DNA from: Solirubrobacterales bacterium
GTDB taxonomy: Bacteria; Actinomycetota; Thermoleophilia; Solirubrobacterales; 70-9
Direction: 5' to 3'
Length of the DNA stretch: 64,000 bases
Assembly: GCA_036525295.1 (NCBI GenBank)
Contig: DATDAQ010000069.1
Span: forward strand, 674-64,673
Shown here: positions 1 to 64,000 of the stretch, piece by piece
How the letters are laid out: every line of letters starts with the position of its first letter
Numbering within the stretch: the stretch's first letter is position 1
Notes under the pieces: model-generated
The model's input: only the letters and a program-made list of their open reading frames with translations
Told to the model about the DNA's origin: nothing
Database searches by the model: none
Made by a program: the position numbers and the translations under genes

Positions 1-1
1 G

Positions 2-2554
2 ATCGAAACGCCCTACCGCTACCGCCTTTCCGCCACCAATGAATTCGGCACCGACACCGGAGACCCCGAGCCCTTCACCCTCGAGCCCCCTGCGGTAATC
101 GTCAAGAGTGCGCTGCCGGTCTCCTACGACGAAGCCACGCTGAGGGGGGAAGTCGACCCCTCCGGCTCGCCGACCGAGTACCACTTCGAGTACCTGACCC
201 AGGCCGAATACGAAGAAAACGGCGGAACCTTTGCCGGCGCCCAGAGCACGCCGGTCACCGAGCTGCCGGCGGGAGAAGGCCTTGTCGTGGTCGAAGCGCC
301 GGTCACCGGCCTCGAAGAGGGGACCCTCTACCGCTTCAGGCTTCTCGCCGAGAACGCCGTGGCCGCGACGAGCGTGGAGGGCCCCGCCTTCGAAACGCTG
401 GCGCGCCCCCCGCTGCAGGAATGCGACAACGCCGAATACCGCACCGGCCTCTCCGCCTTCCTGCCCGACTGCCGCGCCTACGAGCTGGTCACCCCGGCCG
501 AGATGTTGTCGACGACGGGGGGATTGACGCGTCTCGGTTCGTTCAGTTCTGAAGCCGGCCATCGGTTCTTCAACAGCTGGTTCGTCGCGCCGCGCGGGGC
601 GCAAGCCGGCGAGAGCGTTGCCTACAGGGCGATGGTCCCCCGGGTGGACGGCCACCCCTTCCGCGCGCAGCGGGGGGAGGGCGACCACCCCAAAGGCGGC
701 TGGCAGAACGAGCCTTACGGGCTCACCTTCGCCCAAGGGGGGGGAGGCGACGGTGAACCCGGTGGGGTCTCCGCAGATCAGCGTTACGCCCTCTACGAGG
801 TCCTCGGACACGAAACTCCGACGGAGCAGTCCTTCCCTTCAGGCACCTACGTGCGTGTCCCCGCCGGCGAGGCGAGCCGCGCGTGTGCGCCAGAGCCCAT
901 AGCGACGTTCAAACTCTCAGACCCCGAAGGTAAGTTCGAGCTGGCCGGCTGCGGCGACCTCGGCACCGACCTCCATGCCGAGGGGCGCTTCCTGGCCGCT
1001 GCCGGCACACACGTAATCTTCACCTCCGACGAGGAACTGGACTCCGCGGCTCCGACGGCGGGCACCGAAGCGATCTACGATCGCAAAGTCGGCAGCGCCG
1101 CCAGCGAGGTCATCTCCGTCGATCCCGACGGCAACGCCTTCGGCGGCAGCGAAGAGCCGCGCTATCTGGCTGCTACCGAAGACGGCTCCGCTGTCGTCTT
1201 CAGCACGGGTGGCCTCGGCAAAACCCTCTATGTGCACCGTAAAGACAAAACGACACAGGTGACCGATGCTGCCAACACCTACGCGGGCATCTCCGAAGAC
1301 GGCAAACGCGTCTTCTTCATGGACAAACCCTTTTTCCCCAACGCGGAAGTCGACTCACCCCCTCCGGCGACGCTCTTCGCCTGTGACATCGAAGGGGGGA
1401 ATTGCGCCGGCCCCGACCAGGAACAGGAACCGATGGAGATCGCCACCGAGTCGAACTTCGTCAACGTCTCCGCCGACGGCTCCCACGTCTTCTTCACCTC
1501 CGAGGAGACCGAACCGTCCGAAGTCATGGAACTGGGCGAAAACGAAAACGGCGAAGAAGCCGAAGAAGGCGAGGCCAACCTCTATGCATGGGACGGCTCC
1601 AAAGCCAGCTTCGTCGCCATCCTGGACCCTCAAGACCTTGTCAACTTCCGCACGGGAGAAAGCCTCGAGGAGGAACAGCAGCTGGAAGACCTGCTGGCGT
1701 GGACCAGCACGATTCCAGGTCAGCGGGCGACCAGCGGAGGGTCGTATGAGGCCGGGCGCGCCTACTCGCCGGCGCGCAGCACGCCCGACGGCGAGGTCTT
1801 CGCCTTCCAGTCCCACGCCCAGCTCACCTCCTACGACAACGAAGGCAAGGGGGAGATCTACCGCTATGACCCCGCGGCCCCCGTGGGCTCTCAGCTGAGC
1901 TGCGTCTCCTGCGACCCGAGCGACGCTCCCCACGACTCCATTGCCGACACCATCTTCCAGTCTCTCTTCCAGGGGGTCACCAATTCCTCGACGATGATCC
2001 CCAACCTCACCGACGACGGGCGGCGGGTCTTCTTCGAGAGCCGCGAGGCACTTCTGCCTGAGGACGCCAACGCGGTGACCGACGTCTACGGGTGGAAAGC
2101 GCCAGGGACAGCCGGTCCCGGTGGCGACACCTGCGAGGATTCGCGTGGCTGCCTGGCGCTGATCTCGACCGGGCAGGGCGAACTGCCGAGCTTCCTCTAC
2201 GGCATGGGCGCCGACGGCGAAGACGTCTTCTTCGTCACGCAGGAGAAGCTGGTGGGAGCCGACCTGCTCGGCACCTTCTCGATCTACGATGCGCGGGTTC
2301 TCGGCGGCATCCCCGACCCGCCTGCGGCTGCTCCCTGCCAGGGCGACGCCTGTCAGGGACCGGCGTCGACCCCGCCGGACCTGCCGGCTCCTGCCTCGAC
2401 TGGCCCCGGCTCCGAAAGCCCACCGCAGGGTCGCCCCCCATGTGCGAAGGGCAAGCACCGGGTCAAAGGCCGTTGTGTGAAAAAGCACAGCAAGAAAAAG
2501 CAGCGCAAGCACTCGAAGAAACGAGCCAATCAGGACCGGGAGGCACGTCGATGA
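2..2554 (+). CDS. Large secreted repeat protein, 5'-truncated by the window edge. FN3-like repeats are followed by PD40/TolB-like beta-propeller repeats and a Cys-containing Lys-rich C-terminal tail.
   Basis: The reading frame is open from position 2 in the same frame as the listed 287..2554 ORF. It has FN3-like motifs (YRYRLSATNEFG, GTLYRFRLLAEN, TEYHFEY). It has recurring DGxxVxF propeller-blade motifs (DGSAVVFS, DGKRVFFMD, DGSHVFFTSEE, DGEVFAFQS, DGRRVFFESRE, GEDVFFVTQE). The tail reads CAKGKHRVKGRCVKKHSKKKQRKHSKKR. Confidence 0.75.
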   Translation: METPYRYRLSATNEFGTDTGDPEPFTLEPPAVIVKSALPVSYDEATLRGEVDPSGSPTEYHFEYLTQAEYEENGGTFAGAQSTPVTELPAGEGLVVVEAPVTGLEEGTLYRFRLLAENAVAATSVEGPAFETLARPPLQECDNAEYRTGLSAFLPDCRAYELVTPAEMLSTTGGLTRLGSFSSEAGHRFFNSWFVAPRGAQAGESVAYRAMVPRVDGHPFRAQRGEGDHPKGGWQNEPYGLTFAQGGGGDGEPGGVSADQRYALYEVLGHETPTEQSFPSGTYVRVPAGEASRACAPEPIATFKLSDPEGKFELAGCGDLGTDLHAEGRFLAAAGTHVIFTSDEELDSAAPTAGTEAIYDRKVGSAASEVISVDPDGNAFGGSEEPRYLAATEDGSAVVFSTGGLGKTLYVHRKDKTTQVTDAANTYAGISEDGKRVFFMDKPFFPNAEVDSPPPATLFACDIEGGNCAGPDQEQEPMEIATESNFVNVSADGSHVFFTSEETEPSEVMELGENENGEEAEEGEANLYAWDGSKASFVAILDPQDLVNFRTGESLEEEQQLEDLLAWTSTIPGQRATSGGSYEAGRAYSPARSTPDGEVFAFQSHAQLTSYDNEGKGEIYRYDPAAPVGSQLSCVSCDPSDAPHDSIADTIFQSLFQGVTNSSTMIPNLTDDGRRVFFESREALLPEDANAVTDVYGWKAPGTAGPGGDTCEDSRGCLALISTGQGELPSFLYGMGADGEDVFFVTQEKLVGADLLGTFSIYDARVLGGIPDPPAAAPCQGDACQGPASTPPDLPAPASTGPGSESPPQGRPPCAKGKHRVKGRCVKKHSKKKQRKHSKKRANQDREARR

Positions 2555-5544
2555 TCCGCCGCATGGGGTCCTACTTCGAGTTGTGGTGCCGCTTCGCAGG
2601 GCGGCGCGACCACAACTACTCGGGTTTCATGCTGACTCTGGCGCACTTCGCATGGCCGTACCACTTTGTAGGGCGGCGCGACCGCAATCACTGGGGTTAC
2701 CAGGGATCGGTGGCGCCCTACGCCGGGTGGAGCCACTTCGCTGGGCGGCGCCACCGCAAGCATTCGAAGAAGCAGCGGGCCAGCTACAGCCCCGATGAAG
2801 GTACGCCGACGATCCTCTGCATAGGCATAGCTGCCCTGCTGGGGTTTACGGCCCTCACCACCCTTGTCCTGGCCGCTCCCGCGGGAGCGATCGCGCCGCC
2901 CTGTCCCGACAAAGCCTTCAAAGCGAAATGCTTCGCGCTCGAGTCGATCGACGCCTCGCTCTCGACTACTCAAGCGGGTGCCCACCCCAACCTCACCCTC
3001 AGCTTCGATATTGCCCAGGATCCTGAAAGCGAGCCGGACGAGAAGGGCATGCACGACTCCTTCGTGCCGACCCGTAACGTACGCACCGACGTTCCTCCGG
3101 GACTGGTCGGGGACCCCAGCGTGCTCGGGCTGCCTCAGCAGTGCCGGGTGGTCGAACTGGCGGTGGGAGAATGCCCCAACGGCTCCCAGATCGGCACCGT
3201 CAGAGCTGACCTCTACGGCTCCGACGCCGTCTACATCCAACCCCTCTACATGATGGTGCCGCCGGGCGGGGATGTGATCGCGCGGGTGGGCTTCGTCGGC
3301 GGCACGATCGGGACGACCATCTACGCCGATGCGACGCTGCGCTCCGAGGGCGACTACGGTCTCAGCGTCGAAGTCGTCGACGCCCCGGTGGTCAGTGGCG
3401 TGCACCTGGTCGGAGCCGAAACGAAATTGTGGGGGGTGCCGGCGGCCAAAGAGCACGACACCGAACGCTGCACGCCTGGAGAGGTGTTTACGGACAACTG
3501 CACCGAATCGCCCTCGCGCCCCCCCGGTTCGCGCGAACTGCCCTTCCTTACCAACCCGACCCGCTGCGGGGTGCCACTGGAGATGAAAGTCGCCGCCTCC
3601 GGCTGGGCGGAACCGGAACGCTTCGACACCATGACAGCGAGCTTCCCCCAGATCACCGGCTGCAACAAACTGCCCTTTGGCCCGGGCCTCACGATCGAGC
3701 CGACCAACCGGCGTGCGGGGGCGCCGACCGGCCTCGACGTGACTGCCCGGATACCGGCCTCGGAGGGCGCGAAAGTGCTCGAACCCTCCCAGACGCGCGA
3801 TGTCCGCGTGACGCTGCCCGAGGGAATGACGGTCAATCCAGGCGCCGCCGACGGCCTTGATGTGTGCACCGAAGCGCAGGTTAAATTCGGCAAACGGGTG
3901 GCCGCCGAATGCCCCGACGCGGCCAAGCTGGCCGAGTTCGAGGTCGAGATCCCGGCACTGCCGCGGCGGATGAAAGGCGCGATCTATCTGCGTGAGCCCG
4001 AACCGGGCAACCTCTACCGCTTCTGGGCGGTCGCCGACGACCTTGGCGCGCACGTGAAGCTGCAGGGCCAGCTCAACCTGAACGAGCAGACCGGACAGAT
4101 GGAATCGACGATCCTCGACGTCCCCCAGGCACCGGTGCGCGAGATGAAGATCGTCTTCAAGTCGGGCTTTAGGGCGCCGCTGCTCAATCCGCCCACCTGT
4201 GGGGACTACGCCAGCAAATACGAATTCGTCCCCTGGTCGGGTGGCTTGCCGCAGATCTCCAATTCCCATATGACGATCGACGAAGGCTGCGAGGGCCTCG
4301 GGGGCTTCAGCCCGAAGATCTCCGCCGGCTCCACCGACGCCCAGGGTGGTGCCCACTCGCCCTTCTCCCTCACCATCGCACGCCAGGACGGCGAAGAGAA
4401 CCTCGCTGCCCTGGAGATCACCCTGCCCAGGGGCATGGCCGCCACCTTCGCCGGCATCCCGCGCTGCGAAGGCGTAGCGGCCGAAACGGGTCAGTGCTCG
4501 GCCGAGAGCCGCGTCGGCAGGGTTACCGCCTCCGTCGGCGCCGGCTCCAACCCGCTCTGGGTCCCCCAGCCTGGCAAGCGCCCGACTGCCGTCTACCTCG
4601 GCGGCCCCTACAAGGACGCCCCGCTCAGCGTGATCGCCGTCGTGCCCGCTCAGGCGGGTCCCTTCGACCTCGGCGACCAGGTGGTCCGCTCCGCCATTTA
4701 CGTCGACCCGGTCACCGCCCAGGCGACCGCCAAGTCGGATCCGCTGCCACAGATCCTCGAAGGCGTGCCAGTGCGCTACCGCACCACCAACGTCTTCCTG
4801 GACCGCCCGGGCTTCTCCCTCAACCCGACCTCCTGCGCGCGAAAGGCGACGACGTCCGCGATCCTCTCCGCTGGGGGAAAGATCGCCAATCCGTCCTCTC
4901 CCTACGCCGCGACCGACTGCGACAGGCTCGGCTTCAAGCCCCAGCTCGCCATGCGGCTATTCGGCGGCACCCATAGGGGATCCCACCCGAGGCTGCGCAC
5001 GATCCTCAAGATGCCCCCGGGCGGCGCCAACATCGGCAGCTTCTCGGTGGCCCTGCCGCACTCGGCATTCCTCGACCAGGCCCATATCCGCACCGTCTGC
5101 ACCCGAGTGCAGTTTGCCGCGGACCAATGCCCGGCCGGATCGATCTACGGAGCGGTGAAGGCCAGGACCCCCTTGTTCGACGAGACCCTGGAAGGTCAGA
5201 TCTACCTGCGCTCCTCAAACAACCCGCTACCCGACATGGTCGCCGTGGTCAAGGGCCCGCCCTCCCTGCCATTCGAGGTGCACTCGGCCGCACGGATCGA
5301 CTCGGTGAATGGCGGTATTCGCGCCACCTTCGATTCCTTCCCGGATGCCCCGATCACTGAAGCCGTCGCCAGCTTCCCGGGTGGCAGCAAGGGTCTGATC
5401 GTCAACTCGACCAACCTCTGCGCCAAAGTCAACAAGGTCACTGCCAAATTCACCGGGCACAACGGCAAGAAAGCCACGTTGAACCCGGTGCTGAAGGCTT
5501 CCTGCGGTGCGAAAGCAAAACGCCGCGCAGGACGTGGGCGCTAG
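2551..5544 (+). CDS. Large (about 1000 aa) membrane-anchored or secreted hypothetical protein. It has an N-terminal basic 3x24-aa repeat, one hydrophobic anchor or signal segment, and a large extracytoplasmic domain.
   Basis: The ATG at 2551 overlaps the upstream TGA (ATGA), suggesting translational coupling. A hydrophobic segment ILCIGIAALLGFTALTTLVLAAPAGA follows the basic stretch RRHRKHSKKQRA. It is a long uninterrupted ORF with normal GC3-rich codon usage. I recognise no family. The start is uncertain; a GTG near 2710 is an alternative. Confidence 0.7.
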   Translation: MIRRMGSYFELWCRFAGRRDHNYSGFMLTLAHFAWPYHFVGRRDRNHWGYQGSVAPYAGWSHFAGRRHRKHSKKQRASYSPDEGTPTILCIGIAALLGFTALTTLVLAAPAGAIAPPCPDKAFKAKCFALESIDASLSTTQAGAHPNLTLSFDIAQDPESEPDEKGMHDSFVPTRNVRTDVPPGLVGDPSVLGLPQQCRVVELAVGECPNGSQIGTVRADLYGSDAVYIQPLYMMVPPGGDVIARVGFVGGTIGTTIYADATLRSEGDYGLSVEVVDAPVVSGVHLVGAETKLWGVPAAKEHDTERCTPGEVFTDNCTESPSRPPGSRELPFLTNPTRCGVPLEMKVAASGWAEPERFDTMTASFPQITGCNKLPFGPGLTIEPTNRRAGAPTGLDVTARIPASEGAKVLEPSQTRDVRVTLPEGMTVNPGAADGLDVCTEAQVKFGKRVAAECPDAAKLAEFEVEIPALPRRMKGAIYLREPEPGNLYRFWAVADDLGAHVKLQGQLNLNEQTGQMESTILDVPQAPVREMKIVFKSGFRAPLLNPPTCGDYASKYEFVPWSGGLPQISNSHMTIDEGCEGLGGFSPKISAGSTDAQGGAHSPFSLTIARQDGEENLAALEITLPRGMAATFAGIPRCEGVAAETGQCSAESRVGRVTASVGAGSNPLWVPQPGKRPTAVYLGGPYKDAPLSVIAVVPAQAGPFDLGDQVVRSAIYVDPVTAQATAKSDPLPQILEGVPVRYRTTNVFLDRPGFSLNPTSCARKATTSAILSAGGKIANPSSPYAATDCDRLGFKPQLAMRLFGGTHRGSHPRLRTILKMPPGGANIGSFSVALPHSAFLDQAHIRTVCTRVQFAADQCPAGSIYGAVKARTPLFDETLEGQIYLRSSNNPLPDMVAVVKGPPSLPFEVHSAARIDSVNGGIRATFDSFPDAPITEAVASFPGGSKGLIVNSTNLCAKVNKVTAKFTGHNGKKATLNPVLKASCGAKAKRRAGRGR
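2599..2770 (+). repeat. Tandem triplication with an exact 72-nt (24-codon) period at the 5' end of the 2551..5544 CDS
   Basis: The motif GGGCGGCGC(G/C)ACC(A/G)CAA occurs at 2599, 2671 and 2743, spaced 72 and 72 nt apart. It encodes HF(A/V)GRR(D/H)(H/R)(N/K)(Y/H) three times. Confidence 0.8.
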
Positions 5545-5607
5545 TTCCCTCGCTGTGACCTAACCCGGGGAGACGTCCTCCCCTCCATACGTGTTCGCAC
5601 CGCACCG

Positions 5608-5637
5608 GCACCGATCCGTGCGCACGCGGATCGGTGC
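5608..5637 (+). terminator. GC-rich hairpin (GCACCGATCCG / CGGATCGGTGC), copy 1 of 5. It may be a terminator or processing hairpin, or alternatively an operator.
   Basis: It is a perfect inverted repeat with an 8-9 nt loop, 63 nt after the stop of the 2551..5544 CDS. There is no U-tract. Confidence 0.45.
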
Positions 5638-5820
5638 GTGCGCCGACCCATCACCTCGCCAAGTGCAGGGGGAATCGGGCGCCCTCAGGCTGGGGCGACG
5701 AGTAAGGGCAACGAAGCTCGACATCGCGCCACCGGAGGCTCAGGATCGCCTCTGAGAGCCCGCCACCGGCGGGCATCGAGCAAACGATCCCGGCATGCTC
5801 GCGGGAAGGGAGAATCCATC

Positions 5821-6426
5821 ATGAGACTCATCAAGATGTTCGGCCTCGCCGCGCTCGCGGCAGTGGCGGCAATGGCAGTCGTCGGCGCGACGTCGGCCTC
5901 GGCGTCAACTACCACCCAGCTCTGTGGCGTCCACACCTCCTTAACCTGTGGGGACGGCAACGGATCGGCGCAAGTTCACCTGGTCACAGCTGCTGGTACG
6001 GTATTAAAACTGTTAGCAACGATAAGCGTCTTATGTTTAGGGGAGTTATGGCAGCTTGATACCTTAGGCTTAGGCAACCCACAGTCAGTTCACTCTTTAA
6101 CCAAAACAGTCACAGGTTGTGGCACGGGTTCCTCCCACAACAACTGCACGGTGACCGTTCAGGAACAGCCCTTATTCGACGTCTTAAAGACGGGGTTAGA
6201 CGAAGGGGTCGCGACGTCCACAAACGGCCGCTTACGTCTTCAGTGCGCCAACCTTGGTCTCGACTGCGTTTATGACCTAGAAGGTCTCGAACTCGCAGTT
6301 GGGGGCGGGCATTGGACTTTTGACGAAACCCCCACCAATGAATTAGGCGGCAAATTCTTCTGCCCTGACGAAGGGCTCCTGGACGCGTTATTTGAAACAT
6401 TAGGGAACGTGTTCGTACTTCAGTAG
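5821..6426 (+). CDS. Secreted 8-Cys paralog A (201 aa, Sec signal peptide), unknown family
   Basis: The start was chosen by homology with the other four copies (MRL[IVT]K[MT]F..AALA..AAMA.VGA.SASA) and by a GGGAG SD 8 nt upstream. The longer 5638 start is not supported. I counted 16 in-frame TTA codons manually. Confidence 0.9.
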   Translation: MRLIKMFGLAALAAVAAMAVVGATSASASTTTQLCGVHTSLTCGDGNGSAQVHLVTAAGTVLKLLATISVLCLGELWQLDTLGLGNPQSVHSLTKTVTGCGTGSSHNNCTVTVQEQPLFDVLKTGLDEGVATSTNGRLRLQCANLGLDCVYDLEGLELAVGGGHWTFDETPTNELGGKFFCPDEGLLDALFETLGNVFVLQ

Positions 6427-6451
6427 AAACCAGGACTTGAGTGCACAGCAA

Positions 6452-6483
6452 GCACCGATCTGTGCACACACGCGGATCGGTGC
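6452..6483 (+). terminator. Conserved hairpin, copy 2 (slightly degenerate, GCACCGATC / GATCGGTGC)
   Basis: An inverted repeat 25 nt after the paralog A stop. Confidence 0.45.
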
Positions 6484-6584
6484 GTGCGTGAATAGGACAT
6501 CCTGTCAAGTTGCGGGCAAGCTCCCCACTCGGCGGGCATTGAGCAAGCGACCCCGGCGAACGCTCGCCGGAAGGGAGAATCACC

Positions 6585-7193
6585 ATGAGACTCATCAAGA
6601 CGTTCGGCCTCGCCGCGCTCGCGGCGTTGGCGGCAATGGCATTTGTCGGCGCGGCGTCGGTATCGGCCTCGACCAGCACGCAGCTCTGCACCATCCATAC
6701 GGGCTTAACGTGTGGGGCTGGGAGCGCAGCCACTTCGGTTCACATGACCCTAGCAGTAGGAACTGTTGGCAAACTATTAGGCTCGATCAGCGTCTTATGC
6801 TTAGGCGCTTTAGTGGAAGCCGAAGCCTTAGGGTTAGGCAAACCCCAGTCGGTGCACACCACGTCCATGTCGTTCTCAGGCTGCGGTACCGGCTCCGGGC
6901 ACAGCAACTGCACGGTGACCGTACTGGAAGAGCCTTTAGCTAATCTCTTAAAAACTGGGTTAGATGAAGGGATCCTTACTCCTACAAATGGTCGCATTTT
7001 GCTCCATTGCTCCAATCTTGGCATATACTGCACGTATGACCTCGAAGGTCTTGAATTGGAAGTCGGCGACCAACACCTAACCATGGAAGAAACCCCCGCC
7101 AAAGAATTAGGCGGCAAATTCTTCTGCCCCGACGAAGGGCTCCTAGACGGGTTATTGAAAACCACGTTTGCGAATACATACGTACTTCAGTAG
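6585..7193 (+). CDS. Secreted 8-Cys paralog B (202 aa)
   Basis: It has signal peptide MRLIKTFGLAALAALAAMAFVGAASVSAS and the conserved Cys pattern and motifs LKTGLDEG, ELGGKFFCPDEG. An SD GGGAG lies upstream. I counted about 12 TTA codons. Confidence 0.9.
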   Translation: MRLIKTFGLAALAALAAMAFVGAASVSASTSTQLCTIHTGLTCGAGSAATSVHMTLAVGTVGKLLGSISVLCLGALVEAEALGLGKPQSVHTTSMSFSGCGTGSGHSNCTVTVLEEPLANLLKTGLDEGILTPTNGRILLHCSNLGIYCTYDLEGLELEVGDQHLTMEETPAKELGGKFFCPDEGLLDGLLKTTFANTYVLQ

Positions 7194-7213
7194 TCGTCTG
7201 AATACTGAGTTCA

Positions 7214-7245
7214 CGCACCGATCCGTGCACACGCGGATCGGTGCG
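7214..7245 (+). terminator. Conserved hairpin, copy 3 (CGCACCGATCCG-8nt-CGGATCGGTGCG)
   Basis: A perfect 12-bp stem 20 nt after the paralog B stop. Confidence 0.45.
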
Positions 7246-7428
7246 TGCGCTGTCTGGTCATCTCGCCAGGTGCAGGGAATCGTATGCCCCTCTGGATCGG
7301 GGTGATGGATGGAGATAGCAGAGCTCGACATCGCAGCGCCGGAGCCTCAGGATCGCCTGTGAGAGTCCGCCACTCGGCGGGCATCTAGCAAACGATCCCG
7401 GCAACCTTCGCCGGAAGGGAGATCCACC

Positions 7429-8034
7429 ATGAGACTCGTCAAGACGTTCGCCTCCGCGGCGCTCGCGGTGTTGGCGGCAATGGCATTCGTCGGCGCCACC
7501 TCAGCGTCGGCCTCGACTACCACCCAGCTCTGTGGTATCCACAACTCCTTAACCTGTGGAGACGGCAACGGATCGGCGCAGGTTCATCTGGTCCTTGCTG
7601 CTGGCACGGTATTACAACTATTAGCAACGATAAACGTCTTATGTTTAGGGGAGTTATGGGAGCTTGATACCTTAGGCTTAGGCAATCCACAGTCAGTTCA
7701 CACTTTAACCCACACAGTCTCGGGTTGTGGCACAGGGCCCTCCCACGACAACTGCACAGTGACCGTTCAGGAGCAGTCTTTATTCAACGTCTTAAAGACG
7801 GGGTTAGATGAAGGGGTCGCGACGTCCACGAACGGCCGCTTACGTCTCCAGTGCGCCAACCTTGGTCTCGACTGCGTGTATGACCTAGAAGGTCTCGAAG
7901 CCTCAGTTGGGAACGGGCATTGGACTTTTGAAGAAACCCCCACCAATGAATTAGGCGGCAAATTCTTCTGCCCCGACGAAGGTTTCGTCCACGCGTTACT
8001 GGAAACATTAGGGGACGTGTACGTCCTTCAGTAG
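7429..8034 (+). CDS. Secreted 8-Cys paralog C (201 aa), closest to paralog A
   Basis: Same architecture as the others and very similar to A along its whole length. I counted 16 TTA codons. Confidence 0.9.
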   Translation: MRLVKTFASAALAVLAAMAFVGATSASASTTTQLCGIHNSLTCGDGNGSAQVHLVLAAGTVLQLLATINVLCLGELWELDTLGLGNPQSVHTLTHTVSGCGTGPSHDNCTVTVQEQSLFNVLKTGLDEGVATSTNGRLRLQCANLGLDCVYDLEGLEASVGNGHWTFEETPTNELGGKFFCPDEGFVHALLETLGDVYVLQ

Positions 8035-8057
8035 AAACGGGCCTTGAGTGCACAGCA

Positions 8058-8089
8058 CGCACCGATCCGTGCACACGCGGATCGGTGCG
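8058..8089 (+). terminator. Conserved hairpin, copy 4
   Basis: A perfect 12-bp stem 23 nt after the paralog C stop. Confidence 0.45.
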
Positions 8090-8272
8090 TGCGCTGTCTG
8101 GTCATCTCGCCAGGTGCAGGGGGACTCGAGCCCTTCTGGATCGGGGTAATGAATGGAGATAGCAGAGCTCGACATCGCAGCGCCGGAGCCTCAGGATCGC
8201 CTGTGAGAGCCCGCCACTCGGCGGGCATCTAGCAAACGATCCCGGCAACGCTCGCCGGAAGGGAGATTCACC

Positions 8273-8878
8273 ATGAGACTCACCAAGATGTTCGGCCTCG
8301 CCGCGCTCGCGGCGGTGGCGGCAATGGCATTCGTCGGCGCGACGTCGGCGTCGGCCTCCGCTAACACGCAGCTCTGCACCGTCCATACAGGCTTAACATG
8401 TGGGGCTGGGAACGCAGCCACTTCGGTTCACTATGTTCTGACAGCCGGCACGGTACTGACAGTGTTAGCTGAAATTGATGTTTTATGTTTAGGCTATTTA
8501 CTGGAAAAAACCGCATTAGGATTAGGGAATCCCCAGTCGGTTCACACTACAACCCAGACGTTCTCGGGCTGCGGCACCAACGCCACGCACACCAACGCCA
8601 CGGTGACCGTTCAGGAACAGCCTTTAGCCAACCTCTTAAAGACGGGGTTAGACGAAGGAGTCTTAACAGCCACAAACGGACGCCTAAGAATTGTGGTTTC
8701 CAGCCTCGGCCTTGACTGCGTAATCGATACCGCAGGCCTGGAACTCGCAGTCAGCGAAGGGATGCTCACCGCGAATGAAACTCCCCTCACGGAATTAGGT
8801 AGCAAATTCTTTTGCCCCAACGAAGGAGTGCTGGATGCGTTACTGGAAGCATTAGGGAGCGTTTACGTTCTCGGATAA
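8273..8878 (+). CDS. Secreted paralog D (201 aa), the 6-Cys variant
   Basis: Same architecture as the others. Two of the eight conserved Cys are replaced together (NC->NA and LQC->IVV). I counted about 14 TTA codons. Confidence 0.9.
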   Translation: MRLTKMFGLAALAAVAAMAFVGATSASASANTQLCTVHTGLTCGAGNAATSVHYVLTAGTVLTVLAEIDVLCLGYLLEKTALGLGNPQSVHTTTQTFSGCGTNATHTNATVTVQEQPLANLLKTGLDEGVLTATNGRLRIVVSSLGLDCVIDTAGLELAVSEGMLTANETPLTELGSKFFCPNEGVLDALLEALGSVYVLG

Positions 8879-8898
8879 AAGCTTTAAGGCAGCCACCA

Positions 8899-8930
8899 CG
8901 CACCGATCCGTGCACACGCGGATCGGTGCG
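8899..8930 (+). terminator. Conserved hairpin, copy 5
   Basis: A perfect 12-bp stem 20 nt after the paralog D stop. Confidence 0.45.
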
Positions 8931-9116
8931 TGCGCTGTCTGGTCATCTCGCCAGGTGCAGGGGGAATCGGGCGCCCCTCAGACTGGGGCGATGGGTAGGG
9001 GTAGCAAAGCTCGACATCGCATCGGCGGAGGCTCAGGATCGCCTGTGAGAAGCCCGCCGCTCGGCGGGCACTGAGCAAGCGACCCCGGCGAACGCTCGCC
9101 GGAAGGGAGATTCACC

Positions 9117-9719
9117 ATGAGACTCATCAAGACGTTCGGCCTCGCCGCGCTCGCGGCGGTGGCGGCAATGGCATTCGTCGGCGCGACATCGGCGTCGGCC
9201 ACCAGCACGCAGGTCTGCACCTCCCACACGGGCTTAACCTGTGGGGCTGGACAAGGAGCGGGCACGATCCATGCGGTTCTCGCAGCCGGCACGGTCTTAA
9301 AGCTCTTAGCCCCAATAAATGTCTTATGTTTAGGAGAGTTATGGGAATCCACTGCCTTAGGGTTAGGTAATCCACAGTCGATTCATTTCACAAGCAAAAC
9401 ATCCACTGGTTGTGGCACCGGATCGGCGCACAGCAACTGTACGTTAACTACACAAGAACAACCATTAGCCAATCTATTAAAGACAGGGTTAGATGAAGGC
9501 ATCTTGACATTAACAAGTGGCCGTTTACGTCTACAGTGCCCCAATATCGGCATCGACTGCGTGTATGACGCTGAAGGCATCGAACTCGCGGGCGGAGGCG
9601 GGCACTGGACCATGGAAGAAACCCCCACCAATGAATTAGGCGGCAAATTCTTCTGCCCCGACGAAGGACTCATCGACTCGTTAATGGAAACGTTAGGAGA
9701 GGCGCACATCCTCGGGTAG
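9117..9719 (+). CDS. Secreted 8-Cys paralog E (200 aa), third subtype
   Basis: Same architecture as the others. I counted about 17 TTA codons. Confidence 0.9.
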   Translation: MRLIKTFGLAALAAVAAMAFVGATSASATSTQVCTSHTGLTCGAGQGAGTIHAVLAAGTVLKLLAPINVLCLGELWESTALGLGNPQSIHFTSKTSTGCGTGSAHSNCTLTTQEQPLANLLKTGLDEGILTLTSGRLRLQCPNIGIDCVYDAEGIELAGGGGHWTMEETPTNELGGKFFCPDEGLIDSLMETLGEAHILG

Positions 9720-9734
9720 GTCCAAGGTGGAACT

Positions 9735-9760
9735 GCACCCCGCCAAGTTCGCCGGGGTGC
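9735..9760 (+). terminator. Distinct GC hairpin closing the array (GCACCCCG-10nt-CGGGGTGC)
   Basis: An 8-bp perfect stem 15 nt after the paralog E stop. There is no U-tract. Confidence 0.45.
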
Positions 9761-10069
9761 GGTCCGCCGCTCTAGAAACCAAATACACCGTCGGCATACT
9801 TCGAGCTTGCGCCCTTAGGCGCGTGCGCGTTTTCGATATGTTGTGGTTTGCAGGCAATTGTGACGCATCGAGCTTCTGGGGTTGAGTGTGTTGGAGAAAT
9901 CGCCTTGATTGGCAGTCGGCGAACTGTTATTTCATACACACCCCTTGCCAGGCAGTAGAAACCAGCGTCGCTGGGGACTCCGGCTCGGTCTGTGGGTTTG
10001 GACAACGTTCGGTGCTGAAGCCCTACCGAGCGTGTTTGTGATGAGCCATAAGTCGACCCCCTACTTTCG

Positions 10070-13000
10070 TCAGCGGGGGGCCGAGCGGTGGGAGTGGGCG
10101 GGGCCGGTGGTCCCGCCCACTCTGCCGCGCACAGTGCCGGCGATCAGCTCGTCGGGGGCCTCGTCCTCTGGAATGAAGCCCGACTTCATGCCGAAGTAGA
10201 CAGCCTGAGGGTGGTGGGCGACAATCGCCACCGTTGACTGCTCGGGCAGGACGGCGTAGCCGCCGGAGAGGGTCATCCCGATCTGCTCGAGGTCGAGCAG
10301 GCGCCAGACCTTCTCGTGCTCGGACTGGTCCGGGCAGGCGGGGTAACCCCAGGAGTAGCGGCGGCCCTGGTCGAGCGGTATGGCGAGGTCGCGGCGGACC
10401 TCGGAGTGCAGCCACTCGGCCAGTCCCTCCGCCGCCTGTACGCCGAGGCCATGGACGAAGAGCTGCTCGGCGAACTCGCCTTCCCGCTCCAGCCGCTCGA
10501 TCAGCTCGGTCACCTCGGGCCCGACGGTTACGCCCTGCAGAGCGACGACGTCGCGTTCGCCGGACTTCAGCGGTCGGAAGAAGTCCGCCAGGCAGATCCG
10601 GTCGTGCTTGGGCTGGCGCGGGAAGGCGAGCCGCTCGAGCTCCCGCCCGGCGTCCTCTGGATCGAAGACGACCAGCTCGTTGCCATCGGCCGCCGCCGGG
10701 AAGTACCCGAGCCTGGCCCGCGGGTGAAGATAGTCCTGCTCGTGCCACATACGCTCGAGGCGGGGCGCGAAACCCTCCTCGCCGTCGGCTCCCTCGACCA
10801 GCTGCCGCCAGGCCTCGCCCTTTACCCCACGCCCGCCCCAGTGCAGCTTGAAGAGCACGTGGCGGTCGAGGTGGGGGAAGACCTGGTCGAGGTCGATCTC
10901 GACCTCGCGCACTCCCCAGAAGGGCGGCTCGGGGACCGGCACGTCGGTGCGGGCCGCTGAGCGGACGCTCGCGTCGGTGGTCGGCGGTCCGTCGTCGGCC
11001 TTCGCCGGCTTCTCGCGCAGCTCCTGTGCCTCGGCGCGGATCCGGGAGACCAGCGCCTCGCGCGCCTCTTCGTCGACCAGCGCATCCATCGTGTCGAGGC
11101 CCTGGAAGGCGTCCTTGCAGTAGAAGACACCGGGTCCATAGACCTCGTCGGATTCCTTCCCCTGCGGGTAGAGCGTGCGGCGGCCGAAGTCGCGGTTGAT
11201 CGCCGCGCCTCCTATCAGCACCGGGAAGCCGAGCCCGCGCTGGTGCAGCTCCTGGACGCAGATCGGCATCTGCTTCGAGGTCGAGACGAGCAGGGCGGAG
11301 AGGCCGATCGCGTCGGCCTCGTTCTCGACCGCGGCCTCGATGATCGCGTCAACCGGGACCTGCTTGCCGAGGTCGATCACGGTGTAGCCGTTGTTGGTGA
11401 GGATCGTGTTGACCAGCGACTTGCCGATGTCGTGCACGTCGCCGAAGACGGTGGCGATCACCACCTTGCCCTTGGTGTGGCCGTCGATCCGGTCGAGGTA
11501 GTTCTCCAGCTGCGCCACGGCGCGCTTCATCGCTTCGGCCGACTGCAGGACGAAGGGCAGGATCAGTTCGCCGGCGCCGAACTTGTCGCCGACCTCCTTC
11601 ATCGCCGGCAGCAGCACCTCGTTCAGCGTCGGCACGGCGCCGATCTTCTCGACCGAGCGGTCGATCCACACCTCGACCCCATCCTTCTTGCGGCGCAGGA
11701 TGTGCCAGTGCAGGGCATCCTCGGGCTCCATCCCCTCGGTCGGGTCGCCCGCCTCCTCGGCGGCCTCCTCGCCCTTGGACTCGAAGTGGGCGATGAAGCG
11801 CTCCAGCGCGTCCTCGCGGCGGTCGAAGACGAGGTCGTCGGTCAGCTCGCGCTCGGAGGTGGAGATCTCCGAGTAGGGGGTGATGTGGTTGGGGTTGACC
11901 ATCGCCAGGTCGAGCCCGGCCTCGACGCAGTGGTGCAGGAAGACCGAGTTGAGGACCGCGCGGGCCGGTTGCGAGACGCCAAAGGAGACGTTGGAGACCC
12001 CGAGCGAGGTCTTGACGCCGGGCAGCTCGGCCTTGATCCGGCGGATCCCGTCGATCGTCTCCACCGCCGAGGGCCGCCACTCGGCCTCGCCCGTGGTCAG
12101 GGTGAAGGTGAGCGCGTCGAAGATCAGCGCCTCCGGGTTGAGGCCGTGGTCCTCGCAGGCAATGTCGCGGATGCGCTTGGCGACCTCGACCTTGCGCTCG
12201 GCTGTCTTCGCCATCCCGACCTCGTCGATCGTCAGCGCGATCAGCGCCGCGCCGTGGGCCTTGGCGATCGGCACGACGACGTCGGCCTTCTCGCGGCCGG
12301 CCTCGAGGTTGACCGAGTTGACGATCGCCCGCCCGGGGATCTGCTCCAGCGCGGCCCGGATCACCTCCGGCTCGGTCGAGTCGACCTGGACCGGCGCCGG
12401 CTGGGTCAGCGAGATCCGCTTCACCACCGCCGCCATCTGCTCGTCCTCGTCGGAGCGCTCGGTCAGCGCCACGCAGACGTCGAGCACGTGGGCGCCGCCC
12501 TCGACCTGGTCCTCGGCGACCTGTACCAGGCCGTCGTAGTCGTCGGCGAGCAGCAGCTCCTTCGCCTTGCGCGAGCCCTGCGAGTTGACCCGCTCGCCGA
12601 CCAGGGTCGGCCGCGGTTCCTGGACCAGTGGTGTGGAGGTCATCATCGAAGAGACCTGGGGGGGGCCCGGGGCCGGGCGCTCGCCGGGCACGCGCCCATC
12701 GACCCGCTCGCGGATCGCCGCGACGTGCGCCGGCGTCGTGCCACAGCAGCCGCCGACGATGCCGACGCCGTAGCGCTCGACGAACTCGCCGAGGGTGGCG
12801 GCGAGCGGCTCGGGCTCTTCGGGGAAGATCGTCTCGCCGTCCGGCCCCTGCAGCGGCAGACCGGCGTTGGGTATGCAGTGGACCGGCAGCGGGCTGTTCT
12901 CGCCCAGGAAGCGGATCGCGTCGCGCATGTCCTCGGGGCCGGTCGAGCAGTTGAGCCCGATGACGTCGACGTCGAGCGCCGCAAGCGTCGTCAGCACCGC

Positions 13001-13621
13001 CTGGATGTCGGTGCCGAGCAGCATCTTGCCGCCCTGGGGCAGGAGCGAGACGCTGGTCTGGATCGGCAGCCGCCGGCCGGTTGCCGCGAAGGCCTCGCGG
13101 GCGCCGAAGATCGCCGCCTTCACCTCGAGGATGTCCTGCGCGGTCTCGATAATGATCAGGTCGGCGCCGCCCTCGACCAGACCCCGGGCCTGCTCGGCGA
13201 AGACCTCGACCAGGCGGACGAAGGTGATGTCGCCCAGGGTGGGGTCGGTGGAGGCGGGGAGGAACCCGGTCGGCCCGATCGAGCCGGCGACGAAGCGGTC
13301 GGGCCCCGCCGCCTTGCGGGCGATCTCGGCCGCCCTGACGTTGATCTCAAGCGTGTGCTCGCCCAGGCCCCACTCTTCGAGCTTCAGCCGCGAGCCCTGG
13401 AAGGTGTCGGTCTCGACCACCTCGGCACCGGCATCCAGCATCGATGCGTGCACGCCCTCGATCGTGTCGGGCCGGTTCAGCACCAGCGCCTCGTGACATT
13501 TGCCCTCCAGCCCGCCGTAATCCTCCTGGGTCAGCTCGAACTGCTCCAGGGTCGCGCCCATGCCGCCGTCGAAGACGACGACGCGCTCGCGCGTAGCGGC
13601 TATGAAGTCACGCTCGGCCAT
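10070..13621 (-). CDS. metH: Cobalamin-dependent methionine synthase
   Basis: It is 1183 aa with an Hcy-methyltransferase N-terminus, a pterin-binding region, the B12-binding motif GDVHDIGK, and a C-terminal AdoMet-activation domain. Confidence 0.95.
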   Translation of the reverse strand: MAERDFIAATRERVVVFDGGMGATLEQFELTQEDYGGLEGKCHEALVLNRPDTIEGVHASMLDAGAEVVETDTFQGSRLKLEEWGLGEHTLEINVRAAEIARKAAGPDRFVAGSIGPTGFLPASTDPTLGDITFVRLVEVFAEQARGLVEGGADLIIIETAQDILEVKAAIFGAREAFAATGRRLPIQTSVSLLPQGGKMLLGTDIQAVLTTLAALDVDVIGLNCSTGPEDMRDAIRFLGENSPLPVHCIPNAGLPLQGPDGETIFPEEPEPLAATLGEFVERYGVGIVGGCCGTTPAHVAAIRERVDGRVPGERPAPGPPQVSSMMTSTPLVQEPRPTLVGERVNSQGSRKAKELLLADDYDGLVQVAEDQVEGGAHVLDVCVALTERSDEDEQMAAVVKRISLTQPAPVQVDSTEPEVIRAALEQIPGRAIVNSVNLEAGREKADVVVPIAKAHGAALIALTIDEVGMAKTAERKVEVAKRIRDIACEDHGLNPEALIFDALTFTLTTGEAEWRPSAVETIDGIRRIKAELPGVKTSLGVSNVSFGVSQPARAVLNSVFLHHCVEAGLDLAMVNPNHITPYSEISTSERELTDDLVFDRREDALERFIAHFESKGEEAAEEAGDPTEGMEPEDALHWHILRRKKDGVEVWIDRSVEKIGAVPTLNEVLLPAMKEVGDKFGAGELILPFVLQSAEAMKRAVAQLENYLDRIDGHTKGKVVIATVFGDVHDIGKSLVNTILTNNGYTVIDLGKQVPVDAIIEAAVENEADAIGLSALLVSTSKQMPICVQELHQRGLGFPVLIGGAAINRDFGRRTLYPQGKESDEVYGPGVFYCKDAFQGLDTMDALVDEEAREALVSRIRAEAQELREKPAKADDGPPTTDASVRSAARTDVPVPEPPFWGVREVEIDLDQVFPHLDRHVLFKLHWGGRGVKGEAWRQLVEGADGEEGFAPRLERMWHEQDYLHPRARLGYFPAAADGNELVVFDPEDAGRELERLAFPRQPKHDRICLADFFRPLKSGERDVVALQGVTVGPEVTELIERLEREGEFAEQLFVHGLGVQAAEGLAEWLHSEVRRDLAIPLDQGRRYSWGYPACPDQSEHEKVWRLLDLEQIGMTLSGGYAVLPEQSTVAIVAHHPQAVYFGMKSGFIPEDEAPDELIAGTVRGRVGGTTGPAHSHRSAPR

Positions 13622-13704
13622 GGTCCAAAGAGGCTACCGGGGAGGCCGAATTCCCCTGCAGCGTCGCCGTAGCCAGGGGTGCGATCACCTGGCGGAATGG
13701 GTCC

Positions 13705-15282
13705 TTAGCCGCGCAAGCCCAGGCGGCGCTTCAGGTCGCGGGCGTTGAACGCCTGGGCGACGCGGTCGATCATGCCGCGGCGGGCCTTGGTGTAGGGGTA
13801 CCAGGTGGCCTCGCGCTTGCCGCCGAAGCGGGTGATCACGACCGACTCGGTGCGGCAGTACTTCTTGATCCCCGGCTCGCCGTGGCGGTAGCCGATCCCC
13901 GACTGCTTCCAGCCGCCCATCGGCACGTCCATCGCCGCGTAGTTGACCAGCACGTCGTTGACGTTGACCGCGCCGCACTCGACCCGCCGCGCCACCTGCT
14001 CGGCTCGCTCCTTCTCGCCGAAGACCGAGCCGGAGAGGCCGTAGCGACTGTCGTTGGCAAAACGCAGCGCCTCCTCGGCGTCGCGAACCTTCATCACGCC
14101 CACCACCGGGCCGAAGGTCTCGTCGCGCATCACCTTCATCGAGTGGTCGACGTCGACCAGCACCGTCGGCTCGAAGTAGTCGCCGGGACCCGGCACCCGC
14201 TTGCCGCCTGTCAGCGCCTTCGCACCGCTGGCCAGCGCGTCGCCGACGTGATCCTCGACGATGCCGATCTGGTTGGGAGAGGTCATCGCGCCGACCTCCT
14301 TGCCGAAGCCCTTGCCGTCGGCGCCCTGGCGCAGCTCGGCGACCGCGGCGGTGAGCTTGGCGAGGAAGCTGTCGTAGGCGGGCTCCTCGACGTAGATCCG
14401 CTCCACCGACATGCAGATCTGGCCCGAGTTCATCATCCCGCCCCAGGCCGCGGCGTTCGCCGCCCGGTCGAGGTCGGCGTCGGCGAGGACGATCATCGGA
14501 TCCTTGCCGCCGAGCTCGAGGCTGACCGGGGTCAGGGTCTCGGCCGCCCGCGCCATCACCTTGCGCCCGGTGCGGTCCGACCCGGTGAACTGGACGAAGT
14601 CGACCTCGTCGACCAGCGCACCGCCGGTCTCGCCGATCCCCTGTACGCAGTCGAAGACGTCGGGGCCGCCGATCTCCTCCTTCCAGGCCTTGACCACCTC
14701 GGCCAGCCCGAGCGGGGTGAACTCGGAGGGCTTGACCACGACCGCGGCACCGGCCTGCATAGCCGGGATCGCGTCGCCAAGGGCGAGGATCAAGGGGAAG
14801 TTCCAGGGGCTGATGATGCCGACCACGGGATGGGGCCGGTACTGCACGCGCAGCTTCTTCGATGCCAGCAGCGGCGTGTGGGGCCGGACTGCCTCCTCAC
14901 CGATGAATCGCGCCGCCTTTGAGCCGTAGAAGTTGATCAGGTCGGCGAGGTAGACCGGCTCTCCCGACGCGTCGGCGCGGACCTTCCCGGTCTCGGCCTG
15001 CATCGTGTCGATCACACGCTCGGAGTTGTCGAGCAGCCAGTCGCGCAGCTTGGAGAGCCAGCGGTAGCGGCCCTCGATCCCGATCGCCTCCCACTCGGCC
15101 TGATTGGCGCGCACCCGCGCGACCGTCTCGGTGACCTTCTCGGGCGAGTCGATCGCGACGGTGGCGATCAGGCCGCCGGTCGCAGGGTTGTGGACCTCGA
15201 TCGCATCCGGCTCCGCGGCCGAGGCCGCTCCGTTCGACGCCTCGATCGCCTCGCTGCCCTTCTCGGCGGTGCCGCTCTCCAC
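13705..15282 (-). CDS. NAD(P)-dependent aldehyde dehydrogenase family protein
   Basis: Motifs FTGSDRTGRKV, ELGGKDP (catalytic Glu) and NSGQICMSVER (catalytic Cys). Confidence 0.9.
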   Translation of the reverse strand: MESGTAEKGSEAIEASNGAASAAEPDAIEVHNPATGGLIATVAIDSPEKVTETVARVRANQAEWEAIGIEGRYRWLSKLRDWLLDNSERVIDTMQAETGKVRADASGEPVYLADLINFYGSKAARFIGEEAVRPHTPLLASKKLRVQYRPHPVVGIISPWNFPLILALGDAIPAMQAGAAVVVKPSEFTPLGLAEVVKAWKEEIGGPDVFDCVQGIGETGGALVDEVDFVQFTGSDRTGRKVMARAAETLTPVSLELGGKDPMIVLADADLDRAANAAAWGGMMNSGQICMSVERIYVEEPAYDSFLAKLTAAVAELRQGADGKGFGKEVGAMTSPNQIGIVEDHVGDALASGAKALTGGKRVPGPGDYFEPTVLVDVDHSMKVMRDETFGPVVGVMKVRDAEEALRFANDSRYGLSGSVFGEKERAEQVARRVECGAVNVNDVLVNYAAMDVPMGGWKQSGIGYRHGEPGIKKYCRTESVVITRFGGKREATWYPYTKARRGMIDRVAQAFNARDLKRRLGLRG

Positions 15283-15337
15283 TGGAAACTCCCTTCGTCG
15301 GCCCTTGGCTGGTTGGCCAAGGTTACTCCCCGCGCGG

Positions 15338-15883
15338 CTACGAGCAGCCGCGCAAGCCGTACGCCGCGGTCAGCTGGGGCGTTTCCTTGAAGCTCCCTTG
15401 GGCTTCGAGGAAGGCCTGGTTGAAGGCTTCGGGGTCTTCAGCTGCTTCGTTGATCCCCTTCTGCACGGCTTCCAGGTAGGCGGCGATCTCCTGCTCGTCA
15501 CCGCTGGGCGCGCCGAGCGCGCTGATTTCGTCGATCTGCGTTTGGTAGATCTTCGCGAAATCGTCTTCGTAGAATTCGATTTCGAAGGGAGTTTCCGTGG
15601 GTTTCCGCGGGTTGTCGCGGGCTTCTTCGAAGATTGCCTTCAGCTGCGTTTCGAACTTTTCCGCGGCCTTCCTGCAGATCGGTTCCACCCTCTTGATGAA
15701 CGCCGCTTTCGAGAGCGATCCGGTATCGACGGTGATTTCGGTGCTGCCGCCGGAGGAGCCGGTTGCCGAGTCGTCGCTGTCGCCGCATCCCGCCGCGAAA
15801 AGGAGGGCAAAGGCGGTTGCCGCGATGACGAAGAGGCCTCGTATGGTCAAGAAATTCCCCCGCATTCGGGCGCAGCATAGCAT
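15338..15883 (-). CDS. Hypothetical lipoprotein
   Basis: Lipobox LFAAGCG follows a hydrophobic N-terminus. The start could be 15883 or 15865. No family recognised. Confidence 0.6.
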   Translation of the reverse strand: MLCCARMRGNFLTIRGLFVIAATAFALLFAAGCGDSDDSATGSSGGSTEITVDTGSLSKAAFIKRVEPICRKAAEKFETQLKAIFEEARDNPRKPTETPFEIEFYEDDFAKIYQTQIDEISALGAPSGDEQEIAAYLEAVQKGINEAAEDPEAFNQAFLEAQGSFKETPQLTAAYGLRGCS

Positions 15884-15900
15884 GGGGATCGAGGAGGTGC

Positions 15901-17091
15901 TCAGCGTGGAACGAGCCTGTAGACCGGCCCTTCTATAGAGGCCACGTAGAGGCGCCCGCGGCCGTCTTCGCCGAACGTGGAGGGGGTGTCCACGGCGAGG
16001 CCGAGGCGGCGGTCGTGGCTGGCTCGCCGCGGGTGGGGGACGAGGCTGCGCAACTTGCCCGAGCAGAGGTCGGCGTAGACGTAGCGACCCTGCAGCGAGG
16101 GCAGGCGGCGGTCGCGGGAGACGTAGCCGCCGATGATCGTGCAGCTGCCGCCGTCGCGGTCGTGGTCGTAGGCCATTATCGGTTTCACCGTGCCACCCGG
16201 GTCGGGGGTGTTCCCGTCAGCTTCGGTGTAGGGGGCGAAGCCCTCGAAGGCGTCCCAGCCGAAATTGGCGCCGCCTGCGGCCCCCACGGTCGTGTAGTCG
16301 AGCTCCTCGAAGCGGCCCTGGCCGACGTCGGCGATCGCGATCCGCGGCCGCCTGGGCGACGTCGTCGTGTCGAAGGAGAAGCGGTAGGGGTTGCGCAGCC
16401 CGTAGCTGTAGATCTCGTCGCGGCCCGCCCTACCCACGAACGGGTTGCTGGACGGGACCGAGTAGGGCCGCCCGCCGGAGGGCCGTGGGTCGATTCGCAG
16501 CAGCTTGCCCAGCAGGCTGTCGGTGCTCTGCGCGTTGTTGGGCGGGTCGCCGCCAGCGCCGCCGTCTCCCGTCCCCATGTACAGGAGCTGGCCGAGGAAC
16601 TGGAGCTGACCGCCGTTGTGGTTGGCGTTGACCGGGTGGGGAACCACGATCACCGTGCGCCGGGACCCGCGCGCCGCGCGCGTCGCGCCACGGCGGCGGA
16701 ACTCGTCGACGCGGATGTTGCCGTCGTTGTCCGTGTAATAGACGTAGAAGAGCCGGCTCTGCCGATAGTCGGGGGGGAAGGCGATCGAGAGCAACCCGCG
16801 CTCGCCGCCGTCGTAGCCGACCAGCCCCCTGACGTCGAGGAACGGGTGGGCCTGGCGCCGGCCCCCGCGCATGACCTCGACCCGGCCCTCCTGCTCGGTG
16901 ACGAAGAGCAGCTTTGGGAAGCCGGGCGCCGCGGCTACGAAGGTCGGGCTGTCGAAGCTGCCGACCTGCTTCAGGGCTACGCTGCCACCCGGCCGCCGTT
17001 CCGGCCCGGTCTCCGGGGGCTGCCGCGCGGAGCCACAGGCCGGCAGGGCGAGTAGGGCTAGGACCGCCGCGACGAGGGCGGCCGGCCTCAC
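15901..17091 (-). CDS. PQQ-dependent sugar (glucose/sorbosone) dehydrogenase-like beta-propeller, lipoprotein
   Basis: Motifs HNGGQLQFLGQLLYMGTGDGG, GKLLRIDP and YSYGLRNPYRFSFD, with lipobox LALPACG. The GTG start overlaps the upstream stop (GTGA). Confidence 0.8.
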   Translation of the reverse strand: MRPAALVAAVLALLALPACGSARQPPETGPERRPGGSVALKQVGSFDSPTFVAAAPGFPKLLFVTEQEGRVEVMRGGRRQAHPFLDVRGLVGYDGGERGLLSIAFPPDYRQSRLFYVYYTDNDGNIRVDEFRRRGATRAARGSRRTVIVVPHPVNANHNGGQLQFLGQLLYMGTGDGGAGGDPPNNAQSTDSLLGKLLRIDPRPSGGRPYSVPSSNPFVGRAGRDEIYSYGLRNPYRFSFDTTTSPRRPRIAIADVGQGRFEELDYTTVGAAGGANFGWDAFEGFAPYTEADGNTPDPGGTVKPIMAYDHDRDGGSCTIIGGYVSRDRRLPSLQGRYVYADLCSGKLRSLVPHPRRASHDRRLGLAVDTPSTFGEDGRGRLYVASIEGPVYRLVPR

Positions 17092-17792
17092 TTCTCGACG
17101 ACCTCACCGGAGTCGGTGACGACCTTGTCCGGGGTCGCCGAGACGATCCGGGCACCGATCGACCCGCCGGGTTCGCTGCCACCGGCGGTGACCGCCTTGG
17201 CCTGGCCGCCGAAGCCGGCGTCGACGACGAAGCGGAGCACGTAGCGGCCGGTTCTGACCGCGCTCAGCTTCCAGACCACGTTGGCTGTTGCCCCCGGCTT
17301 CAGCTCGCCGAAGGCGAATGTCTTCGGGTTGGAGGTGCCCGCCCCCCCCGGTTCGGAGGAACCGGCGAATTTCGGATATCTGAGGGCGAGCACCCAGACG
17401 GGACGGTCCGGCTGGGCGAGTTCGGGCTGTGGGTCGCGGATCCCGAAGGGCAGGGTGGACGCCTGGCCCTCCCGGCCCGCGATCGAGATCGACACGGCCA
17501 GGGCCGGGACCGTCTTACGCCCGGTGTTGCGGATGCCGAGCCGCAGCAGCGAGGTCTGGCCGAGGACCTGGCGCGCCGGGAACTCGGCGGAGACCACCTC
17601 GACCGTGTACTTCCCGGCGGGCTCGTTCGCGTCGGAGGAGGAGTCGTCTCCGCAGGCGCCGGCCGAGATCGCAAGCGCGGCAACGGCGCAGGCCACGATC
17701 GCTGCCCGCAAGCGGGAATGCGATGCGTGTATGAGATGCCCCCCCACAGCGGCCGGAACATAGCACGGGGGTTGGCCGCTCCCGACCCGCAT
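17088..17792 (-). CDS. Hypothetical secreted protein or lipoprotein
   Basis: Lipobox ISAGACG with a beta-rich mature part. The start is uncertain; an internal GTG near 17751 is possible. Confidence 0.55.
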   Translation of the reverse strand: MRVGSGQPPCYVPAAVGGHLIHASHSRLRAAIVACAVAALAISAGACGDDSSSDANEPAGKYTVEVVSAEFPARQVLGQTSLLRLGIRNTGRKTVPALAVSISIAGREGQASTLPFGIRDPQPELAQPDRPVWVLALRYPKFAGSSEPGGAGTSNPKTFAFGELKPGATANVVWKLSAVRTGRYVLRFVVDAGFGGQAKAVTAGGSEPGGSIGARIVSATPDKVVTDSGEVVEK

Positions 17793-17864
17793 CCGTGCCC
17801 CTTTAGCCCGAACTCAACAGTGCCCACCGGCACATCCCATAGACTCGTTCGCAGGAGGAGAACG

Positions 17865-18671
17865 ATGGTCGGATCCGCTGTAAACAGGGCATTCCTGCCC
17901 GCCAAGTCGCTGTTCGAACAGGTCGGGGACATGATGATCCTCACTGCCCGCACGCTCGTCTCCGCGATCAAGCCCCCCTACCCCTACGGCGAGGAGTTCA
18001 TCGGCCAGTTCCTCTTCGCCCTACAGCTCTGCTGGTTCCCGCTGCTGGTCTCCACCGTGGCCTTCGGCTTCGGCGCCCCGGGCCTGCAGGCGGCCAACTT
18101 CCTCTCCCTCTTCGGCGCGCTCGACCGGCTCGGCGGCTTCTTCGTCCTCGCCTCGATCCGCGAGTTCGCGCCGTTCGTGACCGCCGTGGTCGTCGCCGGC
18201 GTCGCCGGCACCGCGATCACCGCCGACCTCGGCGCCCGCAAGATCCGCGAGGAGCTCGACGCCCTGCAGGTGCTCGGTGTCGACCCGATCAAGAACCTGG
18301 TCGTGCCCCGCTTCCTCGCCCTGATGCTGATAACCGGCCTACTCGACATCTACGCCCTGGTCTTTGGGATCAGCGGCGGCATCATCACCGAGCTCCTCTA
18401 CAAGCAGCCGCTCGGCGGCTTCCTCGCCACCCTCTTCTCCAACGCTTCGGTCACCGACCTCTGGGGCTCGGTGATCAAGTGCACGCTGTTCGGCGCGATC
18501 ATCGCCGTCGTCTGCTCCTACAAGGGGATGACCGCGTCCGGTGGCGCCGCGGGTGTCGGCCGCGCCGTCAACCAGGCGGTCGTGATCTCCTTCATGGGCG
18601 TCTTCGCCTTCAACTACGCCTTCACCCAGACCCTGCTCGCCACCAACCCGGAGCTGCAGACGATCCGATGA
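17865..18671 (+). CDS. MlaE/YrbE-family ABC transporter permease
   Basis: An AGGAGG SD precedes the ATG at 17865. YrbE-like sequence: REFAPFVTAVVVAGVAGTAITADLGARKIREELDALQVLGVDP. Confidence 0.85.
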   Translation: MVGSAVNRAFLPAKSLFEQVGDMMILTARTLVSAIKPPYPYGEEFIGQFLFALQLCWFPLLVSTVAFGFGAPGLQAANFLSLFGALDRLGGFFVLASIREFAPFVTAVVVAGVAGTAITADLGARKIREELDALQVLGVDPIKNLVVPRFLALMLITGLLDIYALVFGISGGIITELLYKQPLGGFLATLFSNASVTDLWGSVIKCTLFGAIIAVVCSYKGMTASGGAAGVGRAVNQAVVISFMGVFAFNYAFTQTLLATNPELQTIR

Positions 18672-19465
18672 ACGCTTGGCTGGAGGTCCCGCGCGGCTGG
18701 CTCGACTCCTTCGGGGAGATCGCCCGCTTCGGCTCCCGCATCGCCGGCCTCGTCTACAGCGGCCGCGTCCTGCGCTTCTTCGGCGAGAGCCTGCGCCAAG
18801 CGGGGATCCTGATTCTCGGCTCGGCGATGATCATCTGGGGCCTAGTCTTCATCCTCGGCCTGCAGTGCGGGATCGAGGGCGCCTACCTGCTGCGCGCCCA
18901 GGGCGCGCCCGCCTACGCCGGCGTCTTCTCGGCCTGGTGCGACCTGCGCGAGATCATGCCCTACGCCTTCGGCTACATGCTGGCGGCCAAGGTCGGGACC
19001 GGGATCGTCGCCGAGCTCGGCGCGATGCGGATCTCCGACGAGATCGACGCGCTCGAGGTGATGGGCGTCCCTCCCGTCACCTACCTCTGCGCGACCCGCC
19101 TGCTCGCCGCCTGGATCGCCTTCCCCTTCATGTACCTGGTCGGGATCGGGATCATGTACTTCGCCAGCTACCTCGCCGTCGTCCAGCAGATCGGCGACGT
19201 CTCCTCCGGCGGCTACCTGCTGATCTTCTGGCTGTTCCAGAACCCGCCGGACCTGATGTTCAGCTTGATCAAGGGCATGTTCATGGCAACCGCCATAGTC
19301 ATGGTCGGCTGTTACTACGGCTACACGGCGTCGGGCGGCCCGGTCGGGGTCGGCACCGCCACCGCGAAGTCGATGGTCCTCAACATCGTCTTGGTTCACA
19401 TCATCGGGATGCTGGGCACCCTGGTCTTCTGGGGAGCCAACCCGCGAGCGCCGATAGGAGGCTGA
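18668..19465 (+). CDS. MlaE/YrbE-family ABC transporter permease (second copy)
   Basis: It has an ATGA overlap with the upstream gene. Sequence: GTGIVAELGAMRISDEIDALEVMGVPP. Confidence 0.85.
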   Translation: MNAWLEVPRGWLDSFGEIARFGSRIAGLVYSGRVLRFFGESLRQAGILILGSAMIIWGLVFILGLQCGIEGAYLLRAQGAPAYAGVFSAWCDLREIMPYAFGYMLAAKVGTGIVAELGAMRISDEIDALEVMGVPPVTYLCATRLLAAWIAFPFMYLVGIGIMYFASYLAVVQQIGDVSSGGYLLIFWLFQNPPDLMFSLIKGMFMATAIVMVGCYYGYTASGGPVGVGTATAKSMVLNIVLVHIIGMLGTLVFWGANPRAPIGG

Positions 19466-19472
19466 GCTACTC

Positions 19473-20450
19473 ATGTCCATGGACGATCCAACGCGAGCCG
19501 ACGACGGCGATTTCGAGACCGAGGCCGAGACGACCGCGGAGGTCGCCGAGCCGGCGGCGCCCGCGCCGGAGCACAGCGGCCCCTACGTCAGCGACGACGG
19601 GATGACCATGGGCCGCGACTTCGTCATCCCCGGCGTCGACCCGGCGGAGTCCGATCCCTACCGCTTCCACACCGGCCGCAAGCGCGACCACGGCGGCACC
19701 GACGCGATCGAGATCATCGACCTGGTCAAGCAGTTCGGCCGCGCCCGCATCCTCAACGGCCTCAACCTCGGCCTGCCCGAGGACCAGGTCTCGATGGTGT
19801 TGGGCCCGTCGGGCACCGGCAAGAGCGTGCTGATCAAGCACATCGTCGGCCTGCTCTATCCCGACTCGGGCGACGTCCTCGTGCACGGGGAGTCGATCCC
19901 GAACATGACCGACGACGAGCTCTTCGAGGTGCGCAAGAAGTTCGGCCTGCTATTCCAGGACGGCGCCCTCTTCGGCTCGATGAACATCTACGACAACACC
20001 GCCTTCCCGCTGCGCCAGCACACCGACAAGAGCGAGGAGGAGATCGGCGAGATCTGCAACCGCCGGCTCAAGGAGGTGGGGCTGAGCGAGGCGGTCTACA
20101 AGATGCCGAACGAGCTCTCCGGCGGCATGCGCAAGCGCGCCGGCTTCGCCCGCGCCCTGGTGCTGGAACCGGCGATCGTGATGTTCGACGAGCCTGACTC
20201 GGGTCTCGACCCGGTGCGCACAGCGCTGCTCTGCGAGCTCGTCCGCGAGGTGCACGAGGAGAACGGCGGCTGTTACCTGGTGATCAGCCACGACCTCAAC
20301 ACCGCGCGGCGGATCTCCGACTTCATCGCCGTGCTCTGGAACGGCAAGATCGTCGAGTCGGGGCCCAAGGAGGAACTGTTCGACTCCGAAAACCGCTTCG
20401 TGCACCAGTTCCTGAACGCGGACGTGACCGGTCCGCTGTCGATGGACTGA
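19473..20450 (+). CDS. Mkl/MlaF-type ABC ATP-binding protein with an acidic N-terminal extension of about 80 aa
   Basis: Walker A GPSGTGKS, signature LSGGMRKR and Walker B VMFDEPDSGLDP. Confidence 0.9.
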   Translation: MSMDDPTRADDGDFETEAETTAEVAEPAAPAPEHSGPYVSDDGMTMGRDFVIPGVDPAESDPYRFHTGRKRDHGGTDAIEIIDLVKQFGRARILNGLNLGLPEDQVSMVLGPSGTGKSVLIKHIVGLLYPDSGDVLVHGESIPNMTDDELFEVRKKFGLLFQDGALFGSMNIYDNTAFPLRQHTDKSEEEIGEICNRRLKEVGLSEAVYKMPNELSGGMRKRAGFARALVLEPAIVMFDEPDSGLDPVRTALLCELVREVHEENGGCYLVISHDLNTARRISDFIAVLWNGKIVESGPKEELFDSENRFVHQFLNADVTGPLSMD

Positions 20451-20466
20451 GAGGATCCGGGGAGCG

Positions 20467-21126
20467 GTGAGGGACCGCTACTCGCTCGCGGTCGGGCTGC
20501 TGTTCGCGGCGGTTATCGCGATCGCACTGGTCAACACCCTCGGGAACGAGGACGAAGGCACGCTCGGCCTCGACGAGCTCTCTCCCCGCTGGGCCCTGCC
20601 GGAGTTCGCCGTGCCGCGCGCCGCGGGCCCCCTGGAAGGCGACGCCAACGTCGCCCAGGACGATTGCGAGACTTCGCAGGCACCCTGCCCAGAGGGAGCC
20701 CGTCGAGACCCCGCCTGCCGCATCCGCACGCCGGGCGCGATCCGCGTCTGCGACCTCTTCGGCCGGCCGCTGGTGCTCTCGTTCTGGTTCTCCCGAGGCG
20801 GCGGAACCTGCGTCGCCCAGCAGGACGTGGTCGACCAGGCATATGCGCGCTACCGTGGCCGTGTGGGCTTCCTCTCGCTGAACGTGCGCGACGACCACGA
20901 CGGCGTCCGCGAGACGATTCGCCAGCGGGGTTGGCGGATGCCGGTCGGCTACGACCGCGATGGGGCCGTAGCCGCCCTCTACCGAGTGGGGATCTGCCCC
21001 ACCTTTGCCTTCGTCTACCCGGGCGGGACCCTGCAGGGCGCGAGCATCGGCGAGCTGACGGAGCCCCAGCTCGATGCTCGCATCGAGGCGCTGCTGCGGG
21101 CGACCCGCGTGGCGGAGGCAGGCTGA
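20467..21126 (+). CDS. TlpA/ResA-like thioredoxin-fold (redoxin) protein, membrane anchored, with a degenerate CXXC
   Basis: It has an N-terminal TM segment. PLVLSFWFSRGGGTCVAQ aligns where redoxins carry WCxPC. It also has the downstream PTFAFVYPGG motif. Confidence 0.65.
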   Translation: MRDRYSLAVGLLFAAVIAIALVNTLGNEDEGTLGLDELSPRWALPEFAVPRAAGPLEGDANVAQDDCETSQAPCPEGARRDPACRIRTPGAIRVCDLFGRPLVLSFWFSRGGGTCVAQQDVVDQAYARYRGRVGFLSLNVRDDHDGVRETIRQRGWRMPVGYDRDGAVAALYRVGICPTFAFVYPGGTLQGASIGELTEPQLDARIEALLRATRVAEAG

Positions 21127-21128
21127 CC

Positions 21129-21794
21129 GTGGCGGGGCAGGCAACCGGCTCCGGCCTGGACTGGGACCCGGCACCCGAACAGGGTTGGGTTGCCCCCCAT
21201 ATCGCCGAGGAGTTCCCGGGGCTCGGAATCGCCTGGCTCGAGGTCGACGGCCGCCCCAAGCGCAGCTCCGAGTCGGCTCGCCTGCGCCTGCGCGGTCTCT
21301 CGGACCGCTTCTACGGCGGGCATGCGATCCACATGCGCGAACAGCCGATCCCCTGGGCCTACCGGGTCTTCTTCCGCCAGATCGGGCTCGACCCCGACCG
21401 CACCCGCACGCCGGTTGAGCGGCTTGCGCTGGACCGGCTTCACGACGGGGCCTTTGTTTCCCACGGCATGCCCGACGACGCGCTGACGATCGCGATCGCC
21501 GAGACCGGCGTCGCCGTCCGCGCCTTCGATTCCGATCGGCTGCGGGGGCGGCTCTGCATCCGCGCTTCAGCGCCCGGGGAGGCGCTGCCCGGAAAGCCGG
21601 CGCAGCTCGACCAGGGGACGCTGACCGTCGCCGACGAGCGAGGGCCCGTCGAGCTGCTCTTCGGCGGGACCGCCGAGTGTGGCGTCGGCCGCGACACGCG
21701 ACGGATCACGGTCGCCGCGGTGCAGGTCAAGGGCGTGCCCCAGATCGCGGTCGACGAGGCCCTCTGGATCGCCTCCTCCGTAATACAGGGATAA
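21129..21794 (+). CDS. B3/B4 tRNA-binding-domain-like protein
   Basis: A GTG start lies 2 nt after the upstream stop. PIPWAYRVFFRQIGLDPDRTRTPVERLALDRL resembles the B3_4 domain family. Confidence 0.55.
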   Translation: MAGQATGSGLDWDPAPEQGWVAPHIAEEFPGLGIAWLEVDGRPKRSSESARLRLRGLSDRFYGGHAIHMREQPIPWAYRVFFRQIGLDPDRTRTPVERLALDRLHDGAFVSHGMPDDALTIAIAETGVAVRAFDSDRLRGRLCIRASAPGEALPGKPAQLDQGTLTVADERGPVELLFGGTAECGVGRDTRRITVAAVQVKGVPQIAVDEALWIASSVIQG

Positions 21795-21836
21795 GGAAAG
21801 AGGCAGGTCGGTGATCTACACTCGATCCGGGTCCTG

Positions 21837-22322
21837 ATGCCGGTTCTACTCGAACGAGACACGCTGAGGACGGGAGGCGACGAGCGCCTCGCCCGCGCTG
21901 AGCTGCGCCGCCAGATCGGCCGCCTCGAGCAGGAGCTGTCCCGGCTCTCGGCCGAGGCGTTCCCCCTCTTTTCCGTCGACACTCGGGTTGAGGCTCCTTC
22001 GGGCCCTCCGCGGGTGGCCGGCCTCGAGCAGCTGGAGCGGGTGCGCGATGCGCTCGCCGTACGGATCGGCGAGGCGCGACTCGCGCTGCGAGAGCGCGCC
22101 GAGCTCGAGACTCGCAACCGCGAGCTGCTGCGGCGGATGCTGGCCTCGCCGGCCAGCTACAAGTGGGTGCGTGTCTCGCGGGACGACATCGGCGAGCACG
22201 GCTGTGGCCACTGGCACTCCCGTCCCCGCCTCGGCCCGCTGGGGATGCTGATGGGCTGGTGGCGGGTCAAGGTCTCCTCCGGATGCCCGTTACCCGGGCG
22301 GCTTGCGGCCGTTGAGCCCTAA
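21837..22322 (+). CDS. Hypothetical coiled-coil protein with a C-terminal GCGHWHSRPRLGPLGMLMGWWRVKVSSGCP motif
   Basis: ORF with plausible codon usage. No family recognised. Confidence 0.5.
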   Translation: MPVLLERDTLRTGGDERLARAELRRQIGRLEQELSRLSAEAFPLFSVDTRVEAPSGPPRVAGLEQLERVRDALAVRIGEARLALRERAELETRNRELLRRMLASPASYKWVRVSRDDIGEHGCGHWHSRPRLGPLGMLMGWWRVKVSSGCPLPGRLAAVEP

Positions 22323-22734
22323 GAGCCAAAGCGAAAAGAGCCGAAGGCCGGCCACGGAGGAGAGGCCTCCGGCGCCGTGGGGGAACTTCCCCTTGGCCGA
22401 GCTGGCCGTGCTTGCCGGCATCGTCTCGCTCGTCATCGGCGTCGTCGGCGGCAGCCCGACCGCGCTGGGTGTCGGCGTCGCCCTCGCCGGTCTTGGCGGC
22501 CTCGAGGTAGCGGCGCGCGAGCACTTCGCCGGCTACCGCTCCCACACGACCCTGCTCGCCGGCACCGTCTTCGTCTTCGTCGTCGGCGGCCTCTTCTACC
22601 TCGCGGGGCTGATCCTTGCGATCTGCCTCGGGATAGGCGCGGCGGCGTTCCTCGTCGTCTTCTTCGCCCTGAGGCACGCCTTTCAGCGCGCCTCAGGCGG
22701 GCTCTCGTTCAAGGTCGGCCGCCTCGGCGGCTGA
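22303..22734 (+). CDS. Hypothetical integral membrane protein (3-4 TM segments)
   Basis: Hydrophobic segments LAVLAGIVSLVIGVV, GVGVALAGLGGL, LLAGTVFVFVVGGLFYLAGLILAICLGIGAAAFLVVFF. Confidence 0.55.
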   Translation: MRPLSPKSQSEKSRRPATEERPPAPWGNFPLAELAVLAGIVSLVIGVVGGSPTALGVGVALAGLGGLEVAAREHFAGYRSHTTLLAGTVFVFVVGGLFYLAGLILAICLGIGAAAFLVVFFALRHAFQRASGGLSFKVGRLGG

Positions 22735-22738
22735 TTGG

Positions 22739-23095
22739 TCAGGCGAAAACGGATTCGCGGGAGGCGAGTTCGGAGGACAACAGCGCCTTCTGGCGGGAGG
22801 TCAGGGTCCCCAGGCGCTTGTTCTCGCTGAGCGCGAGGCCGAGCAGGAACTTGCGGGCGCGGGTGCGGCCCCAGCGGCGCTGGCTGGTCAGCAGCTCGGC
22901 AAGGGTCATGCTCTCGGTCTCCCACGGGCACTCGCGGATCACCTCCGCGGCCTCGACGTCGCCTCGTGCGATCGAGCGCTTCAGCTCCGCCCTGGCAAGT
23001 CGCACTCGGTTGGCGCGGGCGAGCGCCTGCATATGCTGCGGGGCCTGGATGGCGGAAGCGGTCGTTTGAGCAGGGGCGATCGAAGCAGCGTCCAC
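22739..23095 (-). CDS. mihF: Actinobacterial integration host factor (mIHF-like)
   Basis: The pattern RLARAELKRSIARGD...MTLAELLTS...GRTRARKFLLGLALSENKRLGTLTSRQKALL parallels MihF. Confidence 0.7.
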   Translation of the reverse strand: MDAASIAPAQTTASAIQAPQHMQALARANRVRLARAELKRSIARGDVEAAEVIRECPWETESMTLAELLTSQRRWGRTRARKFLLGLALSENKRLGTLTSRQKALLSSELASRESVFA

Positions 23096-23346
23096 TGGGA
23101 CTCCTCACATTCGGGGGTTGACTGGTAACTCGTTGCGCCGGACCGGAGGGTCCAACCTCGGTGTGGTCGAGTCGAGTTCTCCACCAACTTGCTTCCCTGC
23201 CCCGGGACGCAAGCGGCGCGAGGGGCAAGCTATGCCGTGGGTGGTCGGGGGTCAACCCGTAGTCGCGCGGTGTTTCCCGGCCCGGTCGCTAAGAGCACCT
23301 TTTTCGTAGCGAGGCTGACCCGGGGGAGATCCGGGAGCGGATGAAA

Positions 23347-24606
23347 CTACCCCGAGCGGGGTAGTTCGGGGAAGTCCTCGGCGACCCGGGCGATCGTCGC
23401 CAGCGCCTCGTCGAGGTGCGCGCGCTCGTGGGTCGCCATCAGGCTGGTGCGGAGGAGCGCGCCACCGGGCGGGACGGCCGGGTGGATCGCGACGTTGGTG
23501 TAGACGCCCGCGTCGAAGAGCGCCTTCCAGAGCAGCACCGCCTGCCAGTCGTCGCCGACGACGACCGGGACCACCGGCGTGGTCGCGACGGTGCCGTCGG
23601 GCAGCGTGCCCGGCTCGATCACCTTCAGGCCCAGGTCGCGCAGCCCCTCGCGCAGGTAGGAGGCGTTGGCGAGCAGCGCCTCGAAAAGCCGCGGACCGTC
23701 GGCGCGGATCACGCGCAGGGCCTCGAGCGCCGCGCCGACCGCCGCGGGCACCGCGGAGGCGCTGAAGACGAAGGAGCGCGAGGAGATCCGCAGGTACTCG
23801 ACCACGTCGGCCGGGCCGGCGACGAAGCCGCCGCAGGAGGCGAGGCTCTTGGAGAAGGTGCCCATGCGCAGGTCTACCTCGTCCTCGAGGCCGAAGAGCT
23901 CGCAGGCCCCCGCCCCGCGGGCGCCGAGCACGCCTGCCCCGTGCGCCTCGTCGACCATCAGCCGCGCGCCGTGGCCCTTGCAGAGCTCGACGATCCGCGG
24001 CAGGTCGCAGACGTCGCCCTCCATCGAGAAGACGCCGTCGACGACGACGAGCACGCCGCCACCGTCCTCGGCCGCGCGCTGCAGCATCTTCTCCAGCTTG
24101 TCCATCCGGTTGTGGCGGAAGGGGCGCAGCTTGGCGCCGGAGAGGCGGCAGCCGTCGAGGATCGAGGCGTGGTCGCCGGAGTCGACGATCACGGTGTCGC
24201 CGGGCTCGAGCAGCGTCCCGATCGTCCCCAGGTTCGCCTGGTAGCCGGTCGAGAAGACAATCGCGTCCTCGCTCCCCATCCACTCGGCCAGCTCGCGCTC
24301 GAGGTCGACGTGCAGCGGGGTCGTCCCGTTCAGCAGGCGCGAGCCGGTGACGCCGGTGCCGTATGTCTCCAGGGCGTCGCGGGCGGCCTGCTTGACCCGC
24401 TCGTCGCCGGTCAGCCCCAGGTAGTTGTTGGAGCCGAGCATGATCGTCTCCCGTCCCTCCATCTCGACCACGGGGCCGGCCTGCGAGGTGAGCAGGCGGA
24501 AGTAGGGGAGGAGGTCGTGCTGCTTGGCCGCTTCCAGCTGCTCGAGGCGGTCGTGGCTGCGCGCCTTCTCGAAAACGTCAACGGGTGTCTTCGCCGTTTC
24601 GCTCAT
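23347..24606 (-). CDS. PLP-dependent alpha-oxoamine synthase (BioF/Kbl/serine palmitoyltransferase family)
   Basis: Motifs GSNNYLGLTGDERV, DEAHGAGVLG and GTFSKSLASCGGF (PLP lysine). Confidence 0.85.
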   Translation of the reverse strand: MSETAKTPVDVFEKARSHDRLEQLEAAKQHDLLPYFRLLTSQAGPVVEMEGRETIMLGSNNYLGLTGDERVKQAARDALETYGTGVTGSRLLNGTTPLHVDLERELAEWMGSEDAIVFSTGYQANLGTIGTLLEPGDTVIVDSGDHASILDGCRLSGAKLRPFRHNRMDKLEKMLQRAAEDGGGVLVVVDGVFSMEGDVCDLPRIVELCKGHGARLMVDEAHGAGVLGARGAGACELFGLEDEVDLRMGTFSKSLASCGGFVAGPADVVEYLRISSRSFVFSASAVPAAVGAALEALRVIRADGPRLFEALLANASYLREGLRDLGLKVIEPGTLPDGTVATTPVVPVVVGDDWQAVLLWKALFDAGVYTNVAIHPAVPPGGALLRTSLMATHERAHLDEALATIARVAEDFPELPRSG

Positions 24607-24631
24607 GGCCAGAGTGTAGGTTCACGACCCC

Positions 24632-25771
24632 GTGGGAAACGTGTCGATCCGGCCGGTCCGCACCCGTCGCGAGCTGAAGCGCTTCGTCAAGGTCCCCTTC
24701 CGCCTGCACCGCGACCACCCGCAGTGGGTGGCGCCGCTGATCTTCGAGCGCATGCAGTTCCTCGACCGCGGCAAGAACCCGTTCTTCGAGCACGCCGAGG
24801 CGGAGTACTTCCTCGCCGAGCGCGACGGCGAGGCGGTCGGCCGCATCACCGCTCAGGTCGACCGCTGCTGGGACGAGTCCCAGGGCGGCAGCGACGCGAT
24901 GTTCGGCTTCTTCGAGACCGCCGAGGACCCGGAGGTCGCCGCGGCGCTGCTGGGCGCCGCGACCGAGTGGGCCCGTGGCAAGGGCCGCGGCCGCATTCTC
25001 GGCCCGATGGACTTCACCACCAACGACGAGGTCGGGATCCTGGTCGAGGGCTACGAGCGGCCGCCGATGATCCTCGAGAACTGGCATCCCCCTCACTACC
25101 CGGGACTGATCGAGGCAAATGGCTTCGGCAAGGCGATGGACCTGCTGATGTGGGAGCTCCGGCTCGGCGACCTCAAGGAGGGCGAGCGCTTCGATCCGGC
25201 GATCCACGCCGCCGCCGAGAAAGCGCTGAGCGACGAAGGGGTGGCGATCCGCAACATCAGCATTCGGAACCTCCCCGACGAGATGCGGGCCTTCAGCGAG
25301 GTCTATAACGAGGCCTGGGGGGACAACTGGGGCTTCGTCCCGGCGACGGATGCCGAGATCGAGTTCCACGCCAAGCTGCTCAAGCAGGTGCTCGACGAGG
25401 ACTGGGCCTACATCGCGGAAAAGGACGGCGAGCCCGTCGGCGCCGCCCTCACCCTGCCCGACATAAATCAGGCGCTGGCGAAGCTGAACGGCCGCCTGCT
25501 GCCACTGGGCTGGCTCCGCCTCCTCCTCGCCAAGCGCAGGATCGACCAGCTGCGGGTCTTCGCGCTCGGCGTCAAGCACGACTACCGCCACACCGGGCTC
25601 GCGGCGGGCCTCTACCTGAAGCACCTCGAGACTGCGCAGAAGCCGGGCACGATCGAAGGCGGCGAGATGGGCTGGATCCTCGAGACCAACGGCCCGATGA
25701 ACCGCGCCATGGAGGGCATGGGGGGGAAGGTCGTCAAGAAGTACCGGATCTACGAGAAGGCGCTGGGCTGA
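24632..25771 (+). CDS. GNAT-like acyltransferase family hypothetical protein (379 aa)
   Basis: GTG start. N-terminal IRPVRTRRELKRFVKVPFRLHRDHPQWVAPL and a C-terminal acetyltransferase-like core (FALGVKHDYRHTGLAAGLY). Confidence 0.6.
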   Translation: MGNVSIRPVRTRRELKRFVKVPFRLHRDHPQWVAPLIFERMQFLDRGKNPFFEHAEAEYFLAERDGEAVGRITAQVDRCWDESQGGSDAMFGFFETAEDPEVAAALLGAATEWARGKGRGRILGPMDFTTNDEVGILVEGYERPPMILENWHPPHYPGLIEANGFGKAMDLLMWELRLGDLKEGERFDPAIHAAAEKALSDEGVAIRNISIRNLPDEMRAFSEVYNEAWGDNWGFVPATDAEIEFHAKLLKQVLDEDWAYIAEKDGEPVGAALTLPDINQALAKLNGRLLPLGWLRLLLAKRRIDQLRVFALGVKHDYRHTGLAAGLYLKHLETAQKPGTIEGGEMGWILETNGPMNRAMEGMGGKVVKKYRIYEKALG

Positions 25772-25787
25772 TCCGCAGGCACGCAAA

Positions 25788-26117
25788 ATGCGGAATCAGC
25801 CGCCCAGCGCCCTCTTGCTGCCCGTATGCATCGCTACAGTCGGCCGGGTGACTGGCGCAGAGCTAGAGCCGATCCCCGTCCGGGTTCTGCCCAGCGAGCC
25901 TGCCGATCTCCTACCGGTGCGCAGCGAGGCGAAGACTGCGGCGATAGCCGCTGCGGGCGGGGTCCTCGCCGGGGCAGCGACGGTCGCCGCGGTGCGGGCG
26001 GTCGGTGCGGTCGCGACGCGCAAGCGGACTCAGCGTCGCCCCTCCCGCCGCGAACGCCCAGCCAACGTTCTCGCCAGCCGCTCCTTTCTCGTCGACGTTC
26101 ACCTGCTGGGGCGGTGA
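25788..26117 (+). CDS. Small hypothetical protein with one Ala/Gly-rich TM segment
   Basis: Its stop overlaps the GTG of the downstream glycosylase gene (GTGA). Otherwise the evidence is weak. Confidence 0.35.
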   Translation: MRNQPPSALLLPVCIATVGRVTGAELEPIPVRVLPSEPADLLPVRSEAKTAAIAAAGGVLAGAATVAAVRAVGAVATRKRTQRRPSRRERPANVLASRSFLVDVHLLGR

Positions 26118-27016
26118 ACGCCGAGGCGGAAGTCCGGCCTCCCTCCCCGTACCGCCTGCCTTCCCACGGCGGCGAGGACGGGGTGATGCGGATCGAGCGC
26201 GGCGTTGCCACCCGGCTGCTCCAGGTCGAGGGGTGTCCGGTGCTGACCCGTGCCTGGGAAGCGGGGAAGGGCCGGGTGGTCCTGCGCGCCGAGCCGCTCG
26301 ACCCAGGCTCCATCGCCGCGCCCAGCCGGGCGGCCGGGGTTCCGGCTCACGAGGCGGGGCCCGCGGAGCTGGATCTGGCGCTGGAGCGGATGCGCTTCGC
26401 GCTGGGCGTCGACGACGACCTCGGCGAGTTCTACCGGCGCTTCCGCGGCGACCCACTGCTCGGGCCGCTGCTGCGCCGCCGTCCCCACCTCCGCCCGCGC
26501 CGCCGGCCGTGGCCCTGGGAGGCCCTTGCCTGGGCCGTGGTCAAGCAGCTGATCGAGAGCGGCCGCGCCGCCCGCATCCAGCGCCGCATGGTCGGCCGCT
26601 GGGGGGTGAGGCTCGGGCCTCGTCGCGAGGGCCTGCACGACGTCCCGACCCCGGACCTGATCGCCGGCAGGGCGCCGGTCGAACTGGAGTCGATGGGCCT
26701 GGCGCTGAAACGGGCGATCGCGCTGCGCGCGGTCGCCGCCGACGTCGCCGCCGGGCGCTGCGACCCCGGTGAGCCGGTCGCCGACGAGCGCCTGCTCGCC
26801 GTACGCGAGATCGGGCCGTGGACCGTGCAGTGCCTTGGGCTCTTCGGCCGTGGCGACCCCGATGCGCTGCCCGCGGGGGACCTGATGTACCTGAAGCAGG
26901 TGGGCCGGCTCGCCCGCCTCGGTCGCCGCGCCACGGTCGAGGAGGTGGAGGAGTTCTACGCTCCCTACGCCCCCTTTCGCGGCCTCGCGGCGACCTGGTC
27001 GACGATCGCGTCTTAG
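26114..27016 (+). CDS. HhH-GPD DNA glycosylase (AlkA-like 3-methyladenine glycosylase II)
   Basis: Sequences WEALAWAVVKQLI and REIGPWTVQCLGLFGRGDPDALPAGDLMYLK (helix-hairpin-helix plus catalytic Asp). Confidence 0.8.
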   Translation: MNAEAEVRPPSPYRLPSHGGEDGVMRIERGVATRLLQVEGCPVLTRAWEAGKGRVVLRAEPLDPGSIAAPSRAAGVPAHEAGPAELDLALERMRFALGVDDDLGEFYRRFRGDPLLGPLLRRRPHLRPRRRPWPWEALAWAVVKQLIESGRAARIQRRMVGRWGVRLGPRREGLHDVPTPDLIAGRAPVELESMGLALKRAIALRAVAADVAAGRCDPGEPVADERLLAVREIGPWTVQCLGLFGRGDPDALPAGDLMYLKQVGRLARLGRRATVEEVEEFYAPYAPFRGLAATWSTIAS

Positions 27017-27065
27017 GAACCCCTCTTAATCCTCTGTTGCGCGTCGCCTGGCCAGGCTCAAGGGG

Positions 27066-29387
27066 GTGGGCGGGACGCCGATAAGTCGAGCAATGGAGCG
27101 CACGACGTCAGGTGGTAGTTGGCCGGAGAACCGAGTCAACGAGTTCCTCGACCAGATCTCGGCGGGAGGCGAGGACTACCGGCGGCTGGTCGAGCGCCTG
27201 CCCGCGATCGTCTACGCCTCCGAGCTCGGCGAGAACGGCCGCTGGCGCTATGTCAGCCCCCAGGTGGAGGAGATCCTCGGCTACACCCCGGAGGAATGGC
27301 TGGCCGACGAGGAGCTCTGGGCGAGGCTGCTGCACCCTGAGGACCGGGAGCGAGCCCTGTCCCAGGAGACACGCAAGACGATGGGCAACCGCAACCCGCC
27401 GCCGGTCGACTACCGCATGGTCACCCGCGACGGCCGCACCGTCTGGATCCTCGACGAGGCCGTGCTCGAGCCCGACGAAGACGGCACGCCGGTCTGGCAC
27501 GGGGTCCTCTACGACATCACCGAGCGCAAGCTCGCCGAGCAGGAGGCCCGGCGGGCGGCCGCTCAGCAGGCCGCGGTCGCGCGCCTCGGGGGGCGAGCGC
27601 TGAAGGACGGCGACCCAGACATCCTGATGGGCGAGGCGGTCTCGCTGATGGTCGAGATCGAGGGAGTCGACAGCGCCTGCATCTGGGAGATCGGCCGCGA
27701 TGGCCGCCGGCTCGGCCTGCGCGCCGGGCTCGAGGACCGCATCGTCGGCGCGGCTCGCGCCTCGGCAGCGCGCGATTCCCATGCCGGCGCGGCGCTCGAC
27801 TCGCGCCTGCACGTGATCGTCGACGACTGGTCCAGCGAGCGACGCTTCTCGATGCCGCCGGCGCTGCGCGCGATCGGCGTGCGCAGCAGCCTCGCGGTGC
27901 CGATCGACGGCAAGCAGCAGCCCTTCGGCGTGCTCGACGTCCACTCCACCGAGCCCAACCGCTTCACGCCGCAGGACGTGCACTTCGTCCAGGCCTTGGC
28001 CAACGTCCTCGCCGACGCGATCGAGCGCCACGCCACCGACCAGGCGCTGCGCCACCGCGTTCTGCACGACTCGCTCACCGGCCTTCCCAACCGGCTCAGC
28101 TTCGTCGAATCGCTGAGCGACGCCCTCAAGCGCAGCACCGTCTCGGGCTCTCCGGTCGGGCTCCTCTTCCTCGACCTCGACAACTTCAAGCTGATCAACG
28201 ACAGCCTGGGCCACCATGCCGGCGACGAGTTGCTGCGTGCCGTGGCACCACGCCTGCGCGGCCACCTGCGCCCCGGAGACATCGTCGCCCGCTTCGGCGG
28301 CGACGAGTTCGGGATCCTCGTCGACCGGCTCGCCGACGAGGACGAGGCGGTGGCCATCGCCGACCGGATCGCGGCTGCCTTTGCCGAGCCGTACGCGATG
28401 GGCGGCGTCGACCACTTCGTCAGCGCCAGCGTCGGCATCGCCGTCGCCCGGCCCTCCGCTCGCGAGCCGGTCGAGGCCGACATGCTGATTCGCGACGCCG
28501 ACGCGGCCATGTACCGGGCGAAGGAGCGCGGCCGCGGGCGCTGCGAGCTCTTCGACGCGGAGATGCGGGCGCGGGCGCTGCGGCGGCTGGAGGTTGAGCG
28601 TGAGCTGCGCCAGGCACTCGAGCGCAACGAGCTCGAGCTCCACTACCAGCCGGTGATAACGCTGCGCAGCGGGGAGATCACCGGCCTCGAGGCGCTGGTC
28701 CGCTGGCGCCATCCCGAGCGCGGCCTGCTCGACCCCGGCGATTTCGTCTCGGTGGCGGAGGACAGCGGCCTGATCGAGCCGATTGGGCACTGGGTGCAGG
28801 AGGTGGCCTGCCGCCAGGTGCTGGAGTGGCACGAGCTGCGCCCCGACCGGCGTCCGTTCGACGTCTCGGTCAACCTCTCGGCACGGCAGGTGACCAACCG
28901 CGACCTAGCGATCTCGATCGGCGAGATCCTTGCCGGTAGCGGCCTCGACCCCGTCCACCTGCGGCTGGAGGTCACCGAGAGCGCCCTGGTCGAGGAGTCG
29001 ACGACGGCGACCGGGACCCTTGAAGCGCTCAGCGATCTCGGCATCGGCCTCGTCCTCGACGACTTCGGCACTGGCTATTCCTCCCTCGCTTACCTCAACC
29101 GGTTCCCCTTCGACGCGCTCAAGATCGACCGCTCCTTCGTCGACGCCCTCGGCGTCGAACAGGAGCGCACGGCGATCGTCGAGGCGATCGTCGGCATGGC
29201 CCGCGCCCTCTCCCTCGAAGTGATCGCCGAGGGGGTCGAGAATGAGGTGCAGCTGGCTGAGCTGGTCCGGCTCGGCTGCGACCAGGCGCAGGGGCATCTC
29301 TTCTCGCGGGCGCTGCCGGCGGAGAAGATCACGGCCCTGCTCGGGGAAGGCGCCCCGCTCTACTCGGGGATCGTCCCCGGCAGGTAG
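27066..29387 (+). CDS. PAS-GAF-GGDEF-EAL signalling protein (c-di-GMP turnover)
   Basis: RFGGDEFGILV (GGDEF), LHYQPV...GLEALVRWRHPERG (EAL), DDFGTGYSSL, and an N-terminal PAS (WRYVSPQVEEILGYTPEEW). The start could be 27066 (GTG) or 27093 (ATG). Confidence 0.9.
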   Translation: MGGTPISRAMERTTSGGSWPENRVNEFLDQISAGGEDYRRLVERLPAIVYASELGENGRWRYVSPQVEEILGYTPEEWLADEELWARLLHPEDRERALSQETRKTMGNRNPPPVDYRMVTRDGRTVWILDEAVLEPDEDGTPVWHGVLYDITERKLAEQEARRAAAQQAAVARLGGRALKDGDPDILMGEAVSLMVEIEGVDSACIWEIGRDGRRLGLRAGLEDRIVGAARASAARDSHAGAALDSRLHVIVDDWSSERRFSMPPALRAIGVRSSLAVPIDGKQQPFGVLDVHSTEPNRFTPQDVHFVQALANVLADAIERHATDQALRHRVLHDSLTGLPNRLSFVESLSDALKRSTVSGSPVGLLFLDLDNFKLINDSLGHHAGDELLRAVAPRLRGHLRPGDIVARFGGDEFGILVDRLADEDEAVAIADRIAAAFAEPYAMGGVDHFVSASVGIAVARPSAREPVEADMLIRDADAAMYRAKERGRGRCELFDAEMRARALRRLEVERELRQALERNELELHYQPVITLRSGEITGLEALVRWRHPERGLLDPGDFVSVAEDSGLIEPIGHWVQEVACRQVLEWHELRPDRRPFDVSVNLSARQVTNRDLAISIGEILAGSGLDPVHLRLEVTESALVEESTTATGTLEALSDLGIGLVLDDFGTGYSSLAYLNRFPFDALKIDRSFVDALGVEQERTAIVEAIVGMARALSLEVIAEGVENEVQLAELVRLGCDQAQGHLFSRALPAEKITALLGEGAPLYSGIVPGR

Positions 29388-30388
29388 GCGTTGCTCAGTA
29401 CGGCCGCCGGCGGGATCGGGGCGGACACCTGGTCGTTGTCGCGCATCCAGCCGGCGAACTCGGTCCAGCGCCCCGGTGCCATGTAGCCATAGGGACGTCC
29501 GTGGCGGGGCGGGTCGAGCAGCGGCAACGTCGCCGCCACCTCGGCCCGGGTCAGCTTCGGGTCGAGGTCGGGGTTCGCCTCCAGCAGGGCCTCGGTCGCG
29601 GCCTGCGGGCTCTTCGCCGCGGCCTCGGTGCCGCGGGCGAGGGCAGCGAGGAAGAGCCGGATCGGCTCCGGGTCCTGCTCGAGCCGCTGGCGCTGGGCGA
29701 CGAGTACCAGCTCGTCGTATGTCGGCACCCCGAGCCGGTCCACCGGGGTGACGACGGGGTCCTTGCCGCGCAGCCGCAGGTCGACGCCCTCGACGTTGCG
29801 GAAGCCGCCCAGCATCGCCTCCGCCTTGCCGCCGACGATCGCCGGCAGTAGGCCGAAGCCGACGTTGACGACCTTGACGTCGGACGGGGTCAGGTCGGCG
29901 CGGGCGAGGATCGTCTCCAGGTAGGCGTCCTGGTAGGGGATGCCGGCGGTCGCGATCGTCTTGCCGCGCAGGTCCCCGACACCCCCGATCCCGGACTTCT
30001 TCAGCCAGATCATCGAGGTGAGCGGCCGGTTGACCAGCGCGCCGACCGCGATCACCCCGAGGTCCTGTTCGTGCGCCAGCAGCACCTCCGGCTCGTAGGA
30101 GATCGCCAGGTCGGTCTGGCCGGCGGAGAGGAGCTTGATCGGCGCCGCCGGATCGGCCGGCGTGCGGATGTCGACATCGAGCCCGGCTTCCTCGAAGTAG
30201 CCGAGCTTCCGCGCCATGTAAATCCCGGCGTGGTCGGGGTTGGGGTAGAAGTCGAGCGTGAGGCTGAGCGACTCGGTTTCGCCGGTCACGTCCTCGCTCT
30301 TCTCGCCGCAGGCCGCGAGGGCGAGGGAGAGGGCCAGCAGGGCGATGGCGATGACGAGGGTGACCGCCGACGATCGGGAGGGTTTCAT
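29360..30388 (-). CDS. NMT1/THI5-like ABC substrate-binding lipoprotein
   Basis: Lipobox LALAACG. LTLDFYPNPDHAGIYMARKLGYFEEAGLDV is typical of the family. Confidence 0.85.
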   Translation of the reverse strand: MKPSRSSAVTLVIAIALLALSLALAACGEKSEDVTGETESLSLTLDFYPNPDHAGIYMARKLGYFEEAGLDVDIRTPADPAAPIKLLSAGQTDLAISYEPEVLLAHEQDLGVIAVGALVNRPLTSMIWLKKSGIGGVGDLRGKTIATAGIPYQDAYLETILARADLTPSDVKVVNVGFGLLPAIVGGKAEAMLGGFRNVEGVDLRLRGKDPVVTPVDRLGVPTYDELVLVAQRQRLEQDPEPIRLFLAALARGTEAAAKSPQAATEALLEANPDLDPKLTRAEVAATLPLLDPPRHGRPYGYMAPGRWTEFAGWMRDNDQVSAPIPPAAVLSNAYLPGTIPE

Positions 30389-30398
30389 CCCTTGCTTT

Positions 30399-31151
30399 CT
30401 ATCGCCAAGTGACGATGCGGCGCTCTGCGAGGGCGACGAGCCCGTAGAGGCCGATCGCGATCGCCGAGAGGACCAGGGCGGCGGCGAAGACCCGGGCGGT
30501 GTTCAGCTGGGCGTTGTCCTGGAGGATCAGGTGACCGAGGCCAGAGTCGGAGCCGACCCACTCGCCGAAGACCGCGGCGATCGGTGCGAAGGTGACGCCG
30601 ATCTTGGCGCCACTGAAGGTGAAGGGGAGGGCGGTGGGCATTTCCAGCCGCCAGAGCAGCTGGCGGCGCGAGGCATCGAGCGTGCGCATCATCTTGACCG
30701 CCTGCAGGTCCACGGCGCGGAGTCCGTCGGCCGTGGCGACGGCGATCGGGAAGAAGCAGACCAGCGCGACCACCGCCAGCTTGGGGCCGATTCCGTAGCC
30801 GAACCAGACGACCAGGATCGGGGCGAAGACGATGATCGGGATCGCCTGGGAGGCGACTATCAGTGGGTAGAAGGTGAGTCGCAGCGTCTCGAAGGGGCGG
30901 AGCAGAAAGCCGAAGGCGAGCCCGGCGGCGAGCCCGATCAGGAAGCCGAAGAAGATCTCCTTCAGCGTGACCCAGGCGTTTTCGGCCACCAGGGATCTGC
31001 TGTCCCACAGGGCGGTGGCGATTTCCGCGGGGGAGGGGATCAGGAGGGGGTCGAGGTTCAGCGCGTCGGCGATCGCCCCGGTGGTGGCGGCGATCTGCCA
31101 TGCCCCGACCAGGCCCGCGATCAACAGCGCCGGGAGCACCCAGCGCCTCAT
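30399..31151 (-). CDS. ABC transporter permease (SsuC/TauC-like)
   Basis: Six TM segments with an EAA-like loop (MRTLDASRRQLLWRLEMPTALP). Confidence 0.85.
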   Translation of the reverse strand: MRRWVLPALLIAGLVGAWQIAATTGAIADALNLDPLLIPSPAEIATALWDSRSLVAENAWVTLKEIFFGFLIGLAAGLAFGFLLRPFETLRLTFYPLIVASQAIPIIVFAPILVVWFGYGIGPKLAVVALVCFFPIAVATADGLRAVDLQAVKMMRTLDASRRQLLWRLEMPTALPFTFSGAKIGVTFAPIAAVFGEWVGSDSGLGHLILQDNAQLNTARVFAAALVLSAIAIGLYGLVALAERRIVTWR

Positions 31152-31966
31152 CTCGTGCCCTCCCGCAGCGCGTGCAGCGCCCGCTCGCGCAGGGCGACGA
31201 ACTCGGGGTCGGTGACAGCCTCGTCACGGTCGGCCGCGCGTGGTGCGGGCGCGCTCATCTCCTCGACGATCCGCGCCGGCCGGGCAGAGAGCACGGCGAC
31301 GCGGTCGCACAGGTAGAGCGCCTCCTCGACGTCGTGGGTGACGAGCACCACCGTGCGCGGGTCCGCGTCCAACGCGCCGGCCAGCCACTCCTGCATCTCG
31401 GCGCGGGTGATCGCGTCGAGCGAGGCGAAGGGCTCGTCGAGCGCGAGAACCGGCTTGCCGGCGACGAGCGTGCGCAGAAAGGCGACGCGCTGGCGCATGC
31501 CGCCGGAGAGCTCGGCGGGGGAGGAACGCTCGAACCCGGCCAGCCCGAAGCGCTCGAACAGCTGTCCGGCCTCGCGCCGCGCCGCGCCGCGTCGTACGCC
31601 GCGGTTGCGCAGGGCGAGCGCAGCGTTGTCGATCGCGGAGAGCCAGGGCAGCAACAGGTCGCGCTGGGGCATGAAGGCGCAGCGGGCGAGGCGAGCCGCT
31701 GGGTCGAGGCCTTCGCCCAGCGCGACCTCTCCTCCCGTGGGCTCCCGCAGGCCGGCGATCAGCTCGAGCAGGGTCGACTTGCCGCAGCCCGAGGGGCCGA
31801 CCAGGCCCAGTACCCCGTGCGCCGGCACGTCGAGGTCGAGCCGCTCGATGGTCGACAGCTCGCCGTAGGAGTGCCTCAGGCCACGGACCGAGACCGCGAC
31901 GCCGAGCGCGTCGTCGGAGGCAGGCAATGCGCTATCTGCGCCGAATTCCTTGGTTTTCGCGGGCAT
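31148..31966 (-). CDS. ABC transporter ATP-binding protein (SsuB/TauB-like)
   Basis: GPSGCGKST, LSGGMRQR and LALDEPFASLD. The start was chosen at the internal ATG (MPAKTKEF). The longer 32056 start would overlap the divergent tauE gene. Confidence 0.85.
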   Translation of the reverse strand: MPAKTKEFGADSALPASDDALGVAVSVRGLRHSYGELSTIERLDLDVPAHGVLGLVGPSGCGKSTLLELIAGLREPTGGEVALGEGLDPAARLARCAFMPQRDLLLPWLSAIDNAALALRNRGVRRGAARREAGQLFERFGLAGFERSSPAELSGGMRQRVAFLRTLVAGKPVLALDEPFASLDAITRAEMQEWLAGALDADPRTVVLVTHDVEEALYLCDRVAVLSARPARIVEEMSAPAPRAADRDEAVTDPEFVALRERALHALREGTR

Positions 31967-31993
31967 CTTGGGGTATCCTGGCGCACTCGCGCT

Positions 31994-32012
31994 CCTGACC
32001 AAAAAGGTCAGG
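31994..32012. promoter_or_regulatory. Inverted repeat CCTGACC-aaaaa-GGTCAGG in a divergent promoter region
   Basis: Perfect 7-bp arms lie between the ABC operon (minus strand) and tauE-rrf2 (plus strand). Confidence 0.35.
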
Positions 32013-32043
32013 AAAGTCGATAACCAACCCGCGCGGAGCTCAT

Positions 32044-32976
32044 ATGGACCCGGCAATCATCGTCTTTGGACTAGGAATCGGCGTGCTCGTCGGCATGACG
32101 GGCATGGGTGGCGGCTCCCTGATGACGCCCCTGCTGATCCTCCTCTTCGGCATCCAGCCGACCACCGCGATCGGCACCGACATCTTCTACGCGGCGGTGA
32201 CCAAGACCGTCGGCGGCTGGCGCCACCTGAAGCTGAAGACGGTGAACATGGAGCTGGTCAAGTGGCTGGCGCTGGGCAGCGTGCCCTCGGCCGTGGCCGG
32301 CGTCGCGATCGTCTCGGTGCTGGCCGACCACATCGGCGAAGCGCGCCTCGACGAACTCGTCTACGCGGTGCTCGGCGGAACCCTGCTAATGGTCGGGATC
32401 ATCACCCTCACCAGGGCGCTGATCCTGCGCAACCTGGTCGACGAGCGCGACCGCTTCGACGTCGAACGGCGCCACAAGGTCGCCGCGGTGACGATCGGGG
32501 CGACGACCGGCCTCGTGATCGGGGTCACCTCGGCGGGCTCGGGCACGGTGATCGCGATCCTCCTGATCGCGATCTACCGGCTGGCGCCGAAAAAGGTGGT
32601 CGGCACCGATGTCTTCCACGCCGCGATCCTGCTCTGGGCGGCGGGCATCGCCCACTGGGTGGGCGGCAACGTCGACTTCGTCCTCGCCGCCAACATCCTG
32701 CTCGGCTCGATTCCGGGCGTCGTGATCGGCGCCGCCCTCTCCGACAAGGCGCCGCAGGGCTTCATCCGCACCTCCCTCGGCGTCGTCTTGGTCGCTTCCG
32801 GCATCGTCACGATCCAGAAGGGCGACCCGATCGTCTGGCCGATCGCCGCCGCGATCGCAGCGGTCGGCCTGGGCCTGATCCTCGCCGCCCCCCGTTGGCT
32901 CCACCGTCGCCGGCTGCGGGAAGCCGCGCAAGCCGCCGCTCGCCAGCCCGAGCTGGCGCCTGACGTGACCGGCTGA
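32044..32976 (+). CDS. TauE/SafE family sulfite/anion exporter
   Basis: GVLVGMTGMGGGSLMTPLLILLFGI plus a second repeat half, with 8 TM segments. Confidence 0.85.
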   Translation: MDPAIIVFGLGIGVLVGMTGMGGGSLMTPLLILLFGIQPTTAIGTDIFYAAVTKTVGGWRHLKLKTVNMELVKWLALGSVPSAVAGVAIVSVLADHIGEARLDELVYAVLGGTLLMVGIITLTRALILRNLVDERDRFDVERRHKVAAVTIGATTGLVIGVTSAGSGTVIAILLIAIYRLAPKKVVGTDVFHAAILLWAAGIAHWVGGNVDFVLAANILLGSIPGVVIGAALSDKAPQGFIRTSLGVVLVASGIVTIQKGDPIVWPIAAAIAAVGLGLILAAPRWLHRRRLREAAQAAARQPELAPDVTG

Positions 32977-32992
32977 CTGATTTACTGGGTCC

Positions 32993-33448
32993 ATGCGCGT
33001 TTCGGCGAAGGCTGACTATGCGGTGCGGGCCGCCGCGGAGCTTGCGGCCGCGGAGGAGGGCCCGATCAAGGGCGAGAGGCTCGCCGACGCGCAGGACATC
33101 CCGCTGCAGTTCCTCGAGCACATCCTGCTGGAGCTGAAGCACGCGGGCATCGTCCGCGCCCGCCGCGGCGCCAAGGGCGGCTACTGGCTTGCCCGCCCCG
33201 CCGAGGAGGTGACGATCGCCGACGTCGTCCGCGCGGTCGAGGGCCCGATCGCCCACGTCCAGTCGGCCCCGCCGGAGTCGATCGAGTACCGCGGCAATGC
33301 GGAGCACCTGCAGGAGGTCTGGATCGCCGTCCGCGCCAGCCTCCGCACCGTGCTGGAGCACGTCACGCTCGCCGACCTGGTCAGCGGCCAGCTGCCCAGC
33401 GAGGTCGAGTCACTCGCTGCGCAGCCGGACGCCTGGGTTGCCAGGTAG
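32993..33448 (+). CDS. Rrf2 family transcriptional regulator
   Basis: MRVSAKADYAVRAAAELA...LEHILLELKHAGIVRARRGAKGGYWLARP. Confidence 0.9.
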   Translation: MRVSAKADYAVRAAAELAAAEEGPIKGERLADAQDIPLQFLEHILLELKHAGIVRARRGAKGGYWLARPAEEVTIADVVRAVEGPIAHVQSAPPESIEYRGNAEHLQEVWIAVRASLRTVLEHVTLADLVSGQLPSEVESLAAQPDAWVAR

Positions 33449-33460
33449 CGCCTGGTCTCG

Positions 33461-34075
33461 TTAGGGGGAGAGCCGGAAGGGCGGGTACTCGTCGGTGACC
33501 AGGGTGAAGGCATAGCCATATACGCGGTTGGACCAGCGGATCGTGCCCTCGACGAATTTGAAGATCCCGCGCGGGTAGCGGCCGGTGAAGAGGATCGCGA
33601 ACCAGGCCCCGATCACGGCGAAGAAGACCCCGATGTAGAGGAAGAAGAGCACGATGTAGTGGGGGATCGCCAGCAGCCACTTGACCAGAGGCATGCCGCG
33701 CTGAAGCTGCTCCGCGTCGGGGTAGGCGAAGTCGAGGCGGACCGCCTGCTGCTCGTCGGTCGAGGGGTACTCGTCGTCCATCAGCGCCACGTAGACGCCG
33801 ATCCGGTTGCCGAAGCGCATCAGTTCGAGATTCCAGTCGTACCACCAGCGCGGGTACTTCTTGCGGAAGAGGAGCATCAGCACGATCGGCACGAAGATCA
33901 GACTGCCGGTTGAGGCCGCGACGCCGTAGTCATAGCTACCTATGCTGCCGCCCGGCAGCAGAGCGATCAGGATCGCGATCGGGATCACCGTGAAGATCCG
34001 GAAGAAGGTCGTCAAGCGGTTGAGCTCGCGCTCGGGATAGTCGACTGAGAAGGTGACTGGGTAAGAAGGCGGCAT
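33461..34075 (-). CDS. DUF4389-like membrane protein
   Basis: NRLTTFFRIFTVIPIAIL...LLAIPHYIVLFFLYIGVFFAVIGAWFAILFTGRYPRGIF. Confidence 0.7.
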   Translation of the reverse strand: MPPSYPVTFSVDYPERELNRLTTFFRIFTVIPIAILIALLPGGSIGSYDYGVAASTGSLIFVPIVLMLLFRKKYPRWWYDWNLELMRFGNRIGVYVALMDDEYPSTDEQQAVRLDFAYPDAEQLQRGMPLVKWLLAIPHYIVLFFLYIGVFFAVIGAWFAILFTGRYPRGIFKFVEGTIRWSNRVYGYAFTLVTDEYPPFRLSP

Positions 34076-34109
34076 CGGACTCCCTTTCGCGGGTTTGTGA
34101 GGACGATTA

Positions 34110-35513
34110 CTAGGTCTCGACCGGGACTCCTCCCGCGACGACGTTGACGAAGTTCTCCAGGTGCCTGGTGGTCCAGCACTCGAAGGCGCCGTCGCAGTAG
34201 CGCTCGTAGGCGGCCATCACCGAGTCGCCGTAGTTCCAGTACAGGCGCGGCTCGGGGTTGAGCCAGAAGAGCCGACCGGCCCGCTCCGCCACCTGGGCGA
34301 AGACCTTGGCGTGGGGCTCACGGCCGTTGGTGCGGGCGTCGCCGAGGACGATCACGGTCGAGCGCGGATCCAGTTCGTCGGAGATCTGGCCGAGGAACTC
34401 GAGCCAGACGCGGCCGTAGTCGGTGTAGCCGGAGACGTCGGCGACGCCTCCCTCGCTGGAGATGCGCTGGGCGATAACGCGGAAGTCGCGCTCGTGCTCG
34501 AAGACGTCGGTCACCTCCGAGATGCGCTCGATGAAGACGAAGCTACGCAGCTTGCGGAAGGAGTCGTGCAGGGCGTGCAGGACTGAGAGGAAGAAGACGC
34601 TGGCCGAGGTGACCGAGGTCGAGACGTCGCAGAGGACGTAGATCTCCGGCCGCCGCGGGCGCTTGGGCCGGTAGCGCACGTGCATCGGCACGCCGCCGGT
34701 CTCCAGCGAAGCCCGCATCGTGCGCCGCACATCAACCGTCCGGCCCTTGCGCCGACCCCGCTGCTCCTGCCCGAGCGTCGCCAGGCGGCGCTTCATCTGC
34801 GAGACGGCGCGGTGCACCGCGGCGAGGTCCTGGGTGGGGCTGGTCGGCAGGGCGCGGTCGAGCTCGGCCAGCGGCCGGGATGGGGGAAGCGTGGAGGTGC
34901 GCTCGATCAGGTCGCGCTCGAGCTCGCGCCGCAGGTGGCGCTCGAAGGCGTTCAGCTGCTCGCGGTCGATCGGCGGCAGCTCCGCGGCACCGTCGGCGCC
35001 CGGCGCTTGCGTCCCCGCCGAGAGCCCCAGCGTGCGCCGGATCCGCTGCACGTCGACGCCCACCACGCCCGAGCCCTCGCCCTGGCGTCCGAAGGCCGAG
35101 ATCGCCAGCCGGGCCAGGTCGCGCATCTCCCCGTCGTTGCCCTCGAGGATCGCCTGGCGTATTTGCTCCTGCAGCTGGTCGAGATCCAGCCGCTCGCCGC
35201 CCTCGTGGCGCCGCTCGGTCTCCTCGATGCCACGCTCGATCGCCTCCGCCTCGGCGGCGCGGAAGAACCAGCGCTCGAAGAGCAGCTCGAAGAGGCGGCG
35301 GTCCTCCTGGGACTTGGCGATCGTCGTCGCCAGCGCCTCGCGGAAGTCGTCGCGCGACGTCCAGGGCACCTGCTCGAGCGCCGCGAAGGCGTCGAGGATC
35401 TCCGAGGTCCCGACCGCGACCCCCTCGCTGCGCAGCTCCTCGCAGAAGCCGAGCAGCTTCGCCGCCAGGCCGGGCGGCCCGGTCTCAGCCCTGGGGCCGT
35501 ACGGGCTCGGCAA
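34110..35513 (-). CDS. VWA domain protein (CoxE-like)
   Basis: A C-terminal VWA domain with YVLCDVSTSV (MIDAS-like), paired with the upstream MoxR ATPase. Confidence 0.8.
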   Translation of the reverse strand: MPSPYGPRAETGPPGLAAKLLGFCEELRSEGVAVGTSEILDAFAALEQVPWTSRDDFREALATTIAKSQEDRRLFELLFERWFFRAAEAEAIERGIEETERRHEGGERLDLDQLQEQIRQAILEGNDGEMRDLARLAISAFGRQGEGSGVVGVDVQRIRRTLGLSAGTQAPGADGAAELPPIDREQLNAFERHLRRELERDLIERTSTLPPSRPLAELDRALPTSPTQDLAAVHRAVSQMKRRLATLGQEQRGRRKGRTVDVRRTMRASLETGGVPMHVRYRPKRPRRPEIYVLCDVSTSVTSASVFFLSVLHALHDSFRKLRSFVFIERISEVTDVFEHERDFRVIAQRISSEGGVADVSGYTDYGRVWLEFLGQISDELDPRSTVIVLGDARTNGREPHAKVFAQVAERAGRLFWLNPEPRLYWNYGDSVMAAYERYCDGAFECWTTRHLENFVNVVAGGVPVET

Positions 35514-36387
35514 GCTTCACCCCGACACGCTCCGCCACCAGCTCGATGTCGGTGCGGTGCTTGACGATGATCGACATCGACTGCTCGAAGGTCTGCTTGT
35601 CGATGTCCTCGGCGCCCATCAGCAGCAGCGTCCGCGCCCAGTCGATCGACTCGGCGATCGAGGGCGGCTTCTTGAGGTCGAGCGCGCGGATCATCCGCAC
35701 CACCTCGACCATGCGCCGCGCCAGCGCCTCAGGCAGCTCGGGCGCGTGCAGGCGGACGATCTCCATCTCGCGCTCGAGGTCGGGATAGTCGAGCCAGAGG
35801 TAGAGGCAGCGCCGCTTCAGCGCCTCGGTCAGCTCGCGCGAGTTGTTCGAGGTGAGGACGACGATCGGCATCGTCGTCGCCGAGACCTGCCCCAACTCCG
35901 GGATCGTGATCTGGAAGTCGGAGAGCAGCTCGAGCAGCATCGCCTCGAACTCCTGGTCGGTCTTGTCGATCTCGTCGATTAGCAGCACGACCGGCTCGAG
36001 GCTGGCGATCGCCTGCATCAGCGGGCGCTCGAGCAGGAACTCCTTGTCGAAGATGTCGCCGTGGACGTCCTCCCAGCCGTCCTCGCCGCCTGCCTGGATC
36101 CGCAGCAGCTGCTTGCGGTAGTTCCACTCGTACAGCGCCTTGGCCTCGTCGAGGCCCTCGTAGCACTGCAGGCGGATCAGCTCGCGACCCGTGGCGCGCG
36201 AGAGCGCCTTGGCCAGCTCGGTCTTGCCGACGCCCGCGGGACCCTCGACCAGGACCGGCTTCTCCAGCCTCTGGGCGAGGAAGGAGACCAGCGCAGCGGG
36301 CTCGTCGGCGAGGTAGCCGACCTTCGCCAGCGCCTCCTTCACCTCGGTCACAGAGCCCGCAGCCATCGGGGCGATGATAATCGCCAT
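35485..36387 (-). CDS. MoxR/CoxD-like AAA+ ATPase
   Basis: VLVEGPAGVGKT (Walker A), VLLIDEIDK (Walker B) and QCYEGLDEAKALYEWNY. The start is uncertain among 36417, 36387 and 36366. Confidence 0.85.
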   Translation of the reverse strand: MAIIIAPMAAGSVTEVKEALAKVGYLADEPAALVSFLAQRLEKPVLVEGPAGVGKTELAKALSRATGRELIRLQCYEGLDEAKALYEWNYRKQLLRIQAGGEDGWEDVHGDIFDKEFLLERPLMQAIASLEPVVLLIDEIDKTDQEFEAMLLELLSDFQITIPELGQVSATTMPIVVLTSNNSRELTEALKRRCLYLWLDYPDLEREMEIVRLHAPELPEALARRMVEVVRMIRALDLKKPPSIAESIDWARTLLLMGAEDIDKQTFEQSMSIIVKHRTDIELVAERVGVKLAEPVRPQG

Positions 36388-36613
36388 CGTGCTCGACCTC
36401 GCTCTGCCCCTTGCCACGCTGCTGCCCCACAGCGCCGGTCCCTACCTGGCGCTGATGCTGATCGGCTTCGCCACCGGCATCCTCGGCCATCTCACGGCGG
36501 CGCGTTGGCTGGTCGCGACCGGGATCATCCTGATCTTCCTCGGTGCCTTCCTCTTTCCGCTCGCGCTCAACGTGACCGAGGAGACGCCGCAGCAGATCGA
36601 GACGACTCGCTAG
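36374..36613 (+). CDS. Small hypothetical membrane protein (79 aa, 2-3 TM segments)
   Basis: A hydrophobic ORF divergent from moxR. There is no other support. Confidence 0.4.
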   Translation: MIIAIVLDLALPLATLLPHSAGPYLALMLIGFATGILGHLTAARWLVATGIILIFLGAFLFPLALNVTEETPQQIETTR

Positions 36614-36740
36614 GTGCAGGGCCTCGGGGTCCCTCCCCAGGCCGCTGCGCGGGAGTTCCAGGGGAGGGACCCCCCAGGCCCTGCCGAGCCGTAAGCTTTT
36701 GCGACCCTAGTCAGATTTTGCAAAACGGAGGTCCGCTGCC

Positions 36741-37733
36741 TTGCGTCGCTTTCTCATCCCCATCGTTTCCATTGCCATGGTCGCTCTCGCGTTGGCGATT
36801 TCCGCCTGCGGAGGCGGCAGCAGTGGCGCACAGGACATCGTTGACGAAGCGACGCTCAAGGGGATCGAAAGCGGCAAGCTTGACCTCTCGCTTGGAATTG
36901 ACACGGAGGGCGGCGATGGCGGACAGGTCGACGTCGACCTGTCCGGCCCATTCGAGGTCGAAGAGGGGGAAAGGGCGCCCGAACTCGATCTGACCGCGGC
37001 CGTGAAGGGCACCGTGGGCGGTGAGAAGGTGGATTTCGAAGGCGGAATCGTCTTGACCGGCGCCAACGACGCCTACGTCGACTTCGAAGGGACCGACTAC
37101 AAGGTCGATGCGACCACCTACGGCTACGGACAGTCGATCCTAGGAGAATCGGAAGAAGTCAGCGCCTGTCAGGAAGCCGTGAGCGAGAGGCAGCTGAGCG
37201 AACTCATCGAAGATCCCGCCGAAGAAGGAACCGTCGACGTGGGGGGGACCAGCACGACGAAGGTCAGCGGCGACGTCGATGCCGAAGCCGCGCTCGACGC
37301 GCTGCACGAAATGAACGAAGACGCGCTCTGCAGCGAACAGCTGAAAGCGGTTCCGGGATTCGGAGCGCAACTGGCCCAGATCGAGGAATCGAGCGTTAAG
37401 GCGGAGGACACGATCAAGGATGCGCATCTCGTGCTCTATGTCGGCGACGACCACATCGTGCGCCGGCTGCAGGCGCAGGTCACGGTCAAGCCGCCGGAGG
37501 GATCGGCCCCCCCGGGCGCGGAAAGCGTCAGTTTCGACATCGACCTGACTCTCACCAAGGTCAACGAGCCCCAGACGATCTCCGCGCCCAAGAGCTCGAA
37601 GCCGCTGAACGCGCTCTTCGTCAAGCTCCGCGTCAATCCGGTCGAACTGCTCGGCATAGTTCAGGGCGGTATCGGTGGGGCCGGGCTGATCAACTTCCTG
37701 GAACGGATCGCAGCCGCAGGGGGCACGCAGTAG
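36741..37733 (+). CDS. Hypothetical acidic lipoprotein
   Basis: Lipobox LAISACGG with a TTG start. No family recognised. Confidence 0.6.
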   Translation: MRRFLIPIVSIAMVALALAISACGGGSSGAQDIVDEATLKGIESGKLDLSLGIDTEGGDGGQVDVDLSGPFEVEEGERAPELDLTAAVKGTVGGEKVDFEGGIVLTGANDAYVDFEGTDYKVDATTYGYGQSILGESEEVSACQEAVSERQLSELIEDPAEEGTVDVGGTSTTKVSGDVDAEAALDALHEMNEDALCSEQLKAVPGFGAQLAQIEESSVKAEDTIKDAHLVLYVGDDHIVRRLQAQVTVKPPEGSAPPGAESVSFDIDLTLTKVNEPQTISAPKSSKPLNALFVKLRVNPVELLGIVQGGIGGAGLINFLERIAAAGGTQ

Positions 37734-37795
37734 TCGCGTTCCTCCGCACTCCCTATGGTTGGCCGTACCTGCTGACACCGCTGATCCCGCTGGCG

Positions 37796-38830
37796 GTGGC
37801 GCTGGATCTCGCCGGCGCCGCGGCCGGGCTGGTCTTCGGCGCGGCTGCGCTCGGGATCATCCCCACGGCGGCGCTGATGGGTCGCGCCACCGAGGAGCTC
37901 GCCGCCCGCTCGGGGCCCGGCATCGGCGGCCTGCTCAACGTCACCTTCGGCAACGCGCCGGAGCTGATCATCGCCCTCTTCGCCCTCCAGCAGGGCCTGC
38001 AGGAGGTGGTCAAGGCCTCGATCGTCGGCTCGATCATCGGCAACATCCTGCTCGTGCTCGGCGCCGCGATGTTCTTCGGCGGTCTCGGTCGCGACAAGCA
38101 GACGTTCAGCCGCACCAGCGCCGGCGTGCAGACCTCGATGCTGCTGCTCGCCGCTGCGGCTCTGGTGATGCCGGCGATCTTCGAGCTGGTCGAGGGCCAG
38201 GGCCTGCCGGCACCCGGTGCCGAGACGGTCGACTACGGCTCGACCGTGGAGCACCTCTCGCTTGCGGTCGCGATCGTCTTGATGGCGACCTACGTCGCCG
38301 GCCTCTTCTTCTCGCTGAAGACCCACCGCGACATCTTCAACCCCGAGTACGAGGATGAGGGCACCTGGGGCTGGTCGCCGCGCAAGTCGATCCTCGCCCT
38401 GGCCGGCGCGGGGCTGCTGGTCGGGCTGATGTCTGAGGTGCTGGTCGGCTCGATCGAGGAGGCCTCGCACGCAATCGGCCTCTCGGAGTTCTTCATCGGC
38501 GTGATCGTCGTCGCCATCGTCGGCAACGCCGCCGAGCACTGGGTCGCGGTGCTGGTCGCGGTGAAGAACAAGATGGACCTGGCGGTCAACATCTCGATCG
38601 GCTCCAGCGCCCAGGTCGCCCTCTTCGTCGCGCCGCTCCTAGTCCTCGCCTCCTTCTTCCTCGGCCCGCACCCGCTCGCCCTCGTCTTCAACGGCTTCGA
38701 GCTCGGCGCCATCCTGCTCGCCGTGCTGATCGCCAACTACGTCGCCCAGGACGGCGAGTCGACCTGGTTCGAGGGCGTCCAGTTGCTCGCGGTCTACGCC
38801 GTCTTCGGCCTCGCCTTCTACTTCGCCTGA
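37796..38830 (+). CDS. Ca2+/H+ antiporter (CAX/ChaA type, CaCA superfamily)
   Basis: Two alpha-repeats, GNAPELIIALFA and GNAAEHWVAV. The GTG start is uncertain because a hydrophobic in-frame stretch continues upstream without a canonical start. Confidence 0.85.
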   Translation: MALDLAGAAAGLVFGAAALGIIPTAALMGRATEELAARSGPGIGGLLNVTFGNAPELIIALFALQQGLQEVVKASIVGSIIGNILLVLGAAMFFGGLGRDKQTFSRTSAGVQTSMLLLAAAALVMPAIFELVEGQGLPAPGAETVDYGSTVEHLSLAVAIVLMATYVAGLFFSLKTHRDIFNPEYEDEGTWGWSPRKSILALAGAGLLVGLMSEVLVGSIEEASHAIGLSEFFIGVIVVAIVGNAAEHWVAVLVAVKNKMDLAVNISIGSSAQVALFVAPLLVLASFFLGPHPLALVFNGFELGAILLAVLIANYVAQDGESTWFEGVQLLAVYAVFGLAFYFA

Positions 38831-38859
38831 TCCTGCTGGTCGCATAGGCTCAGCTGGCC

Positions 38860-39861
38860 TTGGACTACTTCCTGCTCGTCGTCAGCTTTGCGGTGATTCT
38901 CGCGGGCGCCCTCCTCTTCACCAACGCGGTGGAGTGGATCGGGCACCGGCTGGAGCTCGGCGAGGGTGCGGTCGGCAGCCTGCTGGCGGCGGTCGGCACC
39001 GCGATGCCGGAGACGCTGATCGCGATCGTCGCGCTGATCGGAGCCGCGGAGGGTGCCGACCAGGTGGCGATCGGCGCGATCGTCGGGGCTCCCTTTCTGC
39101 TCGGCACGCTGGCGATGGGCTTGGTCGGGCTCTTCGCCTACCTCTACCGCCGTCGTCGCGAGCAGGGGCTCGAGCTGAAGGCGCACCGGCCGACGCTGGA
39201 GCGCGACCTGCTCTTCTTCCTCTTCTTCTTCGCAATCTCGCTGGCGCTGGCCTGGGGAGCGCCGGACGCGCTGAGGATCCCGGTCGGGATCGCCGTGATC
39301 CTCGCCTACCCGCTCTACATCGCTCGCACGTTGCGGGGCGGGGGAGAGGTGCAGGATCACGAGACGCTGAACCCGCTGGTCTTCGAGCGGCGCCCCGAGC
39401 GAAGCGAAAGCCCGGCCCTCGCGCTCTGCGTCCTCCAGCTCCTGGCCGGCCTCGGCGCGATGGTCGGCGGAGCCCACCTCTTCGTCGAGGAGCTGCTCCA
39501 CATCGCCGAGAGCCTTGGCGTCGAGGCCGTCGTCCTCGCCCTGATCCTCGCCCCCCTGGCGACCGAGCTGCCCGAGAAGGTCAACAGCTTCTTCTGGGTT
39601 CGCGAAGGGAAGGACTCGCTCGCGCTCGGCAACATCACCGGCGCGATGGTCTTCCAGTCGACGATCCCGGTCGGGATCGGCCTCATCTTCACCGACTGGG
39701 AGCTGAGCGGGAATGCGGCCCTCTCCGTCGTCCTCGGCCTCGCCGGCGGCCTGCTCGCCTACGAGGTGCTGCACCGCCGCGGCCGCTTCGGGTTGCCGGC
39801 GGTTGTTACCTGGTTCGTTCTCTATGCGACTTTCATCATCGTCGTAGCCGCCGGCGCCTGA
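38860..39861 (+). CDS. Sodium/calcium exchanger family membrane protein (YrbG-like, CaCA)
   Basis: GTAMPETLIAIVA and GNITGAMVFQSTIPVG alpha-repeats, with a TTG start. Confidence 0.8.
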   Translation: MDYFLLVVSFAVILAGALLFTNAVEWIGHRLELGEGAVGSLLAAVGTAMPETLIAIVALIGAAEGADQVAIGAIVGAPFLLGTLAMGLVGLFAYLYRRRREQGLELKAHRPTLERDLLFFLFFFAISLALAWGAPDALRIPVGIAVILAYPLYIARTLRGGGEVQDHETLNPLVFERRPERSESPALALCVLQLLAGLGAMVGGAHLFVEELLHIAESLGVEAVVLALILAPLATELPEKVNSFFWVREGKDSLALGNITGAMVFQSTIPVGIGLIFTDWELSGNAALSVVLGLAGGLLAYEVLHRRGRFGLPAVVTWFVLYATFIIVVAAGA

Positions 39862-39937
39862 CTGAGCGTTCCTGACAAGGACGCAGGGAGCGTGGCGTGC
39901 TCTGCACGCGAGCGACCGAGGACGCAGTCAGGGGCGC

Positions 39938-40390
39938 TCAGAGGGCGCCGAGCACCAAGTCGTCGTGCTTTTTCGGCGAAACCTTGGGGAAGGCCTTGGC
40001 GACCTTGCCGTCGGGGCCGACGATGAAGGTGGCGCGCTGCACGCCCATGTACTTCTTGCCGTACATCGACTTCTCGATCCAGGTGCCGTAGCCCTCGGCG
40101 ACGGCGTGGTCGGCGTCGGCGAGCAGGGTGAAGCCGAGGTCGAACTTGTCGGCGAACTTCTTCACCGCCTCGACGGTGTCGGGCGAGACGCCGATCACGC
40201 GGACGCCGGCTGCCTCGTACTCGGAGCCGCGGTCGCGGACGCCGCAGGCCTGGGTCGTGCAGCCGGGGGTATCGGCGCGAGGGTAAAAATACAGTACGAC
40301 CGTCTGACCCTTGAGATCGGAGAGCTTGACCTTCTCGCCGTTCTGATCCGGCAACTCGAAGTCGGGAGCTCGGTCGCCTGGTTGAAGCAC
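39938..40390 (-). CDS. bcp: Peroxiredoxin Bcp
   Basis: APDFELPDQNGEKVKLSDLKGQTVVLYFYPRADTPGCTTQAC. Confidence 0.92.
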   Translation of the reverse strand: MLQPGDRAPDFELPDQNGEKVKLSDLKGQTVVLYFYPRADTPGCTTQACGVRDRGSEYEAAGVRVIGVSPDTVEAVKKFADKFDLGFTLLADADHAVAEGYGTWIEKSMYGKKYMGVQRATFIVGPDGKVAKAFPKVSPKKHDDLVLGAL

Positions 40391-40518
40391 GGCGGAAGGC
40401 TATCTCAAGAGCAGCGGTTGATTCGGATGCTTGCGTAGCCCTGTTGGAGTGAACGTTGCCGAGCACCGACATCTGGGTCGAGCGCGCCCACAGGTCGCTT
40501 CAGTCCCACTGAAGTTGC

Positions 40519-41859
40519 TCAAGGCAGAAATACTGACCGAGGCCGGGCGCGCCAACGGAAGGTGGCTGGGGTCGGGTCGGCCAGTCCCTGCGGGTCGACT
40601 GCCCGGACGCGGAAGACGTGCTCCCCCAGCCCCACCTTCCTCCGATACGGGGACGCGCATGCTCGGTAGGGCCGGCGATCCAGCTTGCACTCGAAGTGGG
40701 AGCCGACGTCGCTAGAGCCGAAGGCGAAATTGGTCCGGCGGAAACCGGTGAATACAGGGCGCGGCAGCGGCGGGAGTACCAGCTTCGTGACCGGCGCGAG
40801 GTTGGCCCAGGGAGCGGCAAAGGGGTCGAACTCGTCGGCGCCGATGTCGGCCGCGGCGCCCATCGTCCGCGGCTGCTCGTCGACGTCGAGGCCGCCGCTG
40901 GCACCGTCGACGGCGCCCCTGTCGACGGTGGGCGAGCCAGGCAGCTGGTGCAGGTTGTCGCGGGCGAGCAACGGGGTCGCCCTGATATTGGCGTTGGTGC
41001 CCGGCGCGGTGACCAAGGCCCTGCCTCCCGCCCGCGCCTCGAATTCGACCGTTGCGTAGCTCGAGCTCCGAAGGTCGATGTCCACCCTGGCGCCGCGGCC
41101 TTTGTTGAGCGGCCAGCCTTTCGCGATTACATCCTTCGCCTCGCCCGCGATCAAGGCCCCGGCCACGTCGATGCTCACCGTCAAGCCTCGCTTGAAGGCA
41201 CTGAAGATGAACTCCATCCCGACCGAGCCTGGACCGGTTGCGACCAGGGTGCTATTGCGGATCACGCCGCTTAGCGTTCCCTTAGTGGCGGTATTGGTGC
41301 CGATAGCCGGGCCCCCGCCGGAGGCGATGCAGGCGCTGTTGCGGACAGTTCCCTCGTGGAAGTAGCAGGTGGGTTCAACGGTGATCGTTGAGCGCGCGAT
41401 CACCCCGTCGATCGTGCCTCCGGAAATCGCGATCGCCCCGGCGGTATCCATCAGGTTGCGGATTTCCACATCGGCGACTTCGGCTTCCGCCGGAACGTAG
41501 AAGGCGCTGTCGGCGAACGAGTCCGTCGGCATGACGACGACCGGCCGCGGCTTGCCCGGTTCGCCGCGCAGAGTGACCCCCTCGGGAAGGTGCACGGGCG
41601 GGACGTATCCGAACTCACCTTCTTCCCTCGCGTAGTAGGTACCGGGGGCGAGTTCGATCACGTCGCCGGCTGCGATCGTCGTCCGCGGGGCGTTGTCGTC
41701 GGCCGCCTTGTACACGGAGCAGGGACGCGACGGGTTGGCGCAGGGATCCTTGCCGGTCCCGCCCGGGGCCGCGTACCGGGTCGCCGCCGTCGCGCCGGAG
41801 GCGAGCAGCAGCGCCAGCGCCGCCGGCAGCGCCAGCGCCCACCCAGCTCGGCTCAACAT
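40519..41859 (-). CDS. Secreted right-handed beta-helix protein with a C-terminal 2-Cys Ig-like module
   Basis: Signal peptide MLSRAGWALALPAALALLLASGATAA. Repeated (I/V)RNS..(I/V)A.G motifs. The C-terminus is shared with the S8 protease. An alternative start lies at 41898. Confidence 0.7.
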   Translation of the reverse strand: MLSRAGWALALPAALALLLASGATAATRYAAPGGTGKDPCANPSRPCSVYKAADDNAPRTTIAAGDVIELAPGTYYAREEGEFGYVPPVHLPEGVTLRGEPGKPRPVVVMPTDSFADSAFYVPAEAEVADVEIRNLMDTAGAIAISGGTIDGVIARSTITVEPTCYFHEGTVRNSACIASGGGPAIGTNTATKGTLSGVIRNSTLVATGPGSVGMEFIFSAFKRGLTVSIDVAGALIAGEAKDVIAKGWPLNKGRGARVDIDLRSSSYATVEFEARAGGRALVTAPGTNANIRATPLLARDNLHQLPGSPTVDRGAVDGASGGLDVDEQPRTMGAAADIGADEFDPFAAPWANLAPVTKLVLPPLPRPVFTGFRRTNFAFGSSDVGSHFECKLDRRPYRACASPYRRKVGLGEHVFRVRAVDPQGLADPTPATFRWRARPRSVFLP

Positions 41860-42923
41860 GAGATCGGCCCGGCCTCGCGGCCCGGCCCGGGACGCCAAGC
41901 CACGTCGTAGAGGGTCAGCGCCGGATCGGTGAAGACACGGGTCAGACAGGTTCCGTCGGCGTTGATGGCCATTGCCCTGTTGCCGGCTTCCGGTTCCAGG
42001 CCTCCGGTCGCGTCGGCCGGTGGGTTCCGGGCGAAGGCGAGCCGACTTCCGGATGGGTCCCAGCTCGGGAAGGAGATGTAGCCGTTCCTGCGCAGCACAC
42101 GCCTGGCGTGACTGCCGTCCGCTCGGGCCACCCAGAGCTCGGTGACCGGCCGGTCCGGCTTTGGCAGCTGGAATCGTCGGGTCTTGTCGCGCACGAATGC
42201 CAGCTTGCTGCCGTCCGGCGAAAAGGTCGGTTCCGAGGCGTTGCGGGCGAGTCGGGCGATGCGGTGGCTGCGCAGGTCAATCGCAATGACACCATCGACA
42301 ACGCGGTAGCCGAACGACTCGGCGGCGAGAGTGGAGCCATCGGCCGAAAACGAGCTGGGCTCGAAAAAGGCGGCCTGCCGCCAGCGGGTCAGCCGCTTGA
42401 CCGAGCCGTCTCCGACGCCTAGCTTCCAGATCGAGCTCTTGAAGAGGTAGTTCTCCCTGCCCGGCAGCACCTTGACCAGCTTCACCCGCTGGAAGACGAC
42501 GAAGCTTCCGTCCGGCGCCAGGACCGGCTCGCCCGCGTTGAGAAACGCGCTCGGGTACACCTGAGGGGCGTCGCCGCCGAGCGTCGCCAGCCCCACAACC
42601 GACCATCCGGTGCCGAAGGGCCCATCGGCGGTGCTCTCGACCCCACTTGCCGAGAACGCAAATCCGTTCCCGTCCCCGGCCCACGAAAGGCCCTCGCCGA
42701 TCGCCCCTCCCGAACCGCGGAGCAGCGGCTGGGGATCCTCGCCCGCCGGGCCCGTCGTGATCACTTCCGAGAACTCGTCCTCCGGCCCCGGGCCATCTCC
42801 CCGCAGTGAGATGGCCAGTCTGGGACCCTCCGGCGTCGCTGCGGCAGCGGGAAGGGCCGTCCCCAGACAGACGAGGAACGCAGCAAGTACCAGAACGATC
42901 ACGCGGCGGTTCACCGCCCGCAC
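41853..42923 (-). CDS. Secreted TolB-like PD40 beta-propeller protein
   Basis: It has a signal peptide and the repeats APDGSFVVF, SADGSTLAA, SPDGSKLAFVRD and DPSGSRLAFARN. Confidence 0.75.
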   Translation of the reverse strand: MRAVNRRVIVLVLAAFLVCLGTALPAAAATPEGPRLAISLRGDGPGPEDEFSEVITTGPAGEDPQPLLRGSGGAIGEGLSWAGDGNGFAFSASGVESTADGPFGTGWSVVGLATLGGDAPQVYPSAFLNAGEPVLAPDGSFVVFQRVKLVKVLPGRENYLFKSSIWKLGVGDGSVKRLTRWRQAAFFEPSSFSADGSTLAAESFGYRVVDGVIAIDLRSHRIARLARNASEPTFSPDGSKLAFVRDKTRRFQLPKPDRPVTELWVARADGSHARRVLRRNGYISFPSWDPSGSRLAFARNPPADATGGLEPEAGNRAMAINADGTCLTRVFTDPALTLYDVAWRPGPGREAGPISC

Positions 42924-42985
42924 CCTACTCCGCCAGCAGCGCCAAGCCCCTAGGCCGGACTGACGGCTACGGCTTACGTTGGGCG

Positions 42986-43135
42986 CTACGGCAGGCCGAC
43001 GCTGTTGATTCCCGTGTCGGCCCGCGGATAGAAGTAGAGGAGGAAGGTCTCGCCCTTCAGGCCGGCGAGGCTGACCTCGTTTCCGTCCTGATCGGGCAGG
43101 GTGAAGTCGGGGGCGCTCGCCCCGGCCTCGATCAC
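42986..43135 (-). pseudogene. Truncated bcp-like fragment (N-terminal 42 residues only, ending just before the peroxidatic Cys)
   Basis: VIEAGASAPDFTLPDQDGNEVSLAGLKGETFLLYFYPRADT aligns with the Bcp N-terminus at 39938..40390. It then diverges and stops. The GTG overlaps the upstream TAG. Confidence 0.6.
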
Positions 43136-43488
43136 TACTCCGGGTCCCCGCCCTGATCCTCGCGGCCGGGGTCCTGGCCGTCCTCGCCCTCGTCGAGCTC
43201 GTCGTCGCCCTGCTCCAGCGCGGTCTCGGACACCGAACCTGCGGAGCCCGGGTGGTAGCTGGTCTGGAAGCGCTCCAGCACCTGGTCGCGCCGGTCCTCG
43301 TCGACCGGCACCTCGTCGGAGACGCGCACCCACTCCGCCCCCTCGTAGGCCTCCATGTTGAAGACCTCCTGGTCCAGGGAGGTGGAGTCGTCGACGACGA
43401 CCAGGACCTCGGTCTGGGGGTTGAAATAGGTCCCGGGCTGCATCAGCAGCTCCTCGACCTCGTAGAGGTTCTCCTCGGCGGCGGCCAT
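43135..43488 (-). CDS. Hypothetical acidic protein (117 aa)
   Basis: ORF with an ATGA overlap to the upstream gene. No family recognised. Confidence 0.5.
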   Translation of the reverse strand: MAAAEENLYEVEELLMQPGTYFNPQTEVLVVVDDSTSLDQEVFNMEAYEGAEWVRVSDEVPVDEDRRDQVLERFQTSYHPGSAGSVSETALEQGDDELDEGEDGQDPGREDQGGDPE

Positions 43489-43817
43489 CAGTCGGATCCT
43501 ACGAGATCGGCGAGCCGGCGCTCGGCCTCGCGCTCAACGTCGATCGGCGCTTCCCCGCGCCGCTCTCGGCGGTAGGACTTGGCCTGCAGCATCTGGCGGA
43601 CCTCGACTTCCTGGGTGGCGCGGCTGACCGGCGAGGCCAGGCGCCGGACCGAGCGTGGGGGCAGGTCGGGGTCGATCGCGTACGGACCCCTGCCTATCCC
43701 CTGCCAGGCCTTGCCCGAGAGGGCGAAGGCTACGGCTGCGACCGGGACCGCGAGAAGCGTGATCGCGATCAGCACGTTGCCGTTCTCGACCGTGGTCGCT
43801 GCCAGCAGGTGCGCCAT
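43488..43817 (-). CDS. Hypothetical single-TM protein (109 aa)
   Basis: N-terminal TM segment NVLIAITLLAVPVAAVAFAL. No family recognised. Confidence 0.5.
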   Translation of the reverse strand: MAHLLAATTVENGNVLIAITLLAVPVAAVAFALSGKAWQGIGRGPYAIDPDLPPRSVRRLASPVSRATQEVEVRQMLQAKSYRRERRGEAPIDVEREAERRLADLVGSD

Positions 43818-43894
43818 GCCTCAAGATTAGGGCTCCGGCCGCGTCGCCGCCAGGGCTCTCTCCTCGATGCCGCTATCCGGTACCCTTGGCTCGG

Positions 43895-43910
43895 TTGACT
43901 GACCAGTCAA
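43895..43910. promoter_or_regulatory. Palindrome TTGACTG-AC-CAGTCAA, a candidate TetR/FadR-type operator
   Basis: Perfect 7-bp arms lie in the divergent region about 70 nt upstream of the acyl-CoA dehydrogenase start. Confidence 0.4.
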
Positions 43911-43980
43911 TCGGTGGTCCGTCGTCTTGCGGCGAGGCCGCATGCAAAGCCTTTTACGGACTGAAAAGGAGCCGCGACCA

Positions 43981-45210
43981 GTGGTTGACTTCACCCTCAC
44001 CGACGAGCAGAAGGATCTGCGCGAGATGGCGCACAACTTCGCCGAGAACGAGATCCGCAAGGTGGCCTGGGAGTACGACAAGGACGGCACCTGGCCCCAG
44101 GACATCATCGACAAGGCCTGGGAGGTGGGGCTGATGAACACCCACATCCCCGAGGCCTACGGCGGCCCCGGCCTCGACTACCTCTCCGGCTGCCTGATCG
44201 AGGAGGAGATGGGCTGGGGGTGCTCCGGCATCGGCACCAGCCTGATGGCCAACGGCCTCGCCTCGGCGCCGATCACCCTGGGCGGCTCCGAGGAGACGAA
44301 GAAGAAGTACCTCGGCATGCTCGCCGAGGAGCCCAAGCTCGCCTCCTTCTGCCTGACCGAGCCCGACGCCGGCTCCGACGTCTCCGGGATGAAGACCAAG
44401 GCCGTGAAGAAGGGCGACAAGTACGTCATCAGCGGCTCCAAGTGCTTCATCACCAACGGCACCTACGCCGACTACTTCACGGTCTACGCCAAGACCGATC
44501 CCGAGGGTGGACACCGCGGGATCAGTGCCTTCGTCGTCGACGCCGACCTCCCCGGGGTCTCGGTCGACAAGAAGGAGGACAAGATGGGCCAGCGGGCATC
44601 GAACACCGCGACCATCTCCTTCGACGAAGTCGAGATTCCCGCCGAGAACCTGATCGGCGAGGAAAACAAGGGCTTCAAGCTGGCGATGATGACCCTCGAC
44701 CGGACCCGTCCGGGTGTCTCGGCGATGGCCGTCGGCATCGGCCGCGCCGCGCTCGAGTACGCCACGGACTACTCCAAGGAAAGGGTCCAATTCGGCGTGC
44801 CGATCGCCATGCACCAGGCGATCCAGTTCATGATCGCGGACATGGCGACCAAGGTCGAGGCCGGGCGCCTGCTGGTCTGGAACTCCGCGGTCCTGCTCGA
44901 CCAGGGCGTCCGCAACAGCAAGGTCTCCTCGATGGCCAAGCGCTTCGCCGCCGACTCGGCGATGGAGATCACCGTCGACGCGGTGCAGGTCTACGGCGGC
45001 TACGGCTTCATCAAGGAGTACCCGGTGGAGAAGCTGATGCGTGACGCCAAGATCATGCAGCTCTACGAGGGCACCAGCCAGATCCAGCGCCTGGTGATCG
45101 CCAAAGAAGTGCTGCTGCCGCGCAGCGTGGACGAGCCCACGCCCGAGGCCGAAGCCAAGGCCAAGGCCTCCGAGGACAGCCAGTCCGAGCAGGCCGCAGC
45201 CACGGTCTGA
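43981..45210 (+). CDS. Acyl-CoA dehydrogenase
   Basis: A GTG start follows AAAGGAG. Sequences FTLTDEQKDLREMAHNFAENEI, CLTEPDAGSD, QVYGGYGFIKEYPVEKLMRDAKI. Confidence 0.9.
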   Translation: MVDFTLTDEQKDLREMAHNFAENEIRKVAWEYDKDGTWPQDIIDKAWEVGLMNTHIPEAYGGPGLDYLSGCLIEEEMGWGCSGIGTSLMANGLASAPITLGGSEETKKKYLGMLAEEPKLASFCLTEPDAGSDVSGMKTKAVKKGDKYVISGSKCFITNGTYADYFTVYAKTDPEGGHRGISAFVVDADLPGVSVDKKEDKMGQRASNTATISFDEVEIPAENLIGEENKGFKLAMMTLDRTRPGVSAMAVGIGRAALEYATDYSKERVQFGVPIAMHQAIQFMIADMATKVEAGRLLVWNSAVLLDQGVRNSKVSSMAKRFAADSAMEITVDAVQVYGGYGFIKEYPVEKLMRDAKIMQLYEGTSQIQRLVIAKEVLLPRSVDEPTPEAEAKAKASEDSQSEQAAATV

Positions 45211-45227
45211 GCTACCGGCTTTTTTCA

Positions 45228-45276
45228 GCCGACGGGACGAAAACCGGACATATAAGGCGGTTTTCGGCCCGTCGGC
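45228..45276. terminator. Long bidirectional hairpin between the convergent acd and typA genes
   Basis: It has 19-nt arms (GCCGACGGGACGAAAACCG / CGGTTTTCGGCCCGTCGGC, one mismatch) and an 11-nt loop. Confidence 0.6.
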
Positions 45277-45282
45277 GGGCAG

Positions 45283-47109
45283 TTAGGCGCGGGTGGTCTG
45301 GCGAGCGGTCTTCTGGCGGCGCGTCTTGTCGAGCTCGACCTTGCGCAGGCGGACCGACTCGGGGGTGACTTCGACGCACTCGTCCTCGCGCAGGAACTCG
45401 ACGGCGGCTTCGAGGGTGAGGCGTGTGGGCGGCGCCATCCGCTCCAGCACCTCGGCGCTGGCGGCGCGCATGTTGGTCTGCTGCTTTTCCTTGATCGCGT
45501 TGACGTCCATGTCCTCGGCGCGGGCGTTCTCGCCGATGATCATCCCCTCGTAGACCTCCTCGCCGGGGCCGATGAAGAGGGTGCCGCGGTCCTGCAGGCC
45601 GATTAGCGCGTAGCCGGCGGTCTTGCCGCGGCGGTCGGCGACGATCGAGCCGGTGGGGCGCAGGCGCAGGTCGCCGGCCCAGCGCTCCCAACTCTCGAAG
45701 ACGTGGTGCATGACGCCGGTGCCGCGGGTCTCGGTGAGGAACTCGGTGCGCAGGCCGATCAGGCCTCGCGCCGGCACCAGGTATTCCATCCGCACCCAGC
45801 CAGTGTCGTGGTTGGCCATCTGCTCCAGGCGTCCCTTGCGCCCCGCCAGCAGCTGGGTGATCGCACCGACGTGCTCCTCGGGCGCGTCGACCGAGAGCCG
45901 TTCGACCGGCTCGTGCAGCTTGCCGTCGATCTCCCGGGTCAGCACCCGCGGCTGGCCGGCGGTGAGCTCGAACCCCTCGCGGCGCATCAGCTCCAGCAGC
46001 ACGACCAGCTGCAGCTCGCCGCGGCCCTGCACCTCCCAGGCATCGGGCCGCTCGGTGTCCTGGACCCGGATCGAGACGTTGCCGACCAGCTCGGCGTCGA
46101 GCCGGTCGCGAACCTGCCGCGCGGTCAGCTTGCTGCCCTCGGTGCCGGCCAGGGGCGAGGTGTTGATGCCGAGCACGATCGAGAGCGAGGGCTCGTCGAC
46201 GGTTATGACCGGCAGCGGGTGCGGATCAGCGGGATCGGCGAGGGTCTCGCCGATCGTCACCTCTTCCATCCCGGCGACGGCGATGATCTCGCCGGGCCCG
46301 GCTTCCTGCGCCGGGACCCGCTCCAGCGCCTCGGTGATGTAGAGCTCGGAGACGGTTGCACGCTCGACCGAGCCGTCGGCGCGGCACCAGGCGATCTGCT
46401 GGCCGGAGCGGATCGTCCCGTGGCGCACCCGGCAGAGCGCCAGGCGGCCGACGTAGGGGGAGGCGTCGAGATTGGTGACGTGCGCCTGCAGGGGGTGGTC
46501 GGGCTCGTACTCCGGCGCCGGGATCTTCTCCAGCATCAGGTTCATCAGCGGCGAGAGGTCGCTCCCCTCGACTCCCTCCTCGAGTGAGGCCCAGCCGTCC
46601 TTGGCATTGGTGTAGACGATCGGGAAGTCGATCTGGTCAGAATCGGCGTCGAGGTCGAGGAAGAGCTCGTAGACCTCGTCGACGACCTCGGCGATGCGGG
46701 CGTCCGGGCGGTCGACCTTGTTGACGACGAGGATCACGGGCAGCCTCGCCTCCAGTGCCTTGCGCAGGACGAAGCGGGTCTGCGGCAGCGGTCCCTCGGA
46801 GGCGTCGACGAGGAGCAGCACGCCGTCGACCATCGTCAGGCCGCGCTCGACCTCGCCGCCGAAGTCGGCATGGCCCGGCGTGTCGACGATGTTGAGCTTC
46901 ACCCCGTCGTAGTTGACGGCGGTGTTCTTGGCGAGGATCGTGATCCCCTTCTCGCGCTCGAGGTCCATCGAGTCCATCACCCGCTCGGCGACGTCCTGGC
47001 CCTTGCGGAAGGCGCCGGACTGCCACAGCATCGCGTCGACCAGGGTCGTCTTCCCATGGTCGACGTGCGCGACTATCGCGATATTTCGAAGGTCCTCTCG
47101 TCTGGTCAC
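45283..47109 (-). CDS. typA: Translational GTPase TypA/BipA
   Basis: [29 protein letters not shown] and NKVDR, at 608 aa. Confidence 0.95.
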
Positions 47110-47177
47110 TCGTCTGATCTCCCGAAAAAAAGGCCCGCCGTCGCCGGCGGGCCCGAACTGCGAAGTGCGGTAAGCGA

Positions 47178-47384
47178 TTACGAGGTCTGCTGGACGCTCG
47201 CCGCGGCGGGGCCCTTGGGGCCTTCCTCGGACTCGTAGCTCACCTTGGCGCCCTCGGTCAGGGACTTGAAGCCCTCACCCAGGATCGCGCTGTGATGAAC
47301 GAAGACGTCCTTGGAGCCGTCGTCGGGAGTGATGAACCCGTAGCCCTTGTCGTCGCTGAACCACTTGACTGTTCCAGTCGGCAT
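47178..47384 (-). CDS. cspA: Cold-shock protein (CspA family)
   Basis: [34 protein letters not shown] (RNP1/RNP2), with a GGAGG SD. About 190 nt of upstream non-coding region fits a long csp 5'UTR. Confidence 0.95.
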
Positions 47385-47575
47385 GTATTGCCTCCACTTG
47401 ATGTGCTGCGAACGCGGAGGCTTCGGTAAAGCAACGACGCGAGCGCTAGACACGACTTTTTGCCGGATATCGATCCGACCTAACGCCGGGGACCGTAGCA
47501 GGCCCGGGGCGAAAAGCGCTGCGCTCGGGATCCGCGTGTGGTGGGGTTGAGGCAAAGGAGGAACCAGCCGATACG

Positions 47576-49819
47576 GTGACTGCGATGCTGCGACGGCGAG
47601 TATGCCCCGGCTTGGTGGCCCGGATTTCGATTGCTGTCTTGGCATCGGCATCCGTCCTGGCTCCGCATGCCATCGCGGTGCCGAGCGGCGGGTCCCTGGC
47701 CTTCGTCCAGGTTGGCGGGGCGGGGACCTACGTCCCGGGTGAGGCAATCGTGCGCTTCGAGAGAGGCACGTCGCACGCGGATCGCCGCGATGCACGCCGC
47801 TCGGCCGACGTCGAGCTCGGCGATACCCTCGGCATACCGCGCGTTCAGCTGCTCGAGGTCCACGGATCCGTGAGTGCCGCTGTCCGGCGTCTGGAAGGCC
47901 AGCCGGGGGTCGTCTACGCCCAGCCGAACTACCGCTACGAGGTGCTGGCGGTCCCCGAGCCCGACGACAGCTTCTTCGAAGATCTCTGGGGCCTTTCGGA
48001 TCCCGCCCTGCCGGATCCTGGCGTGGGCGCACTCGAGGCCTGGGAGCATGGCAAGGGGAGTGGCGAGGTGATCGCCGTCGTCGACACGGGGGTCGATCTG
48101 ACACACCCCGACATCGCCCCCAACCTGTGGACCAACCCGAGCCCGGATCCGAGTTCCGAAGACCTGCACGGATATGACTTCGTCGACGACGACGGCGATC
48201 CCGACGACTACAACTTCCACGGGACGCATGTGGCGGGCACGGCGGCGGCTGCCTCCGGCAACGCCATGGGGACGGCCGGAGTCGCTCCCGAGGCGGAGAT
48301 CATGGCCGTCCGGGTTCTGGACGGCGACGGCAGCGGTTCGACCGACGAGATCGCCGACGGCATCGCCTACGCGGCGGAGCACGGGGCGGGCGTCATCAAC
48401 CTCAGCCTCGGCGGCCCCGCAGGCGAAGACGAGGCGATGTCGGACGCGGTCGACCTGGCCGCCGAAGAAGGGGCCGTCGTCGTGGCGGCCGCCGGCAACG
48501 ATGGGGCGAACAACGACGTCGAGCCGACCACGCCGTGCACGCTTCCCCAGCCGAGCCTGATCTGCGTCGCGGCGCTAGGCCGGGGCGGCGGTCTGGCGAG
48601 CTTCTCGAACTACGGCGCTCAGTCCGTCGACATCGCCGCGCCGGGGACCGGCATCCTCAGCGCCAAGCCGGACTATGGCGCTCCCCTGTTCAGCAATGGC
48701 TTCGAGGCGGGGACGACCGAAGCCTGGGACACCTTTGCGGAAAACGGGGGGCTTCCGTGGGGCCTGAGCGCTTCGGCCGCAAGCGGCACCCAGTCGGCGA
48801 CGGACAGCCCGGGAGGCGACTACGGCCAAGCGACGGGCACGAGCGACGCCGTCTCCGAACTATTTACCGTCGGCGCCGTGGACCTGACCACCGAGCGCGG
48901 CTGCCGAATCCACTTCCGCACGAAGTACGAGTTGGAGGACACCTTCGACTACTTCCTCGCGGGCGCTTTCGACGAAGATGGGTCCGCCGACTTCGTCGAA
49001 CTCACCGGCACCTCGCCAGCGTACCCCAGCAGCTTCGAACGCGAAGAGGTCTCGATCTCGGATCTGGACGACGAGAACGACGTTCACCCTGCCTTCGCCG
49101 TGCTCTCCGACGAATCGATCGAGCTCGACGGTGCTTACGTCGACGACGTGCGGCTCATTTGCCGCGACGAGACCTACGTCAACCAGATCACGAGCGTCAG
49201 CCAGTACGACCAGCCCGCCGCCGGCAACTATGTCGCGTTCCAGGGCACCTCGATGGCGGCCCCGCACGTCGCGGGAGTGGCGGCACTCGTCCGCGCGGCC
49301 GCCCCCGGTGCGAGTGCCACAGAGGTCGTCGACGCGATCCTCGATGGGGCCTCGGCCCTCCCGAGCGTCGTTCCTTCGAAGCCGATCGCCACCTACGGCA
49401 TCGCCGATGCATGCCAGGCGATCGCCGTGGCGAGGGCGGAAGACTTCGCCGAAGAGTGTCCGGGGAGCAGCGAAAACGTCATTCCCCCGCCGCCGCCACC
49501 GGCGGCACCGGCCACCCCTGCGTCGTCAACGACGGTTGTCGACCAGCTGGCGCCTCGCACCTTCTTCCGGCAGCATCCTCTCCGGATCCTGCGCACGCGC
49601 CACGGCAAGGCCAGGGCCGTGTTCCGCTTCGGCGCCGACGAGTCCGGCGTCTCCTTCGTCTGCCGGATCGACGGCGGCTTGTTCCAAGTCTGCCCCCAGC
49701 GGCTGGTGAGCCGGTTTGCGATCGGGTTGCACACCGTCCGGGTCTACGCTCGCGACCCCGCGGGGAACGCCGATCGGACCCCAGCCGTCTACCGCTTCCG
49801 GGTCAAGCGGATCGGCTAG
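47576..49819 (+). CDS. Secreted subtilisin-like S8 serine protease with C-terminal extension domains
   Basis: Catalytic triad contexts [15 protein letters not shown] and [11 protein letters not shown], plus a signal peptide. The start could be 47576 (GTG) or 47585 (ATG). Confidence 0.9.
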
Positions 49820-50499
49820 GCCGCGGCGGCGCCGCGCTTTGCGATCCGGTGCCCGGCGAAGAGCAGGAGGAGCAGCGCCGCGGCGCTGCCGAGGACCAGC
49901 GGATCGGTGAGGCTGAGCCCTTCCAGCCTGGTGCCGAAGTAGACGGAGATCGCCGTGATCGGCAGGTAGCCGACCGCTGTCGTCCAGGTGAAGCGCCAGA
50001 CTGGGACGCGGGCGGCGCCAGCCGCGTAGGAGGTGAGGCTGAAGGGCACGATCGGGATCAGACGCACGGCGAGCAGCAGGGTGACGCCGCCACGCTCGAT
50101 CATCGCCTCGGTGCGCTCGAAGCGCTCGGTGCCGAACCAGCGGTCGAGCAGGGGACGCGCCAGCGAGCGGCCTATCGCGAAGCAGAGCAGGCCCGAGAGC
50201 AGCCAGCCGGTCATCGTCAGGGCCAGGGCGGGGAAGAAGCCGTAGGCGAAGCCGGCCGCGGCGTCGACGATCTCGGCGGGGTAGAAGACCACGGCGTGGA
50301 TCAGGGCGAGGGCGAGGATGATCAGCGGCCCGGCGATCCCGAGGCTGTCGAGCTCACTGCGCACCTCGGCGGTATCGCCCCGGATCGCCGCCTCGACTGC
50401 CTCTCTCAGCGCGGGGACTGAGAGCACGAGCGCAGCAAGAAGCGCGATCCCGCCCAGGGTGATCGCGACGGCGAGGAGGGACGGCTTTGGCTTCTCCAC
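49816..50499 (-). CDS. TVP38/TMEM64 (DedA-related) family membrane protein
   Basis: VRLIPIVPFSLTSYAAGAARV and the overall topology. Confidence 0.75.
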   Translation of the reverse strand: MEKPKPSLLAVAITLGGIALLAALVLSVPALREAVEAAIRGDTAEVRSELDSLGIAGPLIILALALIHAVVFYPAEIVDAAAGFAYGFFPALALTMTGWLLSGLLCFAIGRSLARPLLDRWFGTERFERTEAMIERGGVTLLLAVRLIPIVPFSLTSYAAGAARVPVWRFTWTTAVGYLPITAISVYFGTRLEGLSLTDPLVLGSAAALLLLLFAGHRIAKRGAAAA

Positions 50500-50550
50500 G
50501 AGCTCAGTATCGCGGCGATGCGACAGAGCGGCTCCTAGTAGTAGGAAGGA

Positions 50551-50991
50551 CTAGCGCGCGATTGCCGCGCGATAGGCCTGCTCGTCGAGCGCGAGGCGCC
50601 ACGGGCCGGTAGCCGATTCCGTGGCGCGGAAGTCGCGGAAGTCGAAAGTGAGGATCGGCAACTCGTGCCGCTCGGCGATCGCCATCACGCACGCATCGAC
50701 GAAGCCAAGCTGGAGATCGGCGTAACGATCGTTGAGCTCGACGGCCCGTCGCATGAGGCCCGCGGACAGATAGGCGATTTCACGCTCTCCTCCTGCCGTA
50801 GCCTCGAGGAAGGCGCGCGCAGCCGCGTGACCGGCCCGGCTGCGCAGGATTTGGTCGACCTCCACCAGTACGGGCGTGGGTACGATCGCGTTGCGCCTGA
50901 GCTTTGCGATCAGTGTCGCCGCGACCTCATGGGCGGCATCACGGCGGTCGATTGCCGAGACGAGAGGGCCGGTGTCAACGAGGATCTTCAT
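50551..50991 (-). CDS. vapC: PIN-domain toxin VapC (module 1)
   Basis: MKILVDTGPLVSAID...GFVDACVMAIAERHELPILTFDFRDF. Confidence 0.85.
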   Translation of the reverse strand: MKILVDTGPLVSAIDRRDAAHEVAATLIAKLRRNAIVPTPVLVEVDQILRSRAGHAAARAFLEATAGGEREIAYLSAGLMRRAVELNDRYADLQLGFVDACVMAIAERHELPILTFDFRDFRATESATGPWRLALDEQAYRAAIAR

Positions 50992-51241
50992 CGCCCGGTC
51001 CCTCGCCAGGGCCCCACGGCTTGAGTCCGAGGTACTTCTCGGCATTGATTCCGAGATCTCCGGGGCCTTCGAAGGAGCCGATCCACTCGGGCCAGCTCTC
51101 CCGGCCCTCATCGAGGGCACCGAGCTCGATCAGGCGCACGACTGTTGCCGAGAACGACTCGTTGCCGAGGGCCTGTTCGCGCACGAGCTCCTCGACGCTG
51201 CCAGGGAGGTAGATGGTTCGGCGGGGCATGATCTGCGGCAT
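50975..51241 (-). CDS. vapB: RHH/CopG-like antitoxin (module 1)
   Basis: RRTIYLPGSVEELVREQA...SFSATVVRLIELG lies immediately upstream of vapC and overlaps it by 17 nt. Confidence 0.65.
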   Translation of the reverse strand: MPQIMPRRTIYLPGSVEELVREQALGNESFSATVVRLIELGALDEGRESWPEWIGSFEGPGDLGINAEKYLGLKPWGPGEGPGDEDPR

Positions 51242-51250
51242 CGATTCCGA

Positions 51251-51271
51251 GTATGAACGGGCAAATCATAC
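51251..51271. promoter_or_regulatory. Inverted repeat GTATGA-9nt-TCATAC, 10 nt upstream of the antitoxin start
   Basis: A candidate autoregulatory operator of TA module 1. Confidence 0.4.
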
Positions 51272-51275
51272 CCGT

Positions 51276-51293
51276 GGTGCGCAGAAGCGCACC
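51276..51293 (-). terminator. Hairpin GGTGCGC-agaa-GCGCACC downstream of recD2
   Basis: A 7-bp GC stem 23 nt after the recD2 stop. Confidence 0.45.
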
Positions 51294-51315
51294 GAACCGA
51301 GTCGCCATCCGTACG

Positions 51316-53454
51316 CTACGCGCGCAGCCGCTCGGCGAGGCCTGAGTAGCGGCGGCCGCTGTCGTCGCGACGAATTGCGCCCTCCAGCGCGGCGCGGTCG
51401 CCGATCAGGACGCAGCTGCTGCGAGCACGGGTAATCGCCGTGTAGAGGAGGGGGCGGGTCAGCATCCGCGCGTGGGAGCGGTGACAGATGCCGACGACGA
51501 CCGGGACCTCGCAGCCCTGCGCCTTGTGGACGGAGATCGCGTAGGCCAGGCGCAGCGTCGCGGTCTCGCCGTAGGGGATCGTCAGCGACTCGCCCTCGTC
51601 GGTGTCGACGAGGATCTCCTCCTCGTCGGGGTCGTCGGCGCGGAGGAAGACGATTGAGCCGTTCATCAGGCCCAGCTCGTGCGAGTTGCGAGTCTGGATC
51701 AGCCGGTCGCCGACCCGGAAGCGTTCCCCGACCGCCCGCTTGCCGCCGGGGTTGAGCCGCTCCTGCAGGCGCTCGTTGAGGGCGTCGATGCCGACGGCGC
51801 CCCGGTACATCGGCGCCAGCACCTGCACGTCGCGGATCGGATCGACCTCGAAGCGCGCCGGCGCCCGCTCGGCGACGACCTCGACCACGGCCTCCAGCGC
51901 CCGCTCGGGACTGGCGCGGTCGATGAAGAAGAAGTCGTGGTCCTGGTCCTCCGCGGGCTCGAGGTGCGGCGGGCGGCCCTGGTTGATCTCGTGGGCGGCG
52001 GTGGTGATCATCGAGCGCGCCGCCTGGCGGAAGATCTGAGTGAGGCGGACGACCGGCGCGATTTCCGAGGCGATCAGGTCCTCGAACGGTTTGCCGGCGC
52101 CGATCGGCGGTAGCTGGTCGGCGTCGCCGACGAAGACGACGTGGGTCGACTCGGCGAGGCCGCCGAGCAGCACCTCGATAAGGCGCAGGTTCAGCATCGA
52201 GGACTCGTCGACGATCGCCAGATCGACCGGGAGTGGGTGTCCCGGCCTGAAGGCGGGCTCGCGCCCCGGCATCCACTCGAGCATCCGGTGGATCGTCTGG
52301 GCGTCGTGGCCGGTTGCCTCCTCGAGCCGGCGAGCGGCGCGGCCGGTCGGGGCACAGAGGGCGATGCGCAACCCGGCCTCTTCGGCCTCCTCGACGATCG
52401 CCCTCGTGCAGGCGGTCTTGCCAACTCCGGGCCCGCCGGTGAGGACGGAGATGCGCGAAGTGAAGGCCCCCCGCACCGCCGACCACTGCTCGTCGGTCAG
52501 TTCGGTGTCCGCGGCATCGCGAGGCGGGGTCGGGCCCGGGTCGTGGTCGAGGTGGGGAGGCTCGGCGGCTCGGGCGCCAAGCGTCGCGGCGACCGCGACC
52601 TCGCTGGCGTGGGTGAGCTCGCGGTAGACGCGATCGCCCTCGACCGTCAGCCCGCGGCCTTCGCTCAGCACCTCCGGGTCCGGGTTGAGTCCGAGCAGCT
52701 TCGCGGCGCGCATGGTCAGCTCCGAGAGGGGCAGGTAGCTGTTGCCCTGCTGTTCGGCCTCGGCCAGGGCGTAGGCTGCCGCGGCCTGCGCCCGGCGGCT
52801 GGACTCGGGCGGCACGTCGGCGGCGAGCGCGATCTTGTCTGCGCGGGCGAAGCCGACCCCCTCGACCTCGGTCAGCCGGTAGGGGTCCTCGTGCAGGATC
52901 GCCATCGAGCGGTCGGCGAAGCGGGCGTGGATCGGCGCCGCCAGGTGGGCCAGGCCGTGCGGGGCCAGCTGCACGTGCAGGTCGCGAATCGCGCGGCTGG
53001 CGTGCCAGGACTCGGTCGCGGCTTCGGCCTGGGAGACGCTGACGCCGCGCAGGGAGCCGAACACCGCTCGTGGATCGGCGGCGATCGCCCCCAGCACCCC
53101 CTCGCCGTGTTCGTCGACCAGCCGTTCTGCCCGGGCCGGGCCGATGTGCCGCAGCGTGGTGAGGTAGGCGATCCGGCCTGCTCGGTCGGCGGGATCGAGC
53201 GGCAGCGCCCCCTGGGCGCGGAGCTGGCGGCCGTAGCGGGCGTGCGTCTGCCACTCGCCGCTGACTTCGGCCCGGTCGCCGACGCCGAGGTGGGCGACGG
53301 GGCCGACCAGGGCGAACCCCTCGCCCGACTCGGCATCCTGGACCTCGAGCACCGCGTAGCCGTTGTCCTCGGCGCAGAAGATCACGCCGAGCACCTCAAC
53401 CGTCGCCGAGTGACCTGGAGCGTCGGTGTCGAAGAGGGTGGCCGTGCCGTTCAC
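51316..53454 (-). CDS. recD2: RecD2-like SF1 ATP-dependent DNA helicase
   Basis: LTGGPGVGKT, AIVDESSML and AISVHKAQGCE, with an N-terminal RecD2-type HhH region. It is 712 aa. Confidence 0.9.
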   Translation of the reverse strand: MNGTATLFDTDAPGHSATVEVLGVIFCAEDNGYAVLEVQDAESGEGFALVGPVAHLGVGDRAEVSGEWQTHARYGRQLRAQGALPLDPADRAGRIAYLTTLRHIGPARAERLVDEHGEGVLGAIAADPRAVFGSLRGVSVSQAEAATESWHASRAIRDLHVQLAPHGLAHLAAPIHARFADRSMAILHEDPYRLTEVEGVGFARADKIALAADVPPESSRRAQAAAAYALAEAEQQGNSYLPLSELTMRAAKLLGLNPDPEVLSEGRGLTVEGDRVYRELTHASEVAVAATLGARAAEPPHLDHDPGPTPPRDAADTELTDEQWSAVRGAFTSRISVLTGGPGVGKTACTRAIVEEAEEAGLRIALCAPTGRAARRLEEATGHDAQTIHRMLEWMPGREPAFRPGHPLPVDLAIVDESSMLNLRLIEVLLGGLAESTHVVFVGDADQLPPIGAGKPFEDLIASEIAPVVRLTQIFRQAARSMITTAAHEINQGRPPHLEPAEDQDHDFFFIDRASPERALEAVVEVVAERAPARFEVDPIRDVQVLAPMYRGAVGIDALNERLQERLNPGGKRAVGERFRVGDRLIQTRNSHELGLMNGSIVFLRADDPDEEEILVDTDEGESLTIPYGETATLRLAYAISVHKAQGCEVPVVVGICHRSHARMLTRPLLYTAITRARSSCVLIGDRAALEGAIRRDDSGRRYSGLAERLRA

Positions 53455-53470
53455 ACGCCAAAGCTAGCCT

Positions 53471-53680
53471 GTGGCCAAGATGACCGAACGGCCGAATTCC
53501 GGTCTCTGCGACAGCTGCCGGCACCAGCGCCTGGTTCCCAACACCCGCGGCTCGGTCTTCTCGCTCTGCGAGCGCTCCCGTACGGACCCCCGCTATCCGC
53601 GCTACCCGCGGGTGCCGGTGGCGTCCTGCCCCGGCCACGAGGCTCGCGGCCGGGGCGGCGACGTCGCCATCGAGTCCTAG
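53471..53680 (+). CDS. Small 4-Cys hypothetical protein (possible metal-binding)
   Basis: CDSCRHQ...SLCERS...ASCPGHE. The start could be 53471 (GTG) or 53480 (ATG). Confidence 0.5.
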   Translation: MAKMTERPNSGLCDSCRHQRLVPNTRGSVFSLCERSRTDPRYPRYPRVPVASCPGHEARGRGGDVAIES

Positions 53681-54069
53681 CTCGCCATCGGGTCCGGTTC
53701 GCCGAGCTTGGAGTTGTCGGGGGCCACGTAATCCCCACCGGGGACGCCGCCGAGGACGAGGATGCGGATGCCCTCCTCACCCGGCCAGACCTTGCGCATG
53801 ATGCCGGGGCCGACCCGGGCGACGTGGTCGGGGTCGAGCGGGAAGCGCTCGCCGGCGATGTCCAGCTCGCCGGAGCCGCGCAGGGTCACGTAGACCTCCT
53901 CCTGCCCGTCCTGCTCGTGGTCGTGTTCGGGGTAGTTGTCGTAGTTCGGCGGCATGTCGATGATCTGCATGCCGAACGATTCGACGCCCAGCTCCGCCCG
54001 GGCGCGCTTGAAGGCGCCGAGGAAGACGGCCTCCATGTCGTCGATCTTCTTCACCGCGTAGGTGCTCAC
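53677..54069 (-). CDS. Cupin domain protein
   Basis: PEHDHEQDGQEEVYVTLRGSGEL...GPGIMR, which are cupin motifs 1 and 2. Confidence 0.75.
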   Translation of the reverse strand: MSTYAVKKIDDMEAVFLGAFKRARAELGVESFGMQIIDMPPNYDNYPEHDHEQDGQEEVYVTLRGSGELDIAGERFPLDPDHVARVGPGIMRKVWPGEEGIRILVLGGVPGGDYVAPDNSKLGEPDPMAS

Positions 54070-54105
54070 GTTGCCTCCTAAGAAAGCTTTGCTTTACAAA
54101 GCAGC

Positions 54106-54549
54106 TTAGTCGAGCAGGCCGACCTGGCGCAGGATCGAGACCGAGTCCGAGTAGACGTCCTTGCGCTTGATCAGCCCGCCCTCGAAGGGGATCACGTCGA
54201 TCCCGTCCCAGCTGACCGTGCGCCCGGTGGGAGGGGCTTCGATCTCGCCGCGGCTCATCGTCTGCGTGTGCGTGGCGGTTGCGGTCCACTCCTGCGTCAC
54301 CACTCCCTCGCGCACGTACAGCCGGCGCGTCTCGAATCTCATGTCGGGCCAGGTCTCGAAGATCCTGGCGATGTGCCCGCGAACCTCCCCGCCCTGTGCG
54401 GACTCCCCCGCGGTGTGGTTGGCGAAGACCATGTCCGGCGCGTGCATGGCGACAATCGCGTCGAGGTCCTGCGCGTTCCAGGCGTCGTTGTAGCGCCCGA
54501 TCGCCTCGGTCAGCGCCTCGATCCCGTCGCGCTCGTCCATTGCGCTCAC
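54106..54549 (-). CDS. SnoaL/NTF2-like (ester cyclase-like) protein
   Basis: YNDAWNAQDLDAIVAMHAPDMVF...; the size and pattern are typical of the family. Confidence 0.7.
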   Translation of the reverse strand: MSAMDERDGIEALTEAIGRYNDAWNAQDLDAIVAMHAPDMVFANHTAGESAQGGEVRGHIARIFETWPDMRFETRRLYVREGVVTQEWTATATHTQTMSRGEIEAPPTGRTVSWDGIDVIPFEGGLIKRKDVYSDSVSILRQVGLLD

Positions 54550-54648
54550 TCTAGCTTGCGATGGAGCCGTGCGGAAGGCGTGATGTCCTGCGCACCACGC
54601 GTGCGCCGCAACGTCCTAGCGTCCCTCGCATGACGACTACTACAAGCC

Positions 54649-54677
54649 TTGACATCAGATGACTCAATATCTAACAT
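54649..54677 (+). promoter_or_regulatory. Sigma-70-like promoter TTGACA-17nt-TAACAT, predicting a leaderless vapBC transcript
   Basis: The -10 element ends 8 nt before the ATG at 54686. No SD is present. Confidence 0.5.
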
Positions 54678-54685
54678 CACGCATC

Positions 54686-54940
54686 ATGCCCCGCACGACG
54701 TTCGATCTCGACGCGACCGTCCTCGCCGATCTGCGTCGCCGGGCCAAAACGGAAGGCAAGAGCATGGGCCAGGTTGCATCCGAGTTGTTGGCTGTGAGCC
54801 TGGGAGACGAGCAGCCCGCCCAGGCACCCCCCTTGAACTGGGCAAAGAAGGACATGGGTCCGTTCAAGATCGACCTTGAGGACAAGGAGGCGGTCTGGAA
54901 CCTGCTTGACCGCGAGGAACTGGAAAGGGGCTCAGGTTGA
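54686..54940 (+). CDS. vapB: VapB-type antitoxin (module 2)
   Basis: MPRTTFDLDATVLADLRRRAKTEGKSMGQVASELL. Its stop overlaps the vapC start (TTGA). Confidence 0.8.
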   Translation: MPRTTFDLDATVLADLRRRAKTEGKSMGQVASELLAVSLGDEQPAQAPPLNWAKKDMGPFKIDLEDKEAVWNLLDREELERGSG

Positions 54941-55371
54941 GCGCCGCGATCGACACCAACGTCCTGCTCTACGCCTCCAACTCGAGCAGCGAGTGCTTCG
55001 AGACGGCACACGCCGTCGTCGAGCGCCTCGCCCGTGGCCCGGAACTGCTGTACATCTTCTGGCCGGTGGCGATGGGGTTCCTTCGCCTCGTGACCAACCC
55101 AGCGCTCACCGACGAGCCCCTCTCGCCGTCCGAAGCGCTCGCGTCGCTGAGCGACCTGACCGAGCGTGATCATGTCCGAACGCCGGGCGAGGCCCGAGGC
55201 TTCCTCGCCGTCTTCCGGGAAACCGCCTCGGCGGGTACGCGCGGGAGGGACGTCACCGACGCCCACATCGCCGCCTTGATGCGCCAGCACGGCGTCGGCA
55301 CCATCTACACCCGCGACCGTGATTTTCGCCGCTTCGACGGGATCCGGGTCGAGGATCCGTTCGCTTCATAG
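54937..55371 (+). CDS. vapC: PIN-domain toxin VapC (module 2)
   Basis: AIDTNVLLYA...DAHIAALMRQHGVGTIYTRDRDFRRF. Confidence 0.85.
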   Translation: MSAAIDTNVLLYASNSSSECFETAHAVVERLARGPELLYIFWPVAMGFLRLVTNPALTDEPLSPSEALASLSDLTERDHVRTPGEARGFLAVFRETASAGTRGRDVTDAHIAALMRQHGVGTIYTRDRDFRRFDGIRVEDPFAS

Positions 55372-55480
55372 TGGCGAGGTCACGCCCCCTCGTGGGTGAG
55401 CGTGAAGGGAAGAGGTCTCGGGATAAGGTCGTACCGGCAAGGCGCGAATCGAAAGCGCTGGAAAGCTGAGGAGGCGTGGA

Positions 55481-56326
55481 GTGGACGTTGCGATCGGATT
55501 GCCCAATGCCGTGCCGGGGACGACTGGCGCGCAGCTGGTCGAGTGGGCCCGGCGTGCCGAGGCGCGCGGTTTCAGCAGCCTGGGGACGATCGACCGGATC
55601 GTCTACGACAACTACGAGCCGCTGATCGCGCTGGCCGCGGCTGCCGCGGTCACCGAGCGGATCGGCCTCTGCACCTCGGTTCTGCTCGGGCCGCTGCGCA
55701 CCAACGCCACCGGGCTAGCCAAGGAGGCACTGAGCCTGAACGCTCTCTCCGGGGGTCGCTTCACGCTGGGCATCGGCCTCGGCGGTCGCGACGACGACTA
55801 CGAGGCGAGCGGCATCGAGCTTGGTGGCCGCGGCCGGCGCCTCGACGCGATGCTGGAGCGGATCGAGGAGGTCTGGGCCGGGGGCGAGATCGGTCCCGCG
55901 ATCGAGGGAGCACCGGCCCTCGTGGTCGGTGGCCATGCCGACGCTTCCTATGCGCGCGCCGCGCGCTTCGAAGCCGGTTGGATCGCCGCCAGCTCGGGGC
56001 CGGAGCAGTACGCGGAGGGGGCCCGCAAGGCAAGAGCCGCCTGGGCCGAGGCCGGCCGCCAGGGGGAGCCGAGGACGACGGCGCTTGCCTACTTCTCTCT
56101 CGGCGACCAGGCGGAGGAGGATGCCCGTGCCAACCTCGCCGACTACTACGCCTGGCTTGGCGAGCAGATCGCCGAGTTCATCGTCTCCGCTGCCGCCAGG
56201 GATGCGGAGTCGGTCCGGCAGACTCTTGCCGCCTACGAGGCGGCAGGGTGCGACGAGCTGATCCTCTTTCCCGCCTCGAGCGATCCCGTCCAGGTCGATC
56301 TGCTCGCTGACGCGGCGGGCCTCTGA
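55481..56326 (+). CDS. LLM-class (luciferase-like) flavin/F420-dependent oxidoreductase
   Basis: GLPNAVPG...AEARGFSSLGTIDRIVYDNYEPL..., with a GTG start. Confidence 0.75.
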   Translation: MDVAIGLPNAVPGTTGAQLVEWARRAEARGFSSLGTIDRIVYDNYEPLIALAAAAAVTERIGLCTSVLLGPLRTNATGLAKEALSLNALSGGRFTLGIGLGGRDDDYEASGIELGGRGRRLDAMLERIEEVWAGGEIGPAIEGAPALVVGGHADASYARAARFEAGWIAASSGPEQYAEGARKARAAWAEAGRQGEPRTTALAYFSLGDQAEEDARANLADYYAWLGEQIAEFIVSAAARDAESVRQTLAAYEAAGCDELILFPASSDPVQVDLLADAAGL

Positions 56327-56328
56327 GC

Positions 56329-57693
56329 ATGTCCGCCGGATCGAGCCAGGCCGCCGACGTCGCCGTCGTCGGGGCCGGGCTCTCCGGTCTGGGTGCGGCA
56401 AGGGCGCTGGCCGACTCTGGGCACGAGGTCGTCGTGCTCGAGGCCCGCGACCGGGTCGGCGGCCGCCTGCTCAACGCCGAGCTCGGCGACGGCGTGCAGG
56501 TCGACCTCGGCGGGCAGTGGGTCGGCTCCGATCACGCGCGGGTGCAGGGCCTCGCCGCCGAGCTGGGGATCGGGATCTTTCCCCAGTACGGCAAGGGCCG
56601 GAACCTGCTCGACGTGGCGGGTACGCGGCGGCTTTACCGCGGCACGATCCCGCGGCTCGGCCTCGGCGTGCTCTGGGACGTCTTCGTTGCTCGCCGCCGC
56701 ATCGCAAGGCTCGCGGCCGGGGTCAGCGCCGAGCGTCCCTGGGCGGCGGAGCGGGCCGCCGAGCTGGACGGTCAGACGCTCGCCGGGTGGTGTGAGGCGA
56801 ACGTGCGCACGCCGATCGCCCGCGAGCTGATCGGCCTCGCCGGTCGCACGGTTTGGGGGACGGGCCCCGAGGAGCTCTCGATGCTGCACGTCCTCTTCTA
56901 CGTCAGCTCCGCGGGCAGCTTCGACAAGCTGGTCGACACCGAGGGCGGGGCGCAGCAGGATCGCCTCGTGGGAGGGGCGCAGGCGCTGCCGCTGGGTCTG
57001 GCGGCCTCGCTCGGCGAGAGGGTCCGGCTCGGCTCGCCGGTGAGCCGGATCGAGCACGGTGGCGATTCGGTCCGGATCTTCGCCGGCGAGGTCGGGGTCG
57101 AGGCGCAGCGGGCGGTCGTCGCTGTGCCGCCGGCGATCGCCGCGCGGATCGAGTTCGACCCGCCCCTTCCGGCACAGCGTCAGCTGCTCGCACGGCAGCT
57201 GCGGCCGGGGACGCTGAACAAGTGCGTCGCGCTCTACGAGGAGCCCTTCTGGCGCGCGGACGGTCTCAGCGGCGAGTCGGTCACCGACGCGGGGCCGGTG
57301 ACGCTGACCTTCGACTGTTCGCCGCCGGACGGATCGTCCGGCGTGATGCTTGGCTTCGTCGGCGGCCCTGAGGCGCGCGAGATCGAGGCGATGGCACCCG
57401 CGGATCGCCGCGACGCCGTCCTCGCCTGCTTCGAGAAGCTCTTCGGCCCACGGGCAGCGGAGCCGATCGACTACGCCGAACAGGCCTGGGCGGGGGAGGA
57501 GTGGTCGGGTGGCGGGCCGACCTCGAACTTCGGCCCCGGTGGCTGGACGGAGACGGGCCCGGCCCTGCGCGAGCCGGTCGGGCGGATCCACTGGGCCGGC
57601 ACCGAGACGGCCACCGTCTGGAGCGGCTACATGGAGGGCGCCCTGCAGGCGGGAGAGCGGGCGGCCGCCGAGGTGTTGCGGAGCGTCAGATAG
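56329..57693 (+). CDS. Flavin-containing amine oxidase
   Basis: VAVVGAGLSGLGAARALADSGHEVVVLEARDRVGGR (FAD dinucleotide fold) and a C-terminal HWAGTETA motif. Confidence 0.85.
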   Translation: MSAGSSQAADVAVVGAGLSGLGAARALADSGHEVVVLEARDRVGGRLLNAELGDGVQVDLGGQWVGSDHARVQGLAAELGIGIFPQYGKGRNLLDVAGTRRLYRGTIPRLGLGVLWDVFVARRRIARLAAGVSAERPWAAERAAELDGQTLAGWCEANVRTPIARELIGLAGRTVWGTGPEELSMLHVLFYVSSAGSFDKLVDTEGGAQQDRLVGGAQALPLGLAASLGERVRLGSPVSRIEHGGDSVRIFAGEVGVEAQRAVVAVPPAIAARIEFDPPLPAQRQLLARQLRPGTLNKCVALYEEPFWRADGLSGESVTDAGPVTLTFDCSPPDGSSGVMLGFVGGPEAREIEAMAPADRRDAVLACFEKLFGPRAAEPIDYAEQAWAGEEWSGGGPTSNFGPGGWTETGPALREPVGRIHWAGTETATVWSGYMEGALQAGERAAAEVLRSVR

Positions 57694-58099
57694 TCGGCAG
57701 CAGCTCGAAGCCCGCCCGGCCGTGCAGGCGGTAGACCGAGAAGTCGGCATCGAGCGTGAAGATGCGCTTGGTGTTGCGTTCCTCGGCGAGGGCGACGAGA
57801 GTGGCGTCGGCCAGGTCCATCGGTCGGTCCGCGTAGCGCTCCATCAGCTTCGCCATGCGGCCGGCGGACTCAGCCGGCTGTTCGGCGATCTCCAGGTCTC
57901 CACTGAGAGCCAGCCGCCAGAGCGCATCCTGGCCGGGCCAGCCACCGGCCCGACCGACCAGGTACATGGCCTCGGTGAAGGCGGGCCAGGTGGTCACGAG
58001 CGGCAGCTGAACCGTTTGCAGCGTCGTCACGCAGAGTTCGTGGTCCGGATCGCCGGCATCGATCAGGGCAATCAGCGGTCCCGCGTCGACCAGGGTCAT
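57686..58099 (-). CDS. vapC: PIN-domain toxin VapC (module 3)
   Basis: MTLVDAGPLIALID...LADATLVALAEERNTKRIFTLDADF. Confidence 0.85.
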   Translation of the reverse strand: MTLVDAGPLIALIDAGDPDHELCVTTLQTVQLPLVTTWPAFTEAMYLVGRAGGWPGQDALWRLALSGDLEIAEQPAESAGRMAKLMERYADRPMDLADATLVALAEERNTKRIFTLDADFSVYRLHGRAGFELLPTI

Positions 58100-58344
58100 C
58101 GCCGTCGCCGGTGCTTGGTTTCCACTAGGTCGGCAAAGGCCTCGCCTGTCTTCCGGGCCAGGCCGAGCTCGGATCTGACGGCACCGATCGCATAGGAGAG
58201 ACGCTCGCTGTTGTCGCCGGAGAGGGTGCGCTCGACTCGCTCGGCAGCGGCCTTGCGGAGGAACTCCGAAACCGAGGTGTCCTCGAGCGCCGCCGCGCGT
58301 CGCACGCGCTCATCGAGGCTGGGATCCAGGCGAAGGCTTCTCAC
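58096..58344 (-). CDS. RHH/CopG-like antitoxin (module 3)
   Basis: LRLDPSLDERVRRAAALEDTSVSEFLRKAAAERV, with an ATGA overlap to vapC. Confidence 0.8.
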   Translation of the reverse strand: MRSLRLDPSLDERVRRAAALEDTSVSEFLRKAAAERVERTLSGDNSERLSYAIGAVRSELGLARKTGEAFADLVETKHRRRR

Positions 58345-58353
58345 GTAGCGAGC

Positions 58354-58381
58354 GTATCACGTAGGATGAAAAACGTGATAC
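58354..58381. promoter_or_regulatory. Perfect inverted repeat GTATCACG-12nt-CGTGATAC, 10 nt upstream of the antitoxin start
   Basis: A candidate operator for TA module 3, in the divergent region shared with rlmN. Confidence 0.5.
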
Positions 58382-58423
58382 GAAAGCTGCGCATCTCTGT
58401 ATCGGCATGCGCACAGTGCACCT

Positions 58424-59431
58424 GTGCGTTCAGTCGCGCCGTACACTCGCCCAGTGGACCGCGCGCTCCTCGCCAGCACGCTCGCCGAGGCCGGCGGGCC
58501 CGAGTACCGCGCCGCTCAGGTCTGGGAGTGGGTGGCGCGCGGGGCGCGCTCCTACGAGGAGATGACGAACCTGCCGGCGGCGCTGCGTGAGCGCCTCGCG
58601 GCATCGGTGCCGATCTCGACCCTGACCACGGTCGAGGAGGCGAAGTCCGACGACGGCACGGTCAAGGCGCTCTTCCACACCGCAGACGGCCGGCCGATCG
58701 AGGCGGTGCTGATGCGCTACCGGGACGGGCGGCGCTCGGTCTGCCTCTCCTCGCAGTCGGGCTGTCCCCTGACCTGCACCTTCTGCGCCACCGGGCAGAT
58801 GAAGTTCGGCCGCAACCTCAGCGCCGATGAGATCCTCGACCAGGCGCTGCATTTCCGCCGCACCGAAGCGATCGACCACGTCGTCTTCATGGGCATGGGC
58901 GAGCCGACGATGAACCTCGACGCGGTGCTCGGGGCCTGTGAGCGGCTGCCCGACGTCGGCGTCACCCACCGCCGCACCGCTATCTCCACGGTCGGCTGGG
59001 TCCCCGGCATCGACCGTCTCGCCGAGTGCGAGATGCCGGTCAGCCTGGCACTCTCCCTGCACGCCCCCAACGACGGCCTGCGCTCGCAGCTGATGCCGGT
59101 CAACGACCGCTACCCGCTGGCCGAGGTGCTCGCCGCCTGCGAGCGCTACCGAGCACGGCGCCGGCGCAAGGTCTTCGTCGAGTACGTGATGCTCGACGGC
59201 GTCAACGACCTCCCCGAGCACGCCCGCCAGCTGGCGGAGCTCCTCGATCCCCGCGCCTACAAGGTCAACCTGATCCCCTACAACCCGACCGGCGCCTACG
59301 ACGGCTCCCCGCCGGAGCGGATCGAGGGCTTCCGCGCGATCCTCGCCGAGCACCGCCTCACCGCAACGGTCCGCCTCACCCGCGGCCGCGACATCGCTGC
59401 CGCCTGCGGCCAGCTCGCCGCCAACGCCTGA
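58424..59431 (+). CDS. rlmN: Radical-SAM 23S rRNA/tRNA A-C2 methyltransferase RlmN
   Basis: YRAAQVWEWV and CLSSQSGCPLTCTFCATGQ (CX3CX2C). The exact start is uncertain. Confidence 0.9.
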   Translation: MRSVAPYTRPVDRALLASTLAEAGGPEYRAAQVWEWVARGARSYEEMTNLPAALRERLAASVPISTLTTVEEAKSDDGTVKALFHTADGRPIEAVLMRYRDGRRSVCLSSQSGCPLTCTFCATGQMKFGRNLSADEILDQALHFRRTEAIDHVVFMGMGEPTMNLDAVLGACERLPDVGVTHRRTAISTVGWVPGIDRLAECEMPVSLALSLHAPNDGLRSQLMPVNDRYPLAEVLAACERYRARRRRKVFVEYVMLDGVNDLPEHARQLAELLDPRAYKVNLIPYNPTGAYDGSPPERIEGFRAILAEHRLTATVRLTRGRDIAAACGQLAANA

Positions 59432-59472
59432 ATCAGGCGTTTGGCCGGTCAGCCAACTAGGATTTCGGGTCG

Positions 59473-60927
59473 ATGCCGGTCGAGAGCCCAGCCAAGCCAC
59501 CACCTGAGCGGATAGAGCCGCCCAAGCAGCTGAGCGCCAACCCGATTCGCCGCGTCGCCGAAGACGTGCGCGCGGAGTACTGGGTGCGCCGTCGCGGCAC
59601 CTACCCCCCGGGCCCGAAGAGCTTCGACTTCGGCCGCACCCTGCAGGCCGCGCGGGACCCGCTGCCGTTGCTCCTCTCGCTCTACGAGGAGTACGGGCCG
59701 ATCTTCTCAACCAGGCTCCTCCACCACCCGGTGATCTTCATGCTCGGTCCGGAGGCCAATCACTTCATCACCGTCGCCCACCCGGAGAACTTCCACTGGC
59801 GCGAGTCGAGCTTCGGCGATCTGATCCCGCTGCTCGGCGACGGCCTGCTGACGATCGACGACGCTTACCACGACCGGGCGCGGGAGATCATGATGCCGGC
59901 CTTCCACCGCGAGCAGGTCTCGGCCGCGGTCGAGGCGATGGTCGACGAGACGGCGCCCGCGATCGAGCGCCTACGCCCCGGCCAGGTCGTCGACGTCTAC
60001 GAGTGGATGCGCGGCCTGGCGATGCGGATCGCGATGCGGGCGCTGCTGGGGCTCGACCCGGACGAGGCCGGCAAAGGCGCGGCGGCCGCGGAGCACTTCG
60101 AGCGCGCGCTCGGCTTCTACGGCATCGACTTCCATCTGCGCCTGCTGCGCGGGCCCGGCTCGCCCTGGTCGAAGATGGTCGCCTCGCGCGCGGTCCTCGA
60201 CGAGATCGTCTACGACGAGATCGCCCGCCGTCGGGCGAACCCCGACGAGGGTCGCCGCGACATCCTCAGCCTGCTGCTCGGCGTGCGCGACGAGGCGGGG
60301 GAGGGCTTCTCCGCCAAGGAGGTGCGCGACCAGGTGATGACGCTGATGTTCGCCGGCCACGACACCTCCACCTCGACCCTCACCTTCATGATGCACGAGC
60401 TCGCCCGCCACCCCGACGTGCTCGCGAAGCTCTGCGAGGAGCAGGACCGCGTGCTCGCCGGCGCCACGCCGGACATCGACACGCTCGAGAAGGAGATGCC
60501 CTACCTCGAGATGGTCCTCGACGAGGTCCTGCGCCTCTACCCGCCGGCCTGGATCGGGCCGCGCCGGGCGATGCGCGACTTCGAGTTCAACGGCCACAGC
60601 GTCCGCCGCGCCGCCTACGTCAACTACTGTTCCTGGGCCAGCCACCGCATCCCCGAGGTCTTCCCGGACCCGGAGGCGTTCATCCCCGAGCGCTTCACCC
60701 GCGAGCGCAAGGCGGCCCTGCCGCGCGGCGCCTACGTCCCCTTCGGCGGCGGCCGCCGCATCTGCATCGGCAAGCGCTTCGGCCAGACCGAGGTGAAGCT
60801 GGTGGCGACGATGCTGCTGCAGAAGCTGCACCTGGACGCGATGCCCGGCCGCACGATGACCGTGCGCCAGATGCCGACCCTCTCCCCAAGAGGCGGCCTG
60901 CAGATGCGAGTCCTCCCCAGGGCCTGA
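59473..60927 (+). CDS. Cytochrome P450
   Basis: FAGHDTS (I-helix), EVLRLYPP (ExxR) and FGGGRRICIGKRFG (heme Cys loop). Confidence 0.92.
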   Translation: MPVESPAKPPPERIEPPKQLSANPIRRVAEDVRAEYWVRRRGTYPPGPKSFDFGRTLQAARDPLPLLLSLYEEYGPIFSTRLLHHPVIFMLGPEANHFITVAHPENFHWRESSFGDLIPLLGDGLLTIDDAYHDRAREIMMPAFHREQVSAAVEAMVDETAPAIERLRPGQVVDVYEWMRGLAMRIAMRALLGLDPDEAGKGAAAAEHFERALGFYGIDFHLRLLRGPGSPWSKMVASRAVLDEIVYDEIARRRANPDEGRRDILSLLLGVRDEAGEGFSAKEVRDQVMTLMFAGHDTSTSTLTFMMHELARHPDVLAKLCEEQDRVLAGATPDIDTLEKEMPYLEMVLDEVLRLYPPAWIGPRRAMRDFEFNGHSVRRAAYVNYCSWASHRIPEVFPDPEAFIPERFTRERKAALPRGAYVPFGGGRRICIGKRFGQTEVKLVATMLLQKLHLDAMPGRTMTVRQMPTLSPRGGLQMRVLPRA

Positions 60928-61108
60928 ACAAGGGCTAGGGCCTCAGCGCAAGCCCTCTCACCCACCGGCCCAAAAAAGCTAAGCCGCAAGCGCTCCTCCC
61001 GCGGGTGGCGCGGTGGCGGGGGTCCCCCATAGCGCAGGGCGCTGCGCGCCCGAGCACATGGGGGAGGGCCGCCGCGACAGGACCCGCGGGCCGGAGAGCC
61101 CACCGGCG

Positions 61109-63259
61109 CTACTTGATGAAGAGCATCTCCTCGTACTTTGGCAGCGGCCAGAGGTCGTCGGCGACGACCTTCTCCAGCTTGTCCGCCGCCTCGCGCGCCC
61201 GCTCCATAGCGGCGATCTGCGTGTCGCGGGCGTGGATCGCCCACTCGAGACCCTCGAGGCCGGGGTCGGCGTTAGCTGCCTCCAGCGCGGCGAGAGCTCC
61301 GTTCAGCTTCCCGATGAGTTGCGTGATCTCCTCGAGATCAGCTCCGGTGAGTCCCGCTTCCCTCAGCAGCGCCAGGTGGCGCAGCGCCGCCGGCAGGATC
61401 ATCGTCTTGGCGATCGAGTAGGTCGTCTCCGCCTCGATGTTTGCCCGGATCGCATACTGCTCGACCCAGACCTCGTAACGCGACTCCAGCTCGCGCTTGG
61501 AGAGAACCTTGTAGTTCTCGAAAGCGGCGACGGTCTGCTCGCTGAGCACCTCGGGCAGCGCGTCGGGCGTCGTGTGCAAGTTCTTCAGCCCGCGCTGCTC
61601 CGCCTCGGCATGCCAGGCCTCGTCGTAGTTGTCGCCGTCGAAGATGACCTGCTTGTTGGCGGTGTAGGACTCCTTGACGATCTCGATCACGGCCTCGGCG
61701 ACGTCCATGCCACCGCTGCTCTTCGTCTCCAGCTTGTCGGCCAGCTCGTCGATCGCCTCGGTGACGATCGTGTTGAGCACGGTGTTGGGGAAGGCAAGCG
61801 ACATGCTCGACCCCAGCGCCCGGAACTCGAATTTGTTGCCGGTGAAGGCGAAGGGGGAGGTGCGATTGCGGTCGCCGCCGTGCATCGGCAGCGCCGGCAG
61901 CACCGTCGCGCCCAGCTCGAGGAAGGAAGCGGGCGTATGTGGGTCGCCTTCGCCGCTGGTGATCGCCTCGAAGGCCTTCTCCAGCTCGGCGCCGAGGAAG
62001 ATCGAGATGATCGCCGGCGGCGCCTCGTTGGCGCCGAGGCGGTGGTCCTGGCCGATGTTGGCGACCGAGGCGCGCAGCAGGCCCTGGTGCTTGTTGACGG
62101 CCTGGATCACCGCTGCGCAGAAGAAGAGGAAGTGGACGTTGTCGGCAGGTGTGTCTCCCGGGTCGAGCAGGTTGGTGCCGGTGTCGGTCCCCATCGACCA
62201 GTTGTTGTGCTTGCCCGAGCCGTTGACGCCGGCGAAGGGCTTCTCGTGCAGCAGGCAGACCAAGCCGTAGCGGCGGGCGACGCTCTCCAGGATCTGCATC
62301 AGCAGCTGCTGGTGGTCGGAGCCGACGTTCGAGTTCTCGAAAACCGGTGCGATCTCGTACTGATTCGGTGCCACCTCGTTGTGGCGGGTCTTGACCGGGA
62401 TGCCGAGCTTGCGCGCCTCCAGCTCGGTCTCCAGCATGCAGGCGAGGATCCGCTCCGGGATCGAGCCGAAGTAGTGGTCGTCCAGCTCATGACCCTTTGG
62501 CGGCTTGGCGCCGAAGAGGGTACGCCCGGTCGAGATCAGGTCGGGGCGCTCGAAGAAGTACTGCTCGTCGATCAGGAAGTACTCCTGCTCGGGCCCGACG
62601 GTGGTGAAGACGCGCTTGCTCTCGGTGTCGCCGAGCAGCGCCAGCGCCTTGATCGCGGAGCGCGAGAGCGCGTCCATCGAGCGCAGCAGCGGGATCTTCG
62701 CGTCGAGCGCCTCGCCGGTCCAGGAGGCGAAGGCGGTCGGGATGCAGAGCAGCGCCCCGTTCGGGTTCTCGAGGATGAAGGCGGGGGAGGTCGGGTCCCA
62801 GGCGGTGTAGCCGCGCGCCTCGAAGGTGGCGCGGACGCCGCCGGTGGGGAAGGAGGAGGCGTCGGGCTCGCCCTGGATCAGCTCCTTGCCGGAGAAGCCC
62901 GCCAGCGCTGCTCCCTCGCCGCCGGAGGGCTCGAAGAAGGAGTCGTGCTTCTCTGCCGTGGAGCCGGTCAACGGCTGGAACATGTGGGTGAAGTGGGTTG
63001 CGCCGTTCTCCAGCGCCCACTCCTTCATCGCCTCGGCGACGGCGTCGGCGAGGCTCGGGTCGAGCGCCTCGCCGCCTTCAAGGGTTGCCTGCAGCTTCTC
63101 GAAGACGTCCGCGGGCAGGCGTTCGCGCTGCACGGCGACGGAGAAGACGTTGGCGCCGAAGGGGTCGTTCTCGGGCTGGGTCAGGTCGAGTGCGCCAAGG
63201 GCCTCCCCGTTGGAGCTCCACTGCGCTGCGGTCACATTCTGCTGGCGGATACGCGTCAT
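61109..63259 (-). CDS. glnN: Type III glutamine synthetase
   Basis: It is 716 aa with [23 protein letters not shown] and [10 protein letters not shown]. Confidence 0.85.
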
Positions 63260-63490
63260 CGCTCTTGTCGTCCCTCGCTTGGCGTCGCGCCCGGCCGGCG
63301 GGCACGGTCGATTACCGGTCTATTCCCCTTGAAAGAGTGGGAAAAGAGCCTAATGGCAATCGCTCGAAGATGCCTTTGTACCGCGGGATAAGGATCGCCC
63401 GGGAGCCTTGTCCCGCCTGTCGTCAGCCGCACCTTCCGCTGACTTCGTCGTTTGAGACCCGTATGCGCCCAAAAGGGCGAAGTCAGTCGG

Positions 63491-64000
63491 TTAGGGAGAG
63501 GCGGCGAGCAGGCCGAGTGGGTGGCGCGCTCGGAAGCCACCGGTCGGCCGCATCTCTTCGCTCCATCCGGGGCCGTGCCCGTCAGCTTCGGTGGTGGAAG
63601 ACGTGTCCCAGCGCAGGCCGGCGATCACAGCGAAGACGTGGTCGTGACTGGCGTAGATCCGGACCCAGCTGCCGGCGCCGCCCGCGCCCCAGCGCATGAA
63701 GCCGCGAGAATCGAGGGGCGAGTCGAGCAGCCCGGCCGCGTGCATCACGTAGCTGACCGAGCCCGAGCAGTCATAGCCCCGCGAGCGCCAGCCCCGGTGA
63801 CCGCCGCCCCACACGTAGGGGCGGTGTCGGATCCGGTTTGCCGCCTGGATCATCGCGTCGACCGCCGGTGGCGCCGAAGGGGGTGCCACCGCGCGCCCGC
63901 TGGGCAGCAGCGTCGCCTGCGGCACCGCGGCGCTCGCGCCTGACGCCGGCACCAGCAGGCACGCGCACGCGGTGAACAAAATCATCCCCCGTCGAAGCAT
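63491..64000 (-). CDS. Secreted NlpC/P60-like cell-wall hydrolase
   Basis: Signal peptide, then RPYVWGGGH...GYDCSGSVSYVMH (C40 catalytic Cys context). The ATG coincides with the last 3 nt of the window, so the true start could lie beyond it. Confidence 0.7.
   Translation of the reverse strand: MLRRGMILFTACACLLVPASGASAAVPQATLLPSGRAVAPPSAPPAVDAMIQAANRIRHRPYVWGGGHRGWRSRGYDCSGSVSYVMHAAGLLDSPLDSRGFMRWGAGGAGSWVRIYASHDHVFAVIAGLRWDTSSTTEADGHGPGWSEEMRPTGGFRARHPLGLLAASP

What the first reader, a model, noticed from the sequence alone, without database searches (positions are those of the whole stretch)
5608..9760. Five-gene head-to-tail array of unknown secreted 8-Cys proteins with an exactly conserved 844-bp period
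Five paralogous genes of about 200 aa sit in tandem, each with a classic Sec signal peptide (MRLIKTFGLAALAAVAAMAFVGATSASA) and a conserved 8-cysteine mature domain. Shared motifs are QLC, LTCG, VLCLG, GCGTG, NCTVTV, LQC, LDCVYD and KFFCPDEG. Start-to-start spacings are 764, 844, 844 and 844 bp. The 844 value is kept exactly even though gene length (609 vs 606) and spacer length (235 vs 238) vary in compensating ways and the mature domains have diverged substantially. I do not recognise the family. The near-identical 240-bp direct repeats between units make the array a natural substrate for copy-number change or gene conversion.
Basis: seen in the sequence. Interest (0 to 1): 0.8.

Follow-up and report, generated by a model that had tools for sequence, protein, structure and literature searches.

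The report
TTA-locked secreted protein gene array
Five tandem genes for an unknown secreted, disulfide-rich protein of soil Solirubrobacterales write about half of their leucines as TTA, a codon these genomes otherwise almost never use, which ties the family to one odd tRNA that is always followed by a divergent arginyl-tRNA-synthetase-like gene and may mean the codon has a special reading.

Summary
The array is real: five paralogous 200-202-aa genes, each with a Sec signal peptide and 8 cysteines (6 in gene 4), with start spacings of 764/844/844/844 bp. It comes from a Solirubrobacterales MAG. The family is large (1690 clusters) and has no Pfam, NCBIfam, PDB or fold match. It occurs as arrays of 1-7 copies, including in chromosome-level assemblies, usually beside two large conserved extracellular proteins.

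The exact 844-bp period is not special: two spacings are identical units and one is a single 3-nt coincidence.

Each gene carries 12-17 TTA codons. TTA is 54% of leucine codons in the mature domain, against 1 in 5327 in background genes. The TTAs are locked to the same ~13 columns across the family. They are confined to this domain in multidomain proteins, and they sit at polar positions, whereas CTN leucines sit at hydrophobic ones.

The only UUA-reading tRNA found in these bacteria is a divergent 73-nt tRNA(UAA). In 20 of 21 testable loci an ArgRS-fold paralog follows it, in a conserved operon with chorismate-using enzymes.

My leading reading is dedicated decoding or recoding of TTA (~0.45). 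Ordinary leucine under tRNA-dependent translational control is close behind (~0.38). Mass spectrometry would decide.

The parts
2..2554 (+). Conserved neighbour 1: large extracellular protein with PD40/TolB-like propeller repeats and a basic C-terminal tail. Its 5' end is cut off by the window edge.
   Evidence: The stop-to-stop ORF runs from base 2. There is a weak PD40 hit and repeated DGxxVFF motifs. Homologs at 37-81% identity flank family genes in L014, L016-18, L020, L022, L023, L027, L028 and L030-32. It has 0 TTA codons and GAA/GAG 42/38.
2872..5544 (+). Conserved neighbour 2: ~890-aa Cys-containing secreted protein with no known domain. The start coordinate is approximate.
   Evidence: Homologs align from residue ~261 of ORF 2092-5544, at 59-96% identity, next to family genes in L001, L012, L016-18, L020, L023, L028, L030 and L031. 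No Pfam, NCBIfam or PDB hit. 0 TTA codons.
5602..5820 (+). Leader of unit 1: terminator-like hairpin (~5608-5637), promoter-like TCGACA-N17-CAGGAT (5718-5746), 5'UTR hairpins, SD-adjacent hairpin (5789-5805) and SD GGAAGGGAG.
   Evidence: Repeat families D6/D7, sequence, spacer alignment. The SD-adjacent hairpin is conserved in 56/56 family leaders, with C-G to U-A covariation.
5821..6426 (+). Gene 1 (201 aa): signal peptide plus 8-Cys domain, 16 TTA codons.
6427..6584 (+). Leader of unit 2: hairpin variant and 5'UTR, but the 86-nt promoter-like block is deleted.
   Evidence: Spacer alignment. This deletion explains the 764-bp spacing.
6585..7193 (+). Gene 2 (202 aa): 12 TTA codons.
7194..7428 (+). 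Leader of unit 3: hairpin block 7209-7287, promoter-like 7325-7353, SD-adjacent hairpin 7397-7414.
7429..8034 (+). Gene 3 (201 aa): 16 TTA codons. Used as the reference for numbering and for the structure model.
   Evidence: AlphaFold2 model with pLDDT 84.6, all-beta.
8035..8272 (+). Leader of unit 4: 17-bp perfect hairpin (~8055-8092), promoter-like 8169-8197, SD-adjacent hairpin 8241-8258.
   Evidence: Fold -43.6 kcal/mol, z -4.7..
8273..8878 (+). Gene 4 (201 aa): 14 TTA codons. Has lost Cys109 and Cys142 together.
8879..9116 (+). Leader of unit 5: hairpin block 8894-8972, promoter-like 9011-9039, SD-adjacent hairpin 9085-9102.
9117..9719 (+). Gene 5 (200 aa): 17 TTA codons.
9726..9768 (+). 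Terminal GC-rich hairpin that closes the array. It differs from the inter-unit hairpin.
   Evidence: Fold -31.8 kcal/mol, z -5.25.

Best explanation
What it is. The array is five diverged copies of a transcription unit. Each unit has a terminator-like hairpin, its own promoter-like element (missing before gene 2), a structured 5'UTR and a gene. Each gene encodes a Sec-exported all-beta domain of about 172 aa with four disulfides. The domain belongs to a large, uncharacterised, extracellular family of Solirubrobacterales, which works together with two large conserved secreted neighbours. The array evolves by duplication and gene conversion.

How it works (the inferred, committed part). About 14 codons per gene are TTA. 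These genomes otherwise avoid that codon, so every chain must be read about 14 times by a UUA-decoding tRNA. The only such tRNA seen in these bacteria is a divergent 73-nt class-I tRNA(UAA) with a 4-nt variable loop, encoded ~20-40 nt upstream of a deeply divergent ArgRS-fold synthetase-like gene. That gene sits in a conserved operon with PabAB-like, chorismate-mutase/P450, N-oxygenase, GNAT and deacetylase genes.

I infer that TTA in this family is not just a synonym of the CTN leucine codons. I take it to be a separately decoded position class served by this dedicated tRNA/synthetase-like pair, that is, natural recoding of a nearly unassigned sense codon used almost only by this protein family. 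The residue delivered is unknown. It could still be leucine, another standard amino acid, or a product of the operon.

Shown:
- the anatomy of the units;
- the codon statistics, the column lock and the restriction of TTA to this domain;
- the polar environment of TTA positions;
- the tRNA-to-ArgRS-like linkage.

Inferred:
- that this tRNA reads these codons;
- that the paralog charges it;
- that the residue differs from ordinary leucine.
For: 1. TTA is 897 of 1675 Leu codons (54%) in 65 mature domains, against 1 of 5327 in high-GC3 background ORFs of the same loci. The window genes carry 12-17 TTA each, and other long ORFs in the window carry 0-1.
2. Thirteen conserved Leu columns are 95-100% TTA (61/61, 59/59, 60/60 and so on), with only 8 other Leu codons in about 720 cells. 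Conserved Cys, Gly, Pro, Thr, Ala and His columns drift freely. Of 63 Leu-containing columns, 54 are at least 80% one codon class. TTA is in frame 900 times, against 53 and 16 in the other two frames.
3. The lock is stronger than the gene-wide GAA (92%) and AAA (73%) preference. Unlike that preference, TTA is confined to the 8-Cys domain in three multidomain ORFs: 27 of 72 Leu inside the domain, 6 of 288 outside.
4. TTA columns behave as polar or exposed positions and CTN-Leu columns as buried ones.
   - Replacements in 302 domains are T/E/S/V/A/K at TTA columns and V/I/F/Y at CTN columns.
   - Hydropathy of the replacing residues is -0.66 against +1.72 (p=2e-4).
   - In the strand-face test, TTA positions average -1.17 and CTN positions +1.55 (p=0.002).
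   - Signal-peptide leucines are never TTA.
5. tRNA linkage.
   - A 73-nt tRNA(UAA) with a 4-nt variable loop is nearly invariant in four genomes.
   - In a metagenome scan, 16 of 17 testable loci of this tRNA type, plus 4 of 4 genome loci, have the ArgRS-like gene directly downstream, even at 36-57% protein identity and after operon rearrangement.
   - None of 92 other type-I tRNA(YAA) loci has it.
6. The partner protein has a full ArgRS fold (top 20 Foldseek hits are all ArgRS, TM 0.55-0.60) at only 12-18% identity.
   - It scores 82 bits on TIGR00456, against a cutoff of 262.
   - The HIGH motif is intact.
   - The segment after the conserved DG, which in ArgRS contacts arginine (from memory), is replaced by a family-conserved PTQH(M/L)R.
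7. In S. coelicolor, LeuRS needs a 5-nt variable loop on type-I tRNA-Leu. A 4-nt mutant keeps only slight activity (PMC6614811).
8. It is unlikely that two independent rarities in one lineage would concern the same codon by chance.
Against: - The tRNA keeps the classic bacterial tRNA-Leu identity set (A73, A14, A15:U48, G18G19). It is clearly related to ordinary type-I tRNA-Leu(UAA) genes of other high-GC actinobacteria such as Nocardioides, so LeuRS may still charge it.
- TTA mixes with TTG, CTN, Val and Ile in a few variable hydrophobic columns: 138, 187, 75 and 111.
- The charge-compensation test was inconclusive, and Arg is not enriched among replacements.
- A natural experiment in Ig-like repeats did not discriminate. 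All five extra-domain TTAs lie in polar columns, but so do many CTN leucines there.
- The strong GAA/AAA bias shows that purely codon-level selection does act on these genes.
- AlphaFold2 folds the domain confidently with Leu at these positions.
- Family genes are not next to the tRNA/ArgRS-like operon, except 4 kb away in L006.
- tRNA genes can keep synteny without a functional link; the Nocardioides-type tRNA stays next to BI-1/YccA.
- I could not scan whole genomes for a second, ordinary tRNA-Leu(UAA) or for a canonical ArgRS.
- No natural sense-codon expansion of this kind is known, so the prior is low.
Confidence: 0.45

Rival explanations
1. Standard code with a single-tRNA gate (bldA-like) or kinetic control. 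TTA is ordinary leucine. The family is kept rich in TTA, and in GAA and AAA, so that its translation depends steeply on the level or modification state of minor U34 tRNAs, above all tRNA-Leu(UAA). That tRNA is co-transcribed with a condition-specific operon. Alternatively, the TTAs are programmed slow sites needed for export and folding of a 4-disulfide domain. Column bimodality arises because moving between the TTR and CTN codon islands needs disfavoured intermediates (TTG, CTA). The polar bias arises because leucines gained from A-ending polar codons become TTA, while those gained from GTC, ATC or TTC become CTC.
For: - The tRNA carries Leu identity elements and is related to ordinary actinobacterial type-I tRNA-Leu(UAA).
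- LeuRS charges type-I tRNA-Leu in S. coelicolor, and a type-I body with a UAA anticodon can replace bldA there (PMC6614811).
- The GAA (92%) and AAA (73%) preference, and the TTA:TTG ratio of 94:6, are the same kind of A-over-G choice.
- The neighbouring extracellular genes also shift to GAA/AAA.
- TTA mixes with other Leu codons and with Val/Ile in columns 138 and 187.
- In the CTN columns that contain TTG, TTA also occurs at low frequency.
- The prior favours the standard code.
Against: - A gate needs only a few TTAs anywhere in the gene, so selection per site should be weak. Yet leakage to TTG, CTA or CTN is about 1% at 13 sites, over divergence where dS is about 1, against 8% for GAA and 27% for AAA.
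- CTN columns almost never gain TTA.
- In multidomain proteins the GAA/AAA bias runs through the whole gene, but TTA is confined to this domain.
- The polar/hydrophobic partition is significant in two tests.
- This reading does not explain why this tRNA, unlike ordinary type-I tRNA-Leu(UAA), has a 4-nt variable loop and an obligate ArgRS-like partner.
Confidence: 0.38
2. Relic with no function. The domain arose in, or was acquired from, a lower-GC lineage or mobile element. Its AT-shifted codons, including TTA, are an incompletely ameliorated ancestral state or the product of a local AT-biased mutation regime. The tRNA/ArgRS-like operon is unrelated and serves small-molecule biosynthesis, with a dedicated tRNA comparable to the non-proteinogenic tRNA-Gly used for staphylococcal cell-wall synthesis (from memory).
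For: - The array is a low-GC island, 55-58% against 69%.
- Amino-acid composition is also AT-shifted: more N, T and K, less A, R and P.
- tRNA-Phe lies next to family genes in L021 and L025, as at island integration sites.
- The operon looks like secondary metabolism.
- The family and the operon are not linked on the chromosome.
Against: - The family has diverged to about 30% identity within high-GC genomes, while other synonymous sites drift freely. Unselected TTA would have decayed.
- NCG codons remain common, so there is no general G-to-A pressure.
- Leu codons are bimodal (TTA or CTC/CTG), with no excess of CTT, CTA or TTG.
- The signal peptide of the same genes uses normal high-GC codons.
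- dN/dS of 0.2-0.65 and the conserved cysteines show that the proteins are made, so a UUA decoder must exist.
Confidence: 0.08
3. Nucleotide-level signal. The TTA triplets, and other frozen stretches such as ATGAGACTCATCAAGATGTTCGGCCTCGC and GGCAAATTCTTCTGCCC, are conserved as DNA or RNA motifs. Candidates are binding sites for a silencer of AT-rich DNA, sites for an RNA-binding protein, or ribonuclease or toxin cleavage sites.
For: - The first ~30 nt of the coding sequence are conserved at the nucleotide level across the whole family: AGA at codon 2 in 62/62, AAG at codon 5 in 61/61.
- K178 is AAA in 46/46.
- The array is an AT-rich island, which would suit Lsr2-like silencing.
Against: - TTA is overwhelmingly in frame (900, against 53 and 16), and the flanking bases show no common context.
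- The spacing between TTAs is irregular.
- Other AT-rich synonymous options are not used.
Confidence: 0.03
4. The array itself is an assembly artefact (collapsed or expanded repeats) of a short-read MAG.
For: - The source is a metagenome-assembled contig.
- The leaders share blocks of up to 96-100% identity over about 80 nt.
Against: - The units differ at 10-33% of mature-domain positions, and each unit is unique.
- The same architecture recurs in many independent assemblies, including chromosome-level ones.
Confidence: 0.01

Closest known systems
bldA regulon of Streptomyces (tRNA-Leu(UAA) and TTA-containing developmental genes)
   Same: Both occur in a high-GC actinobacterium in which TTA is almost unused. 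In both, a defined set of genes depends on the single UUA-reading tRNA, and the targets include secreted or developmental functions.
   Different: - bldA targets usually carry one or two TTAs at arbitrary places. Here there are 12-20 per domain, locked to the same columns across an order-level family and restricted to one domain.
- bldA is a type-II tRNA-Leu charged by LeuRS (PMC6614811). Here the tRNA is type I with a 4-nt variable loop and is hard-linked to an ArgRS-like gene.
pylT-pylS-pylBCD (pyrrolysine) and selenocysteine systems, including multi-UGA selenoprotein P
   Same: In both, a codon avoided elsewhere is used at conserved positions in a restricted protein set. A dedicated tRNA is encoded next to a dedicated synthetase-like gene, and candidate amino-acid-biosynthesis genes lie in the same operon.
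   Different: - Those systems recode stop codons. This would be a sense codon.
- The synthetase here has a class I ArgRS fold, not PylRS or SerRS/SelA.
- There is no biochemical evidence for a non-standard residue.
- The tRNA still looks leucine-like.
ProRSx-tRNA(ProA) deliberate mistranslation pairs in Streptomyces (recalled from Vargas-Rodriguez et al. 2021, not re-read here)
   Same: In both, an actinobacterial synthetase paralog is encoded together with an anomalous tRNA whose anticodon belongs to another amino acid's codon box.
   Different: - That pair causes proteome-wide, low-level mistranslation of a common codon.
- Here the codon is virtually private to one protein family and is position-locked.
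Bacterial sense-codon reassignments found by Codetta, and ACA to Asp in Acidimicrobiales (PMC8629427; bioRxiv 10.64898/2026.05.03.722492)
   Same: In both, a rare codon in a compositionally extreme genome acquires a new reading. The Acidimicrobiales case is also an A-ending codon in high-GC Actinomycetota.
   Different: - Those reassignments are inferred from many conserved housekeeping columns.
- Here the codon is absent from housekeeping genes, so profile-based inference is blind to it.
- Neither paper mentions TTA or Solirubrobacterales.
Type-I tRNA-Leu of Actinobacteria (S. coelicolor tRNA-Leu(CAA); Nocardioides-type tRNA-Leu(UAA))
   Same: Both are class-I cloverleaves with A73, A14 and A15:U48, and the D-loop begins AAUCGG.
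   Different: - The variable loop has 4 nt instead of 5.
- The acceptor stem differs: GCACCAG against GCCCCCG.
- The ArgRS-like neighbour is obligate here and is never seen with the ordinary type.

Membership tests
Any curated protein family or known fold (Pfam-A, NCBIfam, PADLOC, PDB, BFVD) | Significant profile or structural match of the mature 8-Cys domain | tested here: not met
   - Pfam: 0 hits. NCBIfam: only noise, E >= 0.013 and far below cutoff. PADLOC: 0 hits.
- A PDB profile search found 0 hits at E <= 10.
- Foldseek best hits: PDB E 0.15, TM 0.28; BFVD E 0.11.
- The query model has pLDDT 84.6.
bldA-type TTA-dependent regulon | TTA is very rare genome-wide and present in the regulated genes | tested here: met
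   Background 1/5327 Leu codons, against 12-17 TTA per gene.
bldA-type TTA-dependent regulon | The decoder is a conventional (type II) tRNA-Leu(UAA) charged by LeuRS | tested here: not met
   The only tRNA(UAA) found is 73 nt, class I, with a 4-nt variable loop. Charging cannot be tested with these tools.
bldA-type TTA-dependent regulon | The tRNA is dispensable for growth and is regulated by condition or development | not testable with these tools
   The only indication is the tRNA's position at the head of an operon that looks like secondary metabolism.
Natural genetic-code expansion cassette (Pyl-like logic) | A dedicated tRNA gene adjacent to a dedicated synthetase gene | tested here: met
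   The ArgRS-like gene follows the tRNA(UAA) directly (about 20-40 nt in most loci) in 20 of 21 testable loci, and in 0 of 92 loci with other type-I tRNA(YAA).
Natural genetic-code expansion cassette (Pyl-like logic) | The codon is used at conserved positions of a restricted protein set and avoided elsewhere | tested here: met
Natural genetic-code expansion cassette (Pyl-like logic) | Biosynthesis genes for the special amino acid are in the cluster | tested here: inconclusive
   PabAB-like, CM_2/P450, Lys/Orn-type N-oxygenase, GNAT and HDAC-like genes are co-conserved with the pair. Their product is unknown, and they would equally fit a natural-product pathway.
Natural genetic-code expansion cassette (Pyl-like logic) | A non-standard residue is demonstrated at the codon | not testable with these tools
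   This needs mass spectrometry. The sequence-based proxies disagree: polar environment, inconclusive charge test, uninformative Ig-repeat control.
Arginine--tRNA ligase (canonical ArgRS), for the tRNA's partner gene | Scores above the curated family threshold, with N-terminal, catalytic and DALR domains recognisable by sequence | tested here: not met
   - TIGR00456 scores 82 bits, against a cutoff of 262.
- Only 63 residues around HIGH hit PF00750.
- No DALR or N-domain hit.
- Best PDB sequence hit is E 4e-10, over the catalytic half only.
Arginine--tRNA ligase (canonical ArgRS), for the tRNA's partner gene | Overall ArgRS fold and HIGH signature | tested here: met
   - The top 20 Foldseek hits are all ArgRS, TM 0.55-0.60 over about 600 columns. 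The model is only moderate: pLDDT 61, pTM 0.66.
- ALH(I/V/A/G)GHLRN is conserved down to 37% identity.
Actinobacterial type-I tRNA-Leu | A73, A14, A15:U48 and G18G19 | tested here: met
   Read directly from the sequence. The identity set is as listed in PMC6614811.
Actinobacterial type-I tRNA-Leu | Five-nucleotide variable loop (required by S. coelicolor LeuRS) | tested here: not met
   - All 19 metagenomic copies of this type and the 4 genomic copies (73 nt by ARAGORN, 2 nt longer in L085) have a 4-nt loop (NGAU).
- The ordinary type-I tRNA-Leu(UAA) genes whose sequence I parsed have a 5-nt loop.
- The requirement is from PMC6614811.

The most novel reading that the evidence does not exclude
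In Solirubrobacterales, TTA is in effect a private codon for an additional, genetically encoded amino acid.
- The ArgRS-derived enzyme charges the 73-nt tRNA(UAA) with a non-canonical residue made by the adjoining chorismate-utilising operon. The operon encodes PabAB-like and chorismate-mutase-like enzymes, as in p-aminophenylalanine pathways, plus a P450, an N-oxygenase and an acetylation/deacetylation pair.
- The ribosome inserts this residue at about 14 surface positions per domain of this extracellular protein family.
- This would be the first natural sense-codon expansion of the genetic code.
Probability: 0.2. Interest if true: 0.98.

Novelty: new variant of a known kind. Interest (0 to 1): 0.85.

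Why it matters
Whichever reading holds, the array is the visible end of something not described before. An abundant soil-bacterial protein family is written in a codon dialect that the rest of the genome does not use, with codon choice conserved site by site over deep divergence.

If TTA is ordinary leucine, this is the most extreme case known of a gene family tied to a single rare tRNA. That reading would imply a bldA-like switch outside Streptomyces, acting on extracellular proteins, or a strict requirement for translation kinetics in folding and export.

If TTA is read by the ArgRS-like/tRNA pair as something else, it is a natural reassignment or expansion of a sense codon. Profile-based code predictors cannot see it, because the codon is absent from conserved genes.

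The question can be tested directly by mass spectrometry and by a tRNA census of genomes that are already closed. The pair would also interest synthetic biology as a naturally orthogonal tRNA/synthetase system.

Tried and rejected
- **Known RNA elements.** An Rfam scan of the whole window at gathering thresholds found nothing, so no known riboswitch or leader lies in the spacers. The window contains no tRNA.
- **Consensus promoter/terminator scan.** It found nothing meaningful in the spacers. The promoter-like TCGACA-N17-CAGGAT and TTGAC-type elements were read by eye from family alignments and are unverified.
- **Diversifying selection.** Rejected as the main force. Pairwise dN/dS of the mature domains is 0.2-0.8.
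- **TTA = arginine (from the ArgRS fold).**
  - The family is Arg-poor (1.2%) and acidic (net charge -11), and would be near neutral if TTA were basic.
  - But TTA count correlates positively with both acidic and basic residues.
  - Net charge varies more under that model.
  - Arg is not enriched among replacements.
  - I therefore treat this as not supported.
- **The one real extra-family TTA in a housekeeping-like gene (PabAB of L034).** It aligns to E and R in orthologs, at a variable linker. Uninformative.
- **Ig-repeat natural experiment in L157.** It looked striking but failed its own control.
- **Other TTA-rich genes.** A search of all fetched loci found none.
- **Family genes near the tRNA/ArgRS-like operon.** A search of the other 124 loci fetched after L032 found none.
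- **Canonical ArgRS.** A search of about 1 Mb of fetched loci found none, which says nothing about its presence elsewhere.
- **Last homology search.** It showed only that the ordinary type-I tRNA-Leu(UAA) locus is from Nocardioides. It did not show whether Solirubrobacterales also keep such a tRNA.
- **Literature.** Searches found no report of TTA bias or recoding in Thermoleophilia or Solirubrobacterales.

Full report
**1. Observation**

Start spacings are 764, 844, 844 and 844 bp.

The proteins are 66-85% identical to gene 1 and open with a Sec-type signal peptide ending A-S-A. They share eight cysteines. Gene 4 has lost C109 and C142 together, as has one copy in another genome, which suggests that these two pair. 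The contig is from a Solirubrobacterales MAG, where the genes are annotated as hypothetical proteins.

**2. Unit anatomy and the 844-bp period**

Each unit consists of five elements:
- a 15-17-bp perfect GC-rich hairpin without a T tract (-43.6 kcal/mol, z -4.7);
- a promoter-like TCGACA-N17-CAGGAT;
- a 5'UTR with small hairpins;
- a hairpin that abuts the Shine-Dalgarno sequence;
- the gene.

The SD-adjacent hairpin is present in 56 of 56 family leaders from many genomes, with C-G to U-A covariation. The spacer before gene 2 lacks the 86-nt promoter block, which explains the 764-bp spacing.

Two of the three 844-bp spacings are simply the same 606+238 layout. The third combines one extra codon with a spacer 3 nt shorter. 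I regard this as a coincidence.

Different segments of a unit have different nearest paralogs. The mature region pairs gene 1 with gene 3, the leader pairs 3 with 4, and the signal peptide pairs 4 with 5. Signal-peptide dS (0.05-0.4) is far below mature-domain dS (about 1). Both point to gene conversion or nucleotide-level constraint at the 5' ends. Mature-domain dN/dS is 0.2-0.8, so selection is purifying to relaxed, not pervasively diversifying.

**3. The family**

A word-indexed search found 116 relatives, all hypothetical proteins from Solirubrobacterales MAGs or soil metagenomes. An exhaustive profile search found 1690 clusters at 50% identity with E <= 1e-3, and 804 with E <= 1e-10. These include two- and three-domain tandem fusions and fusions to Ig-like (Big_3_5), FN3, trypsin-like, GDSL-lipase and DUF6531 modules. 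The domain is therefore an extracellular module.

Thirty-two genomic loci from about a dozen MAGs carry 1-7 copies, often in tandem and sometimes with frameshifted copies. One chromosome-level assembly has at least 10 copies within 25 kb.

There is no match in Pfam, NCBIfam, PADLOC or PDB sequences. The AlphaFold2 model is all-beta and confident (pLDDT 84.6), yet has no significant Foldseek neighbour in PDB or BFVD.

The two large genes upstream in the window flank family genes in at least 14 other loci:
- a PD40-like propeller protein, cut off by the window edge;
- an ~890-aa Cys-containing secreted protein with no known domain.

The three therefore form a conserved functional neighbourhood.

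**4. The codon anomaly**

The array is a low-GC island, 55-58% against about 69%. The cause is specific. Each gene has 12-17 TTA codons, whereas six other long ORFs in the window have none.

Every family member in every genome, down to 30% identity, has 8-20 TTAs. Pooled over 65 mature domains, TTA is 897 of 1675 Leu codons. In high-GC3 ORFs of the same loci it is 1 of 5327. The few apparent background TTAs lie mostly upstream of real starts or in spurious frames. No other TTA-rich gene exists in about 435 kb of related sequence.

Thirteen conserved leucine columns (reference codons 41, 65, 71, 73, 76, 82, 84, 118, 122, 126, 175, 190 and 194) are 95-100% TTA. Together they hold only 8 other leucine codons. 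Conserved Cys, Gly, Pro, Thr, Ala and His columns drift freely between synonymous codons. A second set of leucine columns is CTC/CTG, with 0-2 TTAs. Of 63 columns that contain leucine, 54 are at least 80% one codon class. TTA is in frame 900 times, against 53 and 16 in the other frames.

GAA (92% against 15%) and AAA (73% against 12%) are also strongly preferred. The neighbouring large genes share that preference at about 50%, and it runs along the whole ORF in three multidomain relatives. TTA, by contrast, is confined to the 8-Cys domain: 27 of 72 Leu inside, 6 of 288 outside.

**5. Are TTA positions ordinary leucines?**

In 302 aligned domains, the residues that replace leucine at TTA-locked columns are mainly T, E, S, V, A and K. 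At CTN columns they are V, I, F and Y. Mean hydropathy of the replacements is -0.66 against +1.72 (p = 2e-4). An independent strand-face test uses only neighbouring non-leucine columns. It places TTA positions on the polar side (-1.17) and CTN leucines on the hydrophobic side (+1.55; p = 0.002). Signal-peptide leucines are CTC, essentially never TTA.

Against a different meaning:
- TTA mixes with TTG, CTN, Val and Ile in a few variable hydrophobic columns.
- A charge-compensation test was inconclusive.
- In a 19-repeat Ig-like protein, five extra-domain TTAs fall in columns where the other repeats have E, S, T, G or H. But CTN leucines in those repeats often sit in polar columns too, so the case does not discriminate.

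**6. The decoder**

The window has no tRNA. In L006, 4.2 kb from a family gene, lies a 73-nt class-I tRNA with anticodon UAA and a 4-nt variable loop. A 560-aa gene with a HIGH motif follows it directly.

That protein scores far below the ArgRS thresholds. It nevertheless adopts a full-length ArgRS fold at 12-18% identity, with motifs conserved down to 37% identity within its own family. From memory of the yeast ArgRS structure, the Tyr and Asp that hold the guanidinium group are replaced by a conserved PTQH(M/L)R segment. This mapping was not verified here.

The same tRNA, nearly invariant, precedes the same gene in three further genomes. A metagenome scan for class-I tRNAs with YAA anticodons returned 19 of this type. 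Sixteen of the 17 with enough flanking sequence have the ArgRS-like gene immediately downstream, including versions at 36-57% identity and rearranged operons. None of the 92 other tRNAs does.

The operon is conserved in this order: alpha/beta-hydrolase | tRNA > ArgRS-like > PabAB-like > GNAT > HDAC-like > chorismate-mutase/P450 > N-oxygenase > PQQ-propeller.

The other tRNAs include a widespread ordinary type-I tRNA-Leu(UAA) with a 5-nt variable loop. It comes from high-GC actinobacteria such as Nocardioides. A class-I shape is therefore not in itself abnormal in this phylum. In S. coelicolor, LeuRS charges type-I tRNA-Leu, but needs a 5-nt variable loop (PMC6614811). The Solirubrobacterales tRNA keeps A73, A14 and A15:U48, which are leucine identity elements, but has the shortened loop.

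**7. Weighing the readings**

These results are firm:
- the family and the array;
- the private, position-locked, domain-restricted use of TTA;
- the polar bias of TTA positions;
- the specific tRNA(UAA)-to-ArgRS-like linkage.

The meaning is inferred.

A bldA-like gate or kinetic control with ordinary leucine is the conservative reading. It is supported by the leucine-like tRNA and by the parallel GAA/AAA bias. It struggles with four things: the very strong per-site conservation at 13 or more sites, the domain restriction, the polar/hydrophobic partition, and the peculiar tRNA with its partner.

A dedicated decoding system explains all of these with one cause. It also explains why two rarities in the same lineage concern the same codon. 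But it has no precedent for a sense codon and no biochemical support.

I put dedicated decoding or recoding at about 0.45, ordinary leucine with tRNA-dependent control at about 0.38, and relic or motif explanations at about 0.1. A specifically non-canonical amino acid made by the operon is about 0.2.

**8. Limits**

- I could not scan whole genomes, so I do not know whether Solirubrobacterales also have an ordinary tRNA-Leu(UAA) or a canonical ArgRS.
- I could not read model coordinates to measure burial.
- The column statistics ignore phylogenetic non-independence, although both codon classes are compared within the same alignment.
- The promoter assignments are by eye.
- The function of the protein domain itself remains unknown. 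It is extracellular and disulfide-bonded, probably a binding or assembly module that acts with the two large neighbours.

Noticed in passing
L006 8-1793 (-); L033 3897-5686; L034 3902-5668; L035 3904-5674; L036 7535-20023; many of L038-L150: A conserved operon is headed by the 73-nt tRNA(UAA). It encodes an ArgRS-fold paralog, a PabAB-like ADC/anthranilate-type synthase, GNAT, an HDAC-like deacetylase, chorismate-mutase(CM_2)/P450, a Lys/Orn-type N-oxygenase and a PQQ-like propeller. An alpha/beta-hydrolase, and often a thiolase-like TLP1 gene, lie upstream. It looks like a tRNA-dependent pathway, or an amino-acid pathway of the p-aminophenylalanine type.
   Followed up: partly
window 2-5544 and homologous regions of L012, L016, L020, L028, L031: Both large conserved neighbours end in a Cys-containing motif followed by a strongly basic tail (...CAKGKHRVKGRCVKKHSKKKQRKHSKKRANQDREARR; ...LKASCGAKAKRRAGRGR). 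The tail motif LKASCG(K/A)K.. is conserved even in distant genomes. This may be a sorting or anchoring signal.
   Followed up: no
all family genes, first ~30 nt of the CDS (e.g. window 7429-7458): The start of the coding sequence, (A/G)TGAGACTCATCAAGATGTTCGGCCTCGC, is conserved at the nucleotide level across the whole family. The rare Arg codon AGA at codon 2 is present in 62/62 copies, and AAG at codon 5 in 61/61. This suggests an RNA-level constraint on the translation-initiation region.
   Followed up: partly
L021 5430-5503; L025 1520-1592: In L021 an ordinary tRNA-Phe(GAA) lies ~500 bp upstream of a family gene. The same tRNA-Phe, with the same upstream sequence, occurs in L025, ~4.4 kb upstream of that MAG's family gene. 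This is the arrangement seen at integration sites of genomic islands.
   Followed up: no
L020 7990-8885 and 9832-10691: Within a seven-unit array, two copies are split by frameshifts and are probably pseudogenes. This shows birth-and-death turnover in arrays of a long-read assembly.
   Followed up: no
L031 5613-7470; L019 5949-7179; P0237, P0259, P0260 and others: Two or three 8-Cys domains are fused in one ORF, each keeping its own TTA set. The domain also occurs fused to very large surface proteins: P0377 (2710 aa) with about 19 Ig-like repeats and a GDSL lipase, and P0301 (1585 aa) with trypsin-like and FN3 modules.
   Followed up: partly
window 2-5544, 15338-16216 (-), 36711-37733 (+): A minority of window ORFs, including the two extracellular neighbours, prefer GAA and AAA, while housekeeping genes use 85-100% GAG and AAG. 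This hints at a class of genes with a distinct codon dialect.
   Followed up: no
L037-L156 (63 loci), e.g. L037 7658-7733: A widespread type-I (74-77 nt, 5-nt variable loop) tRNA-Leu(UAA) occurs in high-GC contigs. It usually sits next to a BI-1/YccA membrane protein, a uracil-DNA glycosylase and Ppx/GppA. L037 is from Nocardioides. Class-I tRNA-Leu(UAA) therefore seems common in Actinomycetia beyond the published S. coelicolor tRNA-Leu(CAA).
   Followed up: partly
L017 4-849 (-), L018 329-2416 (+) and 4-729 (-), L024 4-747 (-): A conserved DNA element that contains TTA recurs in four loci. It reads ...SPPKK[L]SGDPHP... in what appears to be a non-coding frame. Its nature is unknown, and it may be the end of a gene on the other strand.
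   Followed up: no
window 9720-13621: The array is followed, convergently, by a B12-dependent methionine synthase gene (metH, 10070-13621, - strand). Rfam detected no riboswitch anywhere in the window.
   Followed up: no

Follow-up and report, generated by a model that had tools for sequence, protein, structure and literature searches.

Leucine codon TTA locked at homologous positions in a tandem array of secreted-protein genes from Solirubrobacterales

Why should five tandem genes of a GC-rich soil actinobacterium be loaded with a leucine codon that their neighbours do not use? The question is raised by an array in the window analysed here, a 64-kb stretch of an uncultured Solirubrobacterales MAG. 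An earlier note on this DNA had proposed that the codon or a DNA motif is under selection, and that either bldA-like control or Lsr2-type silencing makes the array conditionally expressed. The features of the locus are collected in Table 1.

Table 1. Genes and signals of the array and its upstream flank.
Feature	Position	Strand	Remarks
Large secreted protein	2824..5544	+	~905 aa from the likely start; exact start uncertain
Conserved palindrome CACCGATCCG-N8-CGGATCGGTG	5609..5636	+	65 nt past the stop codon of the large gene upstream, 5' of paralog 1
Paralog 1	5821..6426	+	201 aa; mature all-beta domain with 8 Cys; 16 TTA
Imperfect copy of the palindrome hairpin	6451..6484	+	~25 nt past the paralog 1 stop
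Shine-Dalgarno GGAAGGGAG	6569..6577	+	7 nt 5' of the paralog 2 ATG
Paralog 2	6585..7193	+	202 aa; 12 TTA, in the mature part only
Perfect 17-bp stem, 4-nt loop	7211..7248	+	Core palindrome 23 nt past the paralog 2 stop; coordinates set by analogy with the folded copy
Paralog 3	7429..8034	+	201 aa; 16 TTA
Perfect 17-bp stem, 4-nt loop	8055..8092	+	Core palindrome 26 nt past the paralog 3 stop
Paralog 4	8273..8878	+	201 aa; 14 TTA
Same hairpin as 8055..8092	8896..8933	+	Core palindrome 23 nt past the paralog 4 stop
Paralog 5	9117..9719	+	200 aa; 17 TTA
Distinct GC hairpin GCACCCCG-N10-CGGGGTGC	9735..9760	+	3' of paralog 5; read from the sequence

The five genes are members of an unannotated superfamily of small, secreted, disulfide-rich, all-beta proteins of Solirubrobacterales, which comprises 991 clusters at 50% identity. 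Paralog 4 does not have the Cys109/Cys142 pair. The paralogs matched no profile in Pfam or NCBIfam and no PDB sequence at E <= 10; Foldseek gave a top E-value of 0.05, with a loose likeness to 8-stranded up-and-down beta-barrels (target-normalised TM-score ~0.5). In related genomes the gene for the large secreted protein always lies 5' of the array, and six other contigs share the order of large secreted proteins, then array, then metH. Judged from gene order, the locus is old and syntenic and no recent island. The Shine-Dalgarno motif in Table 1 lies upstream of all five genes. The 3' stem-loop at 7211..7248 is likely to be a terminator or stabiliser; the entire intergenic RNA at 8035-8275 has a folding z of -5.3. 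The array probably ends at the GC hairpin behind paralog 5.

In the five paralogs together, 75 of the 156 leucine codons are in-frame TTA. The counts per gene, recounted in frame, are identical to those of the earlier note, which also placed none in the signal peptides: the Sec-type signal peptide of paralog 1 (codons 1-29) contains no TTA, and in codons 1-30 of all five genes leucine is written CTC (14) or TTG (2). The TTA codons stand at homologous leucines in all five copies, and the alignment bears out the contexts G-L-T-C-G, V-L-C-L-G, L-G-L-G, L-K-T-G-L-D-E-G and E-L-G-G-K. Within 5800-9720, 75 of 79 TTA trinucleotides are in frame; the whole window holds 130. At the background rate, the probability of at least 75 TTA per 156 leucine codons is ~1e-169.

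This background was taken from the other genes. The 39 further high-GC3 ORFs of the window (16,201 codons, 1,608 of them leucine) contain two TTA, both 5' of the likely true starts. Among the 140 non-family ORFs of the window and the related loci, about 65,000 codons, there is no genuine TTA, since all nine matches lie upstream of true starts. Background use of the codon in these ORFs is therefore effectively zero, and TTA is absent from housekeeping genes, as the rarest codon of a bldA-type regulon should be. Background leucine is CTA in 1.7% and TTG in 4.3% of cases.

The array also differs from its surroundings in composition. Outside it, the window has a GC content of 0.69 and a GC3 of ~0.9. 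The contrast that had been described between GC-rich leaders and AT-shifted mature parts was measured as 0.61-0.68 vs 0.52; GC3 is 0.55-0.59 in the mature parts, and the signal-peptide parts have a GC content of 0.67-0.70 and a GC3 of 0.80-0.87. A general switch to A/T-ending codons, as first supposed, does occur in the mature parts, but it is not uniform. In four-fold boxes the move toward A/T is only 3-4 fold, and NNC remains commoner than NNT. From background to mature parts, TTA rises from 0.1% to 53% of leucine codons, GAA from 19% to 92% and AAA from 19% to 75%, all beyond the general shift, whereas CAA (10% to 25%) stays within it.

To see how these codons behave over longer divergence, we compared 63 distinct full-length copies of the family. 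Leucine columns are bimodal, either all TTA or all CTN. In the 14 TTA columns, where TTA is present in 51-100% of the copies, there are 788 TTA, no TTG, no CTA and one CTN; TTA has not spread into about 15 other leucine columns, which remain CTN. Each gene contains 11-21 TTA, none of them in codons 1-40; the densest run lies in codons 62-93, and the TTA columns extend to the C-terminus (175, 190 and 194). Copies with a mature GC3 of 0.72-0.78 retain 11-14 TTA, and distant members (~95-165 bits against the profile) hold 5-24. Where two copies share an amino acid, their codons differ in only 5.9% of pairs for TTA-Leu, as against 49-61% for CTN-Leu and 50-63% for G/A/T/V/P. Counted by parsimony on an NJ tree, synonymous changes number 0.1 per column for TTA-Leu vs 12 for CTN-Leu, with 7-10 in two-fold C/T boxes and 13-18 in four-fold boxes. 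The lock extends to GAA and AAA, at 1.5 and 1.0 changes per column. Strong purifying selection thus holds the leucine codon specifically to TTA at some 14 fixed sites in the mature domain. Since CTA and TTG, which are rare too, never substitute for TTA, it is the identity of the codon that is conserved and not mere rarity, which points to a specific tRNA.

The pattern could in principle have arisen with no selection at all, as the relic of a transfer from a low-GC donor, spread through recent duplication or gene conversion. Tandem paralogs in a lower-GC island are what such a history would leave. However, the copies are only 46-85% identical and nearly saturated at their other synonymous sites, the pattern spans many genomes and roughly 1,000 clusters at 50% identity, and changes from TTA to TTG or CTA, which are transitions that GC pressure favours, are absent. 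We give this explanation next to no probability; the pairwise codon divergence, the 63-copy column census and the tree-based counts effectively refute it. The earlier claim that recent foreign origin is not the whole story holds, because homologous copies from other Solirubrobacterales genomes and from metagenomes have TTA in these columns too; CTG and CTC, which were looked for at the TTA positions of these relatives, are not used there.

Whether selection sees the codon or the underlying DNA can be decided from the reading frame. Over the family, 753 TTA are in frame, against 35 and 5 in the other two frames, and the latter are fewer than synonymous shuffling leads one to expect (35 vs 67 +/- 6; 5 vs 14 +/- 3). 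This depletion shows that selection acts on the codon and not on a DNA motif. Of the two possibilities left side by side by the earlier note, the codon therefore stands, as TTA columns are shared with relatives whose neighbouring synonymous sites are heavily diverged, and the motif falls.

The same result bears on silencing. Lsr2-type proteins favour AT-rich DNA in other Actinomycetota, and the mature parts, at 52% GC vs 69% elsewhere in the window, might be kept as a platform for an Lsr2- or H-NS-like silencer that makes transcription of the array conditional. Like a xenogeneic-silencer island, the array is AT-rich relative to the genome; unlike one, its AT-richness depends on the frame, and it is neither recently acquired nor patchy in distribution, the locus being ancient and syntenic. 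Selection is specific to frame and codon, with CTA and TTG never standing in for TTA; four-fold sites drift freely and are only mildly shifted, and high-GC3 copies retain their TTAs. As the selected cause, silencing is extremely unlikely and this branch of the earlier proposal is not supported, although a nucleoid protein may bind the 52% GC patch incidentally.

If the codon itself is selected, the next question is what it encodes. Under codon capture, TTA would have been lost from the genome and then reassigned, so that a tRNA with the UAA anticodon carries a different or modified amino acid for this family; TTA and CTN columns would in that case stand for different residues. The removal of TTA from ordinary genes, which is the precondition of capture, is indeed found, and the bimodal columns fit. 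At several invariant TTA columns (41, 71, 73 and 122), a paralogous second domain has one of E, K, S, Q, A and G; at columns 93 and 118 it has T. Polar residues make up 72% of the non-leucine residues in TTA columns vs 35% in CTN columns, and a blind codon-to-amino-acid inference places leucine seventh for TTA. There is also a precedent in high-GC Actinomycetota, the change of ACA from Thr to Asp (bioRxiv 10.64898/2026.05.03.722492). However, the blind inference is not diagnostic, as it also gets GAA (rank 5) and AAA (rank 7) wrong, and the polar/apolar contrast is weak when whole columns are counted (5/9 vs 3/13). Of the residues that share columns with TTA, CTN-Leu ranks third (13%). Conversely, TTA makes up ~8% of the strictly hydrophobic CTN-Leu columns 131, 187, 191 and 64, from which Ser and Thr are absent, and TTA columns 122, 126 and 175 are CTT, CTG or CTC in distant members and the second domain. 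Within the family, then, TTA shares some columns with CTN-Leu and hydrophobic residues and others with polar ones, and no conserved housekeeping protein offers a TTA to align. Because of the sharing in both directions, TTA is best read as leucine. Were TTA reassigned to a standard amino acid, it would also be unexplained why the usual codons of that amino acid are missing from TTA columns; we consider reassignment very unlikely.

With TTA read as leucine, the reading we prefer, at about even confidence, is that the locked codons tie synthesis of the mature domain to a single UUA-reading tRNA, as a gate or throttle comparable to bldA. In Streptomyces, a single tRNA-Leu(UAA) gates the genes that contain TTA (PMC4255298, PMC2000904), and the translation of genes rich in rare codons follows the charging of rare tRNAs (PMC6127279). 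Since ordinary genes contain no TTA, translation of the mature domains would hang on one such tRNA, and tRNA-Leu(UAA), as the sole reader of UUA, would be nearly private to the family. As each mRNA has 11-21 UUA, with a dense run in codons 62-93, and a genome has several arrays, synthesis would respond steeply to charged tRNA-Leu(UAA) and could switch with growth state or leucine supply. We infer the existence and limitation of this tRNA and the regulatory benefit; in the window and the 49 further loci scanned, there is no tRNA-Leu gene, with anticodon UAA or otherwise. Gating of the array on the bldA pattern is plausible; published opinion limits its significance to Streptomycineae (PMC4255298).

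Several features of the family go beyond a gate of this type. One or a few TTA would suffice for it, and their exclusion from the signal peptide is not required. A gate that depends on TTA only does not predict the lock on GAA and AAA, and the CTN columns that TTA has left alone need an extra assumption, for example accuracy at core sites. Nor does it predict that the GAA/AAA enrichment is common to other signal-peptide proteins of these genomes; general export-linked pacing fits this enrichment and the GAA/AAA lock at least equally well.

Pacing is the alternative that we regard as possible, if rather unlikely. Slow UUA, GAA and AAA codons, read by low-abundance U34 tRNAs, would constitutively pace elongation of the mature domain once the signal peptide emerges, so that the 8-Cys beta domain is threaded via Sec co-translationally or folded in order, without misfolding in the cytoplasm. 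The lock begins past the signal peptide, and TTA run 62-93 would be translated just as that peptide leaves the ribosome tunnel. GAA and AAA share the lock with TTA, and signal-peptide proteins of these genomes generally differ from others in the same two codons (GAA 49% vs 15%, AAA 36% vs 13%, CAA 8.8% vs 8.5%; p = 4.5e-8). Position-conserved clusters of rare codons linked to folding are already known, but these keep rarity and not codon identity (PMC5438181). Moreover, other exported proteins, including the adjacent ones of 900-1600 aa, use no TTA (in the ORF listed from 2092, which contains the large secreted protein, GAA/GAG is 31/24 and AAA/AAG 19/23), and TTA columns 175, 190 and 194 lie past any targeting window.

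The bldA regulon of Streptomyces depends on one tRNA-Leu(UAA) gene, which is dispensable and regulated by growth phase. Typical targets are regulatory or secondary-metabolism genes with a single TTA, which often lies close to the 5' end. The array resembles this regulon in belonging to high-GC Actinomycetota, in that no codon is rarer than TTA, which is restricted to accessory genes, and in that one tRNA would decode it. Unlike bldA targets, the array has its many TTA per ~200-codon gene at locked columns, none before codon 41, locks GAA and AAA too, and encodes structural secreted proteins rather than regulators. It comes from Thermoleophilia, where to our knowledge bldA-type control has not been described. 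Some bldA targets, such as adpA, also have TTA conserved by selection (PMC4255298).

In the conserved rare-codon clusters of Chaney et al. (2017), rare synonymous codons are kept at homologous positions of protein domains, implying translational selection (PMC5438181). The array is similar in that rare codons coincide at homologous positions above chance, in 14 columns. It differs in keeping one codon (788/789) where the clusters leave the codon free, in being far denser, and in using a codon otherwise unused in the genome.

A third comparison is with transcripts tuned by tRNA supply or modification, of which mycobacteria provide examples. The array would likewise be a gene set that is rich in particular codons and whose translation follows the state of the tRNA for them, although its enrichment is extreme, locked by position and restricted to one superfamily. 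Other cases are AGA in Pseudomonas protegens (PMC4836200) and non-optimal codons in starvation (PMC5066624).

Finally, in Acidimicrobiales, the codon ACA reappears at Asp sites across conserved proteins, read by an altered tRNA (bioRxiv 10.64898/2026.05.03.722492). Both cases concern an A-ending codon driven from the ordinary genes of a high-GC Actinomycetota lineage. Unlike ACA, however, TTA is limited to one family, within which the evidence points to leucine.

TTA accounts for 75 of the 156 leucine codons in the five tandem paralogs, and 75 of the 79 TTA trinucleotides of the region lie in frame. No TTA is found in codons 1-30, where leucine is encoded by CTC or TTG. The mature parts have a GC content of 52% and a GC3 of 0.55-0.59, and the signal-peptide parts 67-70% and 0.80-0.87; the leaders have 61-68% GC and the remaining window 69%. 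The earlier note had reported the TTA counts, their in-frame placing, the TTA-free signal peptides and the AT shift, and every number in it proved right on recounting. The codon usage comparison that it proposed was also carried out: the 39 other high-GC3 ORFs of the window (16,201 codons, 1,608 of them for leucine) contain two TTA codons, both of which fall upstream of probable start codons, and GC3 is far higher outside the mature parts of the paralogs. The chance probability of the paralogs' TTA count is about 1e-169.

Coordinates of the features discussed in the text; numbers preceded by L denote homologous loci fetched from related genomes or metagenomes
Feature	Location	Strand	Remark
Paralog 1	window 5821-6426	+	16 in-frame TTA
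Paralog 2	window 6585-7193	+	12 in-frame TTA
Paralog 3	window 7429-8034	+	16 in-frame TTA
Paralog 4	window 8273-8878	+	14 in-frame TTA
Paralog 5	window 9117-9719	+	17 in-frame TTA
Codon 2 of paralogs 1-5	window 5824-5826, 6588-6590, 7432-7434, 8276-8278, 9120-9122	+	AGA
Column 123 in paralog 1	window 6187-6189	+	invariant Lys
Secreted protein, ~907 aa	window 2824-5544		before the array
Hairpin	window 5609-5636		65 nt after the upstream large gene
Hairpin copies	window 6451-6484, 7211-7248, 8055-8092, 8896-8933		past family stop codons
Hairpin copies elsewhere	L037 20197-20224; L038 7501-7528, 9064-9091, 9915-9942		
HxlR-type regulator gene	L037 8069-9061; L006 190-1213; L016 247-1261		330 aa; immediately upstream of family arrays
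IS1595-like small Zn-ribbon ORF	L041 1465-2300; L042 1927-2313		between two family genes
tRNA-Pro(TGG) gene	L033 1165-1240		directly upstream of a family gene (1397-2141)
Two-domain members	L003 5673-6957 and 6606-7842; L008; L015; L019; L026; L030; L045 11091-12242; L047 784-2043		
Signal-peptide/lipoprotein-like ORFs preferring GAA/AAA	window 15338-15883, 36741-37733, 2092-5544, 47576-49819, 40519-41898		
Same, elsewhere	L043 7798-8757; L045 2287-3300 and 5949-8087		

The products, about 200 aa long, begin with a Sec-type signal peptide (MRLIKxFGLAALAAVAAMAFVGATSASA); the mature domain after it measures about 170 aa and has eight conserved cysteines. A confident AlphaFold2 model based on 108 homologs (pLDDT 85.5, above 90 over the mature part) predicts an all-beta fold with long strands. 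Pfam and NCBIfam searches with the paralogs and the neighbouring large protein returned no matches, a PDB profile search returned nothing at E <= 10, and Foldseek against PDB returned no significant matches; its loosest likeness was to 8-stranded up-and-down barrels (target-normalised TM-score about 0.5). The homologs carry only the annotation "hypothetical protein" and come from Solirubrobacterales MAGs, the window being from one such MAG. The superfamily comprises 991 clusters at 50% identity (E <= 1e-3), among which are members with two or three domains and members fused to proteins of 1,000-1,600 aa.

The family-wide analysis covered the window and 42 loci, which yielded 63 distinct full-length copies with 11-21 TTA codons each (mean 14.9). 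The leucine columns of the codon alignment are bimodal. Fourteen columns (41, 65, 71, 73, 76, 82, 84, 93, 118, 122, 126, 175, 190 and 194) together contain 788 TTA, no TTG, no CTA and one CTN codon, whereas the approximately 15 remaining columns are CTN and drift in the ordinary way to CTA, TTG and, now and then, TTA. Pairs of copies with the same amino acid use different codons at rates of 50-63% (G/A/T/V/P), 31-44% (C/D/H/N/Y) and 49-61% (CTN leucine), against 5.9% for TTA leucine. Similarly, the number of synonymous changes per column, counted by parsimony on a neighbour-joining tree, is 0.1 for TTA leucine, 12 for CTN leucine, 7-10 for two-fold C/T boxes, 8.5 for Gln and 13-18 for four-fold boxes. 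Changes from TTA to TTG or CTA would be transitions along the GC pressure of the genome; that they are absent means strong purifying selection. The lock also holds where a copy is otherwise GC-rich at third positions, and it extends to the second domain, which is divergent but has 7-9 TTA, and to distant members, which have 5-24. Gene conversion was dismissed as a cause of the shared TTA codons because flanking synonymous sites differ. The TTA pattern is thus real, highly non-random and conserved over a large superfamily. Selection on the codon, which the earlier note, naming codon or DNA motif, had preferred to recent foreign origin alone, is borne out by these 14 columns together with the diverged synonymous sites elsewhere; relatives using CTG or CTC at the same leucine positions, which it had named as the contrary outcome, are represented by a single CTN codon among the 63 copies.

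The selected unit may in principle be the codon or a DNA motif. However, out-of-frame TTA occurs below the expectation from synonymous shuffling in both comparisons made (35 against 67 +/- 6 at 629 potential sites, and 5 against 14 +/- 3 at 89 potential sites), and four-fold sites show a modest overall shift to AT, 3-4 fold. This frame-specific evidence speaks against any signal in the DNA that is independent of frame, for example a silencer platform, and the DNA-motif or Lsr2 branch of the earlier note is not supported as the selected cause. The evidence also speaks against a relic of foreign origin. Two further candidates were rejected: hidden stop codons in the +1 frame or antisense strand, for which CTA would be equally suitable and yet is never found, and avoidance of internal SD-like motifs, which would hold for all genes. 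Selection concerns one particular codon in one particular frame, which implicates decoding.

Two other codons show a similar lock. GAA encodes 92% of Glu in the family against 19% in the background of ordinary ORFs, with 1.5 synonymous changes per column, and AAA encodes 75% of Lys, or about 91% if one column is set aside, against 19%, with 1.0 change; CAA is raised (25% against 10%) without being locked. At column 123, the Lys that invariably follows TTA122 is encoded by AAG in 49 of 50 copies; the other mature Lys columns are mostly AAA (45 of 45 at column 178, with AAG in 4 of 13 at column 57). This AAG may avoid a TTAAAAA run, slippery or homopolymeric, and it shows that the lock is position-specific in both directions. 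Also at the codon level, codon 2 is AGA in all 46 Arg among 50 copies (AGA makes up 1.5% of background Arg codons), which resembles the known effect of an A-rich +2 codon on initiation in secretory proteins (PMC2034453), and CCG is missing from the 23 Pro codons in the mature parts of the window paralogs.

The GAA and AAA preference extends to other exported proteins. ORFs with a signal peptide or lipobox use GAA for 49% of Glu and AAA for 36% of Lys, against 15% and 13% in other ORFs, while CAA (8.8% against 8.5%) and GC3 (0.87 against 0.90) are nearly the same; the median GAA fraction per ORF is 0.40 against 0.09 (p = 4.5e-8). These sequence comparisons suggest a secretome-wide codon dialect in these Solirubrobacterales genomes, which is possibly of interest in its own right, and our literature searches found no account of such a bias in Thermoleophilia. 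Orthologs of the neighbouring genes (the 907-aa protein, the lipoprotein, metH and GSDH) share 74-96% amino-acid identity and are too close to judge a GAA lock. TTA is unique to the superfamily, and the adjacent large secreted proteins contain none.

The neighbourhood of the array is conserved. Ahead of the array lie genes for a ~1,620-aa protein with beta-propeller repeats and for a ~907-aa secreted protein; convergent metH, aldehyde dehydrogenase, lipoprotein and GSDH-family genes follow it. The upstream large protein showed no homology to the family. A GC-rich hairpin that reaches 17 bp and lacks a U-tract occurs 23-29 nt past each family stop codon and is kept between genomes, and the intergenic RNA is strongly structured (z = -5.3); the hairpin could be a terminator, processing site or stabiliser. 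A second conserved hairpin (GCCCGCC-ACTC-GGCGGGC) is present in the 5' leaders. Scanning for promoter and terminator consensus sequences yielded no signal exceeding that of shuffled sequences, and Rfam gave no matches over the whole window. At several other loci the array is preceded by an HxlR-type gene, whose product may regulate its transcription, and an IS1595-like ORF separates two family genes on two metagenome contigs.

As to how the codon acts, the conservation of codon identity rather than mere rarity (CTA and TTG never substitute) points to a single UUA-reading tRNA, and since ordinary genes do not use TTA, this tRNA would serve the family almost exclusively. The presumed tRNA-Leu(UAA) would then be a near-private decoder for the superfamily, and about 15 UUA codons per mRNA, with a dense run at codons 62-93, would make output depend steeply on charged tRNA. 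We favour such a bldA-like translational gate or throttle at about even odds, on assumptions about whether tRNA-Leu(UAA) exists, in what number and under what regulation; tRNA scans of the window and all loci detected only a tRNA-Pro(TGG), at one homologous locus. The main rival, rather improbable in our estimation, is that slow codons constitutively pace export or folding. The sharp onset of TTA past the signal peptide, the locking of GAA and AAA together with TTA and the secretome-wide GAA/AAA bias all favour pacing; strict codon identity and the lack of TTA in other exported proteins count against it. The resistance of the CTN columns to TTA may reflect an accuracy constraint at core positions.

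TTA might also be read as something other than plain leucine. It is very improbable that, after GC pressure had purged TTA from ordinary genes, a dedicated tRNA(UAA) with a different or modified residue was captured and is now used by this superfamily alone; TTA would then be an extra codon private to the superfamily, with chemically distinct residues in TTA and CTN columns. Exclusiveness to the family and the bimodal leucine columns are compatible with such a reading, as is the occurrence of E, K, S, T or Y at several TTA columns in the second domain. In nine resolved copies of that domain (from L003, L008, L015, L019, L026 and L030), which shares about 30% identity with the first, TTA is kept at columns 76, 82, 126, 190 and 194, and other first-domain TTA columns hold Glu (GAA), Lys (AAA), Thr or Tyr. 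However, CTN leucine is the third commonest column-mate of TTA (13%), TTA makes up about 8% of strictly hydrophobic leucine columns, where Ser and Thr never occur, and columns 122, 126 and 175 hold CTT, CTG or CTC leucine in distant members or the second domain. The polar/apolar contrast between TTA and CTN columns is significant when residues are counted (p = 3.5e-9) but weak when columns are (5/9 against 3/13), and was given no weight for that reason. Blind inference of the amino acid from column-mates was right for 35 of 45 control codons and ranked leucine seventh for TTA, but it is not diagnostic because GAA and AAA are likewise without synonymous column-mates and miss in the same manner (ranks 5 and 7). 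Conserved housekeeping genes contain no TTA, all nine candidates in non-family genes lying upstream of true starts, and thus offer no material for a Codetta-style decoding test. The reading is kept alive by the Thr-to-Asp reassignment of ACA in high-GC Acidimicrobiales, which shows that codon capture happens in the phylum (bioRxiv 10.64898/2026.05.03.722492).

If a gate through tRNA-Leu(UAA) is right, the family represents a natural near-orthogonal codon-tRNA channel, in which one otherwise unused codon serves one large secreted superfamily and is held more tightly by evolution than most amino acids. Control of the bldA kind would reach a deep actinobacterial class, Thermoleophilia, and take a much more extreme and position-specific form there. 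The family would be unusually well suited to studying the retention of rare tRNAs and the influence of multiple rare codons on expression, export or folding, and would call for caution in heterologous expression and annotation of these abundant soil bacteria.

The pattern belongs with rare-codon or tRNA-dependent translation, and our literature searches found no description of a TTA-loaded family in Thermoleophilia. Conserved rare-codon clusters (PMC5438181) are similar, but they conserve rarity whereas the family conserves codon identity. Among known systems, the Streptomyces bldA/TTA regulon (PMC4255298, PMC2000904) comes closest and shares the logic of rarity. A bldA-like mechanism appears the best available. 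A review infers that the developmental role of bldA may not reach beyond Streptomycineae (PMC4255298). The family departs from the typical architecture of that regulon, a single 5'-proximal TTA in regulators, and belongs to a class in which bldA-type control has not been described.

Follow-up and report, generated by a model that had tools for sequence, protein, structure and literature searches.

Predicted promoter, two-hairpin leader and a covarying hairpin next to the Shine-Dalgarno sequence in a secreted-protein family of uncultured Solirubrobacterales

Conserved cassettes of promoter, leader and signal peptide that evolve by recombination are known from the upstream homology box families of Borrelia and from the vlp genes of Mycoplasma. 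The array of paralogs studied here is like these cassettes in having a 5' module far more conserved than the mature part and in the mosaic histories of its 5' and 3' portions. It differs in that no phase-variable repeat or invertible element was seen, and the organism and the gene family are unrelated.

Precedents for hairpins in leaders are the 5'-terminal stem-loops that stabilise the mRNAs of E. coli ompA and papA, and the B. subtilis aprE leader, with its 5' stem-loop plus ribosome binding (review PMC3997798). The leaders of our array share with these a short GC-rich hairpin a few nucleotides from the 5' end (here a predicted one), a further structure or a strong Shine-Dalgarno (SD) sequence near the start codon, stems that are conserved while loops are free, and genes for abundant exported proteins. 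In contrast to those systems, the transcription start site, and hence the 5'-terminal position of the hairpin, is only predicted here, the host is an actinobacterium of the class Thermoleophilia, and the SD-adjacent hairpin is common to about 100 paralogous leaders instead of one gene. A second parallel is the structured standby site (de Smit and van Duin; Espah Borujeni et al. 2014, both as cited in PMC12743556), in which a hairpin likewise adjoins an accessible SD on its 5' side, with an A/C-rich single strand beside it. The hairpin described here differs in having no modelled effect on accessibility, and standby sites are defined by their mechanism and do not form a sequence family. Rfam cis-regulatory leaders such as riboswitches are also conserved non-coding leaders upstream of gene families; unlike them, the present leader has no Rfam match, no multi-helix aptamer and no expression platform, and its SD is never sequestered.

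The paralog family and its leader types

The window that we analysed is a stretch of 64,000 nt from contig C69 of a 2.44-Mb metagenome-assembled genome of 68% GC. It contains five tandem, co-oriented genes whose products have approximately 200 amino acids and a signal peptide:

5821-6426, + strand, paralog A
6585-7193, + strand, paralog B
7429-8034, + strand, paralog C
8273-8878, + strand, paralog D, with its ATG at 8273
9117-9719, + strand, paralog E

No match was found in Pfam or NCBIfam for this family or for the 1150-aa open reading frame upstream of it, and a search for contigs encoding paralog D returned no record. The source genome has about 21 family matches distributed over seven contigs. 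At E <= 1e-20 the family was present in 14 of 162 same-genus genomes, and in the same search it was absent from 16 genomes of other genera of the order. We took the upstream regions of 103 family members from the source genome and about 14 other same-genus Solirubrobacterales genomes. These leaders are of three types, mutually unalignable upstream of the last ~45 nt:

Type 1, the leader type of the window, found also at C36:8436 and in genomes G021, G043 and G117
Type 2, TTGACT-N16/17-TAACCA, later GTTCGAAATCGA, then the SD-adjacent hairpin (H3)
Type 3, TTGACY-N18-TATCTA-ACCCTGTCCAAAACAACCAG, then H3

The metH gene (9720-13621 in the window) adjoins the type-1 array in G021, G043 and G117, as it does in the window. 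Copy number beside metH varies among these four species, with at least 3 copies in G021, 4 in G043 (two of which have another leader type), 5 in the window and 6 in G117. The metH match of a further genome, G023 (C2:356227-359740), is in four pieces, two of them with in-frame TGA codons (4 and 3), which could represent a broken gene or assembly frameshifts.

The coding sequences of the paralogs have a GC content of 0.55, against 0.68 for the genome, and paralogs A to E (mature parts within 5905-9716) contain 12-17 TTA leucine codons each, none of them among the first 30 codons. Genome-wide, TTA accounts for 0.25% of leucine codons (121 in 1037 long open reading frames). The usual 89-nt tRNA-Leu(UAA) lies at C10:6907-6995 of the source genome, and aragorn identified a second tRNA-Leu(UAA) of only 73 nt at C151:34373-34445, on the same contig as a member of the family (C151:14613-15197). 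Two other family members, C36:19730-20890 and C36:21053-22186, are fused in frame to a second, related domain, for a total of ~390 aa; this second domain belongs to the same family but is distant (34-35% identity).

Layout of the leader and its putative promoter

The original prediction treated the 112 nt before paralog D as a conserved structured leader containing three helices, a candidate cis-regulatory RNA repeated before each paralog. The strings and coordinates that it quoted (H1, the H2 arms, H3, GGGAG at 8261-8265 and the ATG at 8273) are all present, and the segments that it regarded as equivalent before A, B, C and E align with the D leader. The elements considered below, given for unit D, are the following:

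8055-8092, + strand, post-stop hairpin, 15-17 bp long, at the 5' boundary of the type-1 unit, outside the flagged span (other units: 5607-5641, 6451-6487, 7212-7248, 8897-8933)
8169-8174, + strand, putative -35 box TCGACA, identity 1.00 in 13 type-1 leaders of 4 species (A 5718-5723, C 7325-7330, E 9011-9016; AGGACA in B, 6494-6499)
8192-8197, + strand, putative -10 box CAGGAT, 17 nt after the -35 box, identity 0.92 (A 5741-5746, C 7348-7353, E 9034-9039; CAAGCT in B, 6517-6522)
8194-8199 and 8237-8242, + strand, arms of the proposed outer helix H2, GGATCG/CGATCC, which pairs in A, C and D and is unsupported
8205-8272, + strand, predicted 5' UTR of ~68 nt, with the start site placed 7-8 nt after the -10 box
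8209-8226, + strand, hairpin H1, GCCCGCC-ACTC-GGCGGGC, with conserved arms and a variable loop (A 5758-5774, C 7365-7382, E 9052-9069; degenerate in B, 6520-6537)
8227-8241, + strand, A/C-rich single-stranded linker ATCTAGCAAACGATC, identity 0.76
8242-8258, + strand, hairpin H3, CCGGC-AACGCTC-GCCGG, family-wide and covarying (A 5789-5805, B 6553-6570 with 7 bp, C 7398-7414, E 9085-9102 with 7 bp)
8259-8266, + strand, Shine-Dalgarno sequence AAGGGAGA, identity 0.90, then 6 nt of spacer before the ATG at 8273

In a sliding profile over the five units, mean pairwise identity was 0.83-0.91 in the leader (8160-8272), 0.90-0.93 in the signal-peptide codons (8273-8350, the first ~80 coding nucleotides), 0.57-0.80 in the mature coding sequence and 0.90-0.95 around the post-stop hairpin (8058-8098). 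The claim that the leader is more conserved than the coding sequence therefore holds against the mature part but not against the signal-peptide codons, and the conserved block is the leader together with the signal peptide, not the leader alone. In the source genome the post-stop hairpin occurs only in type-1 units, the five in the window and the one on C36, and no U-tract follows it. Folded by itself, the D leader is only marginally better than its shuffles (z = -1.93, with 10 of 200 shuffles equally good), so that claims about structure must rest on comparison.

Comparison of the 13 full-length type-1 leaders showed TCGACA-N17-CA(G/A)GAT in every one. No columns are better conserved than those of the two hexamers (1.00 and 0.92), and the spacer between them is fixed at 17 nt, with no indels and a sequence identity of 0.77; conserved hexamers at 17 +/- 1 bp with a free spacer are the pattern of a sigma-70/sigma-A promoter. 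The intergenic regions upstream of A, D and E contain no other -35/-10 candidate, and of the two candidates upstream of C this pair is the better. A generic scan of the leaders for promoters and terminators found nothing, CAGGAT being below the threshold of the promoter scan. Across the source genome, TANNNT hexamers peak with their ends 6-10 nt before candidate start codons (128, 121, 72, 83 and 46, against a background of ~10). The commonest of these -10 hexamers, of which there are about 400 instances, are TAGGCT, TAGCCT and, in third place, TAGGAT, and no -35 consensus accompanies the peak in this genome. Many of the genes appear to be leaderless, the -10 boxes of such genes ending 6-7 nt before the start codon. 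CAGGAT is one base off TAGGAT and departs from TANNNT at position 1.

Judging from these patterns, 8169-8197 is most likely an ordinary sigma-A-type promoter, and the mRNA leader that follows it is short and contains two hairpins. The predicted UTR of D folds as H1 plus H3 (-29.6 kcal/mol), with four nucleotides (GAGA) before H1. The 5' arm of H2 overlaps the putative -10 box and on the promoter reading would lie outside the transcript. H2 had been drawn as a helix enclosing H1, and it failed the comparison, as no double change was seen among the 13 type-1 leaders and 10 cells were unpaired by one-sided changes. The linker, the 3' part of which is the CGATCC arm of H2, is unpaired in both the minimum free energy (MFE) and the consensus folds. 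What survives of the proposed structured leader is two of its three helices, H1 and H3, but not H2 or the upstream ~45 nt, which look like promoter DNA; the flagged 112 nt are most likely a composite and not a single RNA element.

The evidence for H1, originally described as a tetraloop hairpin, comes from the same 13 leaders of four species. Its arms are 0.90-0.91 identical, the loop is 0.47 identical and varies from 3 to 6 nt, and 97.8% of the cells are paired. The changes consist of one compensation of C-G to U-A (in G043), four wobble changes and two breaks. H1 thus shows selection on pairing over loop sequence, as looked for in a 5' stem-loop stabiliser, with genuine but thin support, the species being close. 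In G023, the same distance separates TGGACA-N17-GAGGAT from a hairpin of different sequence downstream of it, CCTGCC-CCG-GGCAGG.

Paralog B had been said to lack about 80 nt from the middle of its leader and to have a weakened stem, as a natural variant. Approximately 80 nt of intergenic DNA are in fact missing and H1 is degenerate (GCTCCCC/GGCGGGC), but the promoter-like AGGACA-N17-CAAGCT (6494/6517) is kept, so this is not simply a leader without its middle. The -10 box of B abuts the H1 remnant. The 5' arm of H1 would there fall in the promoter or start region, and the stem has decayed exactly at that place.

Outside type 1, an exact TTGACN box followed after N16-18 by a TAnnnA-like hexamer was seen in 51 of 101 leaders (types 2 and 3). 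The sixth base of this hexamer is A in 48 of the 51 (TAACCA, TATCTA, TGTCTA, TACCTA), whereas the genomic motif is TANNNT, and TANNNA gives no peak upstream of candidate starts in the source genome. The TAnnnA form could reflect another sigma factor or a shifted register. A sigma-28-like reading of GCGGATAA in type-2 leaders was rejected because the spacing is wrong. At G117:C1:988700-993900, two intact paralogs have the post-stop hairpin, then ~22 nt, then H3 and the SD; these short leaders have neither H1 nor promoter-like boxes. Given that no promoter is visible, some copies must be read through from upstream, and the post-stop hairpin cannot be a tight terminator.

The hairpin abutting the Shine-Dalgarno sequence

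The third element of the original prediction, the hairpin abutting the SD, proved to be family-wide, kept in position and significantly covarying. In 79 of 101 family leaders, as against 275 of 903 control genes of the source genome, a perfect stem of 5 bp or more has its end 0-5 nt upstream of GGAG; for stems of 6 bp or more at the same position the counts are 68 of 101 and 126 of 903. Of the 79 hairpins, 66 have their 3' end 2-3 nt upstream of GGAG, and within the source genome the combination of H3 motif and SD is confined to the family.

Covariation was evaluated for seven pairs of H3 in a structure-blind MAFFT alignment of 98 distinct sequences. Paired cells made up 82.6%, compared with 25-45% when the partner column was slid, and there were 40 double-change cells, compared with 15.7 +/- 3.0 in shuffles, none of 500 of which reached 40. 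At pair 31-54, for example, 49 sequences have C-G, 20 have U-A and 13 have U-G. RNAalifold returned H3 on the type-1 alignment; on the MAFFT alignment of 98 sequences it did so when RIBOSUM scoring was used (-12.8 kcal/mol), whereas the default scoring missed it. The family uses about 39 different stems, including CCGGC/GCCGG, CCGGCGA/TCGCCGG, CCCGGC/GCCGGG and CGGCGGC/GCCGCCG, and further CTCGGCGG/CCGCCGAG, CTCGGTGC/GCACCGAG and CCCGGCAAGC/GCTTGCCGGG; CCGAC/GTCGG is the H3 stem of the type-1 leader of G021. Loops vary in both sequence and length, the inner stem plus loop measuring 3-17 nt. The fusion genes on C36 have H3 hairpins of other sequence in their leaders, CTCGGCAC/GTGCCGAG and CTCGGCGC/GCGTCGAG.

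On this comparative evidence, H3 is a real, selected hairpin and the sole leader element common to the whole family, spanning three otherwise unalignable leader types and about 14 same-genus genomes. A comparison of strands (27 G.U against 18 A.C, p = 0.23) does not single out the sense RNA strand. Mapped on the protein tree, changes from C-G to U-A number at least 13, compared with 17.7 (minimum 14) when labels are shuffled, and because the protein tree does not track the history of the leaders these figures give no firm count of independent events.

Conservation continues beyond the SD into the start of the gene. Codons 2 to 4, AGA-CTC-ATC, are kept in 91, 78 and 68 of the 103 members, respectively, and AGA, which accounts for 2.1% of arginine codons in the genome, is nevertheless codon 2 in those 91. 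The start region ATG/GTG-AGA-CTC-ATC (e.g. 5821-5835) is conserved at the nucleotide level even where protein identity is 35-45%.

The leader does not look like a riboswitch, and nothing suggests ligand sensing or switching. An Rfam search, which had been proposed as a check, gave no family near its gathering score over 5000-10500 and none in the leaders (cmscan, E-value mode), and five further loci covering all leader types had 0 matches at E <= 0.1. In place of a ligand pocket there are two independent simple hairpins with variable loops, joined by a linker of 0.76 identity. No expression platform was found, as the SD is unpaired in the modelled MFE structure of the predicted UTR. The sole SD-pairing helix proposed, GGAUCGCC/GGAGAUCC from RNAalifold, was rejected because it depends on the putative -10 box and is disrupted in G117. 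Nor do the leaders contain a recognisable terminator. The terminator scan returned none on their + strand, and no U-tract follows H1 (then ATCTAGCAAACG) or H3 (then AAGGGAGA). In an RNA thermometer of the ROSE or fourU kind the SD would be paired within a hairpin, and H3 ends before GGAG (66 of 79). A leader peptide was likewise rejected. An ATG frame is present in C, D and E, not in A, its frame and end shift between copies and species, and this candidate lacks an SD and is situated before the predicted transcription start. An anti-SD sequence hidden in H3 was discarded also, having a complementarity of 3-4 nt only and no effect in modelling. A role of H3 as an insulator is not supported, since replacing either arm with A's altered the modelled unpaired probability of the region from SD to AUG only from 0.523 to 0.505-0.524.

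Weighing the explanations

We infer a start site and a stabilising or translational role from the conservation, covariation and position of these elements. The explanation that we favour, with moderate confidence, is a promoter (~8169-8197) followed by a UTR of ~68 nt with two constitutive hairpins that stabilise the message or set the context of translation. Each paralog would have its own promoter, and transcription of D would start near 8205. H1, about 4 nt from the predicted 5' end, would most likely make the mRNA resistant to RNase E or RNase J in 5'-end-dependent decay. H3, which ends 2-3 nt before a strong SD, would most likely be a decay barrier or an element of a standby site, fixing the context of the A-rich, nucleotide-constrained initiation region AAGGGAGA-N6-AUG-AGA-CUC-AUC. 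In transcripts that are cleaved in the linker or read through from upstream, H3 would itself become the protective 5' hairpin.

The original prediction had named recent gene conversion as the process that, if it explained the conservation entirely, would undo the case for a functional leader. Such conversion is seen in part. The units (5545-9719) are mosaics in which the 5' modules and the mature modules have different nearest relatives. A and C are 0.90 identical in the mature part and 0.82 in the signal-peptide nucleotides; C and D are 0.67 identical in the mature part and share a 46-nt promoter segment at 46/46, with 0.94 identity from H1 to the ATG; and B and E reach 0.92 from H1 to the ATG. 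As a sequence pattern, this mosaicism is the signature of gene conversion or recombination, which is active on the 5' modules and raises identity within genomes. Leader identity is 0.80 across species and 0.86 within genomes (0.66 and 0.735, respectively, for mature nucleotides). The type-1 species are close, with MetH identity of 0.84-0.88 at 4-fold sites, and the cross-species leader identity of 0.80, which is not above that figure, alone shows no constraint. It might accordingly be supposed that recent duplication and gene conversion account for the conservation and that the hairpins have no function. We regard this as very unlikely, because the leader is conserved in a pattern (boxes and stems 0.90-1.00, H1 loop 0.47, other segments 0.56-0.77), because substitutions in the stems are compensatory or wobble, and above all because H3 is kept, with different stems, in unalignable leader types across about 14 genomes, which gene conversion does not explain. 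Identity within the array is partly due to selection on the elements and partly to gene conversion moving the promoter, UTR and signal peptide. A different non-RNA explanation would make H1, H3 or both DNA palindromes, operators for a dimeric transcription factor downstream of the promoter. As inverted repeats they are perfect and GC-rich, their position, about +5 to +55, is a usual one for a repressor, and the G.U and A.C counts favour no strand. The spacing of the half-sites varies with the loop of H1 (3-6 nt) and the interior of H3 (3-17 nt), however, and the stems change while pairing is kept (CCGAC/GTCGG, CTCGGTGC/GCACCGAG, CCTGCC/GGCAGG), which points to RNA pairing and not to a fixed protein-DNA contact; we rate this as the least probable of the alternatives.

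The remaining rivals accept the hairpins as RNA structures and assign them other roles. If the array is expressed as one or a few long transcripts, the post-stop hairpin, H1 and H3 would be intercistronic processing or stability hairpins and the boxes would not be promoters. The co-orientation of all the genes, the post-stop hairpin without a U-tract and the intact G117 copies, in which that hairpin precedes H3 with no promoter-like boxes, fit such an arrangement, and H3 would be a 5'-terminal protective hairpin after cleavage of the A/C-rich linker. Against it, the type-1 boxes bear the signature of a promoter, with unchanging hexamers always 17 nt apart and a spacer free to vary in sequence, and an exact TTGACN box is found in 51 leaders of types 2 and 3. 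We think it unlikely that the boxes are not promoters, although long transcripts and individual promoters are not mutually exclusive. H3, possibly with H1, could instead be the operator for a dedicated trans factor (an RNA-binding protein, sRNA or ligand) in a family-wide switch of translation or stability. The outer stem C(C/U)CGGC...GCCG(G/A)G is kept across leader types and species beyond the needs of pairing, the distance from H3 to the SD is strictly kept, and the motif is confined to the family. Moreover, removal of H3 leaves the SD accessible in prediction, so that a purely thermodynamic role is not evident. However, H3 is a plain hairpin of 5-10 bp whose loops differ in both length and sequence, it matches no Rfam family, and neither a conserved alternative fold nor sequestration of the SD was found, and we consider an operator improbable to much the same degree. 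A more specific proposal, that an RNA-binding factor on the conserved H3 stem co-ordinates the ~20 fast-diverging secreted paralogs of each genome or makes their expression mutually exclusive, is more doubtful again. Control through H3 could act together with a second gate, formed by the 12-17 TTA codons and tRNA-Leu(UAA).

With the promoter and two-hairpin leader as the favoured reading, what seemed to be an orphan riboswitch becomes a concrete, testable unit of promoter, 5' hairpin and SD-adjacent hairpin. The analysis also provides a first internal estimate of the -10 consensus of the source genome and of its many apparently leaderless genes. H3 is an undescribed leader hairpin that marks about 100 genes of a lineage-restricted, TTA-loaded, fast-evolving secreted family in uncultured Solirubrobacterales. 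If H3 is no more than a stabiliser, the leader would be a compact natural expression cassette from a poorly known class of actinobacteria; if it is more, it would offer a handle on how this family of secreted proteins is regulated.
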